Shown here: piece by piece, positions 1 to 39,308 of the stretch
Position numbering within the stretch: the first letter of the stretch is position 1
How the letters are laid out: each line of letters opens with the position of its first letter
From: a virus
Lineage: Duplodnaviria > Heunggongvirae > Uroviricota > Caudoviricetes
Reading direction: 5' to 3' (one strand)
Virus record (IMG/VR): IMGVR_UViG_2541047861_000010
Span: 1 to 39,308 of that record
Length of the DNA: 39,308 nt
Notes under the pieces: model-generated
What the model was told of the DNA's origin: nothing
Databases searched by the model: none
The model's input: the letters and a program-made list of their open reading frames with translations, nothing else
Position numbers and translations under genes: made by a program

Positions 1-2109
1 TTACACCATACTGTTAACCTGGCCGGGTAATTCGCTAGCTGGAATACGAAAGGTATACCAGGCATAACGACAGCGTTTCCACAGGCTGGAGAAATGGAGA
101 TGATAAAGGAAATCTGCAATAATTTCGTTATCTGGATATAAAGACTCGGCAAAATGTGTCCAGCGCGCACTGAGTTTCATGTTAAACAGTTTTTCATCTT
201 CTTTGTTACCATACAGGCGCGACAAAGTAATCATTGCTTCGAGCGTACCTTTATTCGCTTCTTCTTGTACCTGTTGGAGGTGCAAATGAGCAAGTGAGAG
301 TTCTTTCACCTCAAAGATATTAAGTAAAAAAAGCCCCCATGCTTTTTCATGTCCAGCTTCATGAGCCAGAAATAAATTGTCAAGGAGATTTTTTTCATAA
401 ATAGCCCGTGTTTCTTTAGAAATTTCTTGTTTATTTAGTGCCTGGTAGCAGATAGCAATGCTAAAATAAATATTTTGTAGATCTTGTTGATGTTCGCTAT
501 AACCATAATTTTTTACCAGTGGATAAGATACCGAGCTATGGAAATTTAGGTCATCTTGAAGTATTTTAAGTGCCCGTCGAAAATACTCCAAAGCTGTAGA
601 TGGTTCATAAGGTAATTTTGTATTGTCTTCCTTATCCAAATATTCAAGAGCAACTAAATTTAATGCGGCAGGAATATTTCTTTGCTTACCAATTGTCGCA
701 AGCGGAATGAAATAATCAGAAAGGTCAAACCAACTCAAATCTTTTATTGCCGACCGCCAATTATGATTGTATTTAATGTCACTAGCTTTTTCCAGCCAAG
801 CATCGCCCTGCCCTTCATCTTTTTCAAAACCCAAAATACCCTCTCGCTGGAAAAACCCCCTATAAATAACAGGTGTAGCATAAGTTGTATTCTGTGAATT
901 TTGGCAGATAAAATTATATATCCAGAATGAATCTGGATAATAACTTAATGCAAATTTTATCGCGTACGCAGTGTAATAATTATTGAGCTTCATGTCTTCC
1001 ATCACCGCTCGCTGTATACAGCACCACAACTTATCGTGATCGTTCTGCTTGTTATAGCAGGCAAGTAACCACTCTAGGGCATTATGGCGACATTCCTGAA
1101 ATTGTGCGTACTGAGCAATATTCTCTGCTAAGTCGATTGCATATTGTTGCTCCTCGGGCGCAATGTCCTCAATGCTGACATCTCGGTAATCATCCCACCA
1201 AAGTAAGAGATCCATATAGTCATGTTCTTCGGTAGATAAGTGCTTACAGGTTACTGAATCCAGCAATTCGGAAATTTCTTTATGCGACCCTCCCCAGCGT
1301 GGCATTCGAAATGGTATATATTCAACAAAAGGATAAAAAGTGTGAGGAAAAATAGTCAGACAAACAGAAAGCCAATATTTTTGCCCACCATCATCATCAT
1401 ACTCAGGAAGTATATTGGGGCGAGGCAAAACGGGGCATATTGCATGCTCAAACGAAAGTCCGGAATACGCCATCAACGCTTCCACTTCTTGCGGGGAGCG
1501 GCGGTGATAATTTTTCAGTGCGATCATTAATGGTATTCCTGCGACACTATCACCGTTAAGGTGTGCCGCCAGCCAGGCTGGCTGACCAAATACTTTTGAG
1601 TTGGTGCTGGTAAGTAATGCAGCCATCCATTGTCGTGGGTCACAATCAATTGCTTTAAGTGTAGCGATGACCATTTGTTCATTACATGCACCAGCACAAA
1701 GCCACATTGCATGTGTGGTATCATTTGCCCAGCCATAACTGCGATATAACCATGCACGGTGATTCCAGTATTGTGCTTCGGCAAGCCAGGCATGTGTAGA
1801 ATGAGGTCTTGCTTGCTGCCAGGTTTTAATGAGTCTTAAACCTTCTGTTCCGGCATCAACTAGCGTGTTCATATCATAAAAATAGTTGCACATTTGGGTC
1901 CAGGATAAAAAATAGCGCTTTTCAGCCTGACGAGAAGTGAAACTCTCCTGTAATACCTGGTTATAAATTTCATCTAGTTCCTGATAACGTTTTTCTTGTA
2001 ACATATAAGGAATATTTGCGATTTGCCATTTTCTCTCAAGAGTATTAAGTGGCATTTTTTGGTCACACATCTTTTGCATTGCACTGAGTAAACGAGCATC
2101 CTGTTCCAT
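1..2109 (-). CDS. Hypothetical cytoplasmic protein, 702 aa, Trp/Tyr-rich; last gene of an AT-rich three-gene operon
   Basis: Full ORF 1-2148; start placed at internal ATG 2107-2109 (MEQDARLL) because AAGGA sits 6 nt upstream and this avoids overlap with the upstream gene. Stop codon is at window bases 1-3. No hydrophobic N-terminus. No family recognised from memory. Confidence 0.6.
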   Translation of the reverse strand: MEQDARLLSAMQKMCDQKMPLNTLERKWQIANIPYMLQEKRYQELDEIYNQVLQESFTSRQAEKRYFLSWTQMCNYFYDMNTLVDAGTEGLRLIKTWQQARPHSTHAWLAEAQYWNHRAWLYRSYGWANDTTHAMWLCAGACNEQMVIATLKAIDCDPRQWMAALLTSTNSKVFGQPAWLAAHLNGDSVAGIPLMIALKNYHRRSPQEVEALMAYSGLSFEHAICPVLPRPNILPEYDDDGGQKYWLSVCLTIFPHTFYPFVEYIPFRMPRWGGSHKEISELLDSVTCKHLSTEEHDYMDLLLWWDDYRDVSIEDIAPEEQQYAIDLAENIAQYAQFQECRHNALEWLLACYNKQNDHDKLWCCIQRAVMEDMKLNNYYTAYAIKFALSYYPDSFWIYNFICQNSQNTTYATPVIYRGFFQREGILGFEKDEGQGDAWLEKASDIKYNHNWRSAIKDLSWFDLSDYFIPLATIGKQRNIPAALNLVALEYLDKEDNTKLPYEPSTALEYFRRALKILQDDLNFHSSVSYPLVKNYGYSEHQQDLQNIYFSIAICYQALNKQEISKETRAIYEKNLLDNLFLAHEAGHEKAWGLFLLNIFEVKELSLAHLHLQQVQEEANKGTLEAMITLSRLYGNKEDEKLFNMKLSARWTHFAESLYPDNEIIADFLYHLHFSSLWKRCRYAWYTFRIPASELPGQVNSMV

Positions 2110-2119
2110 AGATATCCTT

Positions 2120-2836
2120 TTAATTAGGTTCAAAAATTTTAAATTCATTCCACGGCAATTTTTTCCAGTTACTGGATGGATCTTTCAACCATGCAGTGAC
2201 TTCCTTTAAATCACGGTTCGCAGTGGCGACGGGGGTATCGTATATCATTAACCATTTTTGTCGGGCGCGAACATAAGCACTGGCATAATCTTCCCATGAA
2301 GCGAAACAATCTTGTGCTCTTTGAGCATTCAGTAATAACACTATCCAGGCCTGGTTTTCATCGCACCAGCCTAAACCGGCGATGCAACGAGTTAAAAAAG
2401 CAGTGCGCATACAGTCAAACGCCAGCCCATCCAGAACCTGGCCTTGTGCTGCCAGTTGTTCGTAAAAATCATGTGGAGAATTACCAAGCCCTGTAGCCCA
2501 GCGCTGTAATATAACGCCAATTTGTTGACGGAAATCTTCGTTGCTTTGGTAAGTTTCTGTTCCTAGCTCTTGTTTAACCTGTAGTGCAAGTTGTTGACGC
2601 TTATCATCAGTCAACTTTAAATCTAACGTGAAGCCATTTACTGACAGTCCATTACGACGAGCAACTATATCACCAATTGCTAATGCCCACTTACGTCTCT
2701 TTGTTGCTCGTCTTTTGTCCTTGATTAGATCCTTTTCTTTTTCTTTAGCAATAAAAGCATCGATTTGTGGTTTGTTTTTTTTGTATCTATAGATAAAAAT
2801 AAATATTGCGACCAGGAGAACAATGATAAGACTCAT
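2120..2836 (-). CDS. Hypothetical membrane-anchored protein, 238 aa, single N-terminal hydrophobic helix
   Basis: ORF with ATG start; N-terminus SLIIVLLVAIFIFIYRY followed by KKNK looks like a signal anchor. Start overlaps stop of upstream gene (TAATG). Possibly DUF1266-like, unverified. Confidence 0.6.
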   Translation of the reverse strand: MSLIIVLLVAIFIFIYRYKKNKPQIDAFIAKEKEKDLIKDKRRATKRRKWALAIGDIVARRNGLSVNGFTLDLKLTDDKRQQLALQVKQELGTETYQSNEDFRQQIGVILQRWATGLGNSPHDFYEQLAAQGQVLDGLAFDCMRTAFLTRCIAGLGWCDENQAWIVLLLNAQRAQDCFASWEDYASAYVRARQKWLMIYDTPVATANRDLKEVTAWLKDPSSNWKKLPWNEFKIFEPN

Positions 2837-4050
2837 TATTTTTCAACCTCTGACAGGGGTAAGTAATGAGATGTCTGTAATGTCAAACTCTCTATCTCAA
2901 AGGAAATGTTGCTGATATTTTGACCTGCAAATTGCGGATGCCACTCAGCGCCAGGGAATAACATTTCCGCAGAAGTAGCAACTATAGGGTCAATAGCATT
3001 AAGATAATGTAACTTATCAGGTGCGCTGTGTAACAGTAACCACTGCAACTCCACTGAAGGATTTGTAAAATGTTCTAATAAATGAAAGTTATTATGTAGT
3101 ACGCTTAGTAAAAAACTGGTTTCGTATACTTCCGTTACATATTTCCACCCCTGATATTCAGGTGTATTTTCATAAACAATACCCATACCTTCACAATCAC
3201 TATGTCGAACTGCTTGTGGTGATAATAGTTGCAAAAGAGACAAAACATCGTCCGCATATTTTTTAACTGGATGACGATTTTGCTTACCTTTTATTTGATC
3301 AATTTCAAGTGAATCACCAACAACATTGAGAGCAATAGTAACATGAGGAATATTATTATTATCACGCAAACTGAATAACCGTAATTTATGTTGCTCAATT
3401 TGATTTGCATAATACTCACCATAACCACCGGTAAGATTTTTTCGATCATCAAACTGGCCTACGCAATGTTGCATATGCCATGATTCATAAGCCATTTCAC
3501 GACGAAGGTTCGAATGACTGGCATCAAACTCAACAATTTTTCCGTCTGGCACATCAAGTATTGACTTTACAGTATTTTGTTCACTCGGCTGCCACCCTTT
3601 CTCGCGTCGTTGAAGCATCTTTTCATGCTCTTCTTCACGCATTCTGAACGCAACGTAGCAGGTTATGCGCTGTAGTTTTGATTCCAGACGGGTACCACAT
3701 TTCCTGGAAAGAAATTCCACCAACTCCCGTTCTTTGGTTAATATTTGTTGATGATCGGTTTCGATATAATAAAGTGTCGCAGTTGATACTGAGGCAGTAT
3801 TAAACTTCGATACCAGCCATTCCGGGATTACATCATCATTTTTATTAAACAGTGAATATTCTGCAAGCGAGTTAATTTGTTGCACCATTGGAAAGTCACT
3901 AATTAGCCATCGATAAAAATGGTTGAGTAACCATTTTTGGATGGTCTCATTATCCTGGCGAAACAGACTTCTTTGCAAAATTGCTGTTTTTACTTCCGGG
4001 GCATTAATTACATCCCTTGCATTATAATTCTGGTGAATATTTCCAGTCAT
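2836..4050 (-). CDS. Hypothetical protein, 404 aa; first gene of AT-rich three-gene operon
   Basis: ORF with ATG start at 4048-4050. Hand-counted GC of a 60-nt sample in this island is about 32 percent, versus about 60 percent in a prophage structural-gene sample (23161-23220). No confident domain assignment. Confidence 0.6.
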   Translation of the reverse strand: MTGNIHQNYNARDVINAPEVKTAILQRSLFRQDNETIQKWLLNHFYRWLISDFPMVQQINSLAEYSLFNKNDDVIPEWLVSKFNTASVSTATLYYIETDHQQILTKERELVEFLSRKCGTRLESKLQRITCYVAFRMREEEHEKMLQRREKGWQPSEQNTVKSILDVPDGKIVEFDASHSNLRREMAYESWHMQHCVGQFDDRKNLTGGYGEYYANQIEQHKLRLFSLRDNNNIPHVTIALNVVGDSLEIDQIKGKQNRHPVKKYADDVLSLLQLLSPQAVRHSDCEGMGIVYENTPEYQGWKYVTEVYETSFLLSVLHNNFHLLEHFTNPSVELQWLLLHSAPDKLHYLNAIDPIVATSAEMLFPGAEWHPQFAGQNISNISFEIESLTLQTSHYLPLSEVEK

Positions 4051-4537
4051 AACATCCGCCCGTGTTTATTATATCACTCAAAGCAATAATTGTTGACTAT
4101 AGATTTTTTATCTAAATCAGCATGGTTGCAGGTACATACTCAAGTAAGCCACTCAAGAAAATAACGTAAACTCAATAGTGGCAGCGTCACAAACTTTGGA
4201 AATTATGTCTTATATTTGCAGTTTATTTTAGTGAATAATTGAGATAAATGACATTATTTTACATCCTCAATAATTCAGGCTGTAAGAGGACGGCAAATAC
4301 ATTCATAATTATCAGGGGATGAACATTCAGGAAAGTAGTCAGTATCGTCAACTTTTTCTTTTATCACTACATGAAGATTTCGTGTAGATACTCCCATCTC
4401 TGCCACTTCTCCCCTCACATTTACACTGGAGCTAAACCCGCCGATTGCGCTACAATGCCCGCCCTTAAAGTGGGGGCACTCCCCTAACCGCTTCATCAGG
4501 TGAAGCGGCTCTGACCTGTCATCAGAACGAGAGAATT

Positions 4538-5899
4538 ATGTTTAAACCGGAACTCCTTTCCCCGGCGGGAACGCTGAAAAATATGCGTTACGCTTTCGCT
4601 TATGGCGCAGATGCTGTTTATGCGGGCCAGCCGCGTTACTCCCTGCGTGTACGCAACAACGAATTCAACCACGAAAATCTTCAGCTCGGCATCAATGAAG
4701 CCCACGCGCTGGGGAAAAAGTTTTATGTCGTGGTCAACATTGCACCGCACAACGCCAAGCTGAAAACCTTTATCCGTGACCTGAAACCGGTGGTGGAAAT
4801 GGGGCCGGATGCGCTGATTATGTCCGATCCAGGGCTGATTATGCTGGTGCGTGAACACTTCCCGGAAATGCCAATCCACCTCTCGGTACAGGCTAACGCC
4901 GTAAACTGGGCGACGGTGAAATTCTGGCAGCAAATGGGTCTGACCCGCGTGATCCTCTCTCGCGAACTGTCACTGGAAGAGATTGAAGAGATCCGCAATC
5001 AGGTGCCGGATATGGAGATCGAAATCTTCGTTCACGGCGCGCTGTGCATGGCCTACTCCGGTCGCTGCCTGCTCTCTGGCTATATCAACAAGCGCGACCC
5101 GAACCAGGGCACCTGCACCAACGCCTGCCGCTGGGAGTACAATGTCCAGGAAGGGAAAGAAGATGACGTCGGCAACATCGTACACAAGTACGAGCCGATT
5201 CCGGTGCAAAATGTTGAGCCGACGCTGGGTATCGGCGCGCCAACCGACAAAGTGTTTATGATCGAAGAAGCCCAGCGTCCGGGCGAGTATATGACCGCGT
5301 TTGAAGATGAGCACGGCACTTACATCATGAACTCGAAAGATCTGCGCGCCATCGCCCATGTTGAACGCCTGACCAAAATGGGCGTGCATTCGCTGAAAAT
5401 CGAAGGCCGTACCAAATCTTTCTACTATTGCGCACGCACCGCGCAGGTTTACCGTAAAGCTATCGATGACGCCGCTGCGGGCAAACCGTTCGATACCAGC
5501 CTGCTGGAAACGCTGGAAGGTCTGGCGCATCGTGGCTATACCGAAGGTTTCCTGCGTCGTCATACCCACGACGATTATCAGAACTACGAATACGGTTATT
5601 CGGTTTCTGACCGCCAGCAGTTTGTTGGTGAGTTTACCGGTGAGCGCAAGGGGGAGCTCGCGGCGGTAGCGGTGAAAAATAAATTCTCCGTTGGCGACAG
5701 CCTTGAGCTGATGACGCCGCAAGGCAACATTAACTTTACCCTTGAGCATATGGAAAACGCCAAAGGTGAAGCGATGCCGGTCGCACCAGGCGATGGTTAT
5801 ACTGTGTGGCTCCCGGTGCCGCAGGATCTTGAGCTAAATTACGCGCTGCTGATGCGTAATTTCTCCGGGGAAACCACGCGTAACCCCCACGGTAAGTGA
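4538..5899 (+). CDS. yegQ: Peptidase U32-family protein YegQ (tRNA hydroxylation protein TrhP)
   Basis: 453-aa translation beginning MFKPELLSPAGTLKNMRYAFAYGADAVYAGQPRYSLRVRNNEF matches my recollection of E. coli YegQ in length and sequence; followed by cyaR as in E. coli K-12. Confidence 0.9.
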   Translation: MFKPELLSPAGTLKNMRYAFAYGADAVYAGQPRYSLRVRNNEFNHENLQLGINEAHALGKKFYVVVNIAPHNAKLKTFIRDLKPVVEMGPDALIMSDPGLIMLVREHFPEMPIHLSVQANAVNWATVKFWQQMGLTRVILSRELSLEEIEEIRNQVPDMEIEIFVHGALCMAYSGRCLLSGYINKRDPNQGTCTNACRWEYNVQEGKEDDVGNIVHKYEPIPVQNVEPTLGIGAPTDKVFMIEEAQRPGEYMTAFEDEHGTYIMNSKDLRAIAHVERLTKMGVHSLKIEGRTKSFYYCARTAQVYRKAIDDAAAGKPFDTSLLETLEGLAHRGYTEGFLRRHTHDDYQNYEYGYSVSDRQQFVGEFTGERKGELAAVAVKNKFSVGDSLELMTPQGNINFTLEHMENAKGEAMPVAPGDGYTVWLPVPQDLELNYALLMRNFSGETTRNPHGK

Positions 5900-5934
5900 T
5901 TAATTTCGATTATTTTTCCCGGATGGAAAATTCT

Positions 5935-5983
5935 TAGAAACCGATCACATACAGCTGCATTTATTAAGGTTATCATCCGTTTC
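5935..5983 (+). promoter_or_regulatory. Putative cyaR promoter region (candidate -10 TATCAT at 5971-5976; possible CRP half-site GATCACA upstream)
   Basis: Position immediately upstream of the cyaR 5' end; cyaR is known to be CRP-dependent. Motif match is by eye and weak. Confidence 0.35.
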
Positions 5984-6070
5984 GCTGAAAAACATAACCC
6001 ATAAAATGCTAGCTGTACCAGGAACCACCTCCTTAGCCTGTGTAATCTCCCTTACACGGGCTTATTTTTT
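5984..6070 (+). ncRNA. cyaR: Small regulatory RNA CyaR (RyeE), Hfq-dependent, with intrinsic terminator
   Basis: Sequence GCTGAAAAACATAACCCATAAAATGCTAGCTGTACCAGGAACCACCTCCTTAGCCTGTGTAATCTCCCTTACACGGGCTTATTTTTT matches recalled E. coli cyaR; ends in a hairpin (CCCTTACACGGG) plus U-tract. Confidence 0.85.
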
Positions 6071-6071
6071 A
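6044..6071. repeat. Prophage attachment-site core, ogr-proximal copy (28-bp direct repeat AATCTCCCTTACACGGGCTTATTTTTTA)
   Basis: Identical 28-mer recurs at 38636-38663. It contains the reverse complement of the 27-bp P2 att core as I recall it (AAAAAATAAGCCCGTGTAAGGGAGATT) and overlaps the cyaR terminator. Confidence 0.85.
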
Positions 6072-6134
6072 CGCGTAATACAATGAAATAAAAGGATTTA
6101 TTTCTGGTCACGTCCACACATTGACCACATCGAC

Positions 6135-6158
6135 AAAAAAGCCCCTCGACTGAGGGGC
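6135..6158 (-). terminator. Rho-independent terminator downstream of ogr
   Basis: Hairpin GCCCCTC-GACT-GAGGGGC with a T6 tract on the minus strand (A6 at 6135-6140 on plus). Confidence 0.6.
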
Positions 6159-6171
6159 TTCCTGTTTGTAA

Positions 6172-6390
6172 TTACATCCACATAATTTGCTGCCCTGACG
6201 GCAACGGGTGCGGCCTTACGGCGTGGACTTCTCCCGGCTTCACGATGTATCGCTGTACCGACTCATAAGTGATGAACGTGGCGCTGCAATTCACGTTCTG
6301 GCACTGGTGATAACGCTCTTTTGTCGTGTCAGTGATATAGCGACTTGTACGCGCATGTGCGGCATGCTGGCATAAAGGACAATGAAACAT
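6172..6390 (-). CDS. ogr: Late-gene transcription activator Ogr (zinc-finger)
   Basis: 72-aa product MFHCPLCQHAAHARTSRYITDTTKERYHQCQNVNCSATF... with a four-Cys motif, matching P2 Ogr; start at internal ATG with GGAAGAGG upstream. Confidence 0.9.
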   Translation of the reverse strand: MFHCPLCQHAAHARTSRYITDTTKERYHQCQNVNCSATFITYESVQRYIVKPGEVHAVRPHPLPSGQQIMWM

Positions 6391-6471
6391 CGCGAGCACC
6401 TCTTCCGGTTTTGTTGATGGTGCCATTTTAGTTAATTTATCCTTATAAAACAAACAGATAAATAAAACATA

Positions 6472-7635
6472 TCACTCATTATCTTCTGTTTCGTACTCCA
6501 CATCAGAAAGCCTGACCTCAAGCTCTAAGGACGTCGTGAAGCCGCTATTATTCAGAAAATGTGTCACCTTAGTGATTGTCCAGTCCTGCTCGTCTATGAC
6601 GCGCTTAAAGCCTGACACTTTAACCGGTGTTTCCGTGTAAATATCTGCCCGACCAGTAGCCAGGCTGATGGAGAACTCCGCTACACCCCGTTGCAGCTTA
6701 TCCCACTTCGCCTGAGCGGCACGCATGGCCTGTGCTTTCGTGGCATATACCGTGGTCAGGGCAAAAACGTTATCAACCTCACCGGCCATGTATTCACCTT
6801 CGCGCGCTTCCGGTACTTTTGGCGCTTTCTTCTGCGTGACTGGTTTCGCTTTCGGGTGCTCCAGTGCGCGCAGGTGTTTCTCTTTCTTTTTGCGTTTCAG
6901 TTTTACCTTCTGCTTTTGCGGCTTCGGGTCTTTGGTGTGTAACCACTTTGCCGTTACGCCGGTATAGGCTCCACGGTCAGCAATCGCAAAATGATGACGG
7001 TCGCCGTCGCTGCGGGTGATGGTAATCTGCGGGATTTTTTTACCGCTGGACGTCACCCCCTGCCCCGCTTTGAGAAACAACAGTTTTCCCATTTTTACCG
7101 ACACCTCACCGCCGTTGCGTTCTGCAAGACGGGTCAGGAATTTCGCATCAGACTCCTGCGACTGGTCGATGTGCGGGATTTTAATTCCTGCCAGTGACGG
7201 CGCGACACTGGCTTCCAGCCTGTTACGGGAGGCTATCGCCTCAACAATCGCACCGAGCGTGGTGTCATGCCAGGAGCCTTCACGGCGGGAATTGAGCGTC
7301 CCGCGAAAATCTGCACTCCGGGCGCGGATGGTGACCACATCCGGTGCGCCCCGGTGTTCAACCTCATCAACGGTAAATTTCCCTTTGCATACCAGGGCAA
7401 AACCTTTCCAGCCGATATACACCGTCAGGACAGCGCCACGAACCGGCAGTCCGACCTGCCCGTCGGCATCGTTCAGTTCAATATCAAGCTGGTCAGCCTC
7501 AAAGCCCCGGTTATCCGTCAGGGTCATGCTCATCAGACGGTCGCTGATATTGCCGGTAATATCCCTGCTGTCGAGCATCAGCATGTAATCCGGCGTCAGC
7601 GTACTGCCTGCATCAAATGTCAGCGCATCCAGCAT
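6472..7635 (-). CDS. D: P2 gpD-like tail protein (387 aa)
   Basis: Length and sequence consistent with P2 gpD; position next to ogr and U. Confidence 0.9.
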   Translation of the reverse strand: MLDALTFDAGSTLTPDYMLMLDSRDITGNISDRLMSMTLTDNRGFEADQLDIELNDADGQVGLPVRGAVLTVYIGWKGFALVCKGKFTVDEVEHRGAPDVVTIRARSADFRGTLNSRREGSWHDTTLGAIVEAIASRNRLEASVAPSLAGIKIPHIDQSQESDAKFLTRLAERNGGEVSVKMGKLLFLKAGQGVTSSGKKIPQITITRSDGDRHHFAIADRGAYTGVTAKWLHTKDPKPQKQKVKLKRKKKEKHLRALEHPKAKPVTQKKAPKVPEAREGEYMAGEVDNVFALTTVYATKAQAMRAAQAKWDKLQRGVAEFSISLATGRADIYTETPVKVSGFKRVIDEQDWTITKVTHFLNNSGFTTSLELEVRLSDVEYETEDNE

Positions 7636-8114
7636 TATCCCGCCTCCGTCATACCCGTGAATTTAGTCGCTATACTGCCAGCCTTACCGATGAGCGATTC
7701 CGCCTGTTTACCGATATCGCCATAAAGCGCGGCCAGTGATTCATCAACGCGGGTGAGCGACAGCGTAAAATCAATTTTCCGGGGTGTGCCGTCTGCAAAG
7801 AAAATACTCCCTGTTTCACTCACCTTACTGATGACATACATGCCATAAATCATGCCGGTGCCATCCAGCAACGGCCACGCCCGGCCTTCCTCTGCCATCA
7901 GCCTGAGCGTGGTCATCGTCAGCTTTCCGCCGGTCAGTTCGGGATAAAGCACACCGGCAAGCGTGATGTTTTCCTCACCCACACCGAGAAATTGAAAGGC
8001 ATCCCGTTTGCCGATACGGGAATTTGACGGCCAGCGATAATCTGATTCACGCTGCATGGTCTGGTGTGGCAGCGTCTGGCGCATAAAAACAAACATACCT
8101 AACGCGAGCATCAT
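7635..8114 (-). CDS. U: P2 gpU-like tail protein (159 aa)
   Basis: Length and synteny (between T and D) match P2 U. Confidence 0.9.
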   Translation of the reverse strand: MMLALGMFVFMRQTLPHQTMQRESDYRWPSNSRIGKRDAFQFLGVGEENITLAGVLYPELTGGKLTMTTLRLMAEEGRAWPLLDGTGMIYGMYVISKVSETGSIFFADGTPRKIDFTLSLTRVDESLAALYGDIGKQAESLIGKAGSIATKFTGMTEAG

Positions 8115-8128
8115 TTTTCGTCACCTCC

Positions 8129-10576
8129 TTAACCGTCATGCATCATGCTGGCACGGGCGCGCGCACGTTTATCCCGCTCGTATTTTTCGAGCGCATCCTG
8201 TAACTGGCGGTCAAGCTGTGTCCCCGGCGCAGTACCACCCGTCAGGCTGATGTGATATTCGTTTTTACTCTGGTCTACATAAGAGCGGCCAGCCGGTGCC
8301 GTGACCGGCTGATAAGCCTGATAGCCTGCATAAGAGCTGGTCGCCGGAATATAACCACCGCTGCCATACGTGGCGGCTTGAGTTCTGGCGGCGGTCTGGT
8401 CAAGTGTGTCTGACTCTTTGTTGATAACACCGAGTTTTTCCAGTACCCAGTCAATGCCGCTGCGCAGTTTGTTGAACGCATTAAGCGGCAGCATCAGCGC
8501 GTCAGCCAGTGCCTGCCCGAACATGACCCCCGTGTCACGGCAACGGTTCAGGGTGTCCTGAGTGGCTTTGACCGGGGCAATCAGGTTTTTAAACCACTGC
8601 CACGCGGCCTGTAACTTTTCACCCAGCCAGTCAAACACCGGCTTAAGTGGCGTGAACAGTTCCCCCACCGGCGCAAATGCCACTTTCAGCCCTTCAACCA
8701 CACCGCCAAAGAATGCGCTGACAGGCTCCCAGTATTTACGGATAAGCAACGCCCCGGCGACAATGGCGGCCACCACGGCCACAACCGGCCAGCTAATAGC
8801 CCCGATGGCGGTCATAACAGCACTGCCAACCGTCGTGAAGACTGCCCCCATTGCGCCTGCTGCCGCGATGATGGCATTGATGCCGGTGATAACCGGCCAG
8901 GCTACAAGACCAATTGCACCGATGATGCCAGTCAGCGCCAGCGCGCCACCGACAATGAGGCCGATGGTTGACGCCAGTGATTTGTTTTTCTGGATCCAGC
9001 CGTCGAGTTTTAACACATACTTTGTGGCCGTCTGCGTGAGCTTACGCAGCGCGCCTTCCTGCTGGTCAAACAGGTCAGTCCCCACCGCCTCATAAGCGGA
9101 CTGAAACTCTTTAAAGTCACCGCCTAGGTTGTCCTGCATGATATTTACCAGCTCGGCGGTCTTCCCGTCTGAGGCTTTAAACGCAGCGGTCAGTTTGTCC
9201 AGCTTTCCGGTTGAGGCGGCAGTCATCAGCACGGCGGCGGCTGAGCTGGCCTCCTCCCCGAAAATAGTTTTCATGTATTCAGCCTGCTGGGCAGTACCGA
9301 GCCGGTTTTTCTCAAAACTGGCCTGCATTTCTTTCAGAATGGTAAATACTGGCCGGGTGTTTCCCTTGCTGTCTGAGGTTTTCACACCAAGCTCTTTGAG
9401 TGCATCCCATGCTTTTCCCGTCGGTGCCTGCAGGCGGCTTAACACGGCACGGCTTCCCGTCCCCGCTATTGAACCGGTAATTTTTGCATCATGCAGCGCC
9501 CCGACCATTGCGGCGGTTTCTTCAATGCTGACACCGGCATTTTTTGCCACAGGTGCGGCATAGGTCAGCGCATCGCTCATGCCGTCAAAATCGGCGGCGG
9601 TTTTGTTCATCGTCATGGAGAGAACATCCCCGATATGAGCGACCTTATCGTTTGAAAGCTGAAAGGCGGATTTCATCCCCATCAGCAGGGCGGCGTTTTC
9701 TTCCATCGTGCGACGGTTCGCCAGCGCCATATTCAGCGTGACCGGCGTTGCCGCCTGAATGGCATCAACATCCCCACCCGCTTTCGCGATGATTATCTGT
9801 GCACCGGCCGCATCATCCGCCGAGGCGGCGGTATTGTCGCCGAGCTGGCGCGCCTGTTTGCGTAGTGCGGTCATTTCGGCGGAGTCTTTTGCCACTCCGA
9901 GCACGGCCTGCAATTCTGAGTTTTTCTGCGCAAACTCATAACCGGGCATCAGCAACTTAACTCCGGCCATCGTTCCCGCCGCCGCAATCCCCACACCGGC
10001 AGCGCCCACCGAGGCCATATTTCCGGCCAGTTCCTTTCCGGCCTGATAACGCTGTTTTACTGCATTAAGTTTTGCCTGTTGCGCACTGACACGCGCCAGC
10101 GCGTCACGCTGCCGGTTAAGCTGTGCGGTGGTTTCACTGATACGGTTTTTCAGTCCCTGCTCATCATGTGCAAGATTGCGGGTATTAATTCCCACAGCGG
10201 CCAGTTCCCGCTGCTGGCGCTTAACGGAATCCGTCAGGCGGTTATATTTCGCCTGTAAGTCCTCCGCCGCACGCTTTGCGGATTCCAGCACTTTCGCCTG
10301 AGCACGGGTCGGACGTTCAGTGTTTTTAAACTGTGTGGCAAGGGCTTCGGCTTCCTGCCGTGCCTTTTCAAGTGCATGACCAGTCACGGCAAGCTGTGCG
10401 CTGGTCTTGCGAAATCCCTCAATACGGGATGCGTGACCGTTCAGCTCGCGCAGTGATTTTTGTGTTTCCCGGATATCCCCCGACAGCGACTTACTCGCTG
10501 TGCGGATGGATTTAAACGGGCGGGATGCCTGGTCAACAGCCCTGAGCAATACCTGTAATTTTACATTGTTACTCAT
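8129..10576 (-). CDS. T: Tail tape measure protein gpT (815 aa)
   Basis: 815 aa, Ala/Gln-rich coiled-coil N-half and hydrophobic Gly/Ala-rich segment; start ATGAGTAAC overlaps the E' stop as in P2. Confidence 0.9.
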   Translation of the reverse strand: MSNNVKLQVLLRAVDQASRPFKSIRTASKSLSGDIRETQKSLRELNGHASRIEGFRKTSAQLAVTGHALEKARQEAEALATQFKNTERPTRAQAKVLESAKRAAEDLQAKYNRLTDSVKRQQRELAAVGINTRNLAHDEQGLKNRISETTAQLNRQRDALARVSAQQAKLNAVKQRYQAGKELAGNMASVGAAGVGIAAAGTMAGVKLLMPGYEFAQKNSELQAVLGVAKDSAEMTALRKQARQLGDNTAASADDAAGAQIIIAKAGGDVDAIQAATPVTLNMALANRRTMEENAALLMGMKSAFQLSNDKVAHIGDVLSMTMNKTAADFDGMSDALTYAAPVAKNAGVSIEETAAMVGALHDAKITGSIAGTGSRAVLSRLQAPTGKAWDALKELGVKTSDSKGNTRPVFTILKEMQASFEKNRLGTAQQAEYMKTIFGEEASSAAAVLMTAASTGKLDKLTAAFKASDGKTAELVNIMQDNLGGDFKEFQSAYEAVGTDLFDQQEGALRKLTQTATKYVLKLDGWIQKNKSLASTIGLIVGGALALTGIIGAIGLVAWPVITGINAIIAAAGAMGAVFTTVGSAVMTAIGAISWPVVAVVAAIVAGALLIRKYWEPVSAFFGGVVEGLKVAFAPVGELFTPLKPVFDWLGEKLQAAWQWFKNLIAPVKATQDTLNRCRDTGVMFGQALADALMLPLNAFNKLRSGIDWVLEKLGVINKESDTLDQTAARTQAATYGSGGYIPATSSYAGYQAYQPVTAPAGRSYVDQSKNEYHISLTGGTAPGTQLDRQLQDALEKYERDKRARARASMMHDG

Positions 10577-10996
10577 TCGTGTTTCCGCTTCGCCGGAGCG
10601 CCTTTTCGCGCCATGTGATGAGTTCGGTCAGGCTCATGGGATACAGTTCTGATGGCGCCCAGTGAAATATCACTGCCACATCCGCCATCAGGTCATCGAC
10701 CGAGAGATTTTTCGGAAACGTCACTGCACCGAGTTCGGCGACAAAAAACCGACCACCTTACCGGCCAGCGCCACAAGGTCAGGCAGCTCCAGCGCGGCGA
10801 CTTCCTGCTCGGTCAGCATCGGTGCCGTCATGCGCGGCAGCACTTTAATCAGTGCATCGACTTCGGAGTTTGCGACCGCAGCCAGACTGACACCGCGCAG
10901 CGTCCCGGCATTGGGTTTCATCAGCGTGACCTGTTCGATAACCTGCTCACCACGCTTGACCGGATTGTCCAGGGTAATCACATTTTCTTTGTTCAT
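10569..10996 (-). CDS. E': Tail assembly chaperone gpE+E', made by programmed -1 ribosomal frameshift at TTTTTTG (10742-10748)
   Basis: On the minus strand GGT TTT TTG lies 8 codons before the E stop. The -1 frame stays open to a TAA at 10569-10571 and translates as ...ITWREKALRRSGNTNE, matching my recollection of the P2 E' C-terminus. Confidence 0.7.
10721..10996 (-). CDS. E: Tail assembly chaperone gpE (91 aa)
   Basis: 91-aa product MNKENVITLDNPVKRGEQVIEQVTLMKPNAGTLRG... matching P2 gpE; contains slippery heptamer near its 3' end. Confidence 0.85.
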   Translation of the reverse strand: MNKENVITLDNPVKRGEQVIEQVTLMKPNAGTLRGVSLAAVANSEVDALIKVLPRMTAPMLTEQEVAALELPDLVALAGKVVGFLSPNSVQ

Positions 10997-11052
10997 GGTT
11001 TTCTCACTTCTGAATCAGGGTTAACCGGTCAGCCAGGCTGACCGGATGAAAA

Positions 11053-11571
11053 TCACAGGCCGATATTGCGGCGGTGTTGCTCCAGCCGGTCGACGCCGTT
11101 CACCTTCTCAATCATGTTGATGGTGTCAATTTCGACCAGCTCCTTACCGTCCATCGTCAGCCGGAAATAGGTGCAGACCACGGAGATTTTCGACTCGGTG
11201 TCTTCTCCCTGTTTACCCTCGCCGGTGTCGATTTCTTTCTGACGGCCACGCATGACCACTTCGACGGCCACCGTTTCGCCAGTATCGTCACGCTGGTAAG
11301 AGCCTGCAAAACGAATCGGCACGGCATCCACACCGGTTGCGGCGTAAAGTTCCCAGATAACCGAATCCGGGAAGCCCCCGAGCGACCACTCCATTGACAG
11401 CGCATCATCATCAAGGCCGAGGTCTACCGGGGCGCTGCCGTTCATCCCCGCACCGCGATAGTTTTCGAGCTTACGGGTCAGTTTTGGCAGCGTGACGGAC
11501 TTTGCAACGCCCTGATAGCTGTAGCCGTTCAGAAAGACGTTCATTAACTTGAGTTTGCGCGGCATTGCCAT
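11053..11571 (-). CDS. FII: Tail tube protein gpFII (172 aa)
   Basis: Length, sequence and position downstream of FI match P2. Confidence 0.9.
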   Translation of the reverse strand: MAMPRKLKLMNVFLNGYSYQGVAKSVTLPKLTRKLENYRGAGMNGSAPVDLGLDDDALSMEWSLGGFPDSVIWELYAATGVDAVPIRFAGSYQRDDTGETVAVEVVMRGRQKEIDTGEGKQGEDTESKISVVCTYFRLTMDGKELVEIDTINMIEKVNGVDRLEQHRRNIGL

Positions 11572-11583
11572 CGGTCAGGCTCC

Positions 11584-12774
11584 TTAATTGCTGTTAACCG
11601 AAGTGACCAGATTTGCCAGGTATTTATCGGTAATACGCTGGCGCAGGGTCAGGTTTTCGAGAGGAGGCACCGGGGTATAGTCGTAGTCGATATACAGTTT
11701 TCCGGCCTTGAGGGTTTCCGCATCGTTGGATTCTTCGCTGAACCAGCAGGTCGCATCCACGATATAGCCGTTTGTTTTCAGCTCACGGAATTTGGCATTG
11801 ATGCCGTCAACGATGTCGCGAATCAGCGTTGCGGTGATGGGCTTGTCCACCGCCCACATGTGCGCCTCAGCCATCGTGTCGGCCAGCACCTGCGCGGTGC
11901 GGGTGTAGTTTTCAAAGAGGAACAGCGGGTCATCAGAGCAGGTACGGTTACCCCAGAAGCGGAAACCGTCGCGGCGAATCAGCGTTGTGACGCCTGACTC
12001 GTTCAGCAGGTCAGCATCGGTGCCGGACTCCTGCAAATCCCAGAATACAGATGCGCTGATGCCGGTAACACCGTTCACCCCGACGTTGGACAGCGTTTTA
12101 TGCCATCCCTGCTCCTGGTCGATTTTGGCACGCAGCCCCAGCGCACGGGCGGTGGCATACGCGGTGGCGGTGGTACTGGTGACCGTATCCCATGCGAGGA
12201 AATCCGGCCAGATGACCATCAGCTCACGCTGGCTGAAATTCTGGCGGTAGGCTTTCACCTCAGAAATGGTTTTACAGCCCCATGCGCTGATATACCCGAA
12301 AGCGCGCAGCTTCTGACAGACTGATGCCAGTGCGACGGCAACCTCTTTGGTGTCCAGTCCCGGCACACCGAGAATGCGCGGCTTAACACCGGTTACCGAC
12401 TCCGCCGCCAGCAGGGCTTTCAGTCCGGTGTACTGACCGTTTTCGTCAGTGGTGCCGATGATATTGGAAACGGTCTGCGCGAGTTTCGTTTCTTCATCGT
12501 CGCCGGTGCCGTCTTCCACACGCACGACAACGGTGACCGGTTTTGACTGGTCGGCGATGGCCTGCAACGATGCCGCCAGCGTGCCTTTTTTACCGGCCTT
12601 TGCAATTGCGCTCTGCACATTGGTAATCAGCACAGGTTTATTGAGGGGGAAGGTTTCCGCATCCGCATCGCTGGCCGTGCAGACCATGCCGACAATGGCC
12701 GTGGATACGGTGGAAATGACGCGGGTGCCGTCGTTAATCTCCAGCACCTGCACGCCGTGATGATAGTCACTCAT
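11584..12774 (-). CDS. FI: Contractile tail sheath protein gpFI (396 aa)
   Basis: 396 aa, MSDYHHGVQVLEINDGTRVISTVSTAIVG... matches P2 FI. Confidence 0.9.
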   Translation of the reverse strand: MSDYHHGVQVLEINDGTRVISTVSTAIVGMVCTASDADAETFPLNKPVLITNVQSAIAKAGKKGTLAASLQAIADQSKPVTVVVRVEDGTGDDEETKLAQTVSNIIGTTDENGQYTGLKALLAAESVTGVKPRILGVPGLDTKEVAVALASVCQKLRAFGYISAWGCKTISEVKAYRQNFSQRELMVIWPDFLAWDTVTSTTATAYATARALGLRAKIDQEQGWHKTLSNVGVNGVTGISASVFWDLQESGTDADLLNESGVTTLIRRDGFRFWGNRTCSDDPLFLFENYTRTAQVLADTMAEAHMWAVDKPITATLIRDIVDGINAKFRELKTNGYIVDATCWFSEESNDAETLKAGKLYIDYDYTPVPPLENLTLRQRITDKYLANLVTSVNSN

Positions 12775-12870
12775 CCGTTTAACTCCGTGGTTAATGGGTG
12801 CAACTATTTTCTGTTGGGCAGTACATGAGACGCTATTTGACCTGGCTGGTCAGTGGATGAAACAACAGAT

Positions 12871-12897
12871 AAAGAAAAGGCGGGCAATCCGCCCGCC
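12871..12897 (-). terminator. Rho-independent terminator after tail-fibre operon gene G
   Basis: Hairpin GGCGGGC-AATCC-GCCCGCC with a T-rich tract on the minus strand (AAAGAAAA on plus). Confidence 0.5.
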
Positions 12898-12902
12898 TGT
12901 AT

Positions 12903-13430
12903 TTATTGTGGTAGCTCCGGCCATTCAGGATTTGCAGGATCCACACGACTGACCAGAACGCTGTAGCGTTCCCATGCCTCCAGTCGGCTGCGCTCCTCAT
13001 CTGTTGCCATATTCAGCCTGACAGCGCGCTCCAGCGGCAAAATCACGGATTCAGCTTCGGAAAGCAAAGCTGCCTTTTTTGACTCCGCCAGTTGCTGCTG
13101 TTCGTCTGCCGTATAAATCCGCTTAATCACGGCACCGTCCTTAAACATCCATTTACCTGAGTCATCAGCTCGTCGGTTGGCGGTAATATCAGGGACTTCA
13201 ACGACGCTGAACCCCTCTGGATTAAGCGTTGATGCATCTTTGGTAATGGCGACAATAATATTATTCTCATCGTAAACAATCTTTATTGTGTCTTCCTGAA
13301 AATGCTTTACCTCTTCATACCAGTTTTTTCCATCCTCTGAAAATAACCAGATAACGTCGAATTTTTTTGTTAGTTGATATTGTTCAATGGTTTTCGGATT
13401 TCCTGACCTTATATTTTTTAAATGCTGCAT
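12903..13430 (-). CDS. G: Tail fibre assembly protein gpG (175 aa), composition-mosaic
   Basis: 175 aa in the P2 G position; the N-terminal coding part is visibly AT-rich while the C-terminal part is GC-rich. Confidence 0.85.
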
Positions 13431-13433
13431 AAT

Positions 13434-16214
13434 TTACACCTGTGCGACGTTATACCATGTGCCATTGATGTATTTTTGTATCGGTCTGAAGATGGCTTCA
13501 TCATCGCCATCAACTTCACCAATAATTCTTAATCCGGTAAGTGTGTGTCCGGCCATCTCATAACGCCCGCCACGCGCCATCAATTGAACAACACGTGTTC
13601 CCAGGCGAACATCCATCACATAACGCCCGTCGAAATTACCGTAGTTACTTGGCACAACTTGTCCGGCAACAGTTAATCCATGGCCAATAGTGACTCCACC
13701 AGTGGAATTCTGAATATAGAATGGCCTTAAACTACTCCATCCCCCCATACTGTCACCGGAGTTGGTCAACATGAAATGGGTGAAATTACCATCATTTCGG
13801 ATAAAGAATCCATAGTTCCCACATACGATGCGATAACCGTTTGCTGACCTTGAAACAACTTCCCCATCAACAGTTAAACCGCCTGTAATAGTGCCACCGG
13901 ATATCGGTAAAGCACCAACATCACCAGCGGATGGTTTATGTGCTGTCGTATAAAGCTGTGCCCATCCAGACCACTGAGCGTCATCTGTATCCCGCCTTGA
14001 ACGAATATATGCTGGTGCATGAGCACCGCTGGTTCCACTCCAGCCGATAAGTAACTCACCTTCTCCGGTTGCGGATACCCCCGTAAGATGAAGCACATTG
14101 CCATAGGCATAAGGGTAGCCATTGTTATATGCCTCATACATCTGAATACCAGGCACCCCCTTCTCACTCCCGCTTAATGCAGCAACGCGATTCCTGGATA
14201 CCAGCGTATTAATATTGATATTGCCAGAACCATCAAATTTCACGCCGTTAATTGTCCTTGCCGTTTTCAGCTTTGTAGCTGTAGCCGCATTGCCGGACAG
14301 TTCGCCTGAAAGACCGGCGCTGAAGGTTTGTTTCGCCGCCCATGTCTGAGCTTCGTCGATAATTGGCACACGTCTTGTCGTGATCGTGCGGCTTCCCGGA
14401 TTTCCTGAAATACGCACCATAAAAAAGCGGTAGTTGGCTTTACTTACAGTGCTGCGCCATACATGCATTGAGCGCCCCGTACCGGAATCATCACTCGGAC
14501 CAACTGCGATGTTTATCAGGTTGCCATCAATGACGCCCCAGTCCATACCGTCGGGAATGTGGGTCATGTTATCAAGCCGAACGGTTATCAGACTGCCCGG
14601 CACAAAGTCGTAGGTCTGCCAGTCCAGGCTGGAGAGTTTTGCCACAGCGCCACCGATGCCCAGATTCAGAGGCAACGAAAAGGAGTTATATACTTCTCGC
14701 CATTCGGTCCATTTGCTCCCGGCGTAGACGCGCTCAAAAGTGCGTCCCTGTGTGGTTTCTGATTTCCCTGTGGTTGTGTAACGCTGCCAGACAGACACAC
14801 CATCAAAACGTCTGATTACTTCCAGTATCCCAAGTAGTGTCGCGCCAACGGTGTCCAGCATCGGACCGTTTGTTGCCTTTCCTGTAACACTGTAAATACC
14901 GGGGTCGGTTAGAACATTTAAATCACCCTCGTAATAACGACTCTCTGACTGATGACCGATTCTTAACCACGGTTCCCACTGCGGATTTGATGCATCCCAG
15001 CTTGCCGCAAGGCAGCGGACATACATATTTCCACGGCGAGTGGTATAACGTTGCGTTCTTCCATAATTCCCGCCTTCGAGGATCTCAAGCGTCCCCTGAG
15101 CAAAGCCGCCTTCCTCTGGATAATTGCGTTCATATGAAGCTATAGCCGAGCTACTGTTACGCCATAAACCAAGATGCTCGGCGGCTCCAAGCGTATTCAG
15201 GTCTATAGTCGTACTCAAAGGGCGGGTAGCAGATTGAGTGTGACGCCATACGCCCCACGGACCATCAGTGCCATTCCACTTATTGGCGAGTTTACGCATG
15301 TATACATTGCCGTCTCTCGTGGTAAAGCGTTGAGTACCTGCAAAATTGCCGGCAGCAAAAACCTCAAGCACACCGACAGCATTATCTTCCGGGAAATTTT
15401 TCTCCAGTGTTGCGTTAGTTGAGGTAGCTTTAGACCAGATCCCCAGATAAGCCTTAACGGGACCAAATGTATTCAGGTCGGCATCAACCGGCATTTCGCC
15501 ATTGTTTTTCATAAACGTCAGGCTGGTAACGCCAACATTGTCCAGAAAAGCTGATTTATCCTGGATATCTGCACCGTTCTGATTTTTCGCCAGACGTGAA
15601 TTTGCGTTGTCATTTGCTGCCTTGACCGCTTTTGGCGTTGCCGCCAATGACTCACTGGTGCTGTTTGTTGCACTGCTTAACTGAGTAAAACCTTTTTCTG
15701 TCAGCGTGGCGTCAGGATGGCGGCGGGACTGCTCATGCTCTGCGATTTTGTCATCGACATAATCCTGAGTCGCCATCACCGTGCTGGCATCAATACTCAG
15801 TTCAACGGACGCCACGTTGCTGAGAATAATAACCATGCGACAGGTCTGCGCACGCCCGGAGCCTTCAGCCAGTTCTGGCTTATAGCTTTCTGCCATGTTG
15901 GATACCGCAATCAGTGTTCCGGCATCGTCATACAGACCAAGCTCACGCATCCAGAAGCCGCCCACTTCGGGCGGTACAACCAGTTCAGCCACGATATAGT
16001 TTTTATTCTTATTATCCACGCTGACTTTATTCAGAGCGTGACGCCAGACCTCATGCACCAGTTTCGTCTGACCGGCATCCGGCACCGGCAATTTGCCATT
16101 ACCATCACCCACGGCCATTGCAGACAGGTTTACTTTTTTCCCGCCGGGGACAGTGGCGGCTGCCAGCTTTGCGGCTCCGGCAGTAGTGATAACGGTTTTA
16201 AATTTCGTGCTCAT
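13434..16214 (-). CDS. H: Tail fibre protein gpH (926 aa) with P2-like N-terminus and divergent longer C-terminal receptor-binding region
   Basis: N-terminus [25 protein letters not shown]... resembles P2 H (about 669 aa as I recall); C-terminus ends ...[17 protein letters not shown], a tail-fibre tip motif. Confidence 0.85.
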
Positions 16215-16224
16215 TGTTTCTCAC

Positions 16225-16755
16225 TTATCCGGGATAAACAGTAATAACATCACCATCACAGAGCACACCGCCTGTATACAGATAGCCGGGAATGTCCTGG
16301 ATAATGTTCAGGCCGATAAGGTGGCGACTTGCGGGTTTGGCATCGGCAATCAGCCGTTCCATTTCCAGATACATCTCCTCCGTGATGCCGCTTTCCAGTA
16401 CGCCGATATCAAGGCGGAAGGTTCCGGGCGGGTCGTTTGTCTCCCACCATTCCTTTACGTTAATGAGATAGCCGAGCGGCTCCACCACACGCCGGATTGC
16501 GCCTATCGTGCCTTTATGACAGTGGATGAAATAGGCATCGCGGATAACGGCGCGTTTTGTCGCTTCCGGCCACTTTTCATCCCAGCGGTCAACCGAAAAT
16601 GACCACGCCAGCCACGGCAGCAGATTTGCCGGACAGGTGTCCGGGTTCCACAGCTCACGAATACTGACCGGCGTTTTTTCAATTTCCGCACAGGCTTTTG
16701 CGGCAGCGACTTCAAGCGGTGATGAGCCGGTCGGCAGCAGGCGCGAATCACTCAT
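16225..16755 (-). CDS. I: Baseplate protein gpI (176 aa)
   Basis: Length and synteny match P2 I. Confidence 0.9.
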   Translation of the reverse strand: MSDSRLLPTGSSPLEVAAAKACAEIEKTPVSIRELWNPDTCPANLLPWLAWSFSVDRWDEKWPEATKRAVIRDAYFIHCHKGTIGAIRRVVEPLGYLINVKEWWETNDPPGTFRLDIGVLESGITEEMYLEMERLIADAKPASRHLIGLNIIQDIPGYLYTGGVLCDGDVITVYPG

Positions 16756-17656
16756 CCGAGCCTCCGGTCACGACGCGGTATTCGGTACAGAAAGACGCCT
16801 GCGTACTGTTGAGTACGATGTCGGCCAGTGGTGCGGCCAGTTCGACACGCTGCACGCCTTCCACATGCAAAGCGGCATAAATGGCAGAAAGACGGATGTC
16901 ACGCCCCAGCCGGTGCTGTGCCGTGATATACGCTTCCAGTTTTTTTACGGCGGCAGCGCGGATGGGTTCGCTTTCGGGACCAGGGTAAAGGTAAAGCGTG
17001 GCGTTTATCTGATATTCAACAATGGCGGCAGACTGCACGGTCACGCGGTCGGCCACCGGCCTGACGTCCTCGCCATTAAGGGCGTTACGTACCACAGCCA
17101 GCAGGTCTTCGGATGCGACACCGTTATTTTCGCGAGACAGCACGGAGATGGTGACGCAGGCCGGAGACGGACTGGTGACAGAGATATCCGCGACACGCCC
17201 GTCGGCACTGCGACCATGATACTGATAGGCACCCACCGACCCGGCGACGCTTAAGCCCTCAAACGCCTGCTGAATACGCAGACGATAATCGGTGTCAGAC
17301 TCCATCACTGCCGGTGTCGGCGGGATAGTCGAATCATCTGCCGGGGTGATAATCAGGCGCGTGGTGTTGTAATTGGCACCAATCACATCAAGGTCATTAC
17401 CGGCGGCACAGGCCAGCATTACCGCCCGTGCGGCCTCATTCACACGCTGACGCCAGATAAGCTCACGATAAGCATTTTCCTCCAGCAGTTTGACGAGAGG
17501 CTCGGATTCCAGCGTCAGGGTACGGGCAACCGCCTCCTGCTGGTCTTCCGGGTAAAGGGAAATCAGTGTCGCCTTGCGTTCGGCAAGAATGGTTTCAAAG
17601 TCCAGCTCCTCGACCACATCCGGTGCGGGTAGCTGGTTCAGGTCGATAATCGGCAT
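16748..17656 (-). CDS. J: Baseplate wedge protein gpJ (302 aa)
   Basis: Length and synteny match P2 J. Confidence 0.9.
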   Translation of the reverse strand: MPIIDLNQLPAPDVVEELDFETILAERKATLISLYPEDQQEAVARTLTLESEPLVKLLEENAYRELIWRQRVNEAARAVMLACAAGNDLDVIGANYNTTRLIITPADDSTIPPTPAVMESDTDYRLRIQQAFEGLSVAGSVGAYQYHGRSADGRVADISVTSPSPACVTISVLSRENNGVASEDLLAVVRNALNGEDVRPVADRVTVQSAAIVEYQINATLYLYPGPESEPIRAAAVKKLEAYITAQHRLGRDIRLSAIYAALHVEGVQRVELAAPLADIVLNSTQASFCTEYRVVTGGSDE

Positions 17657-17660
17657 GGTT

Positions 17661-18008
17661 TCAACTCACAGGGATGGTTAACGAAAGTGGCTGGCCGGTG
17701 TCGTTGTGCTGGCCGGTTAACGTAACTGTCATTCGCCCGTCAAAGCTGCGCGCCGTGGTGACGGATGACAGGGTGACGCGGGGTTCCCATTTCAGCACCG
17801 CCATGTAACAGGCGACCTTAATCTGCAACTCAAGCGCCGGGGTCTGCGGCTGGTCAATCATTGACGCCAGCAACGAGCCGTAATCACGCCGCATCACCCG
17901 TGAGCCGACCGGTGTGCGCAGGATATCGCCGATACTCTGGCTGATATGCTCAAGGTCAGTGACAGTCAGGCCATCACTGCGATTCATTCCGAGATAACGC
18001 GCTGTCAT
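17661..18008 (-). CDS. W: Baseplate protein gpW (115 aa)
   Basis: Length and synteny match P2 W. Confidence 0.9.
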   Translation of the reverse strand: MTARYLGMNRSDGLTVTDLEHISQSIGDILRTPVGSRVMRRDYGSLLASMIDQPQTPALELQIKVACYMAVLKWEPRVTLSSVTTARSFDGRMTVTLTGQHNDTGQPLSLTIPVS

Positions 18009-18646
18009 TTTGTCCCCTGTGTCCAGTTGTCTCCTGACTTAACACCACCGTGACCGTGGTCATCCACCTGAACGCCGTTAGACGTGAATTTCCCGTCGGT
18101 ATGCTCGATGTTGCCGTGCATCTTCCCGCCCTTCTGCACTTCCAGCGTGCCGGTAGTCAGTTTGTTAGTGCAGACCACTTCCGGTGTGTCCAGGGTGATG
18201 CGGGTTGACGCTTTCACCATGACCACCGGCACCGTGGCAGTAACAGAATCAGAAGCCGTCACGCTGGCCGTTTTAATTCCGCTTACCGTGAGTGCACTGG
18301 TTTCAGGTTCATACTCAATCACCGCCCCGTCAGGGAAACGGATATGCAGGGCATCCGCCGACGCAGACGGCGCGGGGTTATCGCCGGAATAAATCCCCGG
18401 CAGAACGAACGCCGTGTCGAGTTCACCGCCCACGGCCAGAATCAGCACCTGTTCCCCCACGGAAGGTGCCCACCATGTGCGCGAACGCCCGGCACGATGG
18501 GTCAGCCACTGAAGCCAGTCGGTGCACATGCCGCCGGTCTGCACACGGCAGCGACCGGCGTTAAGGTCGGTTTCGACGACAAGACCGGTGCGGATCATAT
18601 TGCGCAGTGCGCGCGCGAGTTCCTGGATATTTGATAGTGTGCTCAT
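18005..18646 (-). CDS. V: Baseplate spike protein gpV (213 aa)
   Basis: Start set at MSTLSNIQELARALRNMIRTG... by recalled similarity to the P2 V N-terminus; the longer upstream extension in the ORF track has no RBS. Confidence 0.85.
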   Translation of the reverse strand: MSTLSNIQELARALRNMIRTGLVVETDLNAGRCRVQTGGMCTDWLQWLTHRAGRSRTWWAPSVGEQVLILAVGGELDTAFVLPGIYSGDNPAPSASADALHIRFPDGAVIEYEPETSALTVSGIKTASVTASDSVTATVPVVMVKASTRITLDTPEVVCTNKLTTGTLEVQKGGKMHGNIEHTDGKFTSNGVQVDDHGHGGVKSGDNWTQGTK

Positions 18647-18692
18647 ATGACAATAATGGGGAACATATGCTCGAAAAACTATTGCAACCCGT

Positions 18693-18710
18693 TGTATCAT
18701 TTTCGGCACA
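18693..18710. promoter_or_regulatory. Candidate Ogr-box dyad TGT-N12-ACA in the V/moron divergent intergenic region
   Basis: TGTATCATTTTCGGCACA read directly; it has the recalled P2 late-promoter dyad form. Its spacing to the V start does not fit the canonical -55 position, so the assignment is tentative. Confidence 0.3.
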
Positions 18711-18729
18711 ACCAAGAAGGAGCCGAAGC

Positions 18730-19473
18730 ATGGATAAATATCAAATCTGGGAAAAACAAAAAGACACCATCGCCCATAAAGAATATTTAAAAATTTCCGA
18801 CACCAATTTACTTGGACATATACACATTGCCAATTATGAGGTGATTCAAAGTGAATTAAGCAAATTCAACTCTCCTGAAATTGTACTCCACTACTCACTT
18901 AATAGAAATGAATTAAAAAAAGAGAGCATAAATATATCAAGACATTTTCTCAACTATATCTCCTCAGCATTATCACTTAGAGATTCAACTCGAAATCTAC
19001 ATAAAATTAATGTGTTAAATATTGATAACATTACCAATAAATCCAGAGAAATCATCAATGAAGAATTTTTAAAAAATCCAATCATCAAATTAATGGAGGA
19101 TTTAAGAAACATCCTAACCCATCAAAAAATGATCTCCCCATTAATATCATCATTTATGCACCTCCAGAAAAAAATAAACATACACGGATTTGCATTTAAG
19201 ATTGAAACCATACTGGAGAATGACCGACTTTCTGGTAAATCAAAAGAATACCTGAAGTCAACAGAACAAAAAAATTTATTCATCTTGCCGATAATAGAGG
19301 AATACCAATACACAACTCTTAAATACCAGCACTGGCTTTTAGCTTGTATCCACAATGCTCATCAAAATACATACCCAGAATACTGGGAAGCAAGAAAAAA
19401 CATAATGGACGTCTGGGGTGGAGATATCCAACTAATACCTGAAGAGAGTGCCCTCACTTATTTGACCAGATAA
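18730..19473 (+). CDS. Hypothetical protein (247 aa), AT-rich moron at the P2 orf30 position between V and S
   Basis: ATG at 18730 with AAGGAG 10 nt upstream; hand-counted GC of a 60-nt sample is about 22 percent; opposite strand to all flanking tail genes. No recognisable domain. Confidence 0.7.
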   Translation: MDKYQIWEKQKDTIAHKEYLKISDTNLLGHIHIANYEVIQSELSKFNSPEIVLHYSLNRNELKKESINISRHFLNYISSALSLRDSTRNLHKINVLNIDNITNKSREIINEEFLKNPIIKLMEDLRNILTHQKMISPLISSFMHLQKKINIHGFAFKIETILENDRLSGKSKEYLKSTEQKNLFILPIIEEYQYTTLKYQHWLLACIHNAHQNTYPEYWEARKNIMDVWGGDIQLIPEESALTYLTR

Positions 19474-19506
19474 CAATCTAATTAGCTCACAAACATAAGA
19501 CACCTT

Positions 19507-19529
19507 GGCCACGATATTTTATCGTGGCC
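19507..19529 (+). terminator. Possible terminator hairpin after the moron
   Basis: Hairpin GGCCACGAT-ATTTTA-ATCGTGGCC; the downstream T-tract is weak (TTATAT). Confidence 0.35.
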
Positions 19530-19686
19530 TTATATGATAAAGCGACTACCTTCTATGAGCCCTTATAACTCTCATCCACTGCACATTTTCAAGTTACAAT
19601 TAAAGTTCATTTAGTTGAAATATAAAAAGGATGCCGTAAGAGGATAATGGCGATATTTCATCAATAAGGCGCAAGAAATGGCACAA

Positions 19687-20139
19687 CTAACGGTCGAGGT
19701 GAGCCAGAATAATCTCTTCAATCATCTGCACATCCTCACCGGTAAAGCCGAGCAGGGGACGCGCCGGATAATCAATTTTCTTACCGTCTTTCCGGGTTTC
19801 TTCCGACAGACCGAACTGATGCACACTGGCGATTTTCGGTGACTTCCCGCCGTAAAACTCCATTGATGCCTGCTCCGGGCTGGCGCGGATATGCAAAAAA
19901 CGACTGGTGATAAGTTTCGCAAACATTTTTCGCTTAACACGACCGGTCTTTTTTCTGGCGCTCTGCTGCTGGCGTGGCGCGTAGGGTGTGCCGTCCGGGG
20001 CTTTCTGTGCCATCACCCGACGCTGCTGACTCTGCCGCAGACGTTTCGCCAGTTCGGCACTCAGTCGCCGACGCCCTGACGGTGACAGCGATTCAATCAG
20101 TCCGGTCAGCCGGTCTTCAAAACGCTTAAACTCATTCAT
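19687..20139 (-). CDS. S: Tail completion protein gpS (150 aa)
   Basis: Length and synteny match P2 S. Confidence 0.9.
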   Translation of the reverse strand: MNEFKRFEDRLTGLIESLSPSGRRRLSAELAKRLRQSQQRRVMAQKAPDGTPYAPRQQQSARKKTGRVKRKMFAKLITSRFLHIRASPEQASMEFYGGKSPKIASVHQFGLSEETRKDGKKIDYPARPLLGFTGEDVQMIEEIILAHLDR

Positions 20140-20599
20140 CCCACTTGCTCACCAGTTCGCCATTGATATACAGCTCCATCGGGCGGGTAACCGGCTCCGG
20201 CGGCGGGGGTTCCGGGATATTCTTCACATGCAGTGCGCCGTCCACCTCACTGACCAGTGCGCGCTCGGTCAGCATCAGGCTGATGCTGATATCAAAACTG
20301 CTGTCATTGTTGATGTCTGCATAAAACGTGAAGCCCTTTTTCTGGCCTGCGTCGGTGGTCATGATGTCGGGCTGATTTTCCCGCAGCCACGCCAGCACCG
20401 GCACGATGAGCAGGTCAAAATCACCGGTAAAGTCGGTCACAATGACATTGAGCGTGTAACGCTTTTCGAATGACAGCGACGTCGCCAGTGTGGAGGCAAT
20501 ACTCCCGTTATCCACGAATATCCGCAGCATATCGGGGTTAGTTTTCAGCACCGTGACGGCATCAGTCAGCGCCCTGCGCAGGCTGTCGGGTTTGAGCAT
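20132..20599 (-). CDS. R: Tail completion protein gpR (155 aa)
   Basis: Length and synteny match P2 R. Confidence 0.9.
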   Translation of the reverse strand: MLKPDSLRRALTDAVTVLKTNPDMLRIFVDNGSIASTLATSLSFEKRYTLNVIVTDFTGDFDLLIVPVLAWLRENQPDIMTTDAGQKKGFTFYADINNDSSFDISISLMLTERALVSEVDGALHVKNIPEPPPPEPVTRPMELYINGELVSKWDE

Positions 20600-20852
20600 C
20601 GTTTTCGTCCTGACAGTGTTTAATCATTTTTATCTGGCTGGCACACCGTGCCAGCGCGTTCTCAAGCTGCCGGATATCGGCACTTAAATCGCCGTTCGTC
20701 TGCGGGTCACTGCCCGGCATCGGGCAAAGACTCACTTTCGGGCAGGCGTTGGGGACAATCACTGGCGTCAGTGCAGGCGGGGCGCTGGTGCAACCGGCGC
20801 ACAGCATCAGGCAGGTCAGCACCGTACCAGCGGCGAAAATCTTCGTTTTCAT
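20562..20852 (-). CDS. lysC: LysC, o-spanin-like lipoprotein (Rz1 equivalent), nested out of frame in lysB
   Basis: Start at MKTKIFAAGTVLTCLMLCAGC gives a lipobox (LCAGC) signal peptide; embedded in the 3' part of lysB in another frame, as in P2. Confidence 0.75.
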   Translation of the reverse strand: MKTKIFAAGTVLTCLMLCAGCTSAPPALTPVIVPNACPKVSLCPMPGSDPQTNGDLSADIRQLENALARCASQIKMIKHCQDENDAQTRQPAQGAD

Positions 20853-21132
20853 TGAGTAACCTCGTGATGGTTTTCTCGCGCTGTGCTTCACGCTTCGCGG
20901 CGTTCTCCAGCTCCTGACGCAGTGCAACCTGCGCCAGCTCGTTTTTGTCTGCCCTGGTGAGCGCAACATGAAGCTGATTTTTCAGCATGGTGATGGTCGT
21001 CTGCTGCCCGCTGGCGACATTGTTTGCCCTGTCCAGCGAGGTGCGCAGGCTGGCGTTTTCATGCTTCACCAGAAACAGACCGGCCACCGCCAGTGATAAC
21101 AACACAACCAGCACAGTCATCAGCTTTGACAT
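20707..21132 (-). CDS. lysB: LysB, i-spanin-like lysis protein (141 aa)
   Basis: N-terminal TM helix then coiled-coil region; P2 LysB length and position. Confidence 0.85.
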   Translation of the reverse strand: MSKLMTVLVVLLSLAVAGLFLVKHENASLRTSLDRANNVASGQQTTITMLKNQLHVALTRADKNELAQVALRQELENAAKREAQREKTITRLLNENEDFRRWYGADLPDAVRRLHQRPACTDASDCPQRLPESESLPDAGQ

Positions 21133-21545
21133 GGTTCCCGCCCCTCAAAACGCTGACGGCAGGCCGTACGTATCAGCCGGAAGAACACCGACGCCACGAG
21201 GTAAATCAGCGCAGTAAAAATCCACCCGGCAGCGACCAGCGAGATAAACGTCGCCACCATCACTACCAGAGCCACCGCCCGTCTGCGCCACGGCACCGGC
21301 TGCAAAAACAGCGACGTGACAATCTTCACGGCCAGCGATTCCGGCGGCAGCCCCCGCCCGTGGCGTTCCAGTACATACTCTGTGGCATACACGCCGACAC
21401 CGCCGGCAACCACACAGATAACCGTCGCCAGAATCGCCCAGGCGGCGACAAAATTGACGGCCACGCTCTGCGGGTAAATCAGGGACAGTGCCAGCATCAG
21501 CGCCAGCGACACGTTCAGCATCAGTGAAAGGGATAATTTCTTCAT
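21120..21545 (-). CDS. lysA: LysA lysis-timing membrane protein (141 aa)
   Basis: Multi-pass hydrophobic protein of P2 LysA length between K and lysB. Confidence 0.85.
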   Translation of the reverse strand: MKKLSLSLMLNVSLALMLALSLIYPQSVAVNFVAAWAILATVICVVAGGVGVYATEYVLERHGRGLPPESLAVKIVTSLFLQPVPWRRRAVALVVMVATFISLVAAGWIFTALIYLVASVFFRLIRTACRQRFEGREPCQS

Positions 21546-21559
21546 GGTGTTTACTCCGT

Positions 21560-22057
21560 TTAAGCCGGTACGCCGCCAGCGGTACGCCAGACGGTGACCA
21601 GTTTTTCCAGTGAATGCTCACGCTGACCGTAACCGGCTCCCGGCAGGGACGCCCAGATATTGCGACAGCGTGAAATGGCGCGCTCAATGCGTCCCGCCCG
21701 GATGTCATCCAGTGCACCGCGTTCGCGGATCAACTGAATGGCGAGTCTGTCCTGTGACAACGGACTGAAATCCGGCAGGGCAAGCTGTTTGCGGTAATGC
21801 GGCCAGAACAGGTAAAGCTGCTGATAGCGACCGGAGGCCGTGGATTTTTCACCGCGACGGTTAAACACCTTCGCCGGTCGGCCATGCGCGAACGGGTGGT
21901 CACTGTAGTCGGTGAAAATTTCCGGCTTTCCGTCCACTCCGGTGACTATCACGTCATAGCCCCGGTTTTTCGTCAGCGGATGGTTCGCCGTCCCTTCGGA
22001 CACGGCCAGCATGTCGAGAAAGGCCGCGATATTCTGATGCGTGTTAATTACCGGCAT
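21560..22057 (-). CDS. K: Endolysin gpK (165 aa)
   Basis: 165 aa beginning MPVINTHQNIAAFLDMLAVSEGT, a lambda R-like transglycosylase signature; P2 K position. Confidence 0.9.
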   Translation of the reverse strand: MPVINTHQNIAAFLDMLAVSEGTANHPLTKNRGYDVIVTGVDGKPEIFTDYSDHPFAHGRPAKVFNRRGEKSTASGRYQQLYLFWPHYRKQLALPDFSPLSQDRLAIQLIRERGALDDIRAGRIERAISRCRNIWASLPGAGYGQREHSLEKLVTVWRTAGGVPA

Positions 22058-22338
22058 TACGGTTTCCCCCTGCCCTTAAAACGGCGCTGAATGGCAATCT
22101 CAATCACCTGATAACCGGCGATACCCAGCATGGAGCCGATGCCGCACACCGCAGGCAGTGACAGGTCAGGAAACTGCACCAGAACAACACCGGCAACCAT
22201 CGAGACAAAACCACCGAGCAACATGCGCCCGATAAACAGACGCGGGGTGATGGGTTCACCACCGGCAAGCACCTTGCCGACAACAATCAGCACCCCAATC
22301 ATGAAAAGCGACAGGACGCTTTTTTCTTCTGCTGTCAT
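22057..22338 (-). CDS. Y: Holin gpY (93 aa)
   Basis: Small protein with multiple TM segments and charged C-terminus; P2 Y length and position. Confidence 0.9.
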   Translation of the reverse strand: MTAEEKSVLSLFMIGVLIVVGKVLAGGEPITPRLFIGRMLLGGFVSMVAGVVLVQFPDLSLPAVCGIGSMLGIAGYQVIEIAIQRRFKGRGKP

Positions 22339-22341
22339 GCG

Positions 22342-22545
22342 TTACTCCCACAGATTGACAGTTTCAGCCACGGGCGCGGTCTGAACGTCGGGCAGTTCGA
22401 CGGCGGTGCCGTGCGGCAGCACCGCACCCAGTTCAGCCAGTCCCGGATTTGCGGCGAGCACAGTCTCGACCACGCCCTCAGTGCGCCCGTAATACCGGAC
22501 ACAAATGGCGTCGAGCGTGTCGCCCTGTAGCGCAAAGGTCTTCAT
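22342..22545 (-). CDS. X: Tail protein gpX (67 aa)
   Basis: Start at MKTFALQGDTLDAICVRYYGRTEG; start overlaps the L stop (TGATG). Confidence 0.85.
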   Translation of the reverse strand: MKTFALQGDTLDAICVRYYGRTEGVVETVLAANPGLAELGAVLPHGTAVELPDVQTAPVAETVNLWE

Positions 22546-23054
22546 CAGATTTGACTCACGATGCAGCGTGGCTTGTCCTGGATGCGCGCCACTGCCCAGC
22601 GCATATCCCGCCACAGTTCATCAATGGTGCTGTCAATGCTGTCGGCCTTCTTGTCGCCTTTCGCACTGGCATCCACGCCGCGATAACGCTCATAAAGCGA
22701 CGCGGTCGCCATCGCACACACGGCGCGCTCGTAGTAAAAAACTTTGATACTTTCACCGTCGATGTCGTCCGCCGGAACGTCCGCCAGACGCGTAAAACCG
22801 GCGGCAATTTTCTGTTCGCGGTACTCGTACAGCTCCGCATTTGTTTCCGCCATGCCTGACTTGATGGCCTCACGCAGACGGGCGGGGGCGACGGTCTGCT
22901 CAAGGCGCATACGTTCCCGGACGCGCTTCGGGTCGATATCGGGAAAAAAGAACGTGTTTTTAATCACCGGCTCGTCGCCTGCCGGTTGCGGGATGACCAC
23001 CGTACCCTCACCGGACACGGGAGCCTCCTTTCGCGGAATAATCAGCGTCATCAT
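22545..23054 (-). CDS. L: Head completion protein gpL (169 aa)
   Basis: Start at MMTLIIPRKEAP with GAGG 7 nt upstream; matches P2 L. Confidence 0.85.
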   Translation of the reverse strand: MMTLIIPRKEAPVSGEGTVVIPQPAGDEPVIKNTFFFPDIDPKRVRERMRLEQTVAPARLREAIKSGMAETNAELYEYREQKIAAGFTRLADVPADDIDGESIKVFYYERAVCAMATASLYERYRGVDASAKGDKKADSIDSTIDELWRDMRWAVARIQDKPRCIVSQI

Positions 23055-23153
23055 GACTACCTCTGAAAAGTCGGGCGGTGGACGCCGGTGCAGTGTCAGG
23101 TGATTCACCCTCACTGACCGGCGTGCCGCCCTGGCGCGGGGCGCATTCGGTTG

Positions 23154-23897
23154 TTAACTGGCTTTCTTTTTCGGGCGTCCACGTTTTGCCGGTGTCACGC
23201 TCCGGGTCTTACGCGGGGTACGGGTGGCCGCTTTTGGCTGCGGCTCCGGCTTCGGTTTCAGCTCCCGCTCCAGTCGTTCAATCTCTTTTTTGACGCCTGC
23301 CTGACAGTCGAGCTGTGTCGCACGTTGCAGATGCGCCAGCGCCCCTGCGGCATCACCAGCGTCACGCAGAAACAGACCGGTGATTTTGTGCAGCTTTGCG
23401 CGCACTTCATCAGGCATGTCAGCTGTGGCGGTCAGTTCAAGGGTGTCCGTCAGCAGGCGGGGATCCACAGACTCACCGGCAGCGTGGGCGCGCATGGCCG
23501 CGAGCGCGACCTCCTCGGTGAACATGTACGGCGGGGTACGGCGGTGTTTACCCGGCATGGTCAGACCGTACTTCAGGGCATAACGGACAATCTCCAGCGC
23601 ACCGGCAATATCGCCGGTATCCAGACGCCACAGCATGACCGTCATCAGAATGTCATCCTGTGCGCCTTTGCCCTGCTCCAGCACGCCGTTCACCCACGGC
23701 AACCAGAACGGCAGCAGTTCGCGCTTTTTCGCGGCCTTCAGCTCTTTTGAATAAATCGCTTTCAGTGTGCGCTGGTCTGCGGCCAGCTTGACCAGCATCT
23801 GCTCATAGACAGTTGCATGTCGCAGCGGGGCGGCTTCCCGCTGCGCGGTCATCGCTGCCGAGACCCGCATCATGTGGCGCTGTGCGGGACTCGTCAT
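23154..23897 (-). CDS. M: Terminase small subunit gpM (247 aa)
   Basis: 247 aa with a basic C-terminal tail; P2 M position. Confidence 0.9.
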   Translation of the reverse strand: MTSPAQRHMMRVSAAMTAQREAAPLRHATVYEQMLVKLAADQRTLKAIYSKELKAAKKRELLPFWLPWVNGVLEQGKGAQDDILMTVMLWRLDTGDIAGALEIVRYALKYGLTMPGKHRRTPPYMFTEEVALAAMRAHAAGESVDPRLLTDTLELTATADMPDEVRAKLHKITGLFLRDAGDAAGALAHLQRATQLDCQAGVKKEIERLERELKPKPEPQPKAATRTPRKTRSVTPAKRGRPKKKAS

Positions 23898-23900
23898 CGG

Positions 23901-24974
23901 TTACGCTCCCGGCTCTGCGGTCGCCTTAGCCGGTGTGGAGAAGTCACCGACCTTAATTTTTTCCACCAGACAACCGGCGGCGTAGTCTTCCACCACGTAA
24001 TCAATGTTCATTGACTCGTAGTTCTCCACGCGATCAAGTTTCGGGTTTTCCTCAATCACGCGGCGATGGCTGTCATCCATGTAGTAGATGGACAGGTTTT
24101 CCAGCTTCGTGATGAGCATCGCATCCGCCGGGAAGTACGGAACACGTACCGCCGGCAGATTACCGATGCGTTTCTGGCTGATGATGACGTCAGCGGCCAG
24201 CATTTCGCTGTTGTCCTGCTCCTTGTTGACGATGGGGAAATACTTGTCTGCCAGTAGCTGACGTCCCACAATCACCACAAGGTCAGGGTCTTCCTGATAC
24301 CACGGCTCAATCAGGTTGTTGGTCGCATCCATCACCAGTGCATCAAGGCTGGCATAATCACCGCCCTTGCCCACGCGGATAACCTCAGAGGTGGTGTGGC
24401 CTTCCTCGTCAGTGACCTTGCTCATCACGCGCGCCGGGGCTTCATTGCGGTATTTCTGCAGCCAGCCGACCGCCACATCCTGCAACATCGGATTGCTGCT
24501 GCGGTCAGAGGTTTCGGCACGCTTCACGCCGTTAAAACCGGCCATGATTAAATCAAGGGACTGGCGTTTGATAATGGCGTTACGGACACGGAGCTGGAAA
24601 TCCTGATAACGCGCCCACAGGTCAAGCGTTTTGTAGCGGATATAAAAATCGAAGTTAATCTGGTCGCATTCGTACTTGTTTGACGCCAGCTTCGAGAAGT
24701 CCTTCGGCTGACGCTCGGTGCCACCGGCGGTGTCGGTGGTGCTGGCGATGGAGCCGGTGACACCAATACCAATTTTTTCCCCTTTCATTTCGCTGACCGG
24801 CACAATGTTGATGCGGGTCAGAAAGTCAGAGGACTCCTGCATGGTGTTCATCAGGGTCTGGGTGACCGACGGTTCAACGGTGAATTTTTTCGACACATCA
24901 CCGGCGTCGATGCCGTTCAGTTCGGCAACACGGGACAGGTAGGCATTAAATTTAAAGCGGGTTTCCTGGCGCAT
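23901..24974 (-). CDS. N: Major capsid protein gpN (357 aa)
   Basis: 357 aa; P2 N length and position between O and M. Confidence 0.9.
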   Translation of the reverse strand: MRQETRFKFNAYLSRVAELNGIDAGDVSKKFTVEPSVTQTLMNTMQESSDFLTRINIVPVSEMKGEKIGIGVTGSIASTTDTAGGTERQPKDFSKLASNKYECDQINFDFYIRYKTLDLWARYQDFQLRVRNAIIKRQSLDLIMAGFNGVKRAETSDRSSNPMLQDVAVGWLQKYRNEAPARVMSKVTDEEGHTTSEVIRVGKGGDYASLDALVMDATNNLIEPWYQEDPDLVVIVGRQLLADKYFPIVNKEQDNSEMLAADVIISQKRIGNLPAVRVPYFPADAMLITKLENLSIYYMDDSHRRVIEENPKLDRVENYESMNIDYVVEDYAAGCLVEKIKVGDFSTPAKATAEPGA

Positions 24975-25031
24975 AGTTTTTCCTGAAATTAAGGGTTAAT
25001 CGTGAAGGTTTTCCCGGATGACTGATGCCGG

Positions 25032-25886
25032 TCAGCAGTTCGTCATCAGGGCGTCACCGCCACCGCCGGTGGCCTTGCTGCGGCGCTGCTGGGTCAGACT
25101 TTCGGTGTGGTCGAGACTGTTTTTCAGGCGGGTGAATGCCTGACTGGTTTCATCCGCCCTGTCAGTCACCTCCTGCTTAAGTGCGGAAAAGGCGGTTTCC
25201 ATCTCTGCGAGGCGCTGCTCAGTGGCGCTCAGTTTTTCCTGCACATGTTCAGCAACAGCGGTCACCGCTTCATGCACATCATTCAGGCGGGCGTCATCGC
25301 TGGCCTGTTTGCGGCCAAAAATGGATTTCACCTTTTCGGTCAGGGCGGTGAACACGGTTTCAGGCAGGTCTTCAAATTCCAGCTCAACAGGCGTTGCCAC
25401 TGAAATCAGGTTTTCAGGGCTTAATTTGAAGCGGTTCAGGGGGTTGTGTTTTGCCGTGCGGCAGAATTCCAGGTATTCCGTGCCGAGGCTTGCCGGGTCA
25501 TCGGTGACGGCCAGACCCACCAGATAACATTTGCCGGTGTTGGCAAAATTCGGCTGAATTTCCATTGAGGTATAGACCTTCTGCGCGGCCTTGTTCATCG
25601 CGATAAGGTCATCGGTCGGGGTGATTTTCGCAAACAGCGCCCATTTGCCTTTCAGCGCCGAATCGTCGTCAATCTTTTCGGCCTTCAGTTCGACCACATC
25701 GCCATAACGCTTAAAAATACCGTCAGGCAGGATGCCGCGCAGATGTTCCAGGTTAATGCGGCAACCATAGACTCGCGGGTCAAAGGTTTCGGCCATTTCC
25801 TGAATATCCTGCGCACTGATGACACGCCCGTCACAGGTGTCACCCTCAACACCGATACGAAAGAATTTTGAGACTTTTTTTGCCAT
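25032..25886 (-). CDS. O: Capsid scaffolding protein gpO (284 aa)
   Basis: Start set at MAKKVSKFFRIGVEGDTCDGR to match the P2 O N-terminus. Confidence 0.85.
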   Translation of the reverse strand: MAKKVSKFFRIGVEGDTCDGRVISAQDIQEMAETFDPRVYGCRINLEHLRGILPDGIFKRYGDVVELKAEKIDDDSALKGKWALFAKITPTDDLIAMNKAAQKVYTSMEIQPNFANTGKCYLVGLAVTDDPASLGTEYLEFCRTAKHNPLNRFKLSPENLISVATPVELEFEDLPETVFTALTEKVKSIFGRKQASDDARLNDVHEAVTAVAEHVQEKLSATEQRLAEMETAFSALKQEVTDRADETSQAFTRLKNSLDHTESLTQQRRSKATGGGGDALMTNC

Positions 25887-26059
25887 TGTCAGGAGTCCTG
25901 AATAGTGATTAGAGGAGTCAAATGTCGGCATCAGTTTCCCGACGATGCGCATCCTCCGCCATCAGTCCCGGATGGCTTATCACTGACACAACAGCACCTT
26001 AGCGAATCGCGGGGCGCGACTCAGTAGCCTTGCCGTGTATTCATCACGGCGAGGTATTC
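25887..26059. promoter_or_regulatory. Divergent late-promoter region for the O-side and P-Q operons
   Basis: Intergenic region between divergently oriented O and P, where P2 late promoters lie. No perfect TGT-N12-ACA dyad found; an inverted repeat CCGTG-N7-CACGG is present at 26033-26049. Confidence 0.4.
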
Positions 26060-27832
26060 ATGACCATCACCACAGACACCACTCTTTTACACGACCCGCG
26101 TCGTCAGGCGGCGCTGCTGTACTGGCAGGGATTTTCCGTGCCGCAGATTGCCGCCATGTTGCAGATGAAACGCCCGACGGTGCAGAGCTGGAAACAGCGC
26201 GACGGCTGGGACAGTGTTGCCCCCATCAGCCGTGTCGAAATGAGTCTGGAAGCGCGGCTGACCCAGCTCATCATCAAACCGCAGAAAACCGGCGGTGACT
26301 TCAAGGAAATTGACCTGCTCGGACGCCAGATTGAACGACTGGCACGGGTAAACCGCTACAGCCAGACCGGCAACGAGGCAGACCTTAATCCGAACATCGC
26401 TAACCGCAACAAAGGCGGGCGTCGCAAACCGAAAAAGAATTTTTTCAGTGACGAGGCCATCGAAAAGCTGGAGCAGATTTTCTTTGAGCAGTCTTTCGAA
26501 TATCAGTTGCACTGGTATCGCGCCGGGCTTGAGCACCGCATCCGCGATATCCTGAAATCCCGCCAGATTGGCGCGACGTTTTATTTTTCCCGCGAGGCGC
26601 TGCTGCGCGCCCTGAAAACCGGTCATAACCAGATTTTTCTGTCGGCCAGTAAAACGCAGGCGTATGTGTTCCGCGAATACATCATCGCCTTTGCCCGGCT
26701 GGTTGACGTTGACCTGACCGGTGACCCGATTGTCCTGGGCAATAACGGCGCAAAACTGATTTTTCTCGGCACCAACTCCAACACCGCACAGAGCCATAAC
26801 GGCGACCTGTACGTCGATGAGATTTTCTGGATCCCGAATTTTCAGGTACTGCGTAAGGTGGCATCAGGTATGGCCTCACAGAGTCACCTGCGCTCGACCT
26901 ATTTCTCCACCCCGTCCACGCTGGCGCACGACGCCTACCCGTTCTGGTCGGGTGAACTGTTCAACCGGGGACGCGCCAGCGCCGCCGAACGCGTGGAAAT
27001 CGACGTCAGTCATAACGCCCTTGCCGGTGGGCTTCTCTGTGCGGACGGCCAGTGGCGGCAGATTGTCACCATTGAGGACGCGCTGAAAGGCGGCTGCACA
27101 TTGTTCGACATTGAGCAGCTTAAACGTGAAAACAGCGCCGACGATTTTAAAAACCTGTTCATGTGTGAATTTGTTGACGACAAGGCGTCGGTGTTCCCGT
27201 TCGAGGAGCTGCAACGCTGCATGGTCGACACGCTGGAAGAATGGGAAGACTATGCGCCGTTTGCCGCGAATCCGTTCGGCTCCCGCCCGGTATGGATTGG
27301 TTACGACCCGTCACACCGTGGCGACAGTGCCGGATGCGTGGTGCTGGCACCGCCGGTGGTGGCCGGTGGCAAATTCAGAATACTTGAGCGTCACCAGTGG
27401 AAAGGCATGGACTTTGCCACTCAGGCTGAATCCATCCGCAAACTCACCGAAAAATACAACGTCGAATACATCGGTATTGATGCCACCGGCCTCGGTGTCG
27501 GCGTGTTCCAGCTCGTGCGCTCGTTCTATCCCGCCGCGCGCGACATCCGCTACACGCCGGAAATGAAAACCGCAATGGTGCTCAAGGCAAAAGACGTTAT
27601 CCGCCGTGGCTGTCTGGAATATGACGTCAGCGCCACCGACATCACCAGCTCGTTTATGGCTATCCGCAAGACCATGACCAGCAGCGGACGCAGTGCCACC
27701 TATGAGGCCAGCCGCAGCGAGGAAGCCAGCCACGCCGACCTCGCCTGGGCGACCATGCACGCCCTGTTAAATGAGCCACTCACCGCCGGTATCAGCACCC
27801 CGCTGACATCCACCATTCTGGAGTTTTACTGA
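26060..27832 (+). CDS. P: Terminase large subunit (ATPase/endonuclease) gpP (590 aa)
   Basis: Start at MTITTDTTLLHDPRRQAALLYWQGF (GAGG 7 nt upstream) matches P2 P; stop overlaps Q start (TGATG). Confidence 0.9.
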   Translation: MTITTDTTLLHDPRRQAALLYWQGFSVPQIAAMLQMKRPTVQSWKQRDGWDSVAPISRVEMSLEARLTQLIIKPQKTGGDFKEIDLLGRQIERLARVNRYSQTGNEADLNPNIANRNKGGRRKPKKNFFSDEAIEKLEQIFFEQSFEYQLHWYRAGLEHRIRDILKSRQIGATFYFSREALLRALKTGHNQIFLSASKTQAYVFREYIIAFARLVDVDLTGDPIVLGNNGAKLIFLGTNSNTAQSHNGDLYVDEIFWIPNFQVLRKVASGMASQSHLRSTYFSTPSTLAHDAYPFWSGELFNRGRASAAERVEIDVSHNALAGGLLCADGQWRQIVTIEDALKGGCTLFDIEQLKRENSADDFKNLFMCEFVDDKASVFPFEELQRCMVDTLEEWEDYAPFAANPFGSRPVWIGYDPSHRGDSAGCVVLAPPVVAGGKFRILERHQWKGMDFATQAESIRKLTEKYNVEYIGIDATGLGVGVFQLVRSFYPAARDIRYTPEMKTAMVLKAKDVIRRGCLEYDVSATDITSSFMAIRKTMTSSGRSATYEASRSEEASHADLAWATMHALLNEPLTAGISTPLTSTILEFY

Positions 27833-28866
27833 TGAGCAAGAAAAAAGGGAAAACACCGCAACCTGCGGCAAAAAAAATGACCGCCAGCGCCCCGAAAATG
27901 GAGGCATTCACCTTTGGTGAGCCGGTGCCGGTACTCGACCGCCGTGACATTCTGGATTACGTCGAGTGCATCAGTAACGGCAGATGGTATGAGCCGCCGG
28001 TCAGCTTTACCGGTCTGGCAAAAAGCCTGCGTGCTGCCGTGCATCACAGCTCGCCGATTTACGTTAAACGCAATATTCTGGCCTCGACATTTATCCCGCA
28101 TCCGTGGCTTTCACAGCAGAATTTCAGCCGCTTTGTGCTGGACTTTCTGGTGTTCGGTAATGCGTTTCTGGAAAAGCGTTACAGCACCACCGGCAAGGTC
28201 ATCAGACTGGAAACCTCACCGGCAAAATATACCCGCCGTGGTGTGGAGGAGGATGTTTACTGGTGGGTGCCTTCCTTCAACGAGCCGACAGCCTTCGCAC
28301 CTGGCTCCGTGTTTCATCTGCTGGAGCCGGATATTAATCAGGAGCTGTACGGCCTGCCGGAATATCTCAGCGCCCTTAACTCTGCCTGGCTGAATGAGTC
28401 GGCCACGCTGTTCCGCCGCAAGTATTACGAAAACGGCGCACATGCCGGATACATCATGTATATCACCGACGCATTGCAGGACCGCGATTACATTGACTCA
28501 CTTCGCGAAAACATGGCCAGGTCGAAAGGCCGCAATAACTTTAATAATCTGTTTCTCTATGCACCGCAGGGAAAGCCAGACGGCATCAAAATTATCCCGC
28601 TCAGTGAAGTGGCGACAAAGGACGATTTTTTTAATATCAAAAAATCCAGCGCCGCTGACCTGCTGGACGCGCACCGCATCCCCTTTCAGTTGATGGGCGG
28701 CAAGCCGGAGAACGTCGGGTCGCTGGGCGATATTGAGAAAGTGGCAAAGGTCTTTGTCCGCAATGAGCTTATCCCGTTACAGGACAGGATTCGGGAAATA
28801 AACGGCTGGCTCGGTCAGGAGGTCATCCGCTTTAAAAACTACTCACTGGACACTGACAACGGCTGA
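27832..28866 (+). CDS. Q: Portal protein gpQ (344 aa)
   Basis: 344 aa; P2 Q length and position next to cos. Confidence 0.9.
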   Translation: MSKKKGKTPQPAAKKMTASAPKMEAFTFGEPVPVLDRRDILDYVECISNGRWYEPPVSFTGLAKSLRAAVHHSSPIYVKRNILASTFIPHPWLSQQNFSRFVLDFLVFGNAFLEKRYSTTGKVIRLETSPAKYTRRGVEEDVYWWVPSFNEPTAFAPGSVFHLLEPDINQELYGLPEYLSALNSAWLNESATLFRRKYYENGAHAGYIMYITDALQDRDYIDSLRENMARSKGRNNFNNLFLYAPQGKPDGIKIIPLSEVATKDDFFNIKKSSAADLLDAHRIPFQLMGGKPENVGSLGDIEKVAKVFVRNELIPLQDRIREINGWLGQEVIRFKNYSLDTDNG

Positions 28867-28871
28867 ACATC

Positions 28872-28893
28872 GCCGCCTGCGGGCGGCTTTTTT
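28872..28893 (+). terminator. Rho-independent terminator after Q
   Basis: Hairpin GCCGCC-TGCG-GGCGGC followed by T6. Confidence 0.6.
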
Positions 28894-29035
28894 ACACCCC
28901 GTCATCACGCCCTCACACGCTCACCACCGCACAAAACACCCCGCAGACACACCAACGCCTCAACGGGCAGACTAAGCGCGGTCACGACGCGCTCAGGCGC
29001 TGAAAAAATAAAATCAGCACCACCGCCTGCGCGCA

Positions 29036-29054
29036 GTGCTTTCCCCGCCTCGCC
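29036..29054. other. cos site (19-nt cohesive-end sequence)
   Basis: GTGCTTTCCCCGCCTCGCC is the reverse complement of the P2 cohesive end as I recall it (GGCGAGGCGGGGAAAGCAC); located next to Q as in P2. Confidence 0.75.
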
Positions 29055-29095
29055 CGCCCGCTTCATGGGTCGGTTTTAATGCAGTTGTATTTAAT

Positions 29096-29128
29096 GGAAA
29101 AAGCCCTCCAGGACTGGAGGGCTTTTCT
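29096..29128. terminator. Bidirectional rho-independent terminator between cos and the cargo operon
   Basis: Hairpin GCCCTCC-AGGACT-GGAGGGC flanked by A5 upstream and TTTTCTATT downstream, so T-tracts on both strands; about 60 nt past the stop of the last cargo gene. Confidence 0.55.
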
Positions 29129-29182
29129 ATTAGAGTTCGTAAAATGCTCATGCAAATTCACGCGTTATGCTGCAAAAAACAA

Positions 29183-30250
29183 TCATTTCTTAGCTTTCAC
29201 AACCGGATGCGCGCGATCATGTCCACCGCCACGATGCTTAGAAAATATAACCTTTTCATTAGTAAAAGGTTTTTGGCCATAGACACTATCATAGTGGAAA
29301 AAGACGTTCGGAAGATGAGGCACACGGATGAATCCATACTTCACTCTAGTATCACCGATGACCCCAAAAACCCTTGTACTTACTGGGTAGCATAGTTCAC
29401 CACAACGCATCACTAATTCATCTGCTGTTGGGCGTTCAGAAGGTTCCAATTTTAAACAATCTTCTATAAGTTTAATTATTTCATTTGCCAATGGCGCATA
29501 CTGTCTATTTGAAAATATAAAGTCAGGGTAAGGAACATGCGTGCCAGAAAGTATTTTTGGTATAGCCATATAACCAATACCAAAAGGGTATTTTCCAGTA
29601 AGAATCCTGAACATCATCGCACCCAATGCCCAAATATCTGTAGGTTTCGAAACCTTACCTTGACTCTGTATGATTTCCGGTGCCATATATGGCAAAGCCC
29701 CGATAGCCGTTTGCGAAGAACTAATTGAATCTTGACCATTTCTTGCAGCCTCATCAATTTCATCTCCGGCCATCTTTGAAATGCCGAAATCCGTAATTTT
29801 TATCTCTGTAGCATTGATACCACCGCCTACCATTATATTTGAAGGTTTGAGGTCCCGGTGTATGACGTCAACATGATGCGAAGCAGACAGAGCTTTAGCT
29901 AAATTATGAAATATTTTAGCAGTTAAATATGGATCAACACTTGAATAAGTGTCTAAAATAGCCTTATCCAAGTCAACTCCATCAATAAATTCCTCCGTTA
30001 AAAACTCTCTACCCTCATCATCAATGAAGTAATCTAAGGTTTTAGCCACATTAGGATGATTAACCCTTGATGCTAATATTGCACTTCTATGAAACCTTTT
30101 TTCAGCAGATTTATTTTTGGGAGTTTTGAGAGCCACATGCCTCGAGAGAATATTATCCATTGCCAAATAAACTTTTTGCATACCGCCTTCACCAATCTCC
30201 CTCAATATTGTATATCTGCTAACTTGAATTCCTGGAGTCAGATTTATCAT
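29183..30250 (-). CDS. Hanks-type Ser/Thr protein kinase with C-terminal cold-shock-like (OB-fold) domain (355 aa)
   Basis: Kinase motifs present: G-loop GEGGMQKV, VALK lysine, HRDLKPSN, DFG, APE. C-terminal 60 aa (VFGVIGDTRVKYGFIRVPHLPNVFFHYDSVYG...EKVIF) aligns by eye to the CspA pattern. AT-rich; start overlaps upstream stop (ATGA). Confidence 0.85.
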   Translation of the reverse strand: MINLTPGIQVSRYTILREIGEGGMQKVYLAMDNILSRHVALKTPKNKSAEKRFHRSAILASRVNHPNVAKTLDYFIDDEGREFLTEEFIDGVDLDKAILDTYSSVDPYLTAKIFHNLAKALSASHHVDVIHRDLKPSNIMVGGGINATEIKITDFGISKMAGDEIDEAARNGQDSISSSQTAIGALPYMAPEIIQSQGKVSKPTDIWALGAMMFRILTGKYPFGIGYMAIPKILSGTHVPYPDFIFSNRQYAPLANEIIKLIEDCLKLEPSERPTADELVMRCGELCYPVSTRVFGVIGDTRVKYGFIRVPHLPNVFFHYDSVYGQKPFTNEKVIFSKHRGGGHDRAHPVVKAKK

Positions 30251-31311
30251 AACACCACCTCCGGATGGGAAAGGTCAAATGTAATGAAGACCCGCTCTTT
30301 TCTTGGCCGAGAAGTCTCTCCCAGAATAATAACACATGAATCAGGCAAAATATTATATTGCTTTGCAGCTATATTATTCACATACACCTCACCACTTAAA
30401 CTCGATATATAAAACTCTGAACCAGAATATTTCACCTCAATAGTCCCGACCCCTGAATTATTAAAAGCCGCAGATTTATTTGTTGAAGAAATGATGACGG
30501 GTGGAGTGTTATCAGAGATTAACAATGCTCTATGAGAGTTGTAGAGAACGAATTTTTTTAGAGTCTGACACACATCAGCCATATCAGGTCTCTCACAAGG
30601 ATTCGTATCTAAACATTGGAAAAGCAATTCTTTTACCTGAGTTGGTAACTGTATATTAGAATTATCAAAAGGATTAGACAATAATTTTTTGGGTAAAACT
30701 CTCATTTCCGGTGGTAGTGGGGTCTTAGCCAAAAACATGGCCGTTACAGCAAAAGCATATGTATCTATGGATTTTGTAAACGCTACTTGATGTAAAAATA
30801 ATTCAGGTGCAGCATATGTTGGGGTTCCTTTAAAACCTATTGTATTAGCTTCATCAACATTTCTAGATAGTCCGAAGTCATAAATCTTCACTACTCCCTC
30901 AGAATCAATTTTCATGTTCCCAGGCTTGATATCCCTATGAATAATATCATGAGAATGTATCTCAGAAATACCCGAAGATATTTGCCACAAAATTTTAATC
31001 AGATCTTCAGAATTTAATATGCGATCCTCTACTTCCAATAATGAAGGTCCGTCAACATACTCTTCGACTATAGCAATTCCTTTACCTTGATAATTAATAA
31101 CATCATAAAGCTCTACTACATGTTTTGATCTTAATTTCATCAATGCTGATAACTCATCCATCATTCGAGGAGAATCATCAGGATTACTTATGGACTTTAT
31201 AGCGACAAATCTTTCGAGGTGAGTATCCAAGCATTTGATCACGCAACCAAATCCTCCCGAAGCCTCTTCTTCAGTCCTCTTATATCTTGCAGGGAGAGTA
31301 AAATTAGTCAT
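30247..31311 (-). CDS. Hanks-type Ser/Thr protein kinase with C-terminal FHA-like domain (354 aa)
   Basis: Kinase motifs present: GGFGCV, VAIK, HRDIKPGN, DFG, APE. C-terminal segment (SSLSGEVYVNNIAAKQYNILPDSCVIILGE) resembles the FHA signature. RBS AAGGAG 7 nt upstream. Confidence 0.85.
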   Translation of the reverse strand: MTNFTLPARYKRTEEEASGGFGCVIKCLDTHLERFVAIKSISNPDDSPRMMDELSALMKLRSKHVVELYDVINYQGKGIAIVEEYVDGPSLLEVEDRILNSEDLIKILWQISSGISEIHSHDIIHRDIKPGNMKIDSEGVVKIYDFGLSRNVDEANTIGFKGTPTYAAPELFLHQVAFTKSIDTYAFAVTAMFLAKTPLPPEMRVLPKKLLSNPFDNSNIQLPTQVKELLFQCLDTNPCERPDMADVCQTLKKFVLYNSHRALLISDNTPPVIISSTNKSAAFNNSGVGTIEVKYSGSEFYISSLSGEVYVNNIAAKQYNILPDSCVIILGETSRPRKERVFITFDLSHPEVVL

Positions 31312-32470
31312 CTTTATCTCCTTTAGTGGAGTTTTTCTCAGAGAATGAAATATCTAACTGTGAAATATTATCTAACTTATCATTATTGTTAGCTTCGATA
31401 ACATTCCTTCCCTCATCACTCTTTATATTACTATTTTTTTTCTTTGTACGTGATTTCCTTTTCGATACATTTTTTTTGTTAGAAATTTCATTACTGCATT
31501 CTAACTCAGTAACTTTTCTATCAATAACATTTTCAACCGTAGCTGAGTTAGGTATATCTAACGGCGCAGGTTGCACGCTAATTACTTTCATCTCACCAAA
31601 AGGATCCCATAAATTAATTACATCCCCAGATGATACATCCAAAGCACTTAGGATGTTCGAAATCTCAACTACCGCAATCGACGCATTATCAAATCCACCA
31701 AACCAACTAGCTAGATCTATAACTCTTTTAGCGAACACTCCAGTATTATTGGAGTGAGCATATAATTTTCTCAAATTATTACTGTCAATGGTATGAGCAC
31801 CATCTGAAGTTAATGCAACCACCCCAGGTACGAGCCGAATATCGTGAAAATGTATCTCAAGAACACCATCAAGACCTATAAACTGTACTAACTCGCCACC
31901 TAACCTAGAATCAATAACACCTGAGTCACTACCAAGATGCTCATTATATTTCTTTGCCAATACAGCTAATGTATCATCCTCACTAATTTGTTTTATGTGT
32001 TCAGCATTAATGGAATATATGCGACTATCCCCGACATTTATTGCTGTAATGTTATCGGAGTCATCTACAGCTAAGGCAGATAACGTAGCCCCACCGTTCC
32101 CATTATATACTTTCAAAACCGATTCATTTGCTTTTAAAACGGCGATTTCAAGACATTGTCTAATTGGCAAGCCTGAGTGTTTAATTATCTCGGTAAAAAA
32201 AGATGATACGGTCAATGAAGCAGCATTCGCTCCCCCTTCCATCCCCCCCATACCATCTGCTAAAGCGATGACAATCATGTCCTTATTCTTACTAAAAGGA
32301 CGAAATTTTAATACAGCTACCCGGTCTTGGTTCTCTTTCCTAACTAAACCTATGTCTGTAGCAATAGCTGCAGGTAGCATAGATACTCTTCGTACAGATG
32401 AAGAGATATTTTTTCTATGCAGCCAAGCGTGTATCTGTTCATGAAGGATCTCGTAAGAGTCTCGACTCAC
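31304..32470 (-). CDS. PP2C-family Ser/Thr protein phosphatase with Lys-rich disordered C-terminal tail (388 aa)
   Basis: PP2C motifs ALADGMGG, VGDSR and TSDG read in the translation. GTG start with GAGGAGG 4 nt upstream; 3' end overlaps the downstream kinase start by 8 nt (ATGACTAA). Confidence 0.8.
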   Translation of the reverse strand: MSRDSYEILHEQIHAWLHRKNISSSVRRVSMLPAAIATDIGLVRKENQDRVAVLKFRPFSKNKDMIVIALADGMGGMEGGANAASLTVSSFFTEIIKHSGLPIRQCLEIAVLKANESVLKVYNGNGGATLSALAVDDSDNITAINVGDSRIYSINAEHIKQISEDDTLAVLAKKYNEHLGSDSGVIDSRLGGELVQFIGLDGVLEIHFHDIRLVPGVVALTSDGAHTIDSNNLRKLYAHSNNTGVFAKRVIDLASWFGGFDNASIAVVEISNILSALDVSSGDVINLWDPFGEMKVISVQPAPLDIPNSATVENVIDRKVTELECSNEISNKKNVSKRKSRTKKKNSNIKSDEGRNVIEANNNDKLDNISQLDISFSEKNSTKGDKDD

Positions 32471-32691
32471 AGCGCCTCCTCAAGCAAGCATTTCTCCGAA
32501 GCTATAGATTACAAAACACTAACGGCAATTCCTAGCATTACCCACTCAATTCCATTAGAAAACTGACGTAGTACAGTTAGTTGAATATTATTGTGATGAC
32601 GAATGCCAATCCTCTGATCACGCTGATTACAATATCACAACTCCCCGCTCTCCGATTCACAGTATTCAGTGATACAGAATATCACCTCGTA
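32471..32691 (-). promoter_or_regulatory. Probable promoter/leader region of the phosphatase-kinase-kinase cargo operon
   Basis: AT-rich 221-bp non-coding gap between the stop of gene A and the start of the phosphatase gene; no specific -10/-35 assigned. Confidence 0.3.
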
Positions 32692-34977
32692 CTATATACA
32701 TCGTTGATTTATTGGAAGCCCCGGCCACTCATCAACAACCGGATATGTAAATTTTTTCTCGCCATATGCCACCCTCGCACCTCGTGCTAGTACATCCAGC
32801 TCCCACCGTTCCGGCGTGATGCCATGCTGTGCGAGGTCAAACCGGATACGCGATATCTGGTCGCGCTGCGATTTAGTCAGCCTTGCCGATGGCGCAATTT
32901 CATTAGGTTTTAACGGGCCTCCGTTTCTCTGCTGACGATTTGGTGTTCTCAGGCCGTGTTTTAATGCGCCCCTGAGCGCCCTCACTACATCCGGGTCATT
33001 CCATTCGATAACACCTTCATCAACCAGATTAAGTACTGCTGCGGCGTGCTCAGAAGGTGTGGGAGCCGGTAACGAAGTATCACCACCAGTGAGCTTTCCA
33101 CAGTTATTGACAGGACTCCGAGGCGCGGCGATGCCGCTTTTTAAAGTCAAAGGCTCAACGACCGGAACTTTCGGCACAATGCGCCAGTCCGTCGTTCTGG
33201 TGATATGAATATGACGCGCGCCGAGATGCGGCGCGTAAATGCCGACCACCCTCTCGACCTCTTCCTCGTACTCGTTAACGTCATCCGACGGGCTACGGGC
33301 GACTCTGACAGTCTGACAATCGCGCGGGACATTTGCCCCACCCTGCGCGCTGATATACAACGCAAAATCACCACTGTCTGCGGCGGCGCGTGCAGCCTCG
33401 ACGCGCTCGTCAAACTCATCAGCAATGCTGACGCCGCGCGGCAATTTGCGTAGTTCACGGTAAGCCCCCATTGTCGGCAGACCAACCGTTTTAAATTGCG
33501 GGATGCGCCACGTTGACGCCCATGCGGTAACAGCCGCAGCAGTGTCTTTCAGCGGCCTGCCGGTATCGTTATCGAGCTGACCATCCAGTGCATAGCCGTC
33601 GATGTTTTTTGAGATGTATTTCGCGATATACCCCGCAGCACCGCCCCGGTTAAGGTGTTTTGCCTGAAAACGGTTTCGCGCGGCTCCTCTTTCATCGCCA
33701 TCCTCTTTGAGCGCATAGCGACGCATGATTTCGATAATCTGGTTACGCTGGCGCGGATTACAAAAAAGCATCATATGCCAGTGCGGCGTTCCGTCGTGGT
33801 GTGGCTCGACGACACGCAAACCGTAGACCTGTAAATCATTATCCTTGAATGCCGTGCGCATCAGGCTCCAGATACGGCAGAGATAACGCTGCGCATCCTT
33901 TGGATTAAATGCCTCATCGTTCCAGCCGTGATTTAGCTGGACGGTTTTACTTTCGCCTTTTCTGACCTGACGTGTCGGGTGATACTTTGACGGCGCGGTC
34001 AGCGTGATAAACATCCCCACATCACCCTCTGCTGCGGCGTAACGCTCAATACCGGCAATGGTGTTCATCAGCTCCATCCGGCGAATTTCAGGATTAGAAA
34101 TACTGCCCATCACCTTACTGATAAGGTCGATGCGCTCGCCGGTTTCCCTGTTTTCGAGATCACACGATTTAAGAAATTCCAGATTTGCCTGGCGGCGTGC
34201 ACGCACATCACGAATGGCATGTTTACTGGCATAAGGAGAACGGTCTTTATTGACCTCCCCGACAGCAATCAGTAACGCCTCATGCCAGCGCATACGCTGG
34301 CCTTTAAGCTGATGGGTCCACCACTCATCGTTAAACAGACGGGCAATGGCAGAATATGCCTGCCTCGTGGTCATCTGCCCTTTACGGTATTTTTTCCAGT
34401 AGAGCGGGGAAATATTGAAAGCACGTGCAGCACCAGCAACATGACCATAGAGGTGAGCCTGCGCCTCATCCGTAAACAGCGATTCTTTTTCGCCATGCGC
34501 ATCCCCCCAGGCATCGCAGAGTTCCTCATACATCATGAAAAGCTGCGATGAGATACGGGCGGCAAACTTTTTCAGCTCCTTGTCATTCATCCCCGGCAGA
34601 CGCGCATAATGGTCACGCTCTGCCAGAAACAGCAACGACGCGTCGGTGTTCATTTCATGGCGCTGATTCACACGCTCAATGCGCGGCCATAAACGACGCT
34701 GAAAAGTGGATGTGAGAAAATAAAACCCGTGCACCGGGCTTTTATTGCGCCGGATGTAGTCATAGCGTGACGTAAACAGCGAGCGCAAAAAGTAAGGCAG
34801 GCGGTTAATCGTGGATAAAACACCTTGCACCTGACGCATCTCGTCACGTGTAAGGGGTCTTTCGCGCCCGACAGCCTCGCGTGGCGCGTTCCATGCATAA
34901 GCACCGGTAAACGCCTTACCGGTGCCTGCGGCAAATGCTGACGGAGGGACAAAACGCCCGGAGGCTTTAACGGCCAT
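32692..34977 (-). CDS. A: Replication initiation endonuclease gpA (761 aa)
   Basis: Start set at MAVKASGRFVPPSAFAAGTGK to match the recalled P2 A N-terminus and length; sequence closely resembles P2 A. Confidence 0.9.
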   Translation of the reverse strand: MAVKASGRFVPPSAFAAGTGKAFTGAYAWNAPREAVGRERPLTRDEMRQVQGVLSTINRLPYFLRSLFTSRYDYIRRNKSPVHGFYFLTSTFQRRLWPRIERVNQRHEMNTDASLLFLAERDHYARLPGMNDKELKKFAARISSQLFMMYEELCDAWGDAHGEKESLFTDEAQAHLYGHVAGAARAFNISPLYWKKYRKGQMTTRQAYSAIARLFNDEWWTHQLKGQRMRWHEALLIAVGEVNKDRSPYASKHAIRDVRARRQANLEFLKSCDLENRETGERIDLISKVMGSISNPEIRRMELMNTIAGIERYAAAEGDVGMFITLTAPSKYHPTRQVRKGESKTVQLNHGWNDEAFNPKDAQRYLCRIWSLMRTAFKDNDLQVYGLRVVEPHHDGTPHWHMMLFCNPRQRNQIIEIMRRYALKEDGDERGAARNRFQAKHLNRGGAAGYIAKYISKNIDGYALDGQLDNDTGRPLKDTAAAVTAWASTWRIPQFKTVGLPTMGAYRELRKLPRGVSIADEFDERVEAARAAADSGDFALYISAQGGANVPRDCQTVRVARSPSDDVNEYEEEVERVVGIYAPHLGARHIHITRTTDWRIVPKVPVVEPLTLKSGIAAPRSPVNNCGKLTGGDTSLPAPTPSEHAAAVLNLVDEGVIEWNDPDVVRALRGALKHGLRTPNRQQRNGGPLKPNEIAPSARLTKSQRDQISRIRFDLAQHGITPERWELDVLARGARVAYGEKKFTYPVVDEWPGLPINQRCI

Positions 34978-35242
34978 ATGAGCCAAAAGCCTCTGAACAA
35001 CGCTTGCTGAGTTGCTCAACCTGCACGTTTAAATCAGCAAAAGACTTTGCGCTTCCGGTCAGAATATCGTGATGCATCAGGCCGGAAACGAGCTGGCTTA
35101 ATTTCGGGTAATAACCAACCACCGACAGCCATTCCTGACCGGCGTTTTTACCGCTTTCCGCTCTCTTTTTCTCGTGGAGAATAAACTGAAAGCTGTCACT
35201 GGTAACGACATAACGTTCGCCAATTTCAATACGAATACTCAT
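34967..35242 (-). CDS. P2 orf83-like early protein (91 aa)
   Basis: Position between orf82 and A; ATGA overlap with orf82 stop. Confidence 0.7.
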   Translation of the reverse strand: MSIRIEIGERYVVTSDSFQFILHEKKRAESGKNAGQEWLSVVGYYPKLSQLVSGLMHHDILTGSAKSFADLNVQVEQLSKRCSEAFGSYGR

Positions 35243-35463
35243 GCCGTTCTCCGGTAATGTTTGTTTTTTGCTTCAAAGACTGACTGACAGGAAACACAAC
35301 GCGTGGCTGACGGATAAGCCGCACGACGGGCAGCAGGTATTGGCGCGTCACACTCTTCGCAAACCAGCGCAGAAGCACCGCAATGTTTTACCCTTGCCGC
35401 GTTAATCTGGCGCTCCAGTAATTCAGCCTGTTGCTCCTGAATAAAATCTACGTTGTCCGGCAT
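35239..35463 (-). CDS. TraR/DksA-family C4 zinc-finger protein (P2 orf82-like, 74 aa)
   Basis: Motif CxxC-N17-CxxC (CEECDAPIPAARRAAYPSATRCVSC) typical of TraR/DksA; P2 early-operon position. Confidence 0.75.
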   Translation of the reverse strand: MPDNVDFIQEQQAELLERQINAARVKHCGASALVCEECDAPIPAARRAAYPSATRCVSCQSVFEAKNKHYRRTA

Positions 35464-35465
35464 TA

Positions 35466-35768
35466 TCAGCTCCTTTTATCGTTAAGTTTCCTGGATACAT
35501 CAGCGCAATAACTGGCAAGTTCTGTCGTTAATTTTGTCAGTTCATCCACTGAGGAAATTTGCTTGTGGAATACAGCGCGTTTAACAAGTAAATTGACCAC
35601 ATCAGACAGGAGGTTTAATTCATTCTGATAAATCGCGATAACAGATTCAGTGATGTCGCGTTTTTCTTTATCAAGACAAAGTTGAATAAGAGACAAATCA
35701 CCATTTTCCATAACGGCGATTTTTAAGGCGTTATTCAGTAATACAACTGAATGAGAACAGGACATCAA
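35466..35768 (-). CDS. P2 orf81-like early protein (100 aa)
   Basis: Synteny in the early operon; ATGA overlap with orf80 stop. Confidence 0.7.
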
Positions 35769-35989
35769 AGCACCTCCCCGCGAGACAATCCGATATTGTG
35801 AAATTTTTCCGACTCCTGACTGAGCAGCTCGACTATCTCCACGCGGGATAACTCCGCCTTTGTGATGTGGCGAATCATGGCGTCAAGATGAGAAGAAAAG
35901 CGCGTCGCTGCGTCGGCCTGTGCTTCGGTTCTGGCCTGTTGCAGCAGTAATGCGTATTTACCGCACTGATTTTCAGAAACTGTATGCAT
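35765..35989 (-). CDS. P2 orf80-like early protein (74 aa)
   Basis: Start at internal ATG (MHTVSENQ) with GGAGAAAG upstream. Confidence 0.7.
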
Positions 35990-36052
35990 GACTTTCTCCA
36001 GGCAAAAAGAAGCCCCGCACAATTAAGTGCGTTAAAAACTCTGGTTAATTAC

Positions 36053-36553
36053 TTAATGCAGATATTGCTCTGGTTTTACCGACGTCAGAATTGTCGGTGC
36101 ATACTCAAACAGGCTGAATAATTCACGTAATGCACGGAATAAGGCATCACGCCAGTAACATGATTCTTCATTAATTCGCCAGTATGGCTGGTTGAATTCT
36201 TTTTCAGTCAATCCGGCATGCATAAATAAAGTACGGCGCTGACTGACAGTTAAAAAGCTAATATATGCATACTCACTTGCACCGACCTGACGGCGTTTTG
36301 AGAATGCCCCACGCAGTTCATCAATTGCACAAACCAGCCGTTCACGTTCGACGTCGTTCATTTCTTCAAAACGCATCGTTGCGTGACGCTGTTTTAACTG
36401 CGCATGGAAGCAAACCGTTAGCCGTTCGCGTTCCATCATCTGATTATAATAATCGCATGTCTCCTGCCAGCGAGGGACGGCCAGATGCTTACCAATTATC
36501 CGGCGCATAGCTGCTGGCTGTTTTTCAACGAGATTGAGCGTCATCACTGTCAT
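36053..36553 (-). CDS. B: Replication protein gpB (166 aa)
   Basis: 166 aa; P2 B length and position between cox and A. Confidence 0.9.
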   Translation of the reverse strand: MTVMTLNLVEKQPAAMRRIIGKHLAVPRWQETCDYYNQMMERERLTVCFHAQLKQRHATMRFEEMNDVERERLVCAIDELRGAFSKRRQVGASEYAYISFLTVSQRRTLFMHAGLTEKEFNQPYWRINEESCYWRDALFRALRELFSLFEYAPTILTSVKPEQYLH

Positions 36554-36720
36554 TTCCAGACCCTCCGGCTTTTCAGAAAGGTCAGAGCCTTTTTTAACGG
36601 ACTCTGTTTTTTGGTGCGGATAATGATTCCCTTACGCCCCTTACCGTGGGTGATGGTGAAGTCAATCGCCCTAGGGCTTTCGTTACGCAATAACTGAGCA
36701 ATACAACGAGGCTCATTCAT
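36550..36720 (-). CDS. Small basic protein at the P2 orf78 position (56 aa)
   Basis: Start at ATG 36718-36720 with AAGGAG 7 nt upstream, directly after the cox stop; stop overlaps B start (ATGA). Confidence 0.55.
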   Translation of the reverse strand: MNEPRCIAQLLRNESPRAIDFTITHGKGRKGIIIRTKKQSPLKKALTFLKSRRVWK

Positions 36721-36730
36721 ACGGTTCTCC

Positions 36731-37006
36731 TTAACGTGGTTCACCGAGACCTAACCACATCAACCAGCCGTCACGAATCTCTTTAGGACGGCTTTCATAA
36801 GCCAGTTTTAGTCCGTTATTCCATGCCGGAAGGTATACCCAATATTCACCAGCACGCCCCGATACTGACTGAGGGTCAGTAATCTCAATAACTGGTAATT
36901 TCCCTTTCTCAATCATGCCCCTTACAGCTCTTGGAGTTTTACCAATGAGTTTTGCAAACTCCTGATAAGGCACGGCATCAGTCACGCTTACAAGCTGTCT
37001 ATTCAT
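36731..37006 (-). CDS. cox: Cox excisionase / early-operon regulator (91 aa)
   Basis: 91 aa; divergent from C across the switch region; P2 Cox length and position. Confidence 0.9.
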   Translation of the reverse strand: MNRQLVSVTDAVPYQEFAKLIGKTPRAVRGMIEKGKLPVIEITDPQSVSGRAGEYWVYLPAWNNGLKLAYESRPKEIRDGWLMWLGLGEPR

Positions 37007-37127
37007 CTGCTACGATTCTCCCTTAGTGCTTCTAATGGCTCCTAATGGCTAATTATTGCCTAAAAGGATAACTCCAGAAGCACAATATTTCACACTATCA
37101 GCAAGAAATTACGCAATCGGAGTAATT
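37007..37127. promoter_or_regulatory. Lysis/lysogeny switch region (Pe/Pc) with tandem direct repeat CTAATGGCT x2 as candidate C operators
   Basis: Intergenic region between divergent cox and C; CTAATGGCT occurs at 37032-37040 and 37042-37050 (10-bp period). P2 C is known to bind direct repeats near Pe. Confidence 0.5.
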
Positions 37128-37427
37128 ATGTCAATAGACGTTTCGGAGAAGTTGAAGCTAATCCGTGAATCTGAAAGGTTAAACCGTAAAGAATTCAGTG
37201 AATTAACTGGTGTAGCCTACAGCTCACTTTCGAGCTATGAGAGCCGGTCAAAAAACGCTGGAGTTGAAGCCATAATGAAGGTCTTACAACATCCCAGATT
37301 TACTAAATATACTTTGTGGTTCATGACTGATCAGGTAGCTCCAGAAGCCGGGCAAATTGCGCCCGCTCTCGCACACTTTGGGCAAAACGAAACAACGTCG
37401 CCCCACTCCGGTCAAAAGACTGGTTAA
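37128..37427 (+). CDS. C: Immunity repressor C (99 aa)
   Basis: Start at MSIDVSEKLKLIRESERL with GGAG 8 nt upstream; the C-terminal half is close to P2 C as I recall it (FTKYTLWFMT...QIAPALAHFGQNETTSPHSGQKTG). Confidence 0.85.
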   Translation: MSIDVSEKLKLIRESERLNRKEFSELTGVAYSSLSSYESRSKNAGVEAIMKVLQHPRFTKYTLWFMTDQVAPEAGQIAPALAHFGQNETTSPHSGQKTG

Positions 37428-37542
37428 CAATTTATCGTGAATATATTCATCACAAGTGCCTACTATTGGTGGCTAAATTTCAGCCACCACGAAAAAAGCG
37501 ATTAGTAGTAGCAAAAAAAAGTACCACTCGGAGGGTTTTCTG

Positions 37543-38556
37543 ATGGCAATCAAAAAACTCGATGATGGTCGATATGAAGTGGACATCCGCCCTACTGGAC
37601 GTAACGGAAAACGCATCCGTAGGAAGTTTGATAAGAAAAGCGAAGCTGTCGCTTTCGAAAAATACACGTTGTACAACCACCACAATAAAGAATGGCTATC
37701 AAAACCAACAGACAAACGACGTCTGTCGGAACTGACACAGATCTGGTGGGATTTAAAGGGTAAACACGAAGAGCATGGGAAATCTAATCTTGGAAAAATT
37801 GAAATCTTCACAAAAATAACGAATGACCCATGCGCATTTCAAATCACGAAATCCCTTATCAGCCAGTACTGCGCCACCCGAAGAAGTCAGGGTATTAAAC
37901 CTTCGAGTATCAATCGTGATTTAACATGTATTAGCGGCATGTTTACAGCCCTGATTGAAGCGGAGTTATTCTTTGGTGAGCACCCTATCAGAGGGACAAA
38001 GAGGCTTAAGGAGGAAAAACCAGAAACAGGCTATCTCACACAGGAAGAAATTGCCTTACTGCTTGCAGCACTTGACGGCGACAACAAAAAGATTGCGATT
38101 CTTTGCCTGAGTACAGGAGCACGTTGGGGAGAAGCAGCTCGTTTGAAAGCAGAAAATATCATCCATAACCGCGTCACGTTTGTTAAAACGAAAACAAACA
38201 AACCACGCACCGTCCCGATCTCAGAGGCTGTTGCCAAAATGATCGCGGATAACAAACGAGGTTTTTTATTCCCTGATGCTGATTACCCTCGCTTCAGACG
38301 AACAATGAAAGCAATAAAACCGGATTTGCCAACGGGGCAAGCCACACATGCACTAAGGCACAGCTTTGCCACTCATTTCATGATTAATGGAGGAAGTATT
38401 ATCACGCTACAACGGATACTAGGTCACACGCGGATTGAGCAAACTATGGTTTACGCTCATTTTGCGCCAGAGTACCTTCAGGACGCCATTTCTCTTAATC
38501 CGCTAAGAGGTGGTACTGAAGCCGAGAGTGTCCACACAGTGTCCACAGTAGAGTAA
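37543..38556 (+). CDS. int: Tyrosine integrase (337 aa)
   Basis: 337 aa with the tyrosine-recombinase C-terminal signature (HALRHSFATHF...LGH...YAH); GGAGGG RBS; adjacent to the att core. Confidence 0.95.
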   Translation: MAIKKLDDGRYEVDIRPTGRNGKRIRRKFDKKSEAVAFEKYTLYNHHNKEWLSKPTDKRRLSELTQIWWDLKGKHEEHGKSNLGKIEIFTKITNDPCAFQITKSLISQYCATRRSQGIKPSSINRDLTCISGMFTALIEAELFFGEHPIRGTKRLKEEKPETGYLTQEEIALLLAALDGDNKKIAILCLSTGARWGEAARLKAENIIHNRVTFVKTKTNKPRTVPISEAVAKMIADNKRGFLFPDADYPRFRRTMKAIKPDLPTGQATHALRHSFATHFMINGGSIITLQRILGHTRIEQTMVYAHFAPEYLQDAISLNPLRGGTEAESVHTVSTVE

Positions 38557-38635
38557 CGTTTAAGGGCTTTCAGTGGTAATTTATGCCGCTCAAACCCGCA
38601 TTGTACCGTTGAAAGCCCCTACTGGTGACACCCTA

Positions 38636-38663
38636 AATCTCCCTTACACGGGCTTATTTTTTA
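38636..38663. repeat. Prophage attachment-site core, int-proximal copy (28-bp direct repeat)
   Basis: AATCTCCCTTACACGGGCTTATTTTTTA identical to 6044-6071. Confidence 0.85.
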
Positions 38664-38990
38664 TGCATAAGCCCTATCCCTGGTCACCGTCTTCCATTGA
38701 CCACATCGATAGAATCCTCCTTCATAGCACGATGCTTTTCACTTATCGACATCGTGCTCGCACAGGTTCCGGTTACGCACAGCCAGAACGCGCATGTTTG
38801 ACGCTTACCAAAAAATGAACCTAAAGCATTGGAACATTTTTGACATCATTTTCTGATGGCTGCATAAAATAAAAATTCTGCTTTAGTTTCATCTATCTGT
38901 TTGTCATTATTACTCACATTCAATAATGGTGTTGAAGAATATCCCATCACAGATAAAATAAATATGTGCATGGTAGTCTTGAATCTATTC

Positions 38991-39308
38991 TCACTCTCCA
39001 CATTTGAATGTCAGACGAGCGACGCCATGTAATCCTGCACCTTCTGTCTTCAGGTCAACTATCTGCATTTTTTTGCCCTGAGTAACACAGAAATGAACTG
39101 CATCATTTTTTACTATATTTTCTGCACCAGATATTCTACCCCTGGCTAAAGAAGCTTCGGCTTCGGTGTAGTATTGGTTATCGAGTTTACGCTGAATATT
39201 ACTTTTATATGCAAGACCAAATTTACCGATACTTGTCTCATCATTATGTACAGCACACCCAGACATAAGAAAAACACTAATTAATGATATAGCAGCTATC
39301 TTTTTCAT
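38991..39308 (-). CDS. yegR: Lipoprotein YegR (105 aa)
   Basis: MKKIAAISLISVFLMSGCAVHNDETSIGKF... has a signal peptide with lipobox; matches recalled E. coli YegR in length and sequence. Start codon is at the window edge. Confidence 0.8.
   Translation of the reverse strand: MKKIAAISLISVFLMSGCAVHNDETSIGKFGLAYKSNIQRKLDNQYYTEAEASLARGRISGAENIVKNDAVHFCVTQGKKMQIVDLKTEGAGLHGVARLTFKCGE

Follow-up and report, generated by a model that had tools for sequence, protein, structure and literature searches.

The window, that is, the whole stretch of DNA that was analysed (39,308 nucleotides, IMG/VR virus record IMGVR_UViG_2541047861_000010), contains a cassette of three overlapping minus-strand genes, in which a PP2C phosphatase gene is followed by the gene of a kinase with an FHA-like tail (kinase 1) and then by that of a kinase with a CSD tail (kinase 2). 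The genes are 1167, 1065 and 1068 bp long respectively, which agrees with the published rule for searching KKP modules, namely co-oriented neighbouring genes for PP2C, kinase and kinase of 900-1300 bp each (PMC11341870). The overlaps are 8 nt (PP2C/kinase 1), the PP2C stop codon running 8 nt into the start of kinase 1, and 4 nt (kinase 1/kinase 2), the ATG of kinase 2 overlapping the TGA of kinase 1 as ATGA. The cassette lies in a P2-like E. coli prophage, a temperate element, between the P2-type portal protein gene gpQ (27832..28866, plus strand) and the P2-type replication endonuclease gene gpA (32692..35019, minus strand), which form the left and right borders of a cargo hotspot described in PMC9122126; for both borders the annotation comes from RefSeq, where E. 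coli FY26 has an identical locus. The GC content of the cassette is 0.36 vs about 0.5 in the flanks, and among 5426 complete E. coli genomes the cassette occurs in only 14 and its flanks in more than 2100.

The phosphatase (31304..32470, minus strand, 388 aa), a PfpC-type antitoxin of KKP, ends in a K/N-rich, low-complexity tail and is labelled as PP2C family phosphatase in RefSeq. It matched Pfam PP2C_2 (PF13672) with 26.7 bits vs a cut-off of 24, phrog_17277 with an E-value of 2e-194, and the NCBIfam Stp1-type PP2C model with 1.5e-29, which is under that model's own cut-off. Kinase 1, a PfkB-type Ser/Thr kinase (30247..31311, minus strand), has 354 aa plus a stop, exactly the reading frame claimed in the initial annotation. 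In BLASTP it shares 44% identity over residues 5-354 (E 2e-91) with PfkB of P. aeruginosa MPAO1 Pf6 (PfkB_MP; reference sequence from Suppl. Table 6 of PMC11341870), and the alignment includes the tail through to the last residue. Kinase 2 (29183..30250, minus strand, 355 aa) is a Ser/Thr kinase of the PfkA type, 52% identical to PfkA_MP over its full length (E 1e-119). Its C-terminal OB fold, which resembles CSD and S1 domains, covers about residues 290-352 (window 29186-29383) and contains a YGFI motif at residues 305-308, of which G306, F307 and I308 are conserved at 0.98, 0.88 and 0.68 among 65 homologues; with the tail alone as query, the Pfam families CSD and S1-like gave E-values of 0.002 and 0.004, respectively, short of their cut-offs. 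Because of the gene order and overlaps, the 44% PfkB and 52% PfkA identity and the P2-prophage location, we identified the cassette by sequence comparison as a KKP module (pfpC-pfkB-pfkA), carried as prophage cargo in the gpQ-gpA defence hotspot. The gene of kinase 1 is the already published KKP component PfkB, and the finding is a rediscovery.

KKP, which combines toxin-antitoxin and anti-phage functions in three components, was presented in a preprint in 2022 and a journal paper in 2024 (Guo et al., Nat Commun 2024, PMC11341870), and is carried by P2, P4, Mu-like and Pf6 prophages, E. coli P2 prophages being named among the carriers. According to the same paper, PfkA and PfkB are toxic only in combination and are neutralised by the phosphatase PfpC, and an E. 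coli KKP protects against T4, whose Gp59 inhibits its PfpC. Neither kinase is phosphorylated without the other, and in vivo both carry phosphate, the reported phosphosites being T34, S37 and T271 of PfkA and T261 and T319 of PfkB (PMC11341870). The counterparts in the window are N33, S36 and S271 of kinase 2 and I265 and D324 of kinase 1, and none of these columns is conserved. The tail of PfkB was already termed an FHA domain in PMC11341870; there, cutting PfkB at the C-terminus abolished the joint toxicity, and His-FHA co-purified with CSD-Flag of PfkA, in a pull-down of E. coli-expressed proteins whose description, as far as we found, includes no phosphatase control. Joint toxicity, phage defence, the need for the tail and the pull-down of CSD with FHA all come from this literature on homologous modules, and would apply to the window by analogy. 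Published KKP papers describe the FHA domain as a phosphopeptide interaction motif, while in the follow-up papers PMC12328805 and PMC13048266 it goes unmentioned, and we found no phosphothreonine-peptide binding data for the tail in the KKP literature examined.

In gene order and sizes, the window cassette matches the KKP modules of MPAO1 Pf6, E. coli 15EC039, Salmonella, Shewanella and Vibrio. Kinase 1 and PfkB share a ...FITFDLSHPE... C-terminus, and kinase 2 and PfkA share the GFI motif. Compared with the published modules, the cassette is another allele from another host and phage, and both are prophage cargo. The tested KKP_EC039 was rejected as the window allele, since translating the published pfpC_EC039 primers gives another C-terminus (...GDGDDE vs ...GDKDD in the window), so that the two alleles are related but distinct; the 5' codon usage also differs. 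MCM8848564 is not among the listed cluster members, and primer strings derived from the window are absent from the supplement.

Several other defence systems were weighed as well. PADLOC and NCBIfam models of other kinase-based defence systems match kinase 1 and kinase 2 in their kinase domains, but the matches to Mad6, PD-T4-6, MkoA and PglW in PADLOC are limited to the kinase domain, with no PADLOC match for the PP2C protein, and those to PknB, MAD6 and PglW in NCBIfam cover only the kinase domain and are far under the family cut-offs. Like KKP, Stk2 of Staphylococcus, PD-T4-6, Mad6 of MADS, MkoA of Mokosh and PglW of BREX represent Hanks-type kinases in phage defence, but these systems contain neither the PP2C-kinase-kinase triad nor the tail of kinase 1. 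The TerY-P triad, also considered as an identity, was rejected because the cassette has no vWA/TerY gene and no PADLOC match to it.

In kinase 1, residues 1-255 form the Hanks-type protein kinase domain (30547..31311, minus strand), with a Pfam Pkinase match at residues 18-249 (E 1.7e-42). All Hanks-type catalytic motifs are present, from the Gly-rich loop through APE. Among 61 homologues, the catalytic K39, E53, H125-R126-D127, N132, D145-F146-G147 and P169-E170 are invariant, as are G19-G20, and A168 is conserved in at least 90%. The AF2 model of full-length kinase 1, which like all structures predicted here is a monomer, has a pLDDT of 91 and a pTM of 0.88. In this model the kinase domain closes with a helix at residues 244-255, and the tail opens with a strand from residue 262, so the initial annotation was right to end the kinase at about residue 260. 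Each kinase also has an invariant activation-loop threonine, T157 in kinase 1 and T181 in kinase 2.

The C-terminal domain that follows (30271..30534, minus strand, residues 260-347) is predicted to be a beta-sandwich of the FHA type, with 8 strands called by DSSP and about 10 when short bridges are counted. It belongs to the final ~95 residues, a distinct and highly conserved all-beta unit. The lists of structural matches include T3SS YscD/PscD and T7SS EssC; Foldseek hits among viral structures (BFVD) did not rise above noise. The tail is kept in more than 2000 homologues of equal length, with H260, Y295, G297, F300, G307, N312, N313, C326, G331, R340 and D346 as its conserved residues. In 84 diverse representatives, Y295, N312, R340 and P350 never vary (100%), and conservation reaches 96-98% at H260, G307 and S348. 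The two strings which had suggested an FHA-like pattern in the initial annotation are real and conserved and do not result from chance. SSLSGEVYVNN (30373-30405, minus strand, residues 303-313) would correspond to beta7 of FHA and the beta6-beta7 loop before it ('S-x-N-G-T-x-V-N-G'); the loop Asn of FHA is replaced by Ser306 in kinase 1, with S 0.32, T 0.20 and E 0.13 at this position across the family, and G307 (98%) and N312 (100%) are conserved. ILPDSCVIILGE (30316-30351, minus strand, residues 321-332) would be the equivalent of FHA beta9-beta10 ('L-x-x-G-D-x-I-x-l-G'), with P323 conserved at 0.71, C326 at 0.87, V327 at 0.94 and G331 at 0.93. In a local hhalign alignment of the tail family with a reference FHA alignment, both motifs land on these guessed FHA positions, but the alignment is not significant (probability 3%). 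The extreme C-terminus S-H-P-E-V-V-L (30250..30270, minus strand, residues 348-354) is found family-wide (S348 0.96, P350 1.00, E351 0.88), and PfkB_MP ends in ...FITFDLSHPEINL. Model confidence drops at this end, with a mean pLDDT of 64-70 for the last residues. According to the model, the tail has a true FHA fold in reduced form, and of the FHA sequence signature the C-terminal half is retained (G307, N312, LPxSCVIxLG).

Sequence profiles gave a different picture from the predicted fold. No match to PF00498 at E<=10 was seen in kinase 1, in its tail taken alone, in the tails of 55 homologues or in PfkB_MP, and the tail profile recovered no FHA sequences from PDB, whereas our reference FHA profile A3 recovered 66 at E<=0.001. 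In the A3 alignment, the GarA sequence was confirmed to be identical to PDB 2kfu, and the remaining seven sequences were checked indirectly, the profile recovering their PDB entries at 81-110 bits. Aligning the tail family with GarA alone by hhalign found nothing. In the tail, only three strands precede the beta5-equivalent strand, one fewer than in canonical FHA, and residues 263-294 contain no conserved Arg, Ser or His. In both local and forced global hhalign alignments, the invariant G, R, S and H of FHA map to no conserved residue of the tail; the Gly-Arg after beta3, the Ser-x-x-His before beta5 and the Asn of the beta6-beta7 loop have no conserved counterparts. Judged by the counting of secondary structures, by conservation and by these non-significant alignments, the phosphate-binding loops are missing: the tail appears to have lost the beta3-beta4-beta5 excursion that bears the Gly-Arg and Ser-x-x-His phosphate ligands. 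Canonical phosphothreonine reading by the tail would be unlikely on this sequence evidence. The initial annotation had proposed an FHA-like module that binds phosphothreonine, to be checked by a PF00498 search and structure prediction; its fold is borne out by the model, while the Pfam search gave no match and the canonical binding residues are absent.

Compared with canonical FHA domains (PF00498; Rad53 FHA1, Chk2, M. tuberculosis GarA, FhaA), whose family HMM does not match it, the tail lacks about 14-18 residues of the beta3-to-beta5 stretch, while its beta10-beta11 loop is enlarged and carries the invariant R340. In Chk2, Rad53, Dun1 and Mek1 the FHA domain is N-terminal to the kinase and a bona fide phosphothreonine reader, whereas that of kinase 1 is C-terminal and degenerate, with the OB fold (CSD) of the second kinase as its reported partner. 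Some FHA-fold domains without the canonical residues act phosphate-free, such as those of T3SS YscD/PscD and T7SS EssC. These FHA-like domains belong to membrane-anchored secretion components and have no sequence relationship to the tail, and the kinases here are soluble.

The neighbouring genes were examined in 72 genome loci that had been found with the tail alone. The second kinase was directly downstream in all 71 of these loci with sequence, and PP2C was upstream in 61 of 64; three more loci, inspected one by one, had the same PP2C/kinase/kinase arrangement. Searching 1.84 billion proteins with the tail profile matched only 280 representatives, and among the 150 matches listed, the tail match reaches the C-terminus of the protein (about 350 aa, or shorter fragments). 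The tail is strictly coupled to the PP2C/kinase/kinase triad.

By analogy with published homologous modules, PfpC would restrain the two Hanks-type kinases until a phage protein blocks PfpC or makes it unstable; the released kinase pair would phosphorylate many essential host proteins, and growth and phage production would stop. Most likely, the tail of kinase 1 would bind the CSD/OB-fold tail of kinase 2, which would make the kinases jointly active. We consider, with a probability of about 0.7, that the PfkB-type KKP kinase uses its degenerate FHA domain as a heterodimerisation/activation module and not as a canonical phosphothreonine reader, and we infer that FHA-CSD binding is phospho-independent or non-canonical. 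There is roughly an even chance that the PfkB tail represents a distinct, Pfam-invisible FHA subfamily that has shed the beta3-beta4-beta5 excursion together with the entire canonical phosphate site, either a phospho-independent clamp for the OB fold (CSD) of the partner kinase or a domain with a new basic site around R340 in the enlarged beta10-beta11 loop, in which the FHA-OB contact is the activation switch. If true, this contact would switch two individually inert kinases to joint activity in KKP defence; the absence of the phosphothreonine-binding residues bears on the mutual activation of the two KKP kinases.

The tail might instead be a functional phospho-reader, which recognises phosphothreonine on the partner kinase, on kinase 1 itself or on the phosphatase, such as a phosphorylated activation-loop threonine, possibly through a non-canonical site, and so builds a self-reinforcing phospho-relay. 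Its FHA fold and the name of phosphopeptide interaction motif in published papers are in line with this, as are the requirement of both kinases for the phosphorylation of each and their phosphorylation in vivo (PMC11341870), the invariant activation-loop threonines, the invariant R340, the S or T found at position 306 in about half of the family and the conserved S348-H349. However, the G-R, S-x-x-H and loop N that define phosphothreonine binding all lack a conserved counterpart, PF00498 matches none of 57 family members, and the secretion-system domains illustrate that FHA folds without canonical residues work phosphate-free. The reported PfkA/PfkB phosphothreonine sites are not conserved either; two of them are Asn and Ser in the window, so a pThr-specific pocket would not read them. 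We regard a phospho-reader as unlikely. Less probable still is a role mainly in cis: docked firmly on the C-lobe of the kinase domain in its own chain, the tail would serve structure or autoregulation, and without it toxicity would vanish simply through misfolding or misregulation of the kinase. The pTM of 0.88 is high for a two-domain protein and suggests a fixed inter-domain arrangement, H260, Y295, N312/N313, D346, S348 and P350 would lie, going by FHA topology, near the sandwich termini and the kinase linker, and among the 150 matches listed the tail is always joined to a PfkB-type kinase; but the isolated tail pulled down the isolated CSD in trans (PMC11341870). Such a role is compatible with heterodimerisation and does not exclude it. 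That the tail is a disordered or linker segment with FHA-like strings by chance is hardly credible: sequence-based methods detect no FHA, with an hhalign probability of 3%, but the predicted fold and the conservation of the tail refute it.

The 'FHA (PF00498)' label of PfkB could not be reproduced with the Pfam model, which goes beyond the KKP literature examined. Since PF00498 fails on PfkB, domain-based censuses of kinase-FHA proteins and annotation pipelines will miss the family; the labels of kinase 1 in RefSeq, NCBIfam and PADLOC v2 read Ser/Thr kinase only. Because the residues of a phosphothreonine reader are absent, a second point beyond that literature, it should not be assumed for KKP that FHA means phospho-dependent.

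As a counterpoint to heterodimerisation by a degenerate FHA domain, R340 in the enlarged beta10-beta11-equivalent loop and the frequent Ser/Thr306 could together form a non-canonical phosphate site, and the activation-loop residues T157 of kinase 1 and T181 of kinase 2 could be ligands.

The gene at 30247-31311 (minus strand), called kinase 1 here, is the middle one of three overlapping and co-oriented genes. It is preceded by a PP2C phosphatase gene recognised by Pfam (31304-32470, minus strand) and followed by the gene of kinase 2 (29183-30250, minus strand), which carries a cold-shock-type (CSD/S1-like) tail. The cassette sits in a P2-like prophage, bordered by the genes for the portal protein and the replication endonuclease, and its GC content is 36%, versus about 50% in its flanks. 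E. coli chromosomes match the window at 100% identity; among 5,426 complete genomes, 14 carry the cassette and more than 2,100 carry its flanks. This interval, gpQ-gpA, is documented as the defence hotspot of P2-like phages and holds old and tin in P2 itself (PMC9122126).

The same arrangement of PP2C, FHA-type kinase and CSD kinase is found in the kinase-kinase-phosphatase (KKP) module described by Guo et al. (Nat Commun 2024, PMC11341870; preprint 2022), which consists of pfpC (PP2C), pfkB (kinase, “FHA domain, PF00498”) and pfkA (kinase, CSD and GFI/A motif). Using the P. aeruginosa MPAO1 sequences from its supplement (Suppl. Table 6), we found that kinase 1 shares 44% identity with PfkB over the full length (E 2e-91), including the terminal ...FITFDLSHPE, while kinase 2 shares 52% with PfkA (E 1e-119) and contains the YGFI motif. 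It is near certain that the locus is a KKP module with kinase 1 as its PfkB-type member. The kinase with an FHA tail proposed in the initial annotation is already in the literature; the interpretation given there is partly supported. More than 1,200 KKP clusters have been reported; prophages, among them P2, P4, Mu-like and Pf6-like ones, carry over 90%, and the hosts include E. coli (PMC11341870). In the same study, four heterologous modules, one of them from E. coli 15EC039, gave E. coli protection from T4 and T-odd phages. The tested KKP_EC039 is a different allele from that of the window, because the pfpC_EC039 primers (PMC11341870, Suppl. Table 13) encode the shared N-terminal residues SRDSYE with other codons and end in ...GDGDDE instead of ...GDKDD. 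The C-terminal ~60 residues of the window PP2C (31304-31480) form a low-complexity tail rich in K, N and S, ...NKKNVSKRKSRTKKKNSNIKSDEGRN...DKDD; according to a follow-up KKP paper, PfpC has a disordered C-terminal region of ~44 aa that is clipped with antitoxin activity retained.

A single ORF of 354 codons plus stop spans 30247-31311, in which the Pfam protein kinase domain covers residues 18-249 (E 1.7e-42). Alignment of 61 homologues showed that G19-G20, K39, E53, H125-R126-D127, N132, D145-F146-G147 and P169-E170 are invariant and that A168 is at least 90% conserved, so kinase 1 has the complete set of Hanks-kinase catalytic residues. The kinase domain followed by a separate tail is as originally described, and since the ORF and both quoted strings (SSLSGEVYVNN and a second motif, residues 303-313 and 321-332) are present, the observation behind the FHA proposal was accurate.

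The profile search did not bear out the FHA assignment. At E<=10, neither the whole kinase 1 protein, nor its 104-residue tail alone, nor any of 55 homologous tails matched PF00498 or another Pfam family, and the tail profile recovered no FHA protein among 177,635 PDB sequences at the same threshold. As controls, the single FHA sequence GarA (identical to PDB 2kfu) recovered 29 PDB sequences, all of them FHA-domain proteins, and an eight-sequence FHA reference alignment recovered 66. Comparison of the tail family with this reference by hhalign gave a probability of 3%. Against 1.84 billion representative proteins the tail profile had 280 hits in all; among the 150 listed, each match reaches the C-terminus of a protein of ~350 aa or a shorter fragment thereof. 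The FHA nature of the tail is undetected by any sequence method applied, and it is the predicted structure in which the tail has an FHA fold.

Phosphothreonine binding by FHA domains relies on Gly-Arg following beta3, Ser-x-x-His preceding beta5 and an Asn of the beta6-beta7 loop, which are the invariant columns of the eight-sequence reference. The predicted tail model has only three strands ahead of the one aligned with beta5, and the stretch expected to hold beta4 and the two phosphate-binding loops has ~14-18 fewer residues than its GarA equivalent, as counted along a forced alignment. Among 84 diverse representatives, residues 263-294 contain no conserved Arg, Ser or His, and residue 306, at the loop Asn position, is S (0.32), T (0.20) or E (0.13). 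None of the invariant G, R, S and H aligned with a conserved tail residue in local or forced global profile alignment. The proposed phosphothreonine-binding module keeps its fold in the model and lacks the canonical residues family-wide, which points against canonical reading. Of the FHA signature, the family retains the C-terminal half (G307 98%, N312 100%, LPxSCVIxLG). Specific to the family are H260 at the domain start, Y295, R340, which is invariant and sits in an enlarged counterpart of the beta10-beta11 loop, and the conserved C-terminus D-x-S-H-P-E-V-V-L. The placement of these residues on the surface is predicted from FHA topology.

Searching with the tail alone, we collected 72 genome loci, ranging from Proteobacteria to Cyanobacteria, Verrucomicrobia and Planctomycetes. 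Each of the 71 loci for which sequence was available has a second kinase directly after the tail kinase, a PP2C precedes the tail kinase in 61 of 64, and three more loci inspected singly have the same triad. This independent census agrees with the published KKP definition. By tblastn, L040, L053 and L079 have no PP2C, and in ORF/BLAST screens the first-kinase ORF is longer (398-683 aa) in L040, L043, L045 and L070; gene fusion, decay of the copy or a miscalled start codon may explain such loci. The published PF00498 label of PfkB is irreproducible with the Pfam HMM (unmatched at E<=10), and the authors' route to it was not found. Since PfkB, the window protein (tail at 30250-30564) and the 55 tails have no PF00498 hit, Pfam-based counts of kinase-FHA fusions would miss this family. 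The follow-up KKP papers (PMC12328805, PMC13048266) do not address the FHA-type domain of PfkB.

In homologous modules the kinases are toxic only jointly and are neutralised by the phosphatase, which T4 Gp59 binds and inhibits; toxicity is lost on truncation of the PfkB “FHA” or the PfkA CSD, and CSD-Flag co-purifies with His-FHA (PMC11341870). By analogy, the phosphatase, until disabled by a phage protein, would restrain the kinase pair, and the tail, needed for joint toxicity and binding the partner CSD, would serve as a phospho-independent or non-canonical module of heterodimerisation and activation. We give a probability of about 0.7 to this overall reading, a KKP triad whose FHA-fold tail probably activates without being a classical phosphothreonine reader; phospho-independence itself lies between an even chance and a mild preference.

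That the tail is a genuine phospho-reader seems unlikely. The reported phosphosites (PfkA T34, S37 and T271; PfkB T261 and T319; PMC11341870) fall in variable columns, the window having N33, S36 and S271 in kinase 2 and I265 and D324 in kinase 1, and therefore cannot be a conserved FHA ligand. The activation-loop threonines T157 (kinase 1) and T181 (kinase 2) are invariant, as is R340, so a non-canonical phospho-dependent contact is possible. Across kinase 2 and 65 homologues (loci L008-L079), T43, T71 and T153 are invariant besides T181, S179 is 98% conserved, and the CSD-like tail conserves R293, G306-F307, F317, S322, Y324-G325, G341, R346 and P349. A mainly structural role of the tail within its own chain, quite improbable in our estimate, would be compatible with the preferred heterodimerisation reading. 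The remaining interest lies in a degenerate FHA fold with an unusual OB-fold partner.

Elsewhere in the window, a low-GC block (0.39-0.41 versus ~0.5-0.58) at 1-4050 (minus strand) lies outside the prophage, beyond the peptidase U32 gene (4538-5899). It holds three co-directional overlapping ORFs, a DUF4034 ORF of 715 aa that may extend past the window start, a DUF1266 ORF of 238 aa and a PcfJ-like ORF of 404 aa, and none had a PADLOC hit. Next to the spike gene V (18005-18715), and abutting it, a 288-aa ORF (18607-19473, plus strand) matched nothing in Pfam or PADLOC; it runs opposite to the P2 tail genes around it and coincides with a local GC dip (0.45). P2-like phages have their variable “orf30” locus at this position, which makes the ORF a candidate second cargo gene.

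Follow-up and report, generated by a model that had tools for sequence, protein, structure and literature searches.

KKP (kinase-kinase-phosphatase) is a kinase toxin/phosphatase antitoxin system (PMC11341870). Each of PfkA and PfkB pulls down the other, the pair has been modelled as a heterodimer, and toxicity requires both (PMC11341870); the phosphatase PfpC is inhibited or degraded post-translationally by phage proteins in the published KKP data. Toxicity, neutralisation and phage protection were shown for the KKP modules of Pf6, Shewanella, Vibrio, Salmonella and E. coli 15EC039, the genes being expressed from separate plasmids in the toxicity assays. In the Pf6 prototype, the (pfkA+pfkB)/pfpC mRNA ratio shifts with growth mode and was proposed as a regulatory variable. 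Toxicity of the Pf6 module depends on the dose of PfkB, a relatively high level being needed, and in planktonic cells the last gene, pfkA, gives the most abundant transcript; neither property is predicted by a simple 1:1 coupled output. Gene overlaps are not discussed in Guo et al. 2024 (PMC11341870).

Approximately 15% of co-directional gene pairs overlap across prokaryotes, and -4-type overlaps are enriched among genes for subunits of heteromeric complexes (PMC6728339, PMC10666635). Strict coupling at -4 overlaps was found for 13 of 14 archaeal and bacterial pairs, five of them from E. coli, and junction geometry comparable to that described below gives termination-reinitiation coupling experimentally in E. 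coli (PMC6728339, PMC10666635).

A KKP cassette in a P2-like prophage

The window, meaning the whole stretch of 39,308 nucleotides that was analysed (IMG/VR record IMGVR_UViG_2541047861_000010), contains three minus-strand ORFs in the order PP2C, Pkinase, Pkinase (32470..31304, 31311..30247 and 30250..29183), with Pfam matches to PF13672, PF00069 and PF00069, respectively. The genes and domains are as follows.

31304..32470, minus strand: PfpC-like PP2C Ser/Thr phosphatase, antitoxin component (388 aa, GTG start, PF13672)
30247..31311, minus strand: kinase 1, PfkB-like Hanks-type Ser/Thr kinase (354 aa, Pfam Pkinase 1.7e-42)
30271..30528, minus strand: putative FHA-like beta-sandwich at the kinase 1 C-terminus, residues ~262-347 (domain model pLDDT 91.6)
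29183..30250, minus strand: kinase 2, PfkA-like Ser/Thr kinase (355 aa, Pfam Pkinase 4.7e-45)
29195..29344, minus strand: kinase 2 C-terminal cold-shock (CSD/OB) domain, with a GFI motif at residues 306-308

Comparison with E. coli S40 revealed a cassette with 100% identity to window positions 29100-32700, in which RefSeq shows the same gene order and the RefSeq/PGAP boundaries of all three CDS agree with the window ORFs. E. coli S40 appears in the KKP list of Supplementary Data 2 with three consecutive gene ids and the label 'Prophage' (PMC11341870). The gene lengths of 1167 nt (phosphatase), 1065 nt (kinase 1) and 1068 nt (kinase 2) all lie within the KKP gene-size filter of Guo et al. 2024 (900-1300 bp per gene). 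The cassette is flanked by the replication endonuclease gene gpA on one side and the portal gene on the other (gpA-gpQ), with these three ORFs alone between them, and has a GC content of ~0.37 as against ~0.55 in the flanks. The gpA-portal interval is a documented defence hotspot of P2.

The phosphatase scores 26.7 bits against PF13672 (cut-off 24), and its motifs DGMGG, GDSR, DG (SDG) and DN show no variation across the family alignment. Its catalytic core spans approximately residues 35-265, and a low-complexity tail rich in Lys and Asn makes up the C-terminal third. Both kinases contain the catalytic motifs HRD and DFG, which KKP toxicity requires in both, at residues 125-127 and 145-147 of kinase 1 (together with VAIK at 36-39 and APE at 168-170) and at residues 131-133 and 154-156 of kinase 2 (together with GGM at 22-24, VALK at 39-42 and APE at 190-192).

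An AlphaFold2 model of kinase 1 (pLDDT 90.5) showed an all-beta C-terminal domain, for which nearly all top Foldseek matches in the PDB were FHA domains, with TM scores of 0.5-0.64 and probabilities up to 1.0, but weak E-values of 5e-3 to 0.6. Pfam FHA (PF00498) was absent from the window kinase 1 and from 21 of 21 family members, and a profile search of the PDB gave no match. The domain is tentatively described as FHA-like in its predicted fold, as the structural E-values are weak and the sequence searches found no FHA signature. In KKP modules the last gene encodes a PfkA-type kinase whose C-terminal cold-shock domain carries a GFI/GFA motif. For kinase 2, the window protein alone scores 17.8 bits against PF00313, below the cut-off of 27. 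The same model is matched by 15 of 21 orthologues (best 8.4e-9), and the kinase 2 family profile matches the Unr CSD and CspB structures with E-values of 2.7e-6 to 1e-4.

The cassette is a copy of the published KKP toxin-antitoxin/anti-phage module, carried by a P2-like prophage. This assignment follows from the gene order and sizes, the CSD with its GFI motif in kinase 2, the putative FHA-like fold of kinase 1, the identical E. coli S40 copy in the list of Guo et al., the gpA-portal location and the low GC content. The KKP system itself is already known. An earlier note on this DNA had supposed that an antagonist is made here together with a potentially toxic partner, a logic that is apt for a kinase toxin/phosphatase antitoxin pair (PMC11341870).

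Phosphatase start and transcription signals

Signals at the two ends of the operon are listed below.

32475..32481, minus strand: Shine-Dalgarno sequence GAGGAGG of the phosphatase, 4 nt 5' of the GTG
32506..32535, minus strand: conserved non-coding block CTAGGAATTGCCGTTAGTGTTTTGTAATCT, 5' of the phosphatase start, candidate promoter/operator
29098..29122, minus strand: intrinsic terminator GCCCTCCAGTCCTGGAGGGCTTTTT at the operon 3' end, ~60 nt past the kinase 2 stop

The earlier reading of a phosphatase GTG start behind GAGGAGG was confirmed, with the Shine-Dalgarno sequence at 32481..32475, 4 nt upstream, and a conserved N-terminus. An in-frame TGA lies four codons 5' of the GTG. The start is judged genuine because residues 1-30 are kept across the family (W16 and R19 in every member, R27 and P33 in nearly all). 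The next in-frame ATG (codon 31) was excluded as the start by these conserved residues and is also not preceded by a Shine-Dalgarno sequence. An AGGAGG-type Shine-Dalgarno sequence and GTG start are kept in the enterobacterial relatives L082, L083/L099, L084 and L086, and the Salmonella copy L103 also has a GTG start, but a weaker GGGGGT-type sequence upstream.

A consensus promoter scan 5' of the phosphatase gave no sigma-70 match at threshold. The block upstream of the gene retains ACTAGGnATT...TTTTGTAAnCT in aligned cassettes at 62-89% identity. The terminator is bidirectional, with an A-tract on its other side, and is the sole terminator of the cassette. The three genes are supported as one compact, antagonist-first cassette.

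Internal promoters had been named in the earlier note as evidence that would speak against coupling, and transcription of the kinases largely from promoters within the upstream genes, independently of the phosphatase, is one explanation to be weighed. Sigma-70-like matches do occur inside the phosphatase gene (10/12, 31774..31745) and inside kinase 1 (9/12, 30486..30457), and the high planktonic level of pfkA mRNA in Pf6 would fit such promoters. However, promoter-like matches are as frequent as in shuffled sequence (11 versus 12.0 +/- 3.4), and neither internal match is kept in cassettes at 62-71% identity. The promoter scan and the cassette alignment revealed no conserved internal promoter. 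We consider this explanation highly improbable.

The phosphatase-kinase 1 junction

The first junction comprises the following features.

31304..31311, minus strand: 8-nt overlap ATGACTAA, comprising the kinase 1 ATG and the PP2C stop TAA (sequence and RefSeq)
31318..31323, minus strand: kinase 1 Shine-Dalgarno sequence AAGGAG, inside the phosphatase gene 3' end, 6 nt 5' of the ATG

The noted overlap of 8 nt between the phosphatase end and the kinase 1 start is borne out by the sequence and by the RefSeq calls. Kinase 1 has only one possible start codon near its junction, as does kinase 2. The -8 overlap belongs to a class less common than -4 or -1. Overlaps occur in 18 of the 38 neighbouring same-strand CDS pairs of the prophage (five of -4, four of -8 and five of -1). 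The overlaps of the cassette are real but ordinary within this prophage, and family-wide only that of kinase 1 with kinase 2 is beyond chance.

Across 25 related loci, the length of the phosphatase-kinase 1 junction ranges from -17 to +13 nt, and the overlap is not a conserved feature of the family. Each kinase gene has a strong Shine-Dalgarno sequence of its own. Analysis of RNA structure at the Shine-Dalgarno sites gave no significant masking structure (z-scores -0.9 to +1.0). With strong sites and no significant masking, ribosomes could initiate independently on the kinase genes.

These data bear on an obligatory relay from phosphatase to kinase 1 to kinase 2, in which no kinase would be made without prior translation of the phosphatase and the antitoxin:toxin stoichiometry would be fixed. 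Consistent with such a relay are the position of the antagonist as first gene, the overlaps of -8 and -4, the single terminator without a conserved internal promoter, the nature of KKP as a toxin-antitoxin system, and the observation that all 25 PP2C-kinase 1 junctions are no longer than +13 nt, within or near the range still allowing reinitiation. The same junction, however, is conserved in neither form nor length, about half of the same-strand neighbours in the prophage overlap, and kinase 1 has its own strong and unmasked Shine-Dalgarno sequence. In addition, the kinase:phosphatase mRNA ratio of the prototype varies, and PfpC is controlled at the protein level, through inhibition and proteolysis. 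The relay is an unlikely account of the cassette. The earlier proposal that coupling enforces a fixed stoichiometry is accordingly retained only in part: the compact antagonist-first operon and the coupling-type geometry stand, and a fixed ratio is at most partly supported, given a variable junction, a published ratio that is condition-dependent and control of PfpC after translation.

The kinase 1-kinase 2 junction across the family

The second junction comprises the following features.

30247..30250, minus strand: 4-nt overlap ATGA, comprising the kinase 2 start ATG and the kinase 1 stop TGA, conserved family-wide
30257..30262, minus strand: kinase 2 Shine-Dalgarno sequence GGAGGT, 6 nt upstream of the ATG

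The overlap ATGA of the kinase 1 stop with the kinase 2 start, also described in the earlier note, was found at 30247..30250. The kinase 2 Shine-Dalgarno sequence is written by the Pro-Glu-Val codons (CCG GAG GTG) within SHPEVVL, a conserved peptide at the C-terminus of kinase 1. A survey was made of loci from Gamma-, Beta- and Alphaproteobacteria, a cyanobacterium and a Pirellulales MAG. In every locus with callable downstream genes, all 27 survey loci among them, the two kinases and the phosphatase form a fixed triplet. In 26 of these 27 diverged survey loci the kinase 1-kinase 2 junction is a -4 NTGA overlap, in agreement with the RefSeq calls. Most are ATGA, with GTGA in L003, L008 and L105 and TTGA in L009; the stop is TGA in every -4 junction, while the start varies among ATG, GTG and TTG. 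The overlap conserved across the family is, from this comparison, that between the two kinases and not that between phosphatase and kinase.

Neutrality of the overlaps is a further explanation: they would be by-products of a compact architecture with independently translated genes, and the kinase-kinase junction would reflect constraint on the C-terminal peptide and a stop/start that is hard to change. The frequency of overlaps in this prophage and across prokaryotes is consistent with this, as are the strong Shine-Dalgarno sequences on all three genes with no masking structure. The peptide FD-x-S-H/N-P-E-V at the kinase 1 C-terminus is conserved at the protein level, and its SHPEV part could be retained for protein reasons. 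Against neutrality, the PP2C-kinase 1 junction has changed repeatedly as the same loci diverged, indicating that junctions are not frozen. The amino acids of the last two kinase 1 codons vary, yet their final base always gives ATG, GTG or TTG, followed by the invariant TGA. At the Glu codon within the Shine-Dalgarno sequence, 23 of 24 distinct loci use GAG, compared with ~45% GAG elsewhere in the same genes, in a test that counts related loci as independent, and the adjoining third positions vary freely. The only GAA locus, L015, is at the same time the only one that lacks the -4 overlap. We regard neutrality as quite improbable. The conserved kinase-kinase coupling would most plausibly serve joint production of both kinases.

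Proposed mechanism and implications

Taken together, the cassette is probably best read as a KKP module in a P2-like prophage hotspot whose kinase-kinase junction is a selected coupling and whose phosphatase-kinase junction is packing. For toxicity, defence and kinase-kinase interaction this reading draws on the characterised KKP systems; we infer the operation of the coupling, and the reason for its conservation, from the sequences.

In the proposed mechanism, the operon would be transcribed as a single mRNA ending at the terminator (29122..29098). The phosphatase would be initiated on its own at the GTG with its strong Shine-Dalgarno sequence. The kinase 1 start, 8 nt before the phosphatase stop, would be reachable by terminating ribosomes as well as through its own strong Shine-Dalgarno sequence, the phosphatase-kinase junction amounting to mere tight operon packing. 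At the ATGA, with the Shine-Dalgarno sequence within the last conserved kinase 1 codons, kinase 2 would start by a selected termination-reinitiation coupling, which would bring the synthesis of the two interdependent kinases close together and match their amounts. The phosphatase:kinase balance would come mainly from start-codon and Shine-Dalgarno strength, mRNA levels, and inhibition or degradation of the protein. As in the characterised KKP systems to which the cassette is homologous, the two kinases would act jointly as the toxin, phosphorylating many host proteins and arresting growth. The PP2C antitoxin would silence them until a protein of an infecting phage inhibits or destabilises the phosphatase, and the outcome would be an abortive-infection-type defence.

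More tentatively, the NTGA, with a Shine-Dalgarno sequence embedded in the last conserved codons of the FHA-like domain of kinase 1, may be a device selected family-wide so that PfkB and PfkA are made in matched amounts and assembled during translation. The evolutionarily plastic phosphatase-kinase junction and the clade-specific GTG with its strong Shine-Dalgarno sequence would then be a tuning knob for how near each module is to its firing threshold; we consider this extension possible.

The analysis has value for annotation, as it identifies the cassette in a classic P2 hotspot as an already published three-part toxin-antitoxin defence system of kinases and a phosphatase. It makes a small addition to the literature, namely that the kinase-kinase junction, unlike the phosphatase-kinase one, is kept family-wide at 4 nt of overlap and has a Shine-Dalgarno sequence embedded in it, which fits the reported mutual dependence of both kinases. 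Caution is suggested when KKP genes are re-cloned separately, as uncoupled kinases may shift in ratio and behaviour. No new question of broad interest is raised.

Comparison with known systems

The TerY-P triad (Anantharaman et al. 2012, Gao et al. 2020) reportedly consists of a TerY vWA protein, a PP2C and a Ser/Thr kinase. It resembles the cassette in having a PP2C beside a Ser/Thr kinase in a defence context, and was rejected as its identity, given two kinases, no vWA/TerY gene between gpA and portal and no PADLOC TerY-P match. PD-T4-6 and staphylococcal Stk2 (Depardieu et al. 2016) share the use of a Hanks-type kinase domain for phage defence. The PADLOC PD-T4-6 models are matched by kinase 2 (1e-50) and kinase 1 (1e-32), and the window phosphatase gave no match to PADLOC models. 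PD-T4-6 and Stk2 kinases stand alone, without a second kinase or cognate PP2C, and a single-kinase defence of this type was rejected in view of paired kinases and a cognate PP2C conserved as a triplet.

In type II toxin-antitoxin operons, stop and start codons often overlap or abut. As in the window cassette, the antitoxin comes first in a single operon, and a neutralising protein is co-expressed. Unlike these systems, which neutralise by stoichiometric binding, KKP neutralises enzymatically, by dephosphorylation, and has a toxin split over two genes and an unconserved antitoxin-toxin junction. The kinase-kinase junction resembles the -4/-1 coupled pairs of Huber et al. 2019 (PMC6728339) and Huber et al. 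2023 (PMC10666635) in its ATGA and in a Shine-Dalgarno sequence inside the upstream gene. The reported heteromeric kinase pair belongs to the class enriched for such overlaps, and the coupling here is predicted from the geometry of the junction.

The closest relatives are the PfpC-PfkB-PfkA module of the Pseudomonas aeruginosa prophage Pf6 (Guo et al. 2024, Nat Commun, PMC11341870) and KKP_EC039 of E. coli 15EC039. The Pf6 module resides in a filamentous Pf prophage and the window module in a P2-like myovirus prophage; prophage silencing via MvaU is Pseudomonas-specific and not expected for the latter. The FHA-like domain of the window kinase is too diverged for Pfam, unlike the PF00498 domain of the PfkB-type KKP kinase. 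Both modules are prophage cargo, and KKP clusters in P2 prophages have been described, with flanks in the legend of Fig. 3g that include Phage_GPA and Phage_portal (PMC11341870). In gene order, gene sizes and domain plan, the window cassette is like both the Pf6 and the 15EC039 systems.

The cassette is a known KKP module

The three genes occupy the slot between the replication endonuclease and portal genes of the P2-like prophage. The features are as follows.

35019..32692, replication endonuclease gpA (P2-type), one flank of the cassette
32506-32535, minus strand, conserved non-coding block CTAGGAATTGCCGTTAGTGTTTTGTAATCT, 36-65 nt upstream of the phosphatase GTG
32481..32475, minus strand, phosphatase Shine-Dalgarno sequence GAGGAGG, with the GTG 4 nt downstream
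32470..31304, minus strand, phosphatase gene, 388 aa, GTG start
31311..30247, minus strand, kinase 1, 354 aa, ATG start
30250..29183, minus strand, kinase 2, 355 aa, ATG start
29122..29098, minus strand, intrinsic terminator GCCCTCCAGTCCTGGAGGGC-TTTTT, about 60 nt 3' of kinase 2
27832..28866, portal gene, other flank of the cassette

This slot is a documented P2 defence hotspot, which holds old and tin in reference P2 (Rousset et al. 2022, PMC9122126), and the GC content of the cassette is 0.36-0.39 versus about 0.55 in its flanks. Pfam assigns PP2C_2 to the first gene and Pkinase to the second and third, the catalytic motifs are intact in all three products, and gene order, strand and sizes agree with the filter of Guo et al. 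for kinase-kinase-phosphatase (KKP) clusters. In the published module, PfpC is the phosphatase, PfkB is a kinase bearing an FHA domain, and PfkA is a second kinase, whose cold-shock domain has a GFI/GFA motif (PMC11341870). E. coli S40, whose cassette is 100% identical to that of the window, is listed as a prophage KKP cluster in Supplementary Data 2 of that paper, so the window cassette is a known KKP module, already catalogued. In a PADLOC search, the kinases matched the generic kinase models mad6, PD-T4-6 and MkoA, and the phosphatase had no match in the 2023 library, which contains no KKP model.

The accessory domains were also analyzed. Kinase 2 carries a GFI motif at residues 306-308. 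Its C-terminus alone scored 17.8 bits against Pfam CSD, under the threshold of 27; PF00313 was matched by 15 of 21 orthologous C-termini (best 8.4e-9), and the family profile matched the Unr CSD and CspB structures at 2.7e-6 to 1e-4. For kinase 1, Pfam FHA gave no match with the single protein, its C-terminal fragment or 21 relatives, a sequence profile searched against the PDB found no FHA domain, and Foldseek with the full-length model returned kinase domains only. The C-terminal domain was then modelled separately with AlphaFold2 (pLDDT 91.6), and its top PDB matches were almost all FHA domains (Pml1, Rv0020c, Rad53 FHA1, Ki67, RNF8 and EmbR), with TM-scores of 0.5-0.64, probabilities up to 1.0 and E-values of only 5e-3 to 0.6. 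The model thus points to a fold that we label FHA-like rather than FHA, because the structural E-values are weak and nothing is detectable by sequence.

Occurrence and genomic surroundings

More than 1200 KKP clusters are known, mainly in prophages, P2, P4 and Mu-like elements among them (PMC11341870). The present cassette is rare, being found in 18 of 5426 complete E. coli genomes as two sequence types (at least 99.9% and about 71% identity), both in the same P2 slot. The phage GenBank collection contained no near-identical copy, and tblastn against it returned only three distant phosphatase matches.

Several variant loci were observed. E. coli NDM2 carries the cassette both on the chromosome and on a 43,140-bp plasmid-labelled record (NZ_CP083886.1, NZ_CP083887.1; H10/H11, H28/H29), the latter probably the P2-like prophage excised as a circle. 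Compared with the window cassette, each copy is shorter by 1 nt and has an additional annotated 'hypothetical protein', which suggests a frameshifted gene. At L087, a viral contig (IMGVR_UViG_2893839411_000003, 5001-6142), the phosphatase reading frame is broken in two, by a frameshift or as a pseudogene, and both kinases are intact. For an essential antitoxin this would be unexpected; the split could be a sequencing error, or mark an inactivated or compensated module. Four further loci encode phosphatase homologues of 36-39% identity (L001 and L002, from Shewanella, and L088 and L089), and no same-strand kinase ORF of at least 150 aa was detected downstream of them; L088 and L089 stop at a contig edge, and the two Shewanella loci may represent PfpC-like phosphatases in another context.

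The chromosomal integration neighbourhood is marked by a CyaR/RyeE sRNA gene (5982-6067, plus strand; Rfam RF00112, 100.7 bits), which has yegQ (4538-5899) on one side and the ogr end of the prophage on the other. Beyond yegQ, three minus-strand ORFs at positions 1-4050 encode proteins of 715 aa with DUF4034, 238 aa with DUF1266 and 404 aa with a weak PcfJ-like match. The equivalent position in S40 is occupied by the toxin-antitoxin genes parDE together with yegP and baeSR, so strains with the same KKP cassette seem to have different chromosomal flanks.

Gene boundaries and start codons

The phosphatase gene and kinase 1 overlap by 8 nt (ATGACTAA), which include the kinase 1 ATG, and AAGGAG lies 6 nt 5' of that ATG. 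The kinase 1 stop and the kinase 2 ATG have TG in common (ATGA), with GGAGGT 6 nt upstream of the kinase 2 start, and each kinase has a single candidate start near its junction. Independent RefSeq/PGAP calls for the identical S40 cassette place the same three boundaries, so that the GTG behind GAGGAGG, the 8-nt overlap and the ATGA described in the earlier note are all borne out.

An in-frame TGA lies four codons 5' of the phosphatase GTG. Residues 1-30 are kept in an alignment of 28 homologues down to 33% identity, with W16 and R19 invariant and R27 and P33 nearly so. On the sequence evidence the GTG is the true start, because a start at the ATG of codon 31, which was considered and rejected, would remove these conserved residues and has no Shine-Dalgarno sequence. 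GTG with an AGGAGG-type Shine-Dalgarno also occurs in the enterobacterial relatives L082, L083/L099, L084 and L086, and a Salmonella copy has GTG with a weaker GGGGGT-type sequence upstream; ATG is the usual phosphatase start in more distant family members.

Two further features of the phosphatase gene were observed. Residues ~290-388 (31304-31600) form a long Lys/Asn/Ser-rich low-complexity tail terminating in a conserved ...QLDIxF... motif in the phosphatase alignment. It may be the counterpart of the disordered C-terminal region of PfpC, whose clipping reportedly leaves antitoxin function intact (PMC12328805). On the plus strand, opposite the gene, are two antisense ORFs without support (31326-31757, 143 aa; 31995-32444, 149 aa), which most likely arise because the complementary strand is AT-rich and poor in stop codons.

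Transcription signals and RNA structure

The hairpin at 29098-29122 (GCCCTCCAG-TC-CTGGAGGGC) is strong and has an A-run and a T-run on its sides. It would act as a bidirectional terminator, separating the KKP operon end from the portal gene region that converges on it. Upstream of the phosphatase, a consensus sigma-70 scan gave no match at threshold. A promoter or operator may lie in the block at 32506-32535, whose core ACTAGGnATT...TTTTGTAAnCT is kept in cassettes 62-89% identical (L082, L083/L099 and L084). Internal promoters driving the kinases independently, which the earlier note had set against its own reading, found no support: promoter-like matches were at chance level (11 vs 12.0 +/- 3.4), and the two best on the minus strand were not conserved. 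Folding of 91-nt windows at the three starts (z +0.82, -0.87 and +1.04) supported no RNA structure masking the ribosome-binding sites.

Gene junctions in the prophage and across the family

By RefSeq calls, 18 of 38 same-strand adjacent CDS pairs of this prophage overlap, five by 4 nt, four by 8 nt and five by 1 nt, and GTG starts 2 of its 44 CDSs. In prokaryotes generally, overlaps occur in about 15% of co-directional pairs, with 4 and 1 nt by far the most frequent distances (PMC6728339, PMC10666635). Overlaps as such are therefore ordinary for a compact phage operon, and within this one genome those of the cassette are not beyond chance.

For the family comparison, loci were drawn from genomes, viral contigs and assemblies, with genes called by homology or by the collections themselves. 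A profile search of genome contigs with the phosphatase alignment returned mostly generic PP2C proteins, among which L001-L015 were useful; the Pseudomonas zeae locus, the closest Pseudomonas example, stands in for the prototype Pf6 locus. In 26 of 27 loci, kinase 1 and kinase 2 overlap by 4 nt (NTGA); the loci span enterobacteria, Pseudomonas, Vibrio, Methylobacter, Alpha- and Betaproteobacteria, Synechococcus and a Pirellulales MAG, at kinase 1 identities of 24-100%. The kinase 2 start switches among ATG, GTG and TTG, and the kinase 1 stop is always TGA. As an internal control, the phosphatase-kinase 1 junction of the same loci takes 15 values from -17 (overlap) to +13 nt (gap), so operon junctions in this family are not simply frozen by descent.

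The kinase 2 Shine-Dalgarno (GGAGGT or GAGGT, 6 nt upstream) coincides with the Pro-Glu-Val codons of a conserved kinase 1 C-terminal peptide, F-D-x-S-H/N-P-E-V-x-x-stop. Of 24 distinct loci, 23 use GAG for the Glu of this peptide, versus about 45% GAG among Glu codons of the same genes, and the third positions of the neighbouring Pro and Val codons vary freely; this bias is indicative rather than rigorous, because related loci were counted as independent. The sole GAA codon is at a Chromatiaceae MAG locus (L015, 6900-6945), which is also the only one without the 4-nt overlap (TGATG, -1) and has the most diverged kinase 1 (24% identity).

Proposed translation and comparison with published modules

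All three genes would be carried on one mRNA ending at the terminator, with de novo initiation of the phosphatase at its GTG through the strong Shine-Dalgarno. Kinase 2 is most plausibly translated by termination-reinitiation, in which ribosomes would terminate at the kinase 1 TGA and restart at the overlapping ATG, aided by the embedded Shine-Dalgarno. From the anatomy, conservation and codon bias of this junction, we infer that coupling is at work and itself under selection. The 8-nt phosphatase-kinase 1 overlap may permit reinitiation too; it is neither conserved nor required for access to kinase 1, whose Shine-Dalgarno is its own, strong and unmasked.

The idea that an antagonist is made with toxic partners was right for KKP: the kinases are toxic only when both are present, PfkA and PfkB pull each other down and were modelled as a heterodimer, many essential host proteins are phosphorylated by them, and PfpC counteracts the two kinases (PMC11341870). 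Modules from Shewanella, Vibrio, Salmonella and E. coli 15EC039 protect E. coli against T4 and T-odd phages (PMC11341870). Toxicity, defence and kinase interaction would extend to the window cassette by analogy with this literature.

The further claim, that the overlaps fix the phosphatase:kinase stoichiometry, is weak, because the phosphatase-kinase 1 junction varies in the family, overlaps are commonplace in the prophage, and the kinase:phosphatase mRNA ratio of the prototype shifts with growth mode and is itself the proposed control variable (PMC11341870). In planktonic cells pfkA is the most abundant prototype transcript, and PfkB dose governs toxicity (PMC11341870). The phosphatase is moreover controlled by inhibition and proteolysis: T4 Gp59 binds and partly inhibits it (PMC11341870). 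Degradation of PfpC is set off by a Pf4 protein.

Since Guo et al. mention neither overlaps nor stoichiometry, the family-wide kinase-kinase overlap with its embedded Shine-Dalgarno is a small new descriptive point rather than a new kind of system. Of 14 tested archaeal and bacterial gene pairs with the same 4-nt geometry, five of them from E. coli, 13 proved strictly coupled, and such overlaps are enriched in genes for subunits of heteromeric complexes (PMC6728339, PMC10666635), which fits the published interdependence of PfkA and PfkB.

Follow-up and report, generated by a model that had tools for sequence, protein, structure and literature searches.

Orf82 of a P2-type prophage in Escherichia coli is a TraR-family C4 zinc-finger protein identical to Orf82 of phage P2

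What does a 74-residue protein with a CxxC-N17-CxxC zinc finger do in the early operon of a temperate phage? The question is raised by a small gene in the window, the whole 39,308-nucleotide stretch of DNA analysed here. The answer, which we regard as very probably correct, is that the gene is orf82 of a P2-type temperate phage (Peduovirus) residing in an E. coli chromosome, and that its product is a TraR-family regulator that binds RNA polymerase (RNAP). Gene, family and biochemical activity alike have been described before for this exact protein.

The product of the ATG-initiated gene at 35239..35463 on the minus strand, MPDNVDFIQEQQAELLERQINAARVKHCGASALVCEECDAPIPAARRAAYPSATRCVSCQSVFEAKNKHYRRTA, has cysteines at positions 28, 35, 38, 56 and 59. 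The zinc motif is built as C35-EE-C38, a 17-residue gap (DAPIPAARRAAYPSATR) and C56-VS-C59, whereas C28 is freely variable, being G or Y in close relatives, and is not a ligand. The gene is tightly fitted between its neighbours: the stop codon of orf81 (TGA, 35466..35468) falls within the spacer that separates the Shine-Dalgarno sequence AAGGAG from the orf82 ATG, and the orf82 stop and orf83 start overlap as ATGA, as read from GGCATGAGT. Two further open reading frames overlap the locus, one of 54 residues at 35241..35405 on the plus strand and one of 50 residues at 35226..35378 on the minus strand. Both are rejected as spurious because the orf82 frame has full-length family support, and neither the P2 nor the RefSeq annotation places a gene there. 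RefSeq names the identical gene 'TraR/DksA C4-type zinc finger protein' (WP_001113264.1).

As judged from its amino acid sequence, the family signal of Orf82 is far beyond chance. Pfam PF01258 (zf-dskA_traR) matched with an E-value of 3e-11 and 43.6 bits, above the gathering cut-off of 24.9, and PHROG_54 ('DksA-like zinc-finger protein') matched residues 1–73 with an E-value of 1.5e-32. The NCBIfam model TIGR02419, titled 'phage/conjugal plasmid C-4 type zinc finger protein, TraR family', scored 78.3 bits against a cut-off of 59.7 and was covered completely (profile positions 1–64 of 64). In a search of the PDB, the best relatives were the TraR chains 5w1s_M (E=9e-10) and 6n57_M (E=1.6e-9), followed by YbiI (2kgo), with DksA structures matching weakly. 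Orf82 scored below the cut-offs of the equivalog models for F TraR (NF010268, 43.2 versus 108 bits) and DksA (TIGR02420, 20.0 versus 115.5 bits; NF033459, 27.7 versus 105 bits), as well as of the PRK11019 protein equivalog model. It is therefore a member of the TraR subfamily and neither an F TraR nor a DksA orthologue. Apart from its score, an F TraR orthologue would be expected between traV and traC rather than in a phage early operon, and DksA proper has about 150 residues with a coiled coil, as opposed to 74 residues.

A single-sequence AlphaFold2 model of Orf82 reached a mean pLDDT of 61 and placed helices at residues 5–28 and 59–68 on either side of a short strand/turn region, the same order of N-terminal helix, strand/turn and C-terminal helix that is found in TraR. 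Foldseek comparison of this model with the PDB returned TraR (6n57_M) as the top hit, at a non-significant level (E=0.076, TM 0.35). Given the low confidence of the model, the identity of the fold is based on sequence and on published modelling, in which a RaptorX model of Orf82 was TraR-like (PMC9239242).

The residues that matter for TraR function can be followed in two alignments (A1 and A2) of Orf82, F TraR, whose sequence was confirmed against plasmid records, lambda Orf73, VP882 gp61 and four other Peduoviridae homologues. Invariant across these 8 homologues are M1, D3, D6, C35, C38, I42, R46, R47, C56, C59 and E64. Orf82 thus retains D3 and D6 of the DxxDxA motif, both needed for function in TraR, and R46/R47, which align with TraR R48/R49, a pair that contacts the secondary-channel rim helices and β′ Si3 (PMC9239242). 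The alanine of the motif is missing: Orf82 has I8 where TraR has A8. Position 8 is I or V in 80 close relatives drawn from viral contigs, A in the two homologues from Eganvirus, and V in those from Felsduovirus and Kapieceevirus. Orf82 is still active with I8, so A8 is not strictly required. The polymorphism sample of 80 close relatives, collected by a viral-contig scan with a four-sequence alignment, covers near-identical P2-clade loci only; wider diversity is represented by four phage records taken one by one. Within the 80, the variant found in the window is the commonest (32 sequences), the zinc ligands and D3 are altered in singletons only, and D6 is never altered. C4-containing DksA/TraR-like proteins without activity exist (PMC9239242); function depends on more than the C4 motif, with contributions from the aspartates at the N terminus, the Arg-Arg pair and the C-terminal helix.

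The gene lies in an operon of P2 type (Table 1). On the minus strand, cox, orf78, B, orf80, orf81, orf82, orf83 and A are co-oriented, tightly packed and intact in frame, in the gene order of the P2 Pe operon (AF063097.1). Alignment with the annotated P2 region points to a Pe-like early promoter upstream of cox, with a −35 element TTGACA (37129..37134), a 17-nt spacer and a −10 element TAATTT (37106..37111); the −35 element overlaps the start codon of the C repressor, as it does in P2. A strict consensus promoter scan of the region did not report Pe, and we infer the assignment from positional homology with P2. The hairpin and T-run between B and orf80 is the positional equivalent of the P2 'putative rho-independent terminator' (26980-27007), and it makes the level of orf82 expression relative to cox and B uncertain.

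Table 1. Early-operon features, cargo genes and comparison loci. Positions refer to the window, except in the last row, where they refer to the record excerpts named.
Feature	Position	Strand	Basis
Pe-like early promoter, inferred by position	37106..37134	-	Alignment with annotated P2 Pe region
cox, first early-operon gene	36731..37006	-	Pfam Phage_Cox E=1.7e-42; P2 annotation
orf78 homologue, 56 aa	36550..36720	-	Identical to P2 Orf78 over 56 aa; RefSeq CDS
Gene B (replication; lagging-strand synthesis in P2)	36053..36553	-	PHROG_235 E=1.5e-104; P2 annotation; near-identical protein
Terminator-like hairpin and T-run between B and orf80	36004..36031	-	Scan match; sequence
orf80 homologue (DUF2732)	35765..35989	-	Pfam DUF2732 E=6e-10; synteny; alignment A3
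orf81 homologue (DUF5405), directly upstream of orf82	35466..35765	-	Pfam E=6e-30; RefSeq CDS; intact frame
Shine-Dalgarno AAGGAG of orf82	35470..35475	-	6 nt 5′ of ATG, read from sequence GATAAAAGGAGCTGATAATG
orf82, TraR-family C4 zinc-finger protein, 74 aa	35239..35463	-	ORF; family matches; 100% aa identity to P2 Orf82
orf83 homologue (DUF5405 paralogue), directly downstream of orf82	34967..35242	-	Pfam E=5e-14; RefSeq CDS
Gene A, rolling-circle replication endonuclease, last large operon gene	32692..34977	-	Pfam Phage_GPA E=4.5e-123; 761-aa frame; RefSeq 'replication endonuclease'
PP2C-family phosphatase, 388 aa	31304..32470	-	
Ser/Thr protein kinase, 354 aa	30247..31311	-	
Ser/Thr protein kinase, 355 aa	29183..30250	-	
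DUF2732/TraR-like gene pair in four non-P2 record excerpts	L087 1568-2022; L088 1574-2022; L089 1568-2028; L090 1345-1805		

Beyond the P2 clade, the neighbourhood changes in part. In all four non-P2 Peduoviridae examined, which comprise 186-like, Fels-2-like and Klebsiella phages of the genera Eganvirus, Felsduovirus and Kapieceevirus, a DUF2732 gene homologous to orf80 lies directly upstream of the TraR-like gene with a stop/start overlap. Orf81 and orf83, the DUF5405 paralogues on either side of orf82, were seen, among the phages examined, in the P2 clade only. The initial annotation had proposed a TraR/DksA-like CxxC-N17-CxxC protein in the early operon; its coordinates were exact, although it left the strand unstated, and the motif, the family matches above cut-off with TraR as the best PDB relative, and the co-oriented packing with the other early genes all bear it out.

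What makes the function of the gene accessible is its identity with a protein already studied. Orf82 of the window is 100% identical over 74 residues to Orf82 of phage P2 (AAD03304.1; AF063097.1 27548-27772), as established by tblastn and direct comparison, and several other Peduovirus records in a tblastn search of phage genomes encode the same protein. At the DNA level, the window gene differs from that of P2 by 2 nucleotides, both synonymous and in third codon positions, and the 1.2 kb around it is 97.8–99.2% identical to P2-type phages of E. coli, Salmonella and Yersinia.

P2 Orf82 is one of five TraR homologues selected and purified tag-free by Gopalkrishnan et al. 2022 (mBio, PMC9239242). 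Against labelled DksA, Orf82 reached half-maximal competition for E. coli RNAP at 0.65–1 µM, about equal to TraR, and the authors concluded that the TraR homologues share the RNAP site with DksA and TraR. Orf82 inhibited rrnB P1 in the absence of ppGpp with an IC50 of 250 nM, as compared with about 50 nM for TraR and lambda Orf73, and did not inhibit the control promoter RNA-1. Transcription from thrABC and argI rose about 2- to 4-fold with the homologues, lambda Orf73 excepted, and IPTG-induced Orf82 complemented a dksA-null strain on minimal medium. RNAP binding, rrnB P1 inhibition and dksA complementation are thus facts about the identical protein. Counting against the assignment, Orf82 is about 5-fold weaker than TraR in vitro despite similar binding, and its DxxDxA motif is incomplete; the authors suggested that the missing alanine contributes to the lower activity (PMC9239242). 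Overexpression of Orf82 is cited in the same paper as halting cell growth (Liu, Saha and Haggard-Ljungquist 1993, through that citation).

The initial annotation had described a protein of the type that binds the RNAP secondary channel, had noted that phage-encoded members can reprogramme host transcription, and had proposed rRNA-promoter and RNAP-binding assays as checks. Competition with DksA, inhibition of rrnB P1 and activation of thrABC and argI by the homologues except lambda Orf73 agree with the former two statements, and the assays have in effect been carried out, with positive results, because the published P2 protein and the window protein are 100% identical (PMC9239242). The annotation was also right to call the gene a conserved P2-family feature: tblastn matches to Orf82 occur in 166 phage records, of which members of Peduovirus, Eganvirus, Felsduovirus and Kapieceevirus were examined individually, and a search of 5426 complete E. 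coli genomes at ≥95% nucleotide identity found the gene in 1603. With about 30% of these genomes carrying orf82 in P2-type prophages, a ppGpp-independent means of shutting off rRNA promoters is widespread in E. coli, held behind a prophage repressor. As a discovery the locus is small, since standard annotation pipelines already name the product 'TraR/DksA C4-type zinc finger protein'.

These elements can be assembled into a sequence of events. When the C repressor is lifted, or upon infection, Pe would transcribe cox-orf78-B-orf80-orf81-orf82-orf83-A, and Pe-driven expression of orf82 is likewise expected in the window prophage. Orf82 would be translated from its own strong ribosome-binding site. 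The protein binds host RNAP at the DksA/TraR site, the secondary channel. By analogy with the TraR structures, from which we infer the residue-level contacts, the N-terminal helix with D3 and D6 would reach towards the RNAP active site, the zinc-ribbon globular domain with R46/R47 would contact the channel rim and β′ Si3, and the C-terminal helix would contact β Si1. The outcome in this scheme is inhibition of short-lived promoters for rRNA and ribosomal proteins and activation of some amino-acid biosynthesis promoters. The likely gain would be a shift of host RNAP and resources from ribosome synthesis to phage replication and expression during lytic growth. A phenotype of a P2 orf82 mutant was not found in the searchable literature; for lambda Orf73 alone have slower host growth and a larger burst size been shown.

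Alternative roles can be proposed that keep RNAP binding but move the main purpose elsewhere. Orf82 might serve P2 chiefly in replication rather than in the reprogramming of ribosome synthesis, either by clearing or remodelling RNAP to avoid transcription-replication conflicts or by aiding B and A. In P2, orf82 lies between B and A, both of them replication genes, and in other Peduoviridae TraR-like genes lie directly 5′ of A or of replication-associated genes. This arrangement fits the idea, but where early genes are so closely packed their order says little. The DUF5405 neighbours carry the putative PHROGs label 'replication initiation protein', and according to the VP882 preprint DksA has a promoting effect on DNA replication, one unstudied for TraR proteins. 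Against this idea, what has been demonstrated for Orf82 is the inhibition and activation of transcription initiation at specific promoters. A primarily replicative role is improbable. It is similarly unlikely that Orf82 acts in complex with a phage partner, be it Orf80 or Orf81/Orf83, that strengthens or redirects its effect on RNAP. The precedent is VP882 TraR, which is complexed with QisA, encoded by its upstream neighbour; growth arrest is much stronger when the two act together, and a third protein inactivates the complex (2026 preprint). The stop/start overlap of the DUF2732 and TraR-like genes in all four non-P2 Peduoviridae, the translational coupling of P2 orf82 to its flanking DUF5405 paralogues, and the fairly weak activity of Orf82 alone, which leaves space for a helper, would suit such an arrangement. 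However, a search for a homologue of VP882 QisA (gp60) among cox, orf78, B, orf80, orf81, orf83 and A by blastp and phmmer --max returned none, purified Orf82 is active alone, the genes next to F TraR and lambda Orf73 are unrelated, and in so compact an operon genes would be neighbours by chance anyway. In its boldest form, to which we attach little probability, P2 Orf82 would be half of a phage-encoded pair in which a small co-translated protein (Orf80, or the P2-specific Orf81/Orf83) modulates or retargets its action on RNAP, with the DxxDxI tip as an adaptation to pairing. If this were true, the Orf82 pair would resemble QisA-TraR of VP882, and DxxDxI would be something other than a mere weakening.

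A different departure would be for the zinc finger to be a DNA-binding or activator module acting directly on phage promoters, as in Ogr. P2 does encode this other small C4 zinc-finger transcription factor, the late-gene activator, and the authors of PMC9239242 raise the possibility that some TraR homologues regulate the promoters of their own phages. Against it, zf-dskA_traR was the sole Pfam match above cut-off, with no Ogr/Delta family among such matches, on which ground an Ogr-like late activator is rejected; and TraR-family proteins act without DNA binding. We consider direct action on DNA highly improbable, and retain the reading of Orf82 as a TraR-family regulator that acts through RNAP.

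The element that carries orf82 is a complete P2-type prophage at 6044..38663, inverted with respect to the P2 map, as shown by blastn against the whole P2 genome. It is bounded by a 28-bp direct repeat, AATCTCCCTTACACGGGCTTATTTTTTA, at 6044..6071 and 38636..38663, which equals the P2 attP core, and is inserted between the E. coli genes for a U32 peptidase (4538..5899) and yegR (38991..39308). The immunity region (36984..37298) has diverged from P2 over the N-terminal half of C, the interval that holds Pe, Pc and the operator, and the very beginning of Cox; the repressor C itself lies at 37128..37427 on the plus strand, with a P2-like C-terminal half. The window prophage is probably heteroimmune to P2.

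Other parts of the prophage and its flank have features of their own. At 29183..32470 on the minus strand, where P2 has orf91/tin/old, a phosphatase and two kinases are found. Both kinases match the PADLOC mad6 and PD-T4-6 models with E-values down to 1e-54, and the phosphatase-kinase-kinase order and the protein sizes fit the kinase-kinase-phosphatase (KKP) module of Guo et al. 2024 (PMC11341870), who reported KKP clusters in P2 prophages. Between G and the F operon, the prophage lacks all of the P2 cargo region Z/fun (about 2.2 kb), the flanking P2 matches abutting within 3 bases at 12899..12903, and unrelated DNA at 18646..19685 takes the place of the P2 orf30 region; a 288-residue frame there (18607..19473, plus strand) had no Pfam or PADLOC match. 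The tail-fibre gene H (13434..16214, minus strand) encodes 926 residues versus 669 in P2, and at about 13625..15609 it includes a segment without a megablast match to P2, a difference that points to another receptor specificity. In the host flank, at 1..4050 on the minus strand, there are three co-oriented genes of unassigned function, encoding DUF4034 (715 residues, the frame running to the window edge), DUF1266 (238 residues) and PcfJ-like (404 residues) proteins.

Orf82 can finally be set against the known TraR and DksA systems. VP882 TraR (gp61), 32% identical to Orf82, is likewise encoded in a repressor-controlled phage operon and suppresses host growth in an RNAP-dependent manner; it differs in having the partner QisA, countered by QtiQ, whereas the P2-type early operon is without a QisA homologue. 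E. coli DksA belongs to the same PF01258 zinc-finger family and uses the same RNAP site, in line with the complementation of the dksA null by Orf82, but it is a 151-residue protein with a coiled coil that needs ppGpp for full activity, while Orf82 has a single N-terminal helix and is ppGpp-independent.

F-plasmid TraR (PDB 5W1S, 6N57) has 73 residues to the 74 of Orf82, about 38% identity, the same C4 zinc ribbon, D3/D6, Arg-Arg pair and KHY-containing C-terminal helix, and binds RNAP at the DksA site to regulate initiation without ppGpp (PMC9239242). It differs in position 8, in its lower IC50 on rrnB P1 (about 50 versus 250 nM) and in being encoded in a conjugative transfer operon rather than a phage early operon. 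Lambda Orf73 is, like Orf82, a phage TraR homologue that inhibits rRNA and ribosomal-protein promoters, and its expression falls early in lytic growth; it shares 30% identity and the same invariant residues, but its DxxDxA motif is complete, its potency equals that of TraR and, unlike the other homologues, it gives little or no activation of thrABC and argI. Its gene is unannotated as a CDS in RefSeq NC_001416, where it corresponds to a 73-residue frame at 30392..30613 on the minus strand, between ea22 and orf61. The nearest system is P2 itself, in which an identical 74-residue protein occupies the same early-operon position between orf81 and orf83 with the same neighbours; the two phages part company in the immunity region, the tail fibre and the cargo hotspots, and at orf82 only in the two silent nucleotides.
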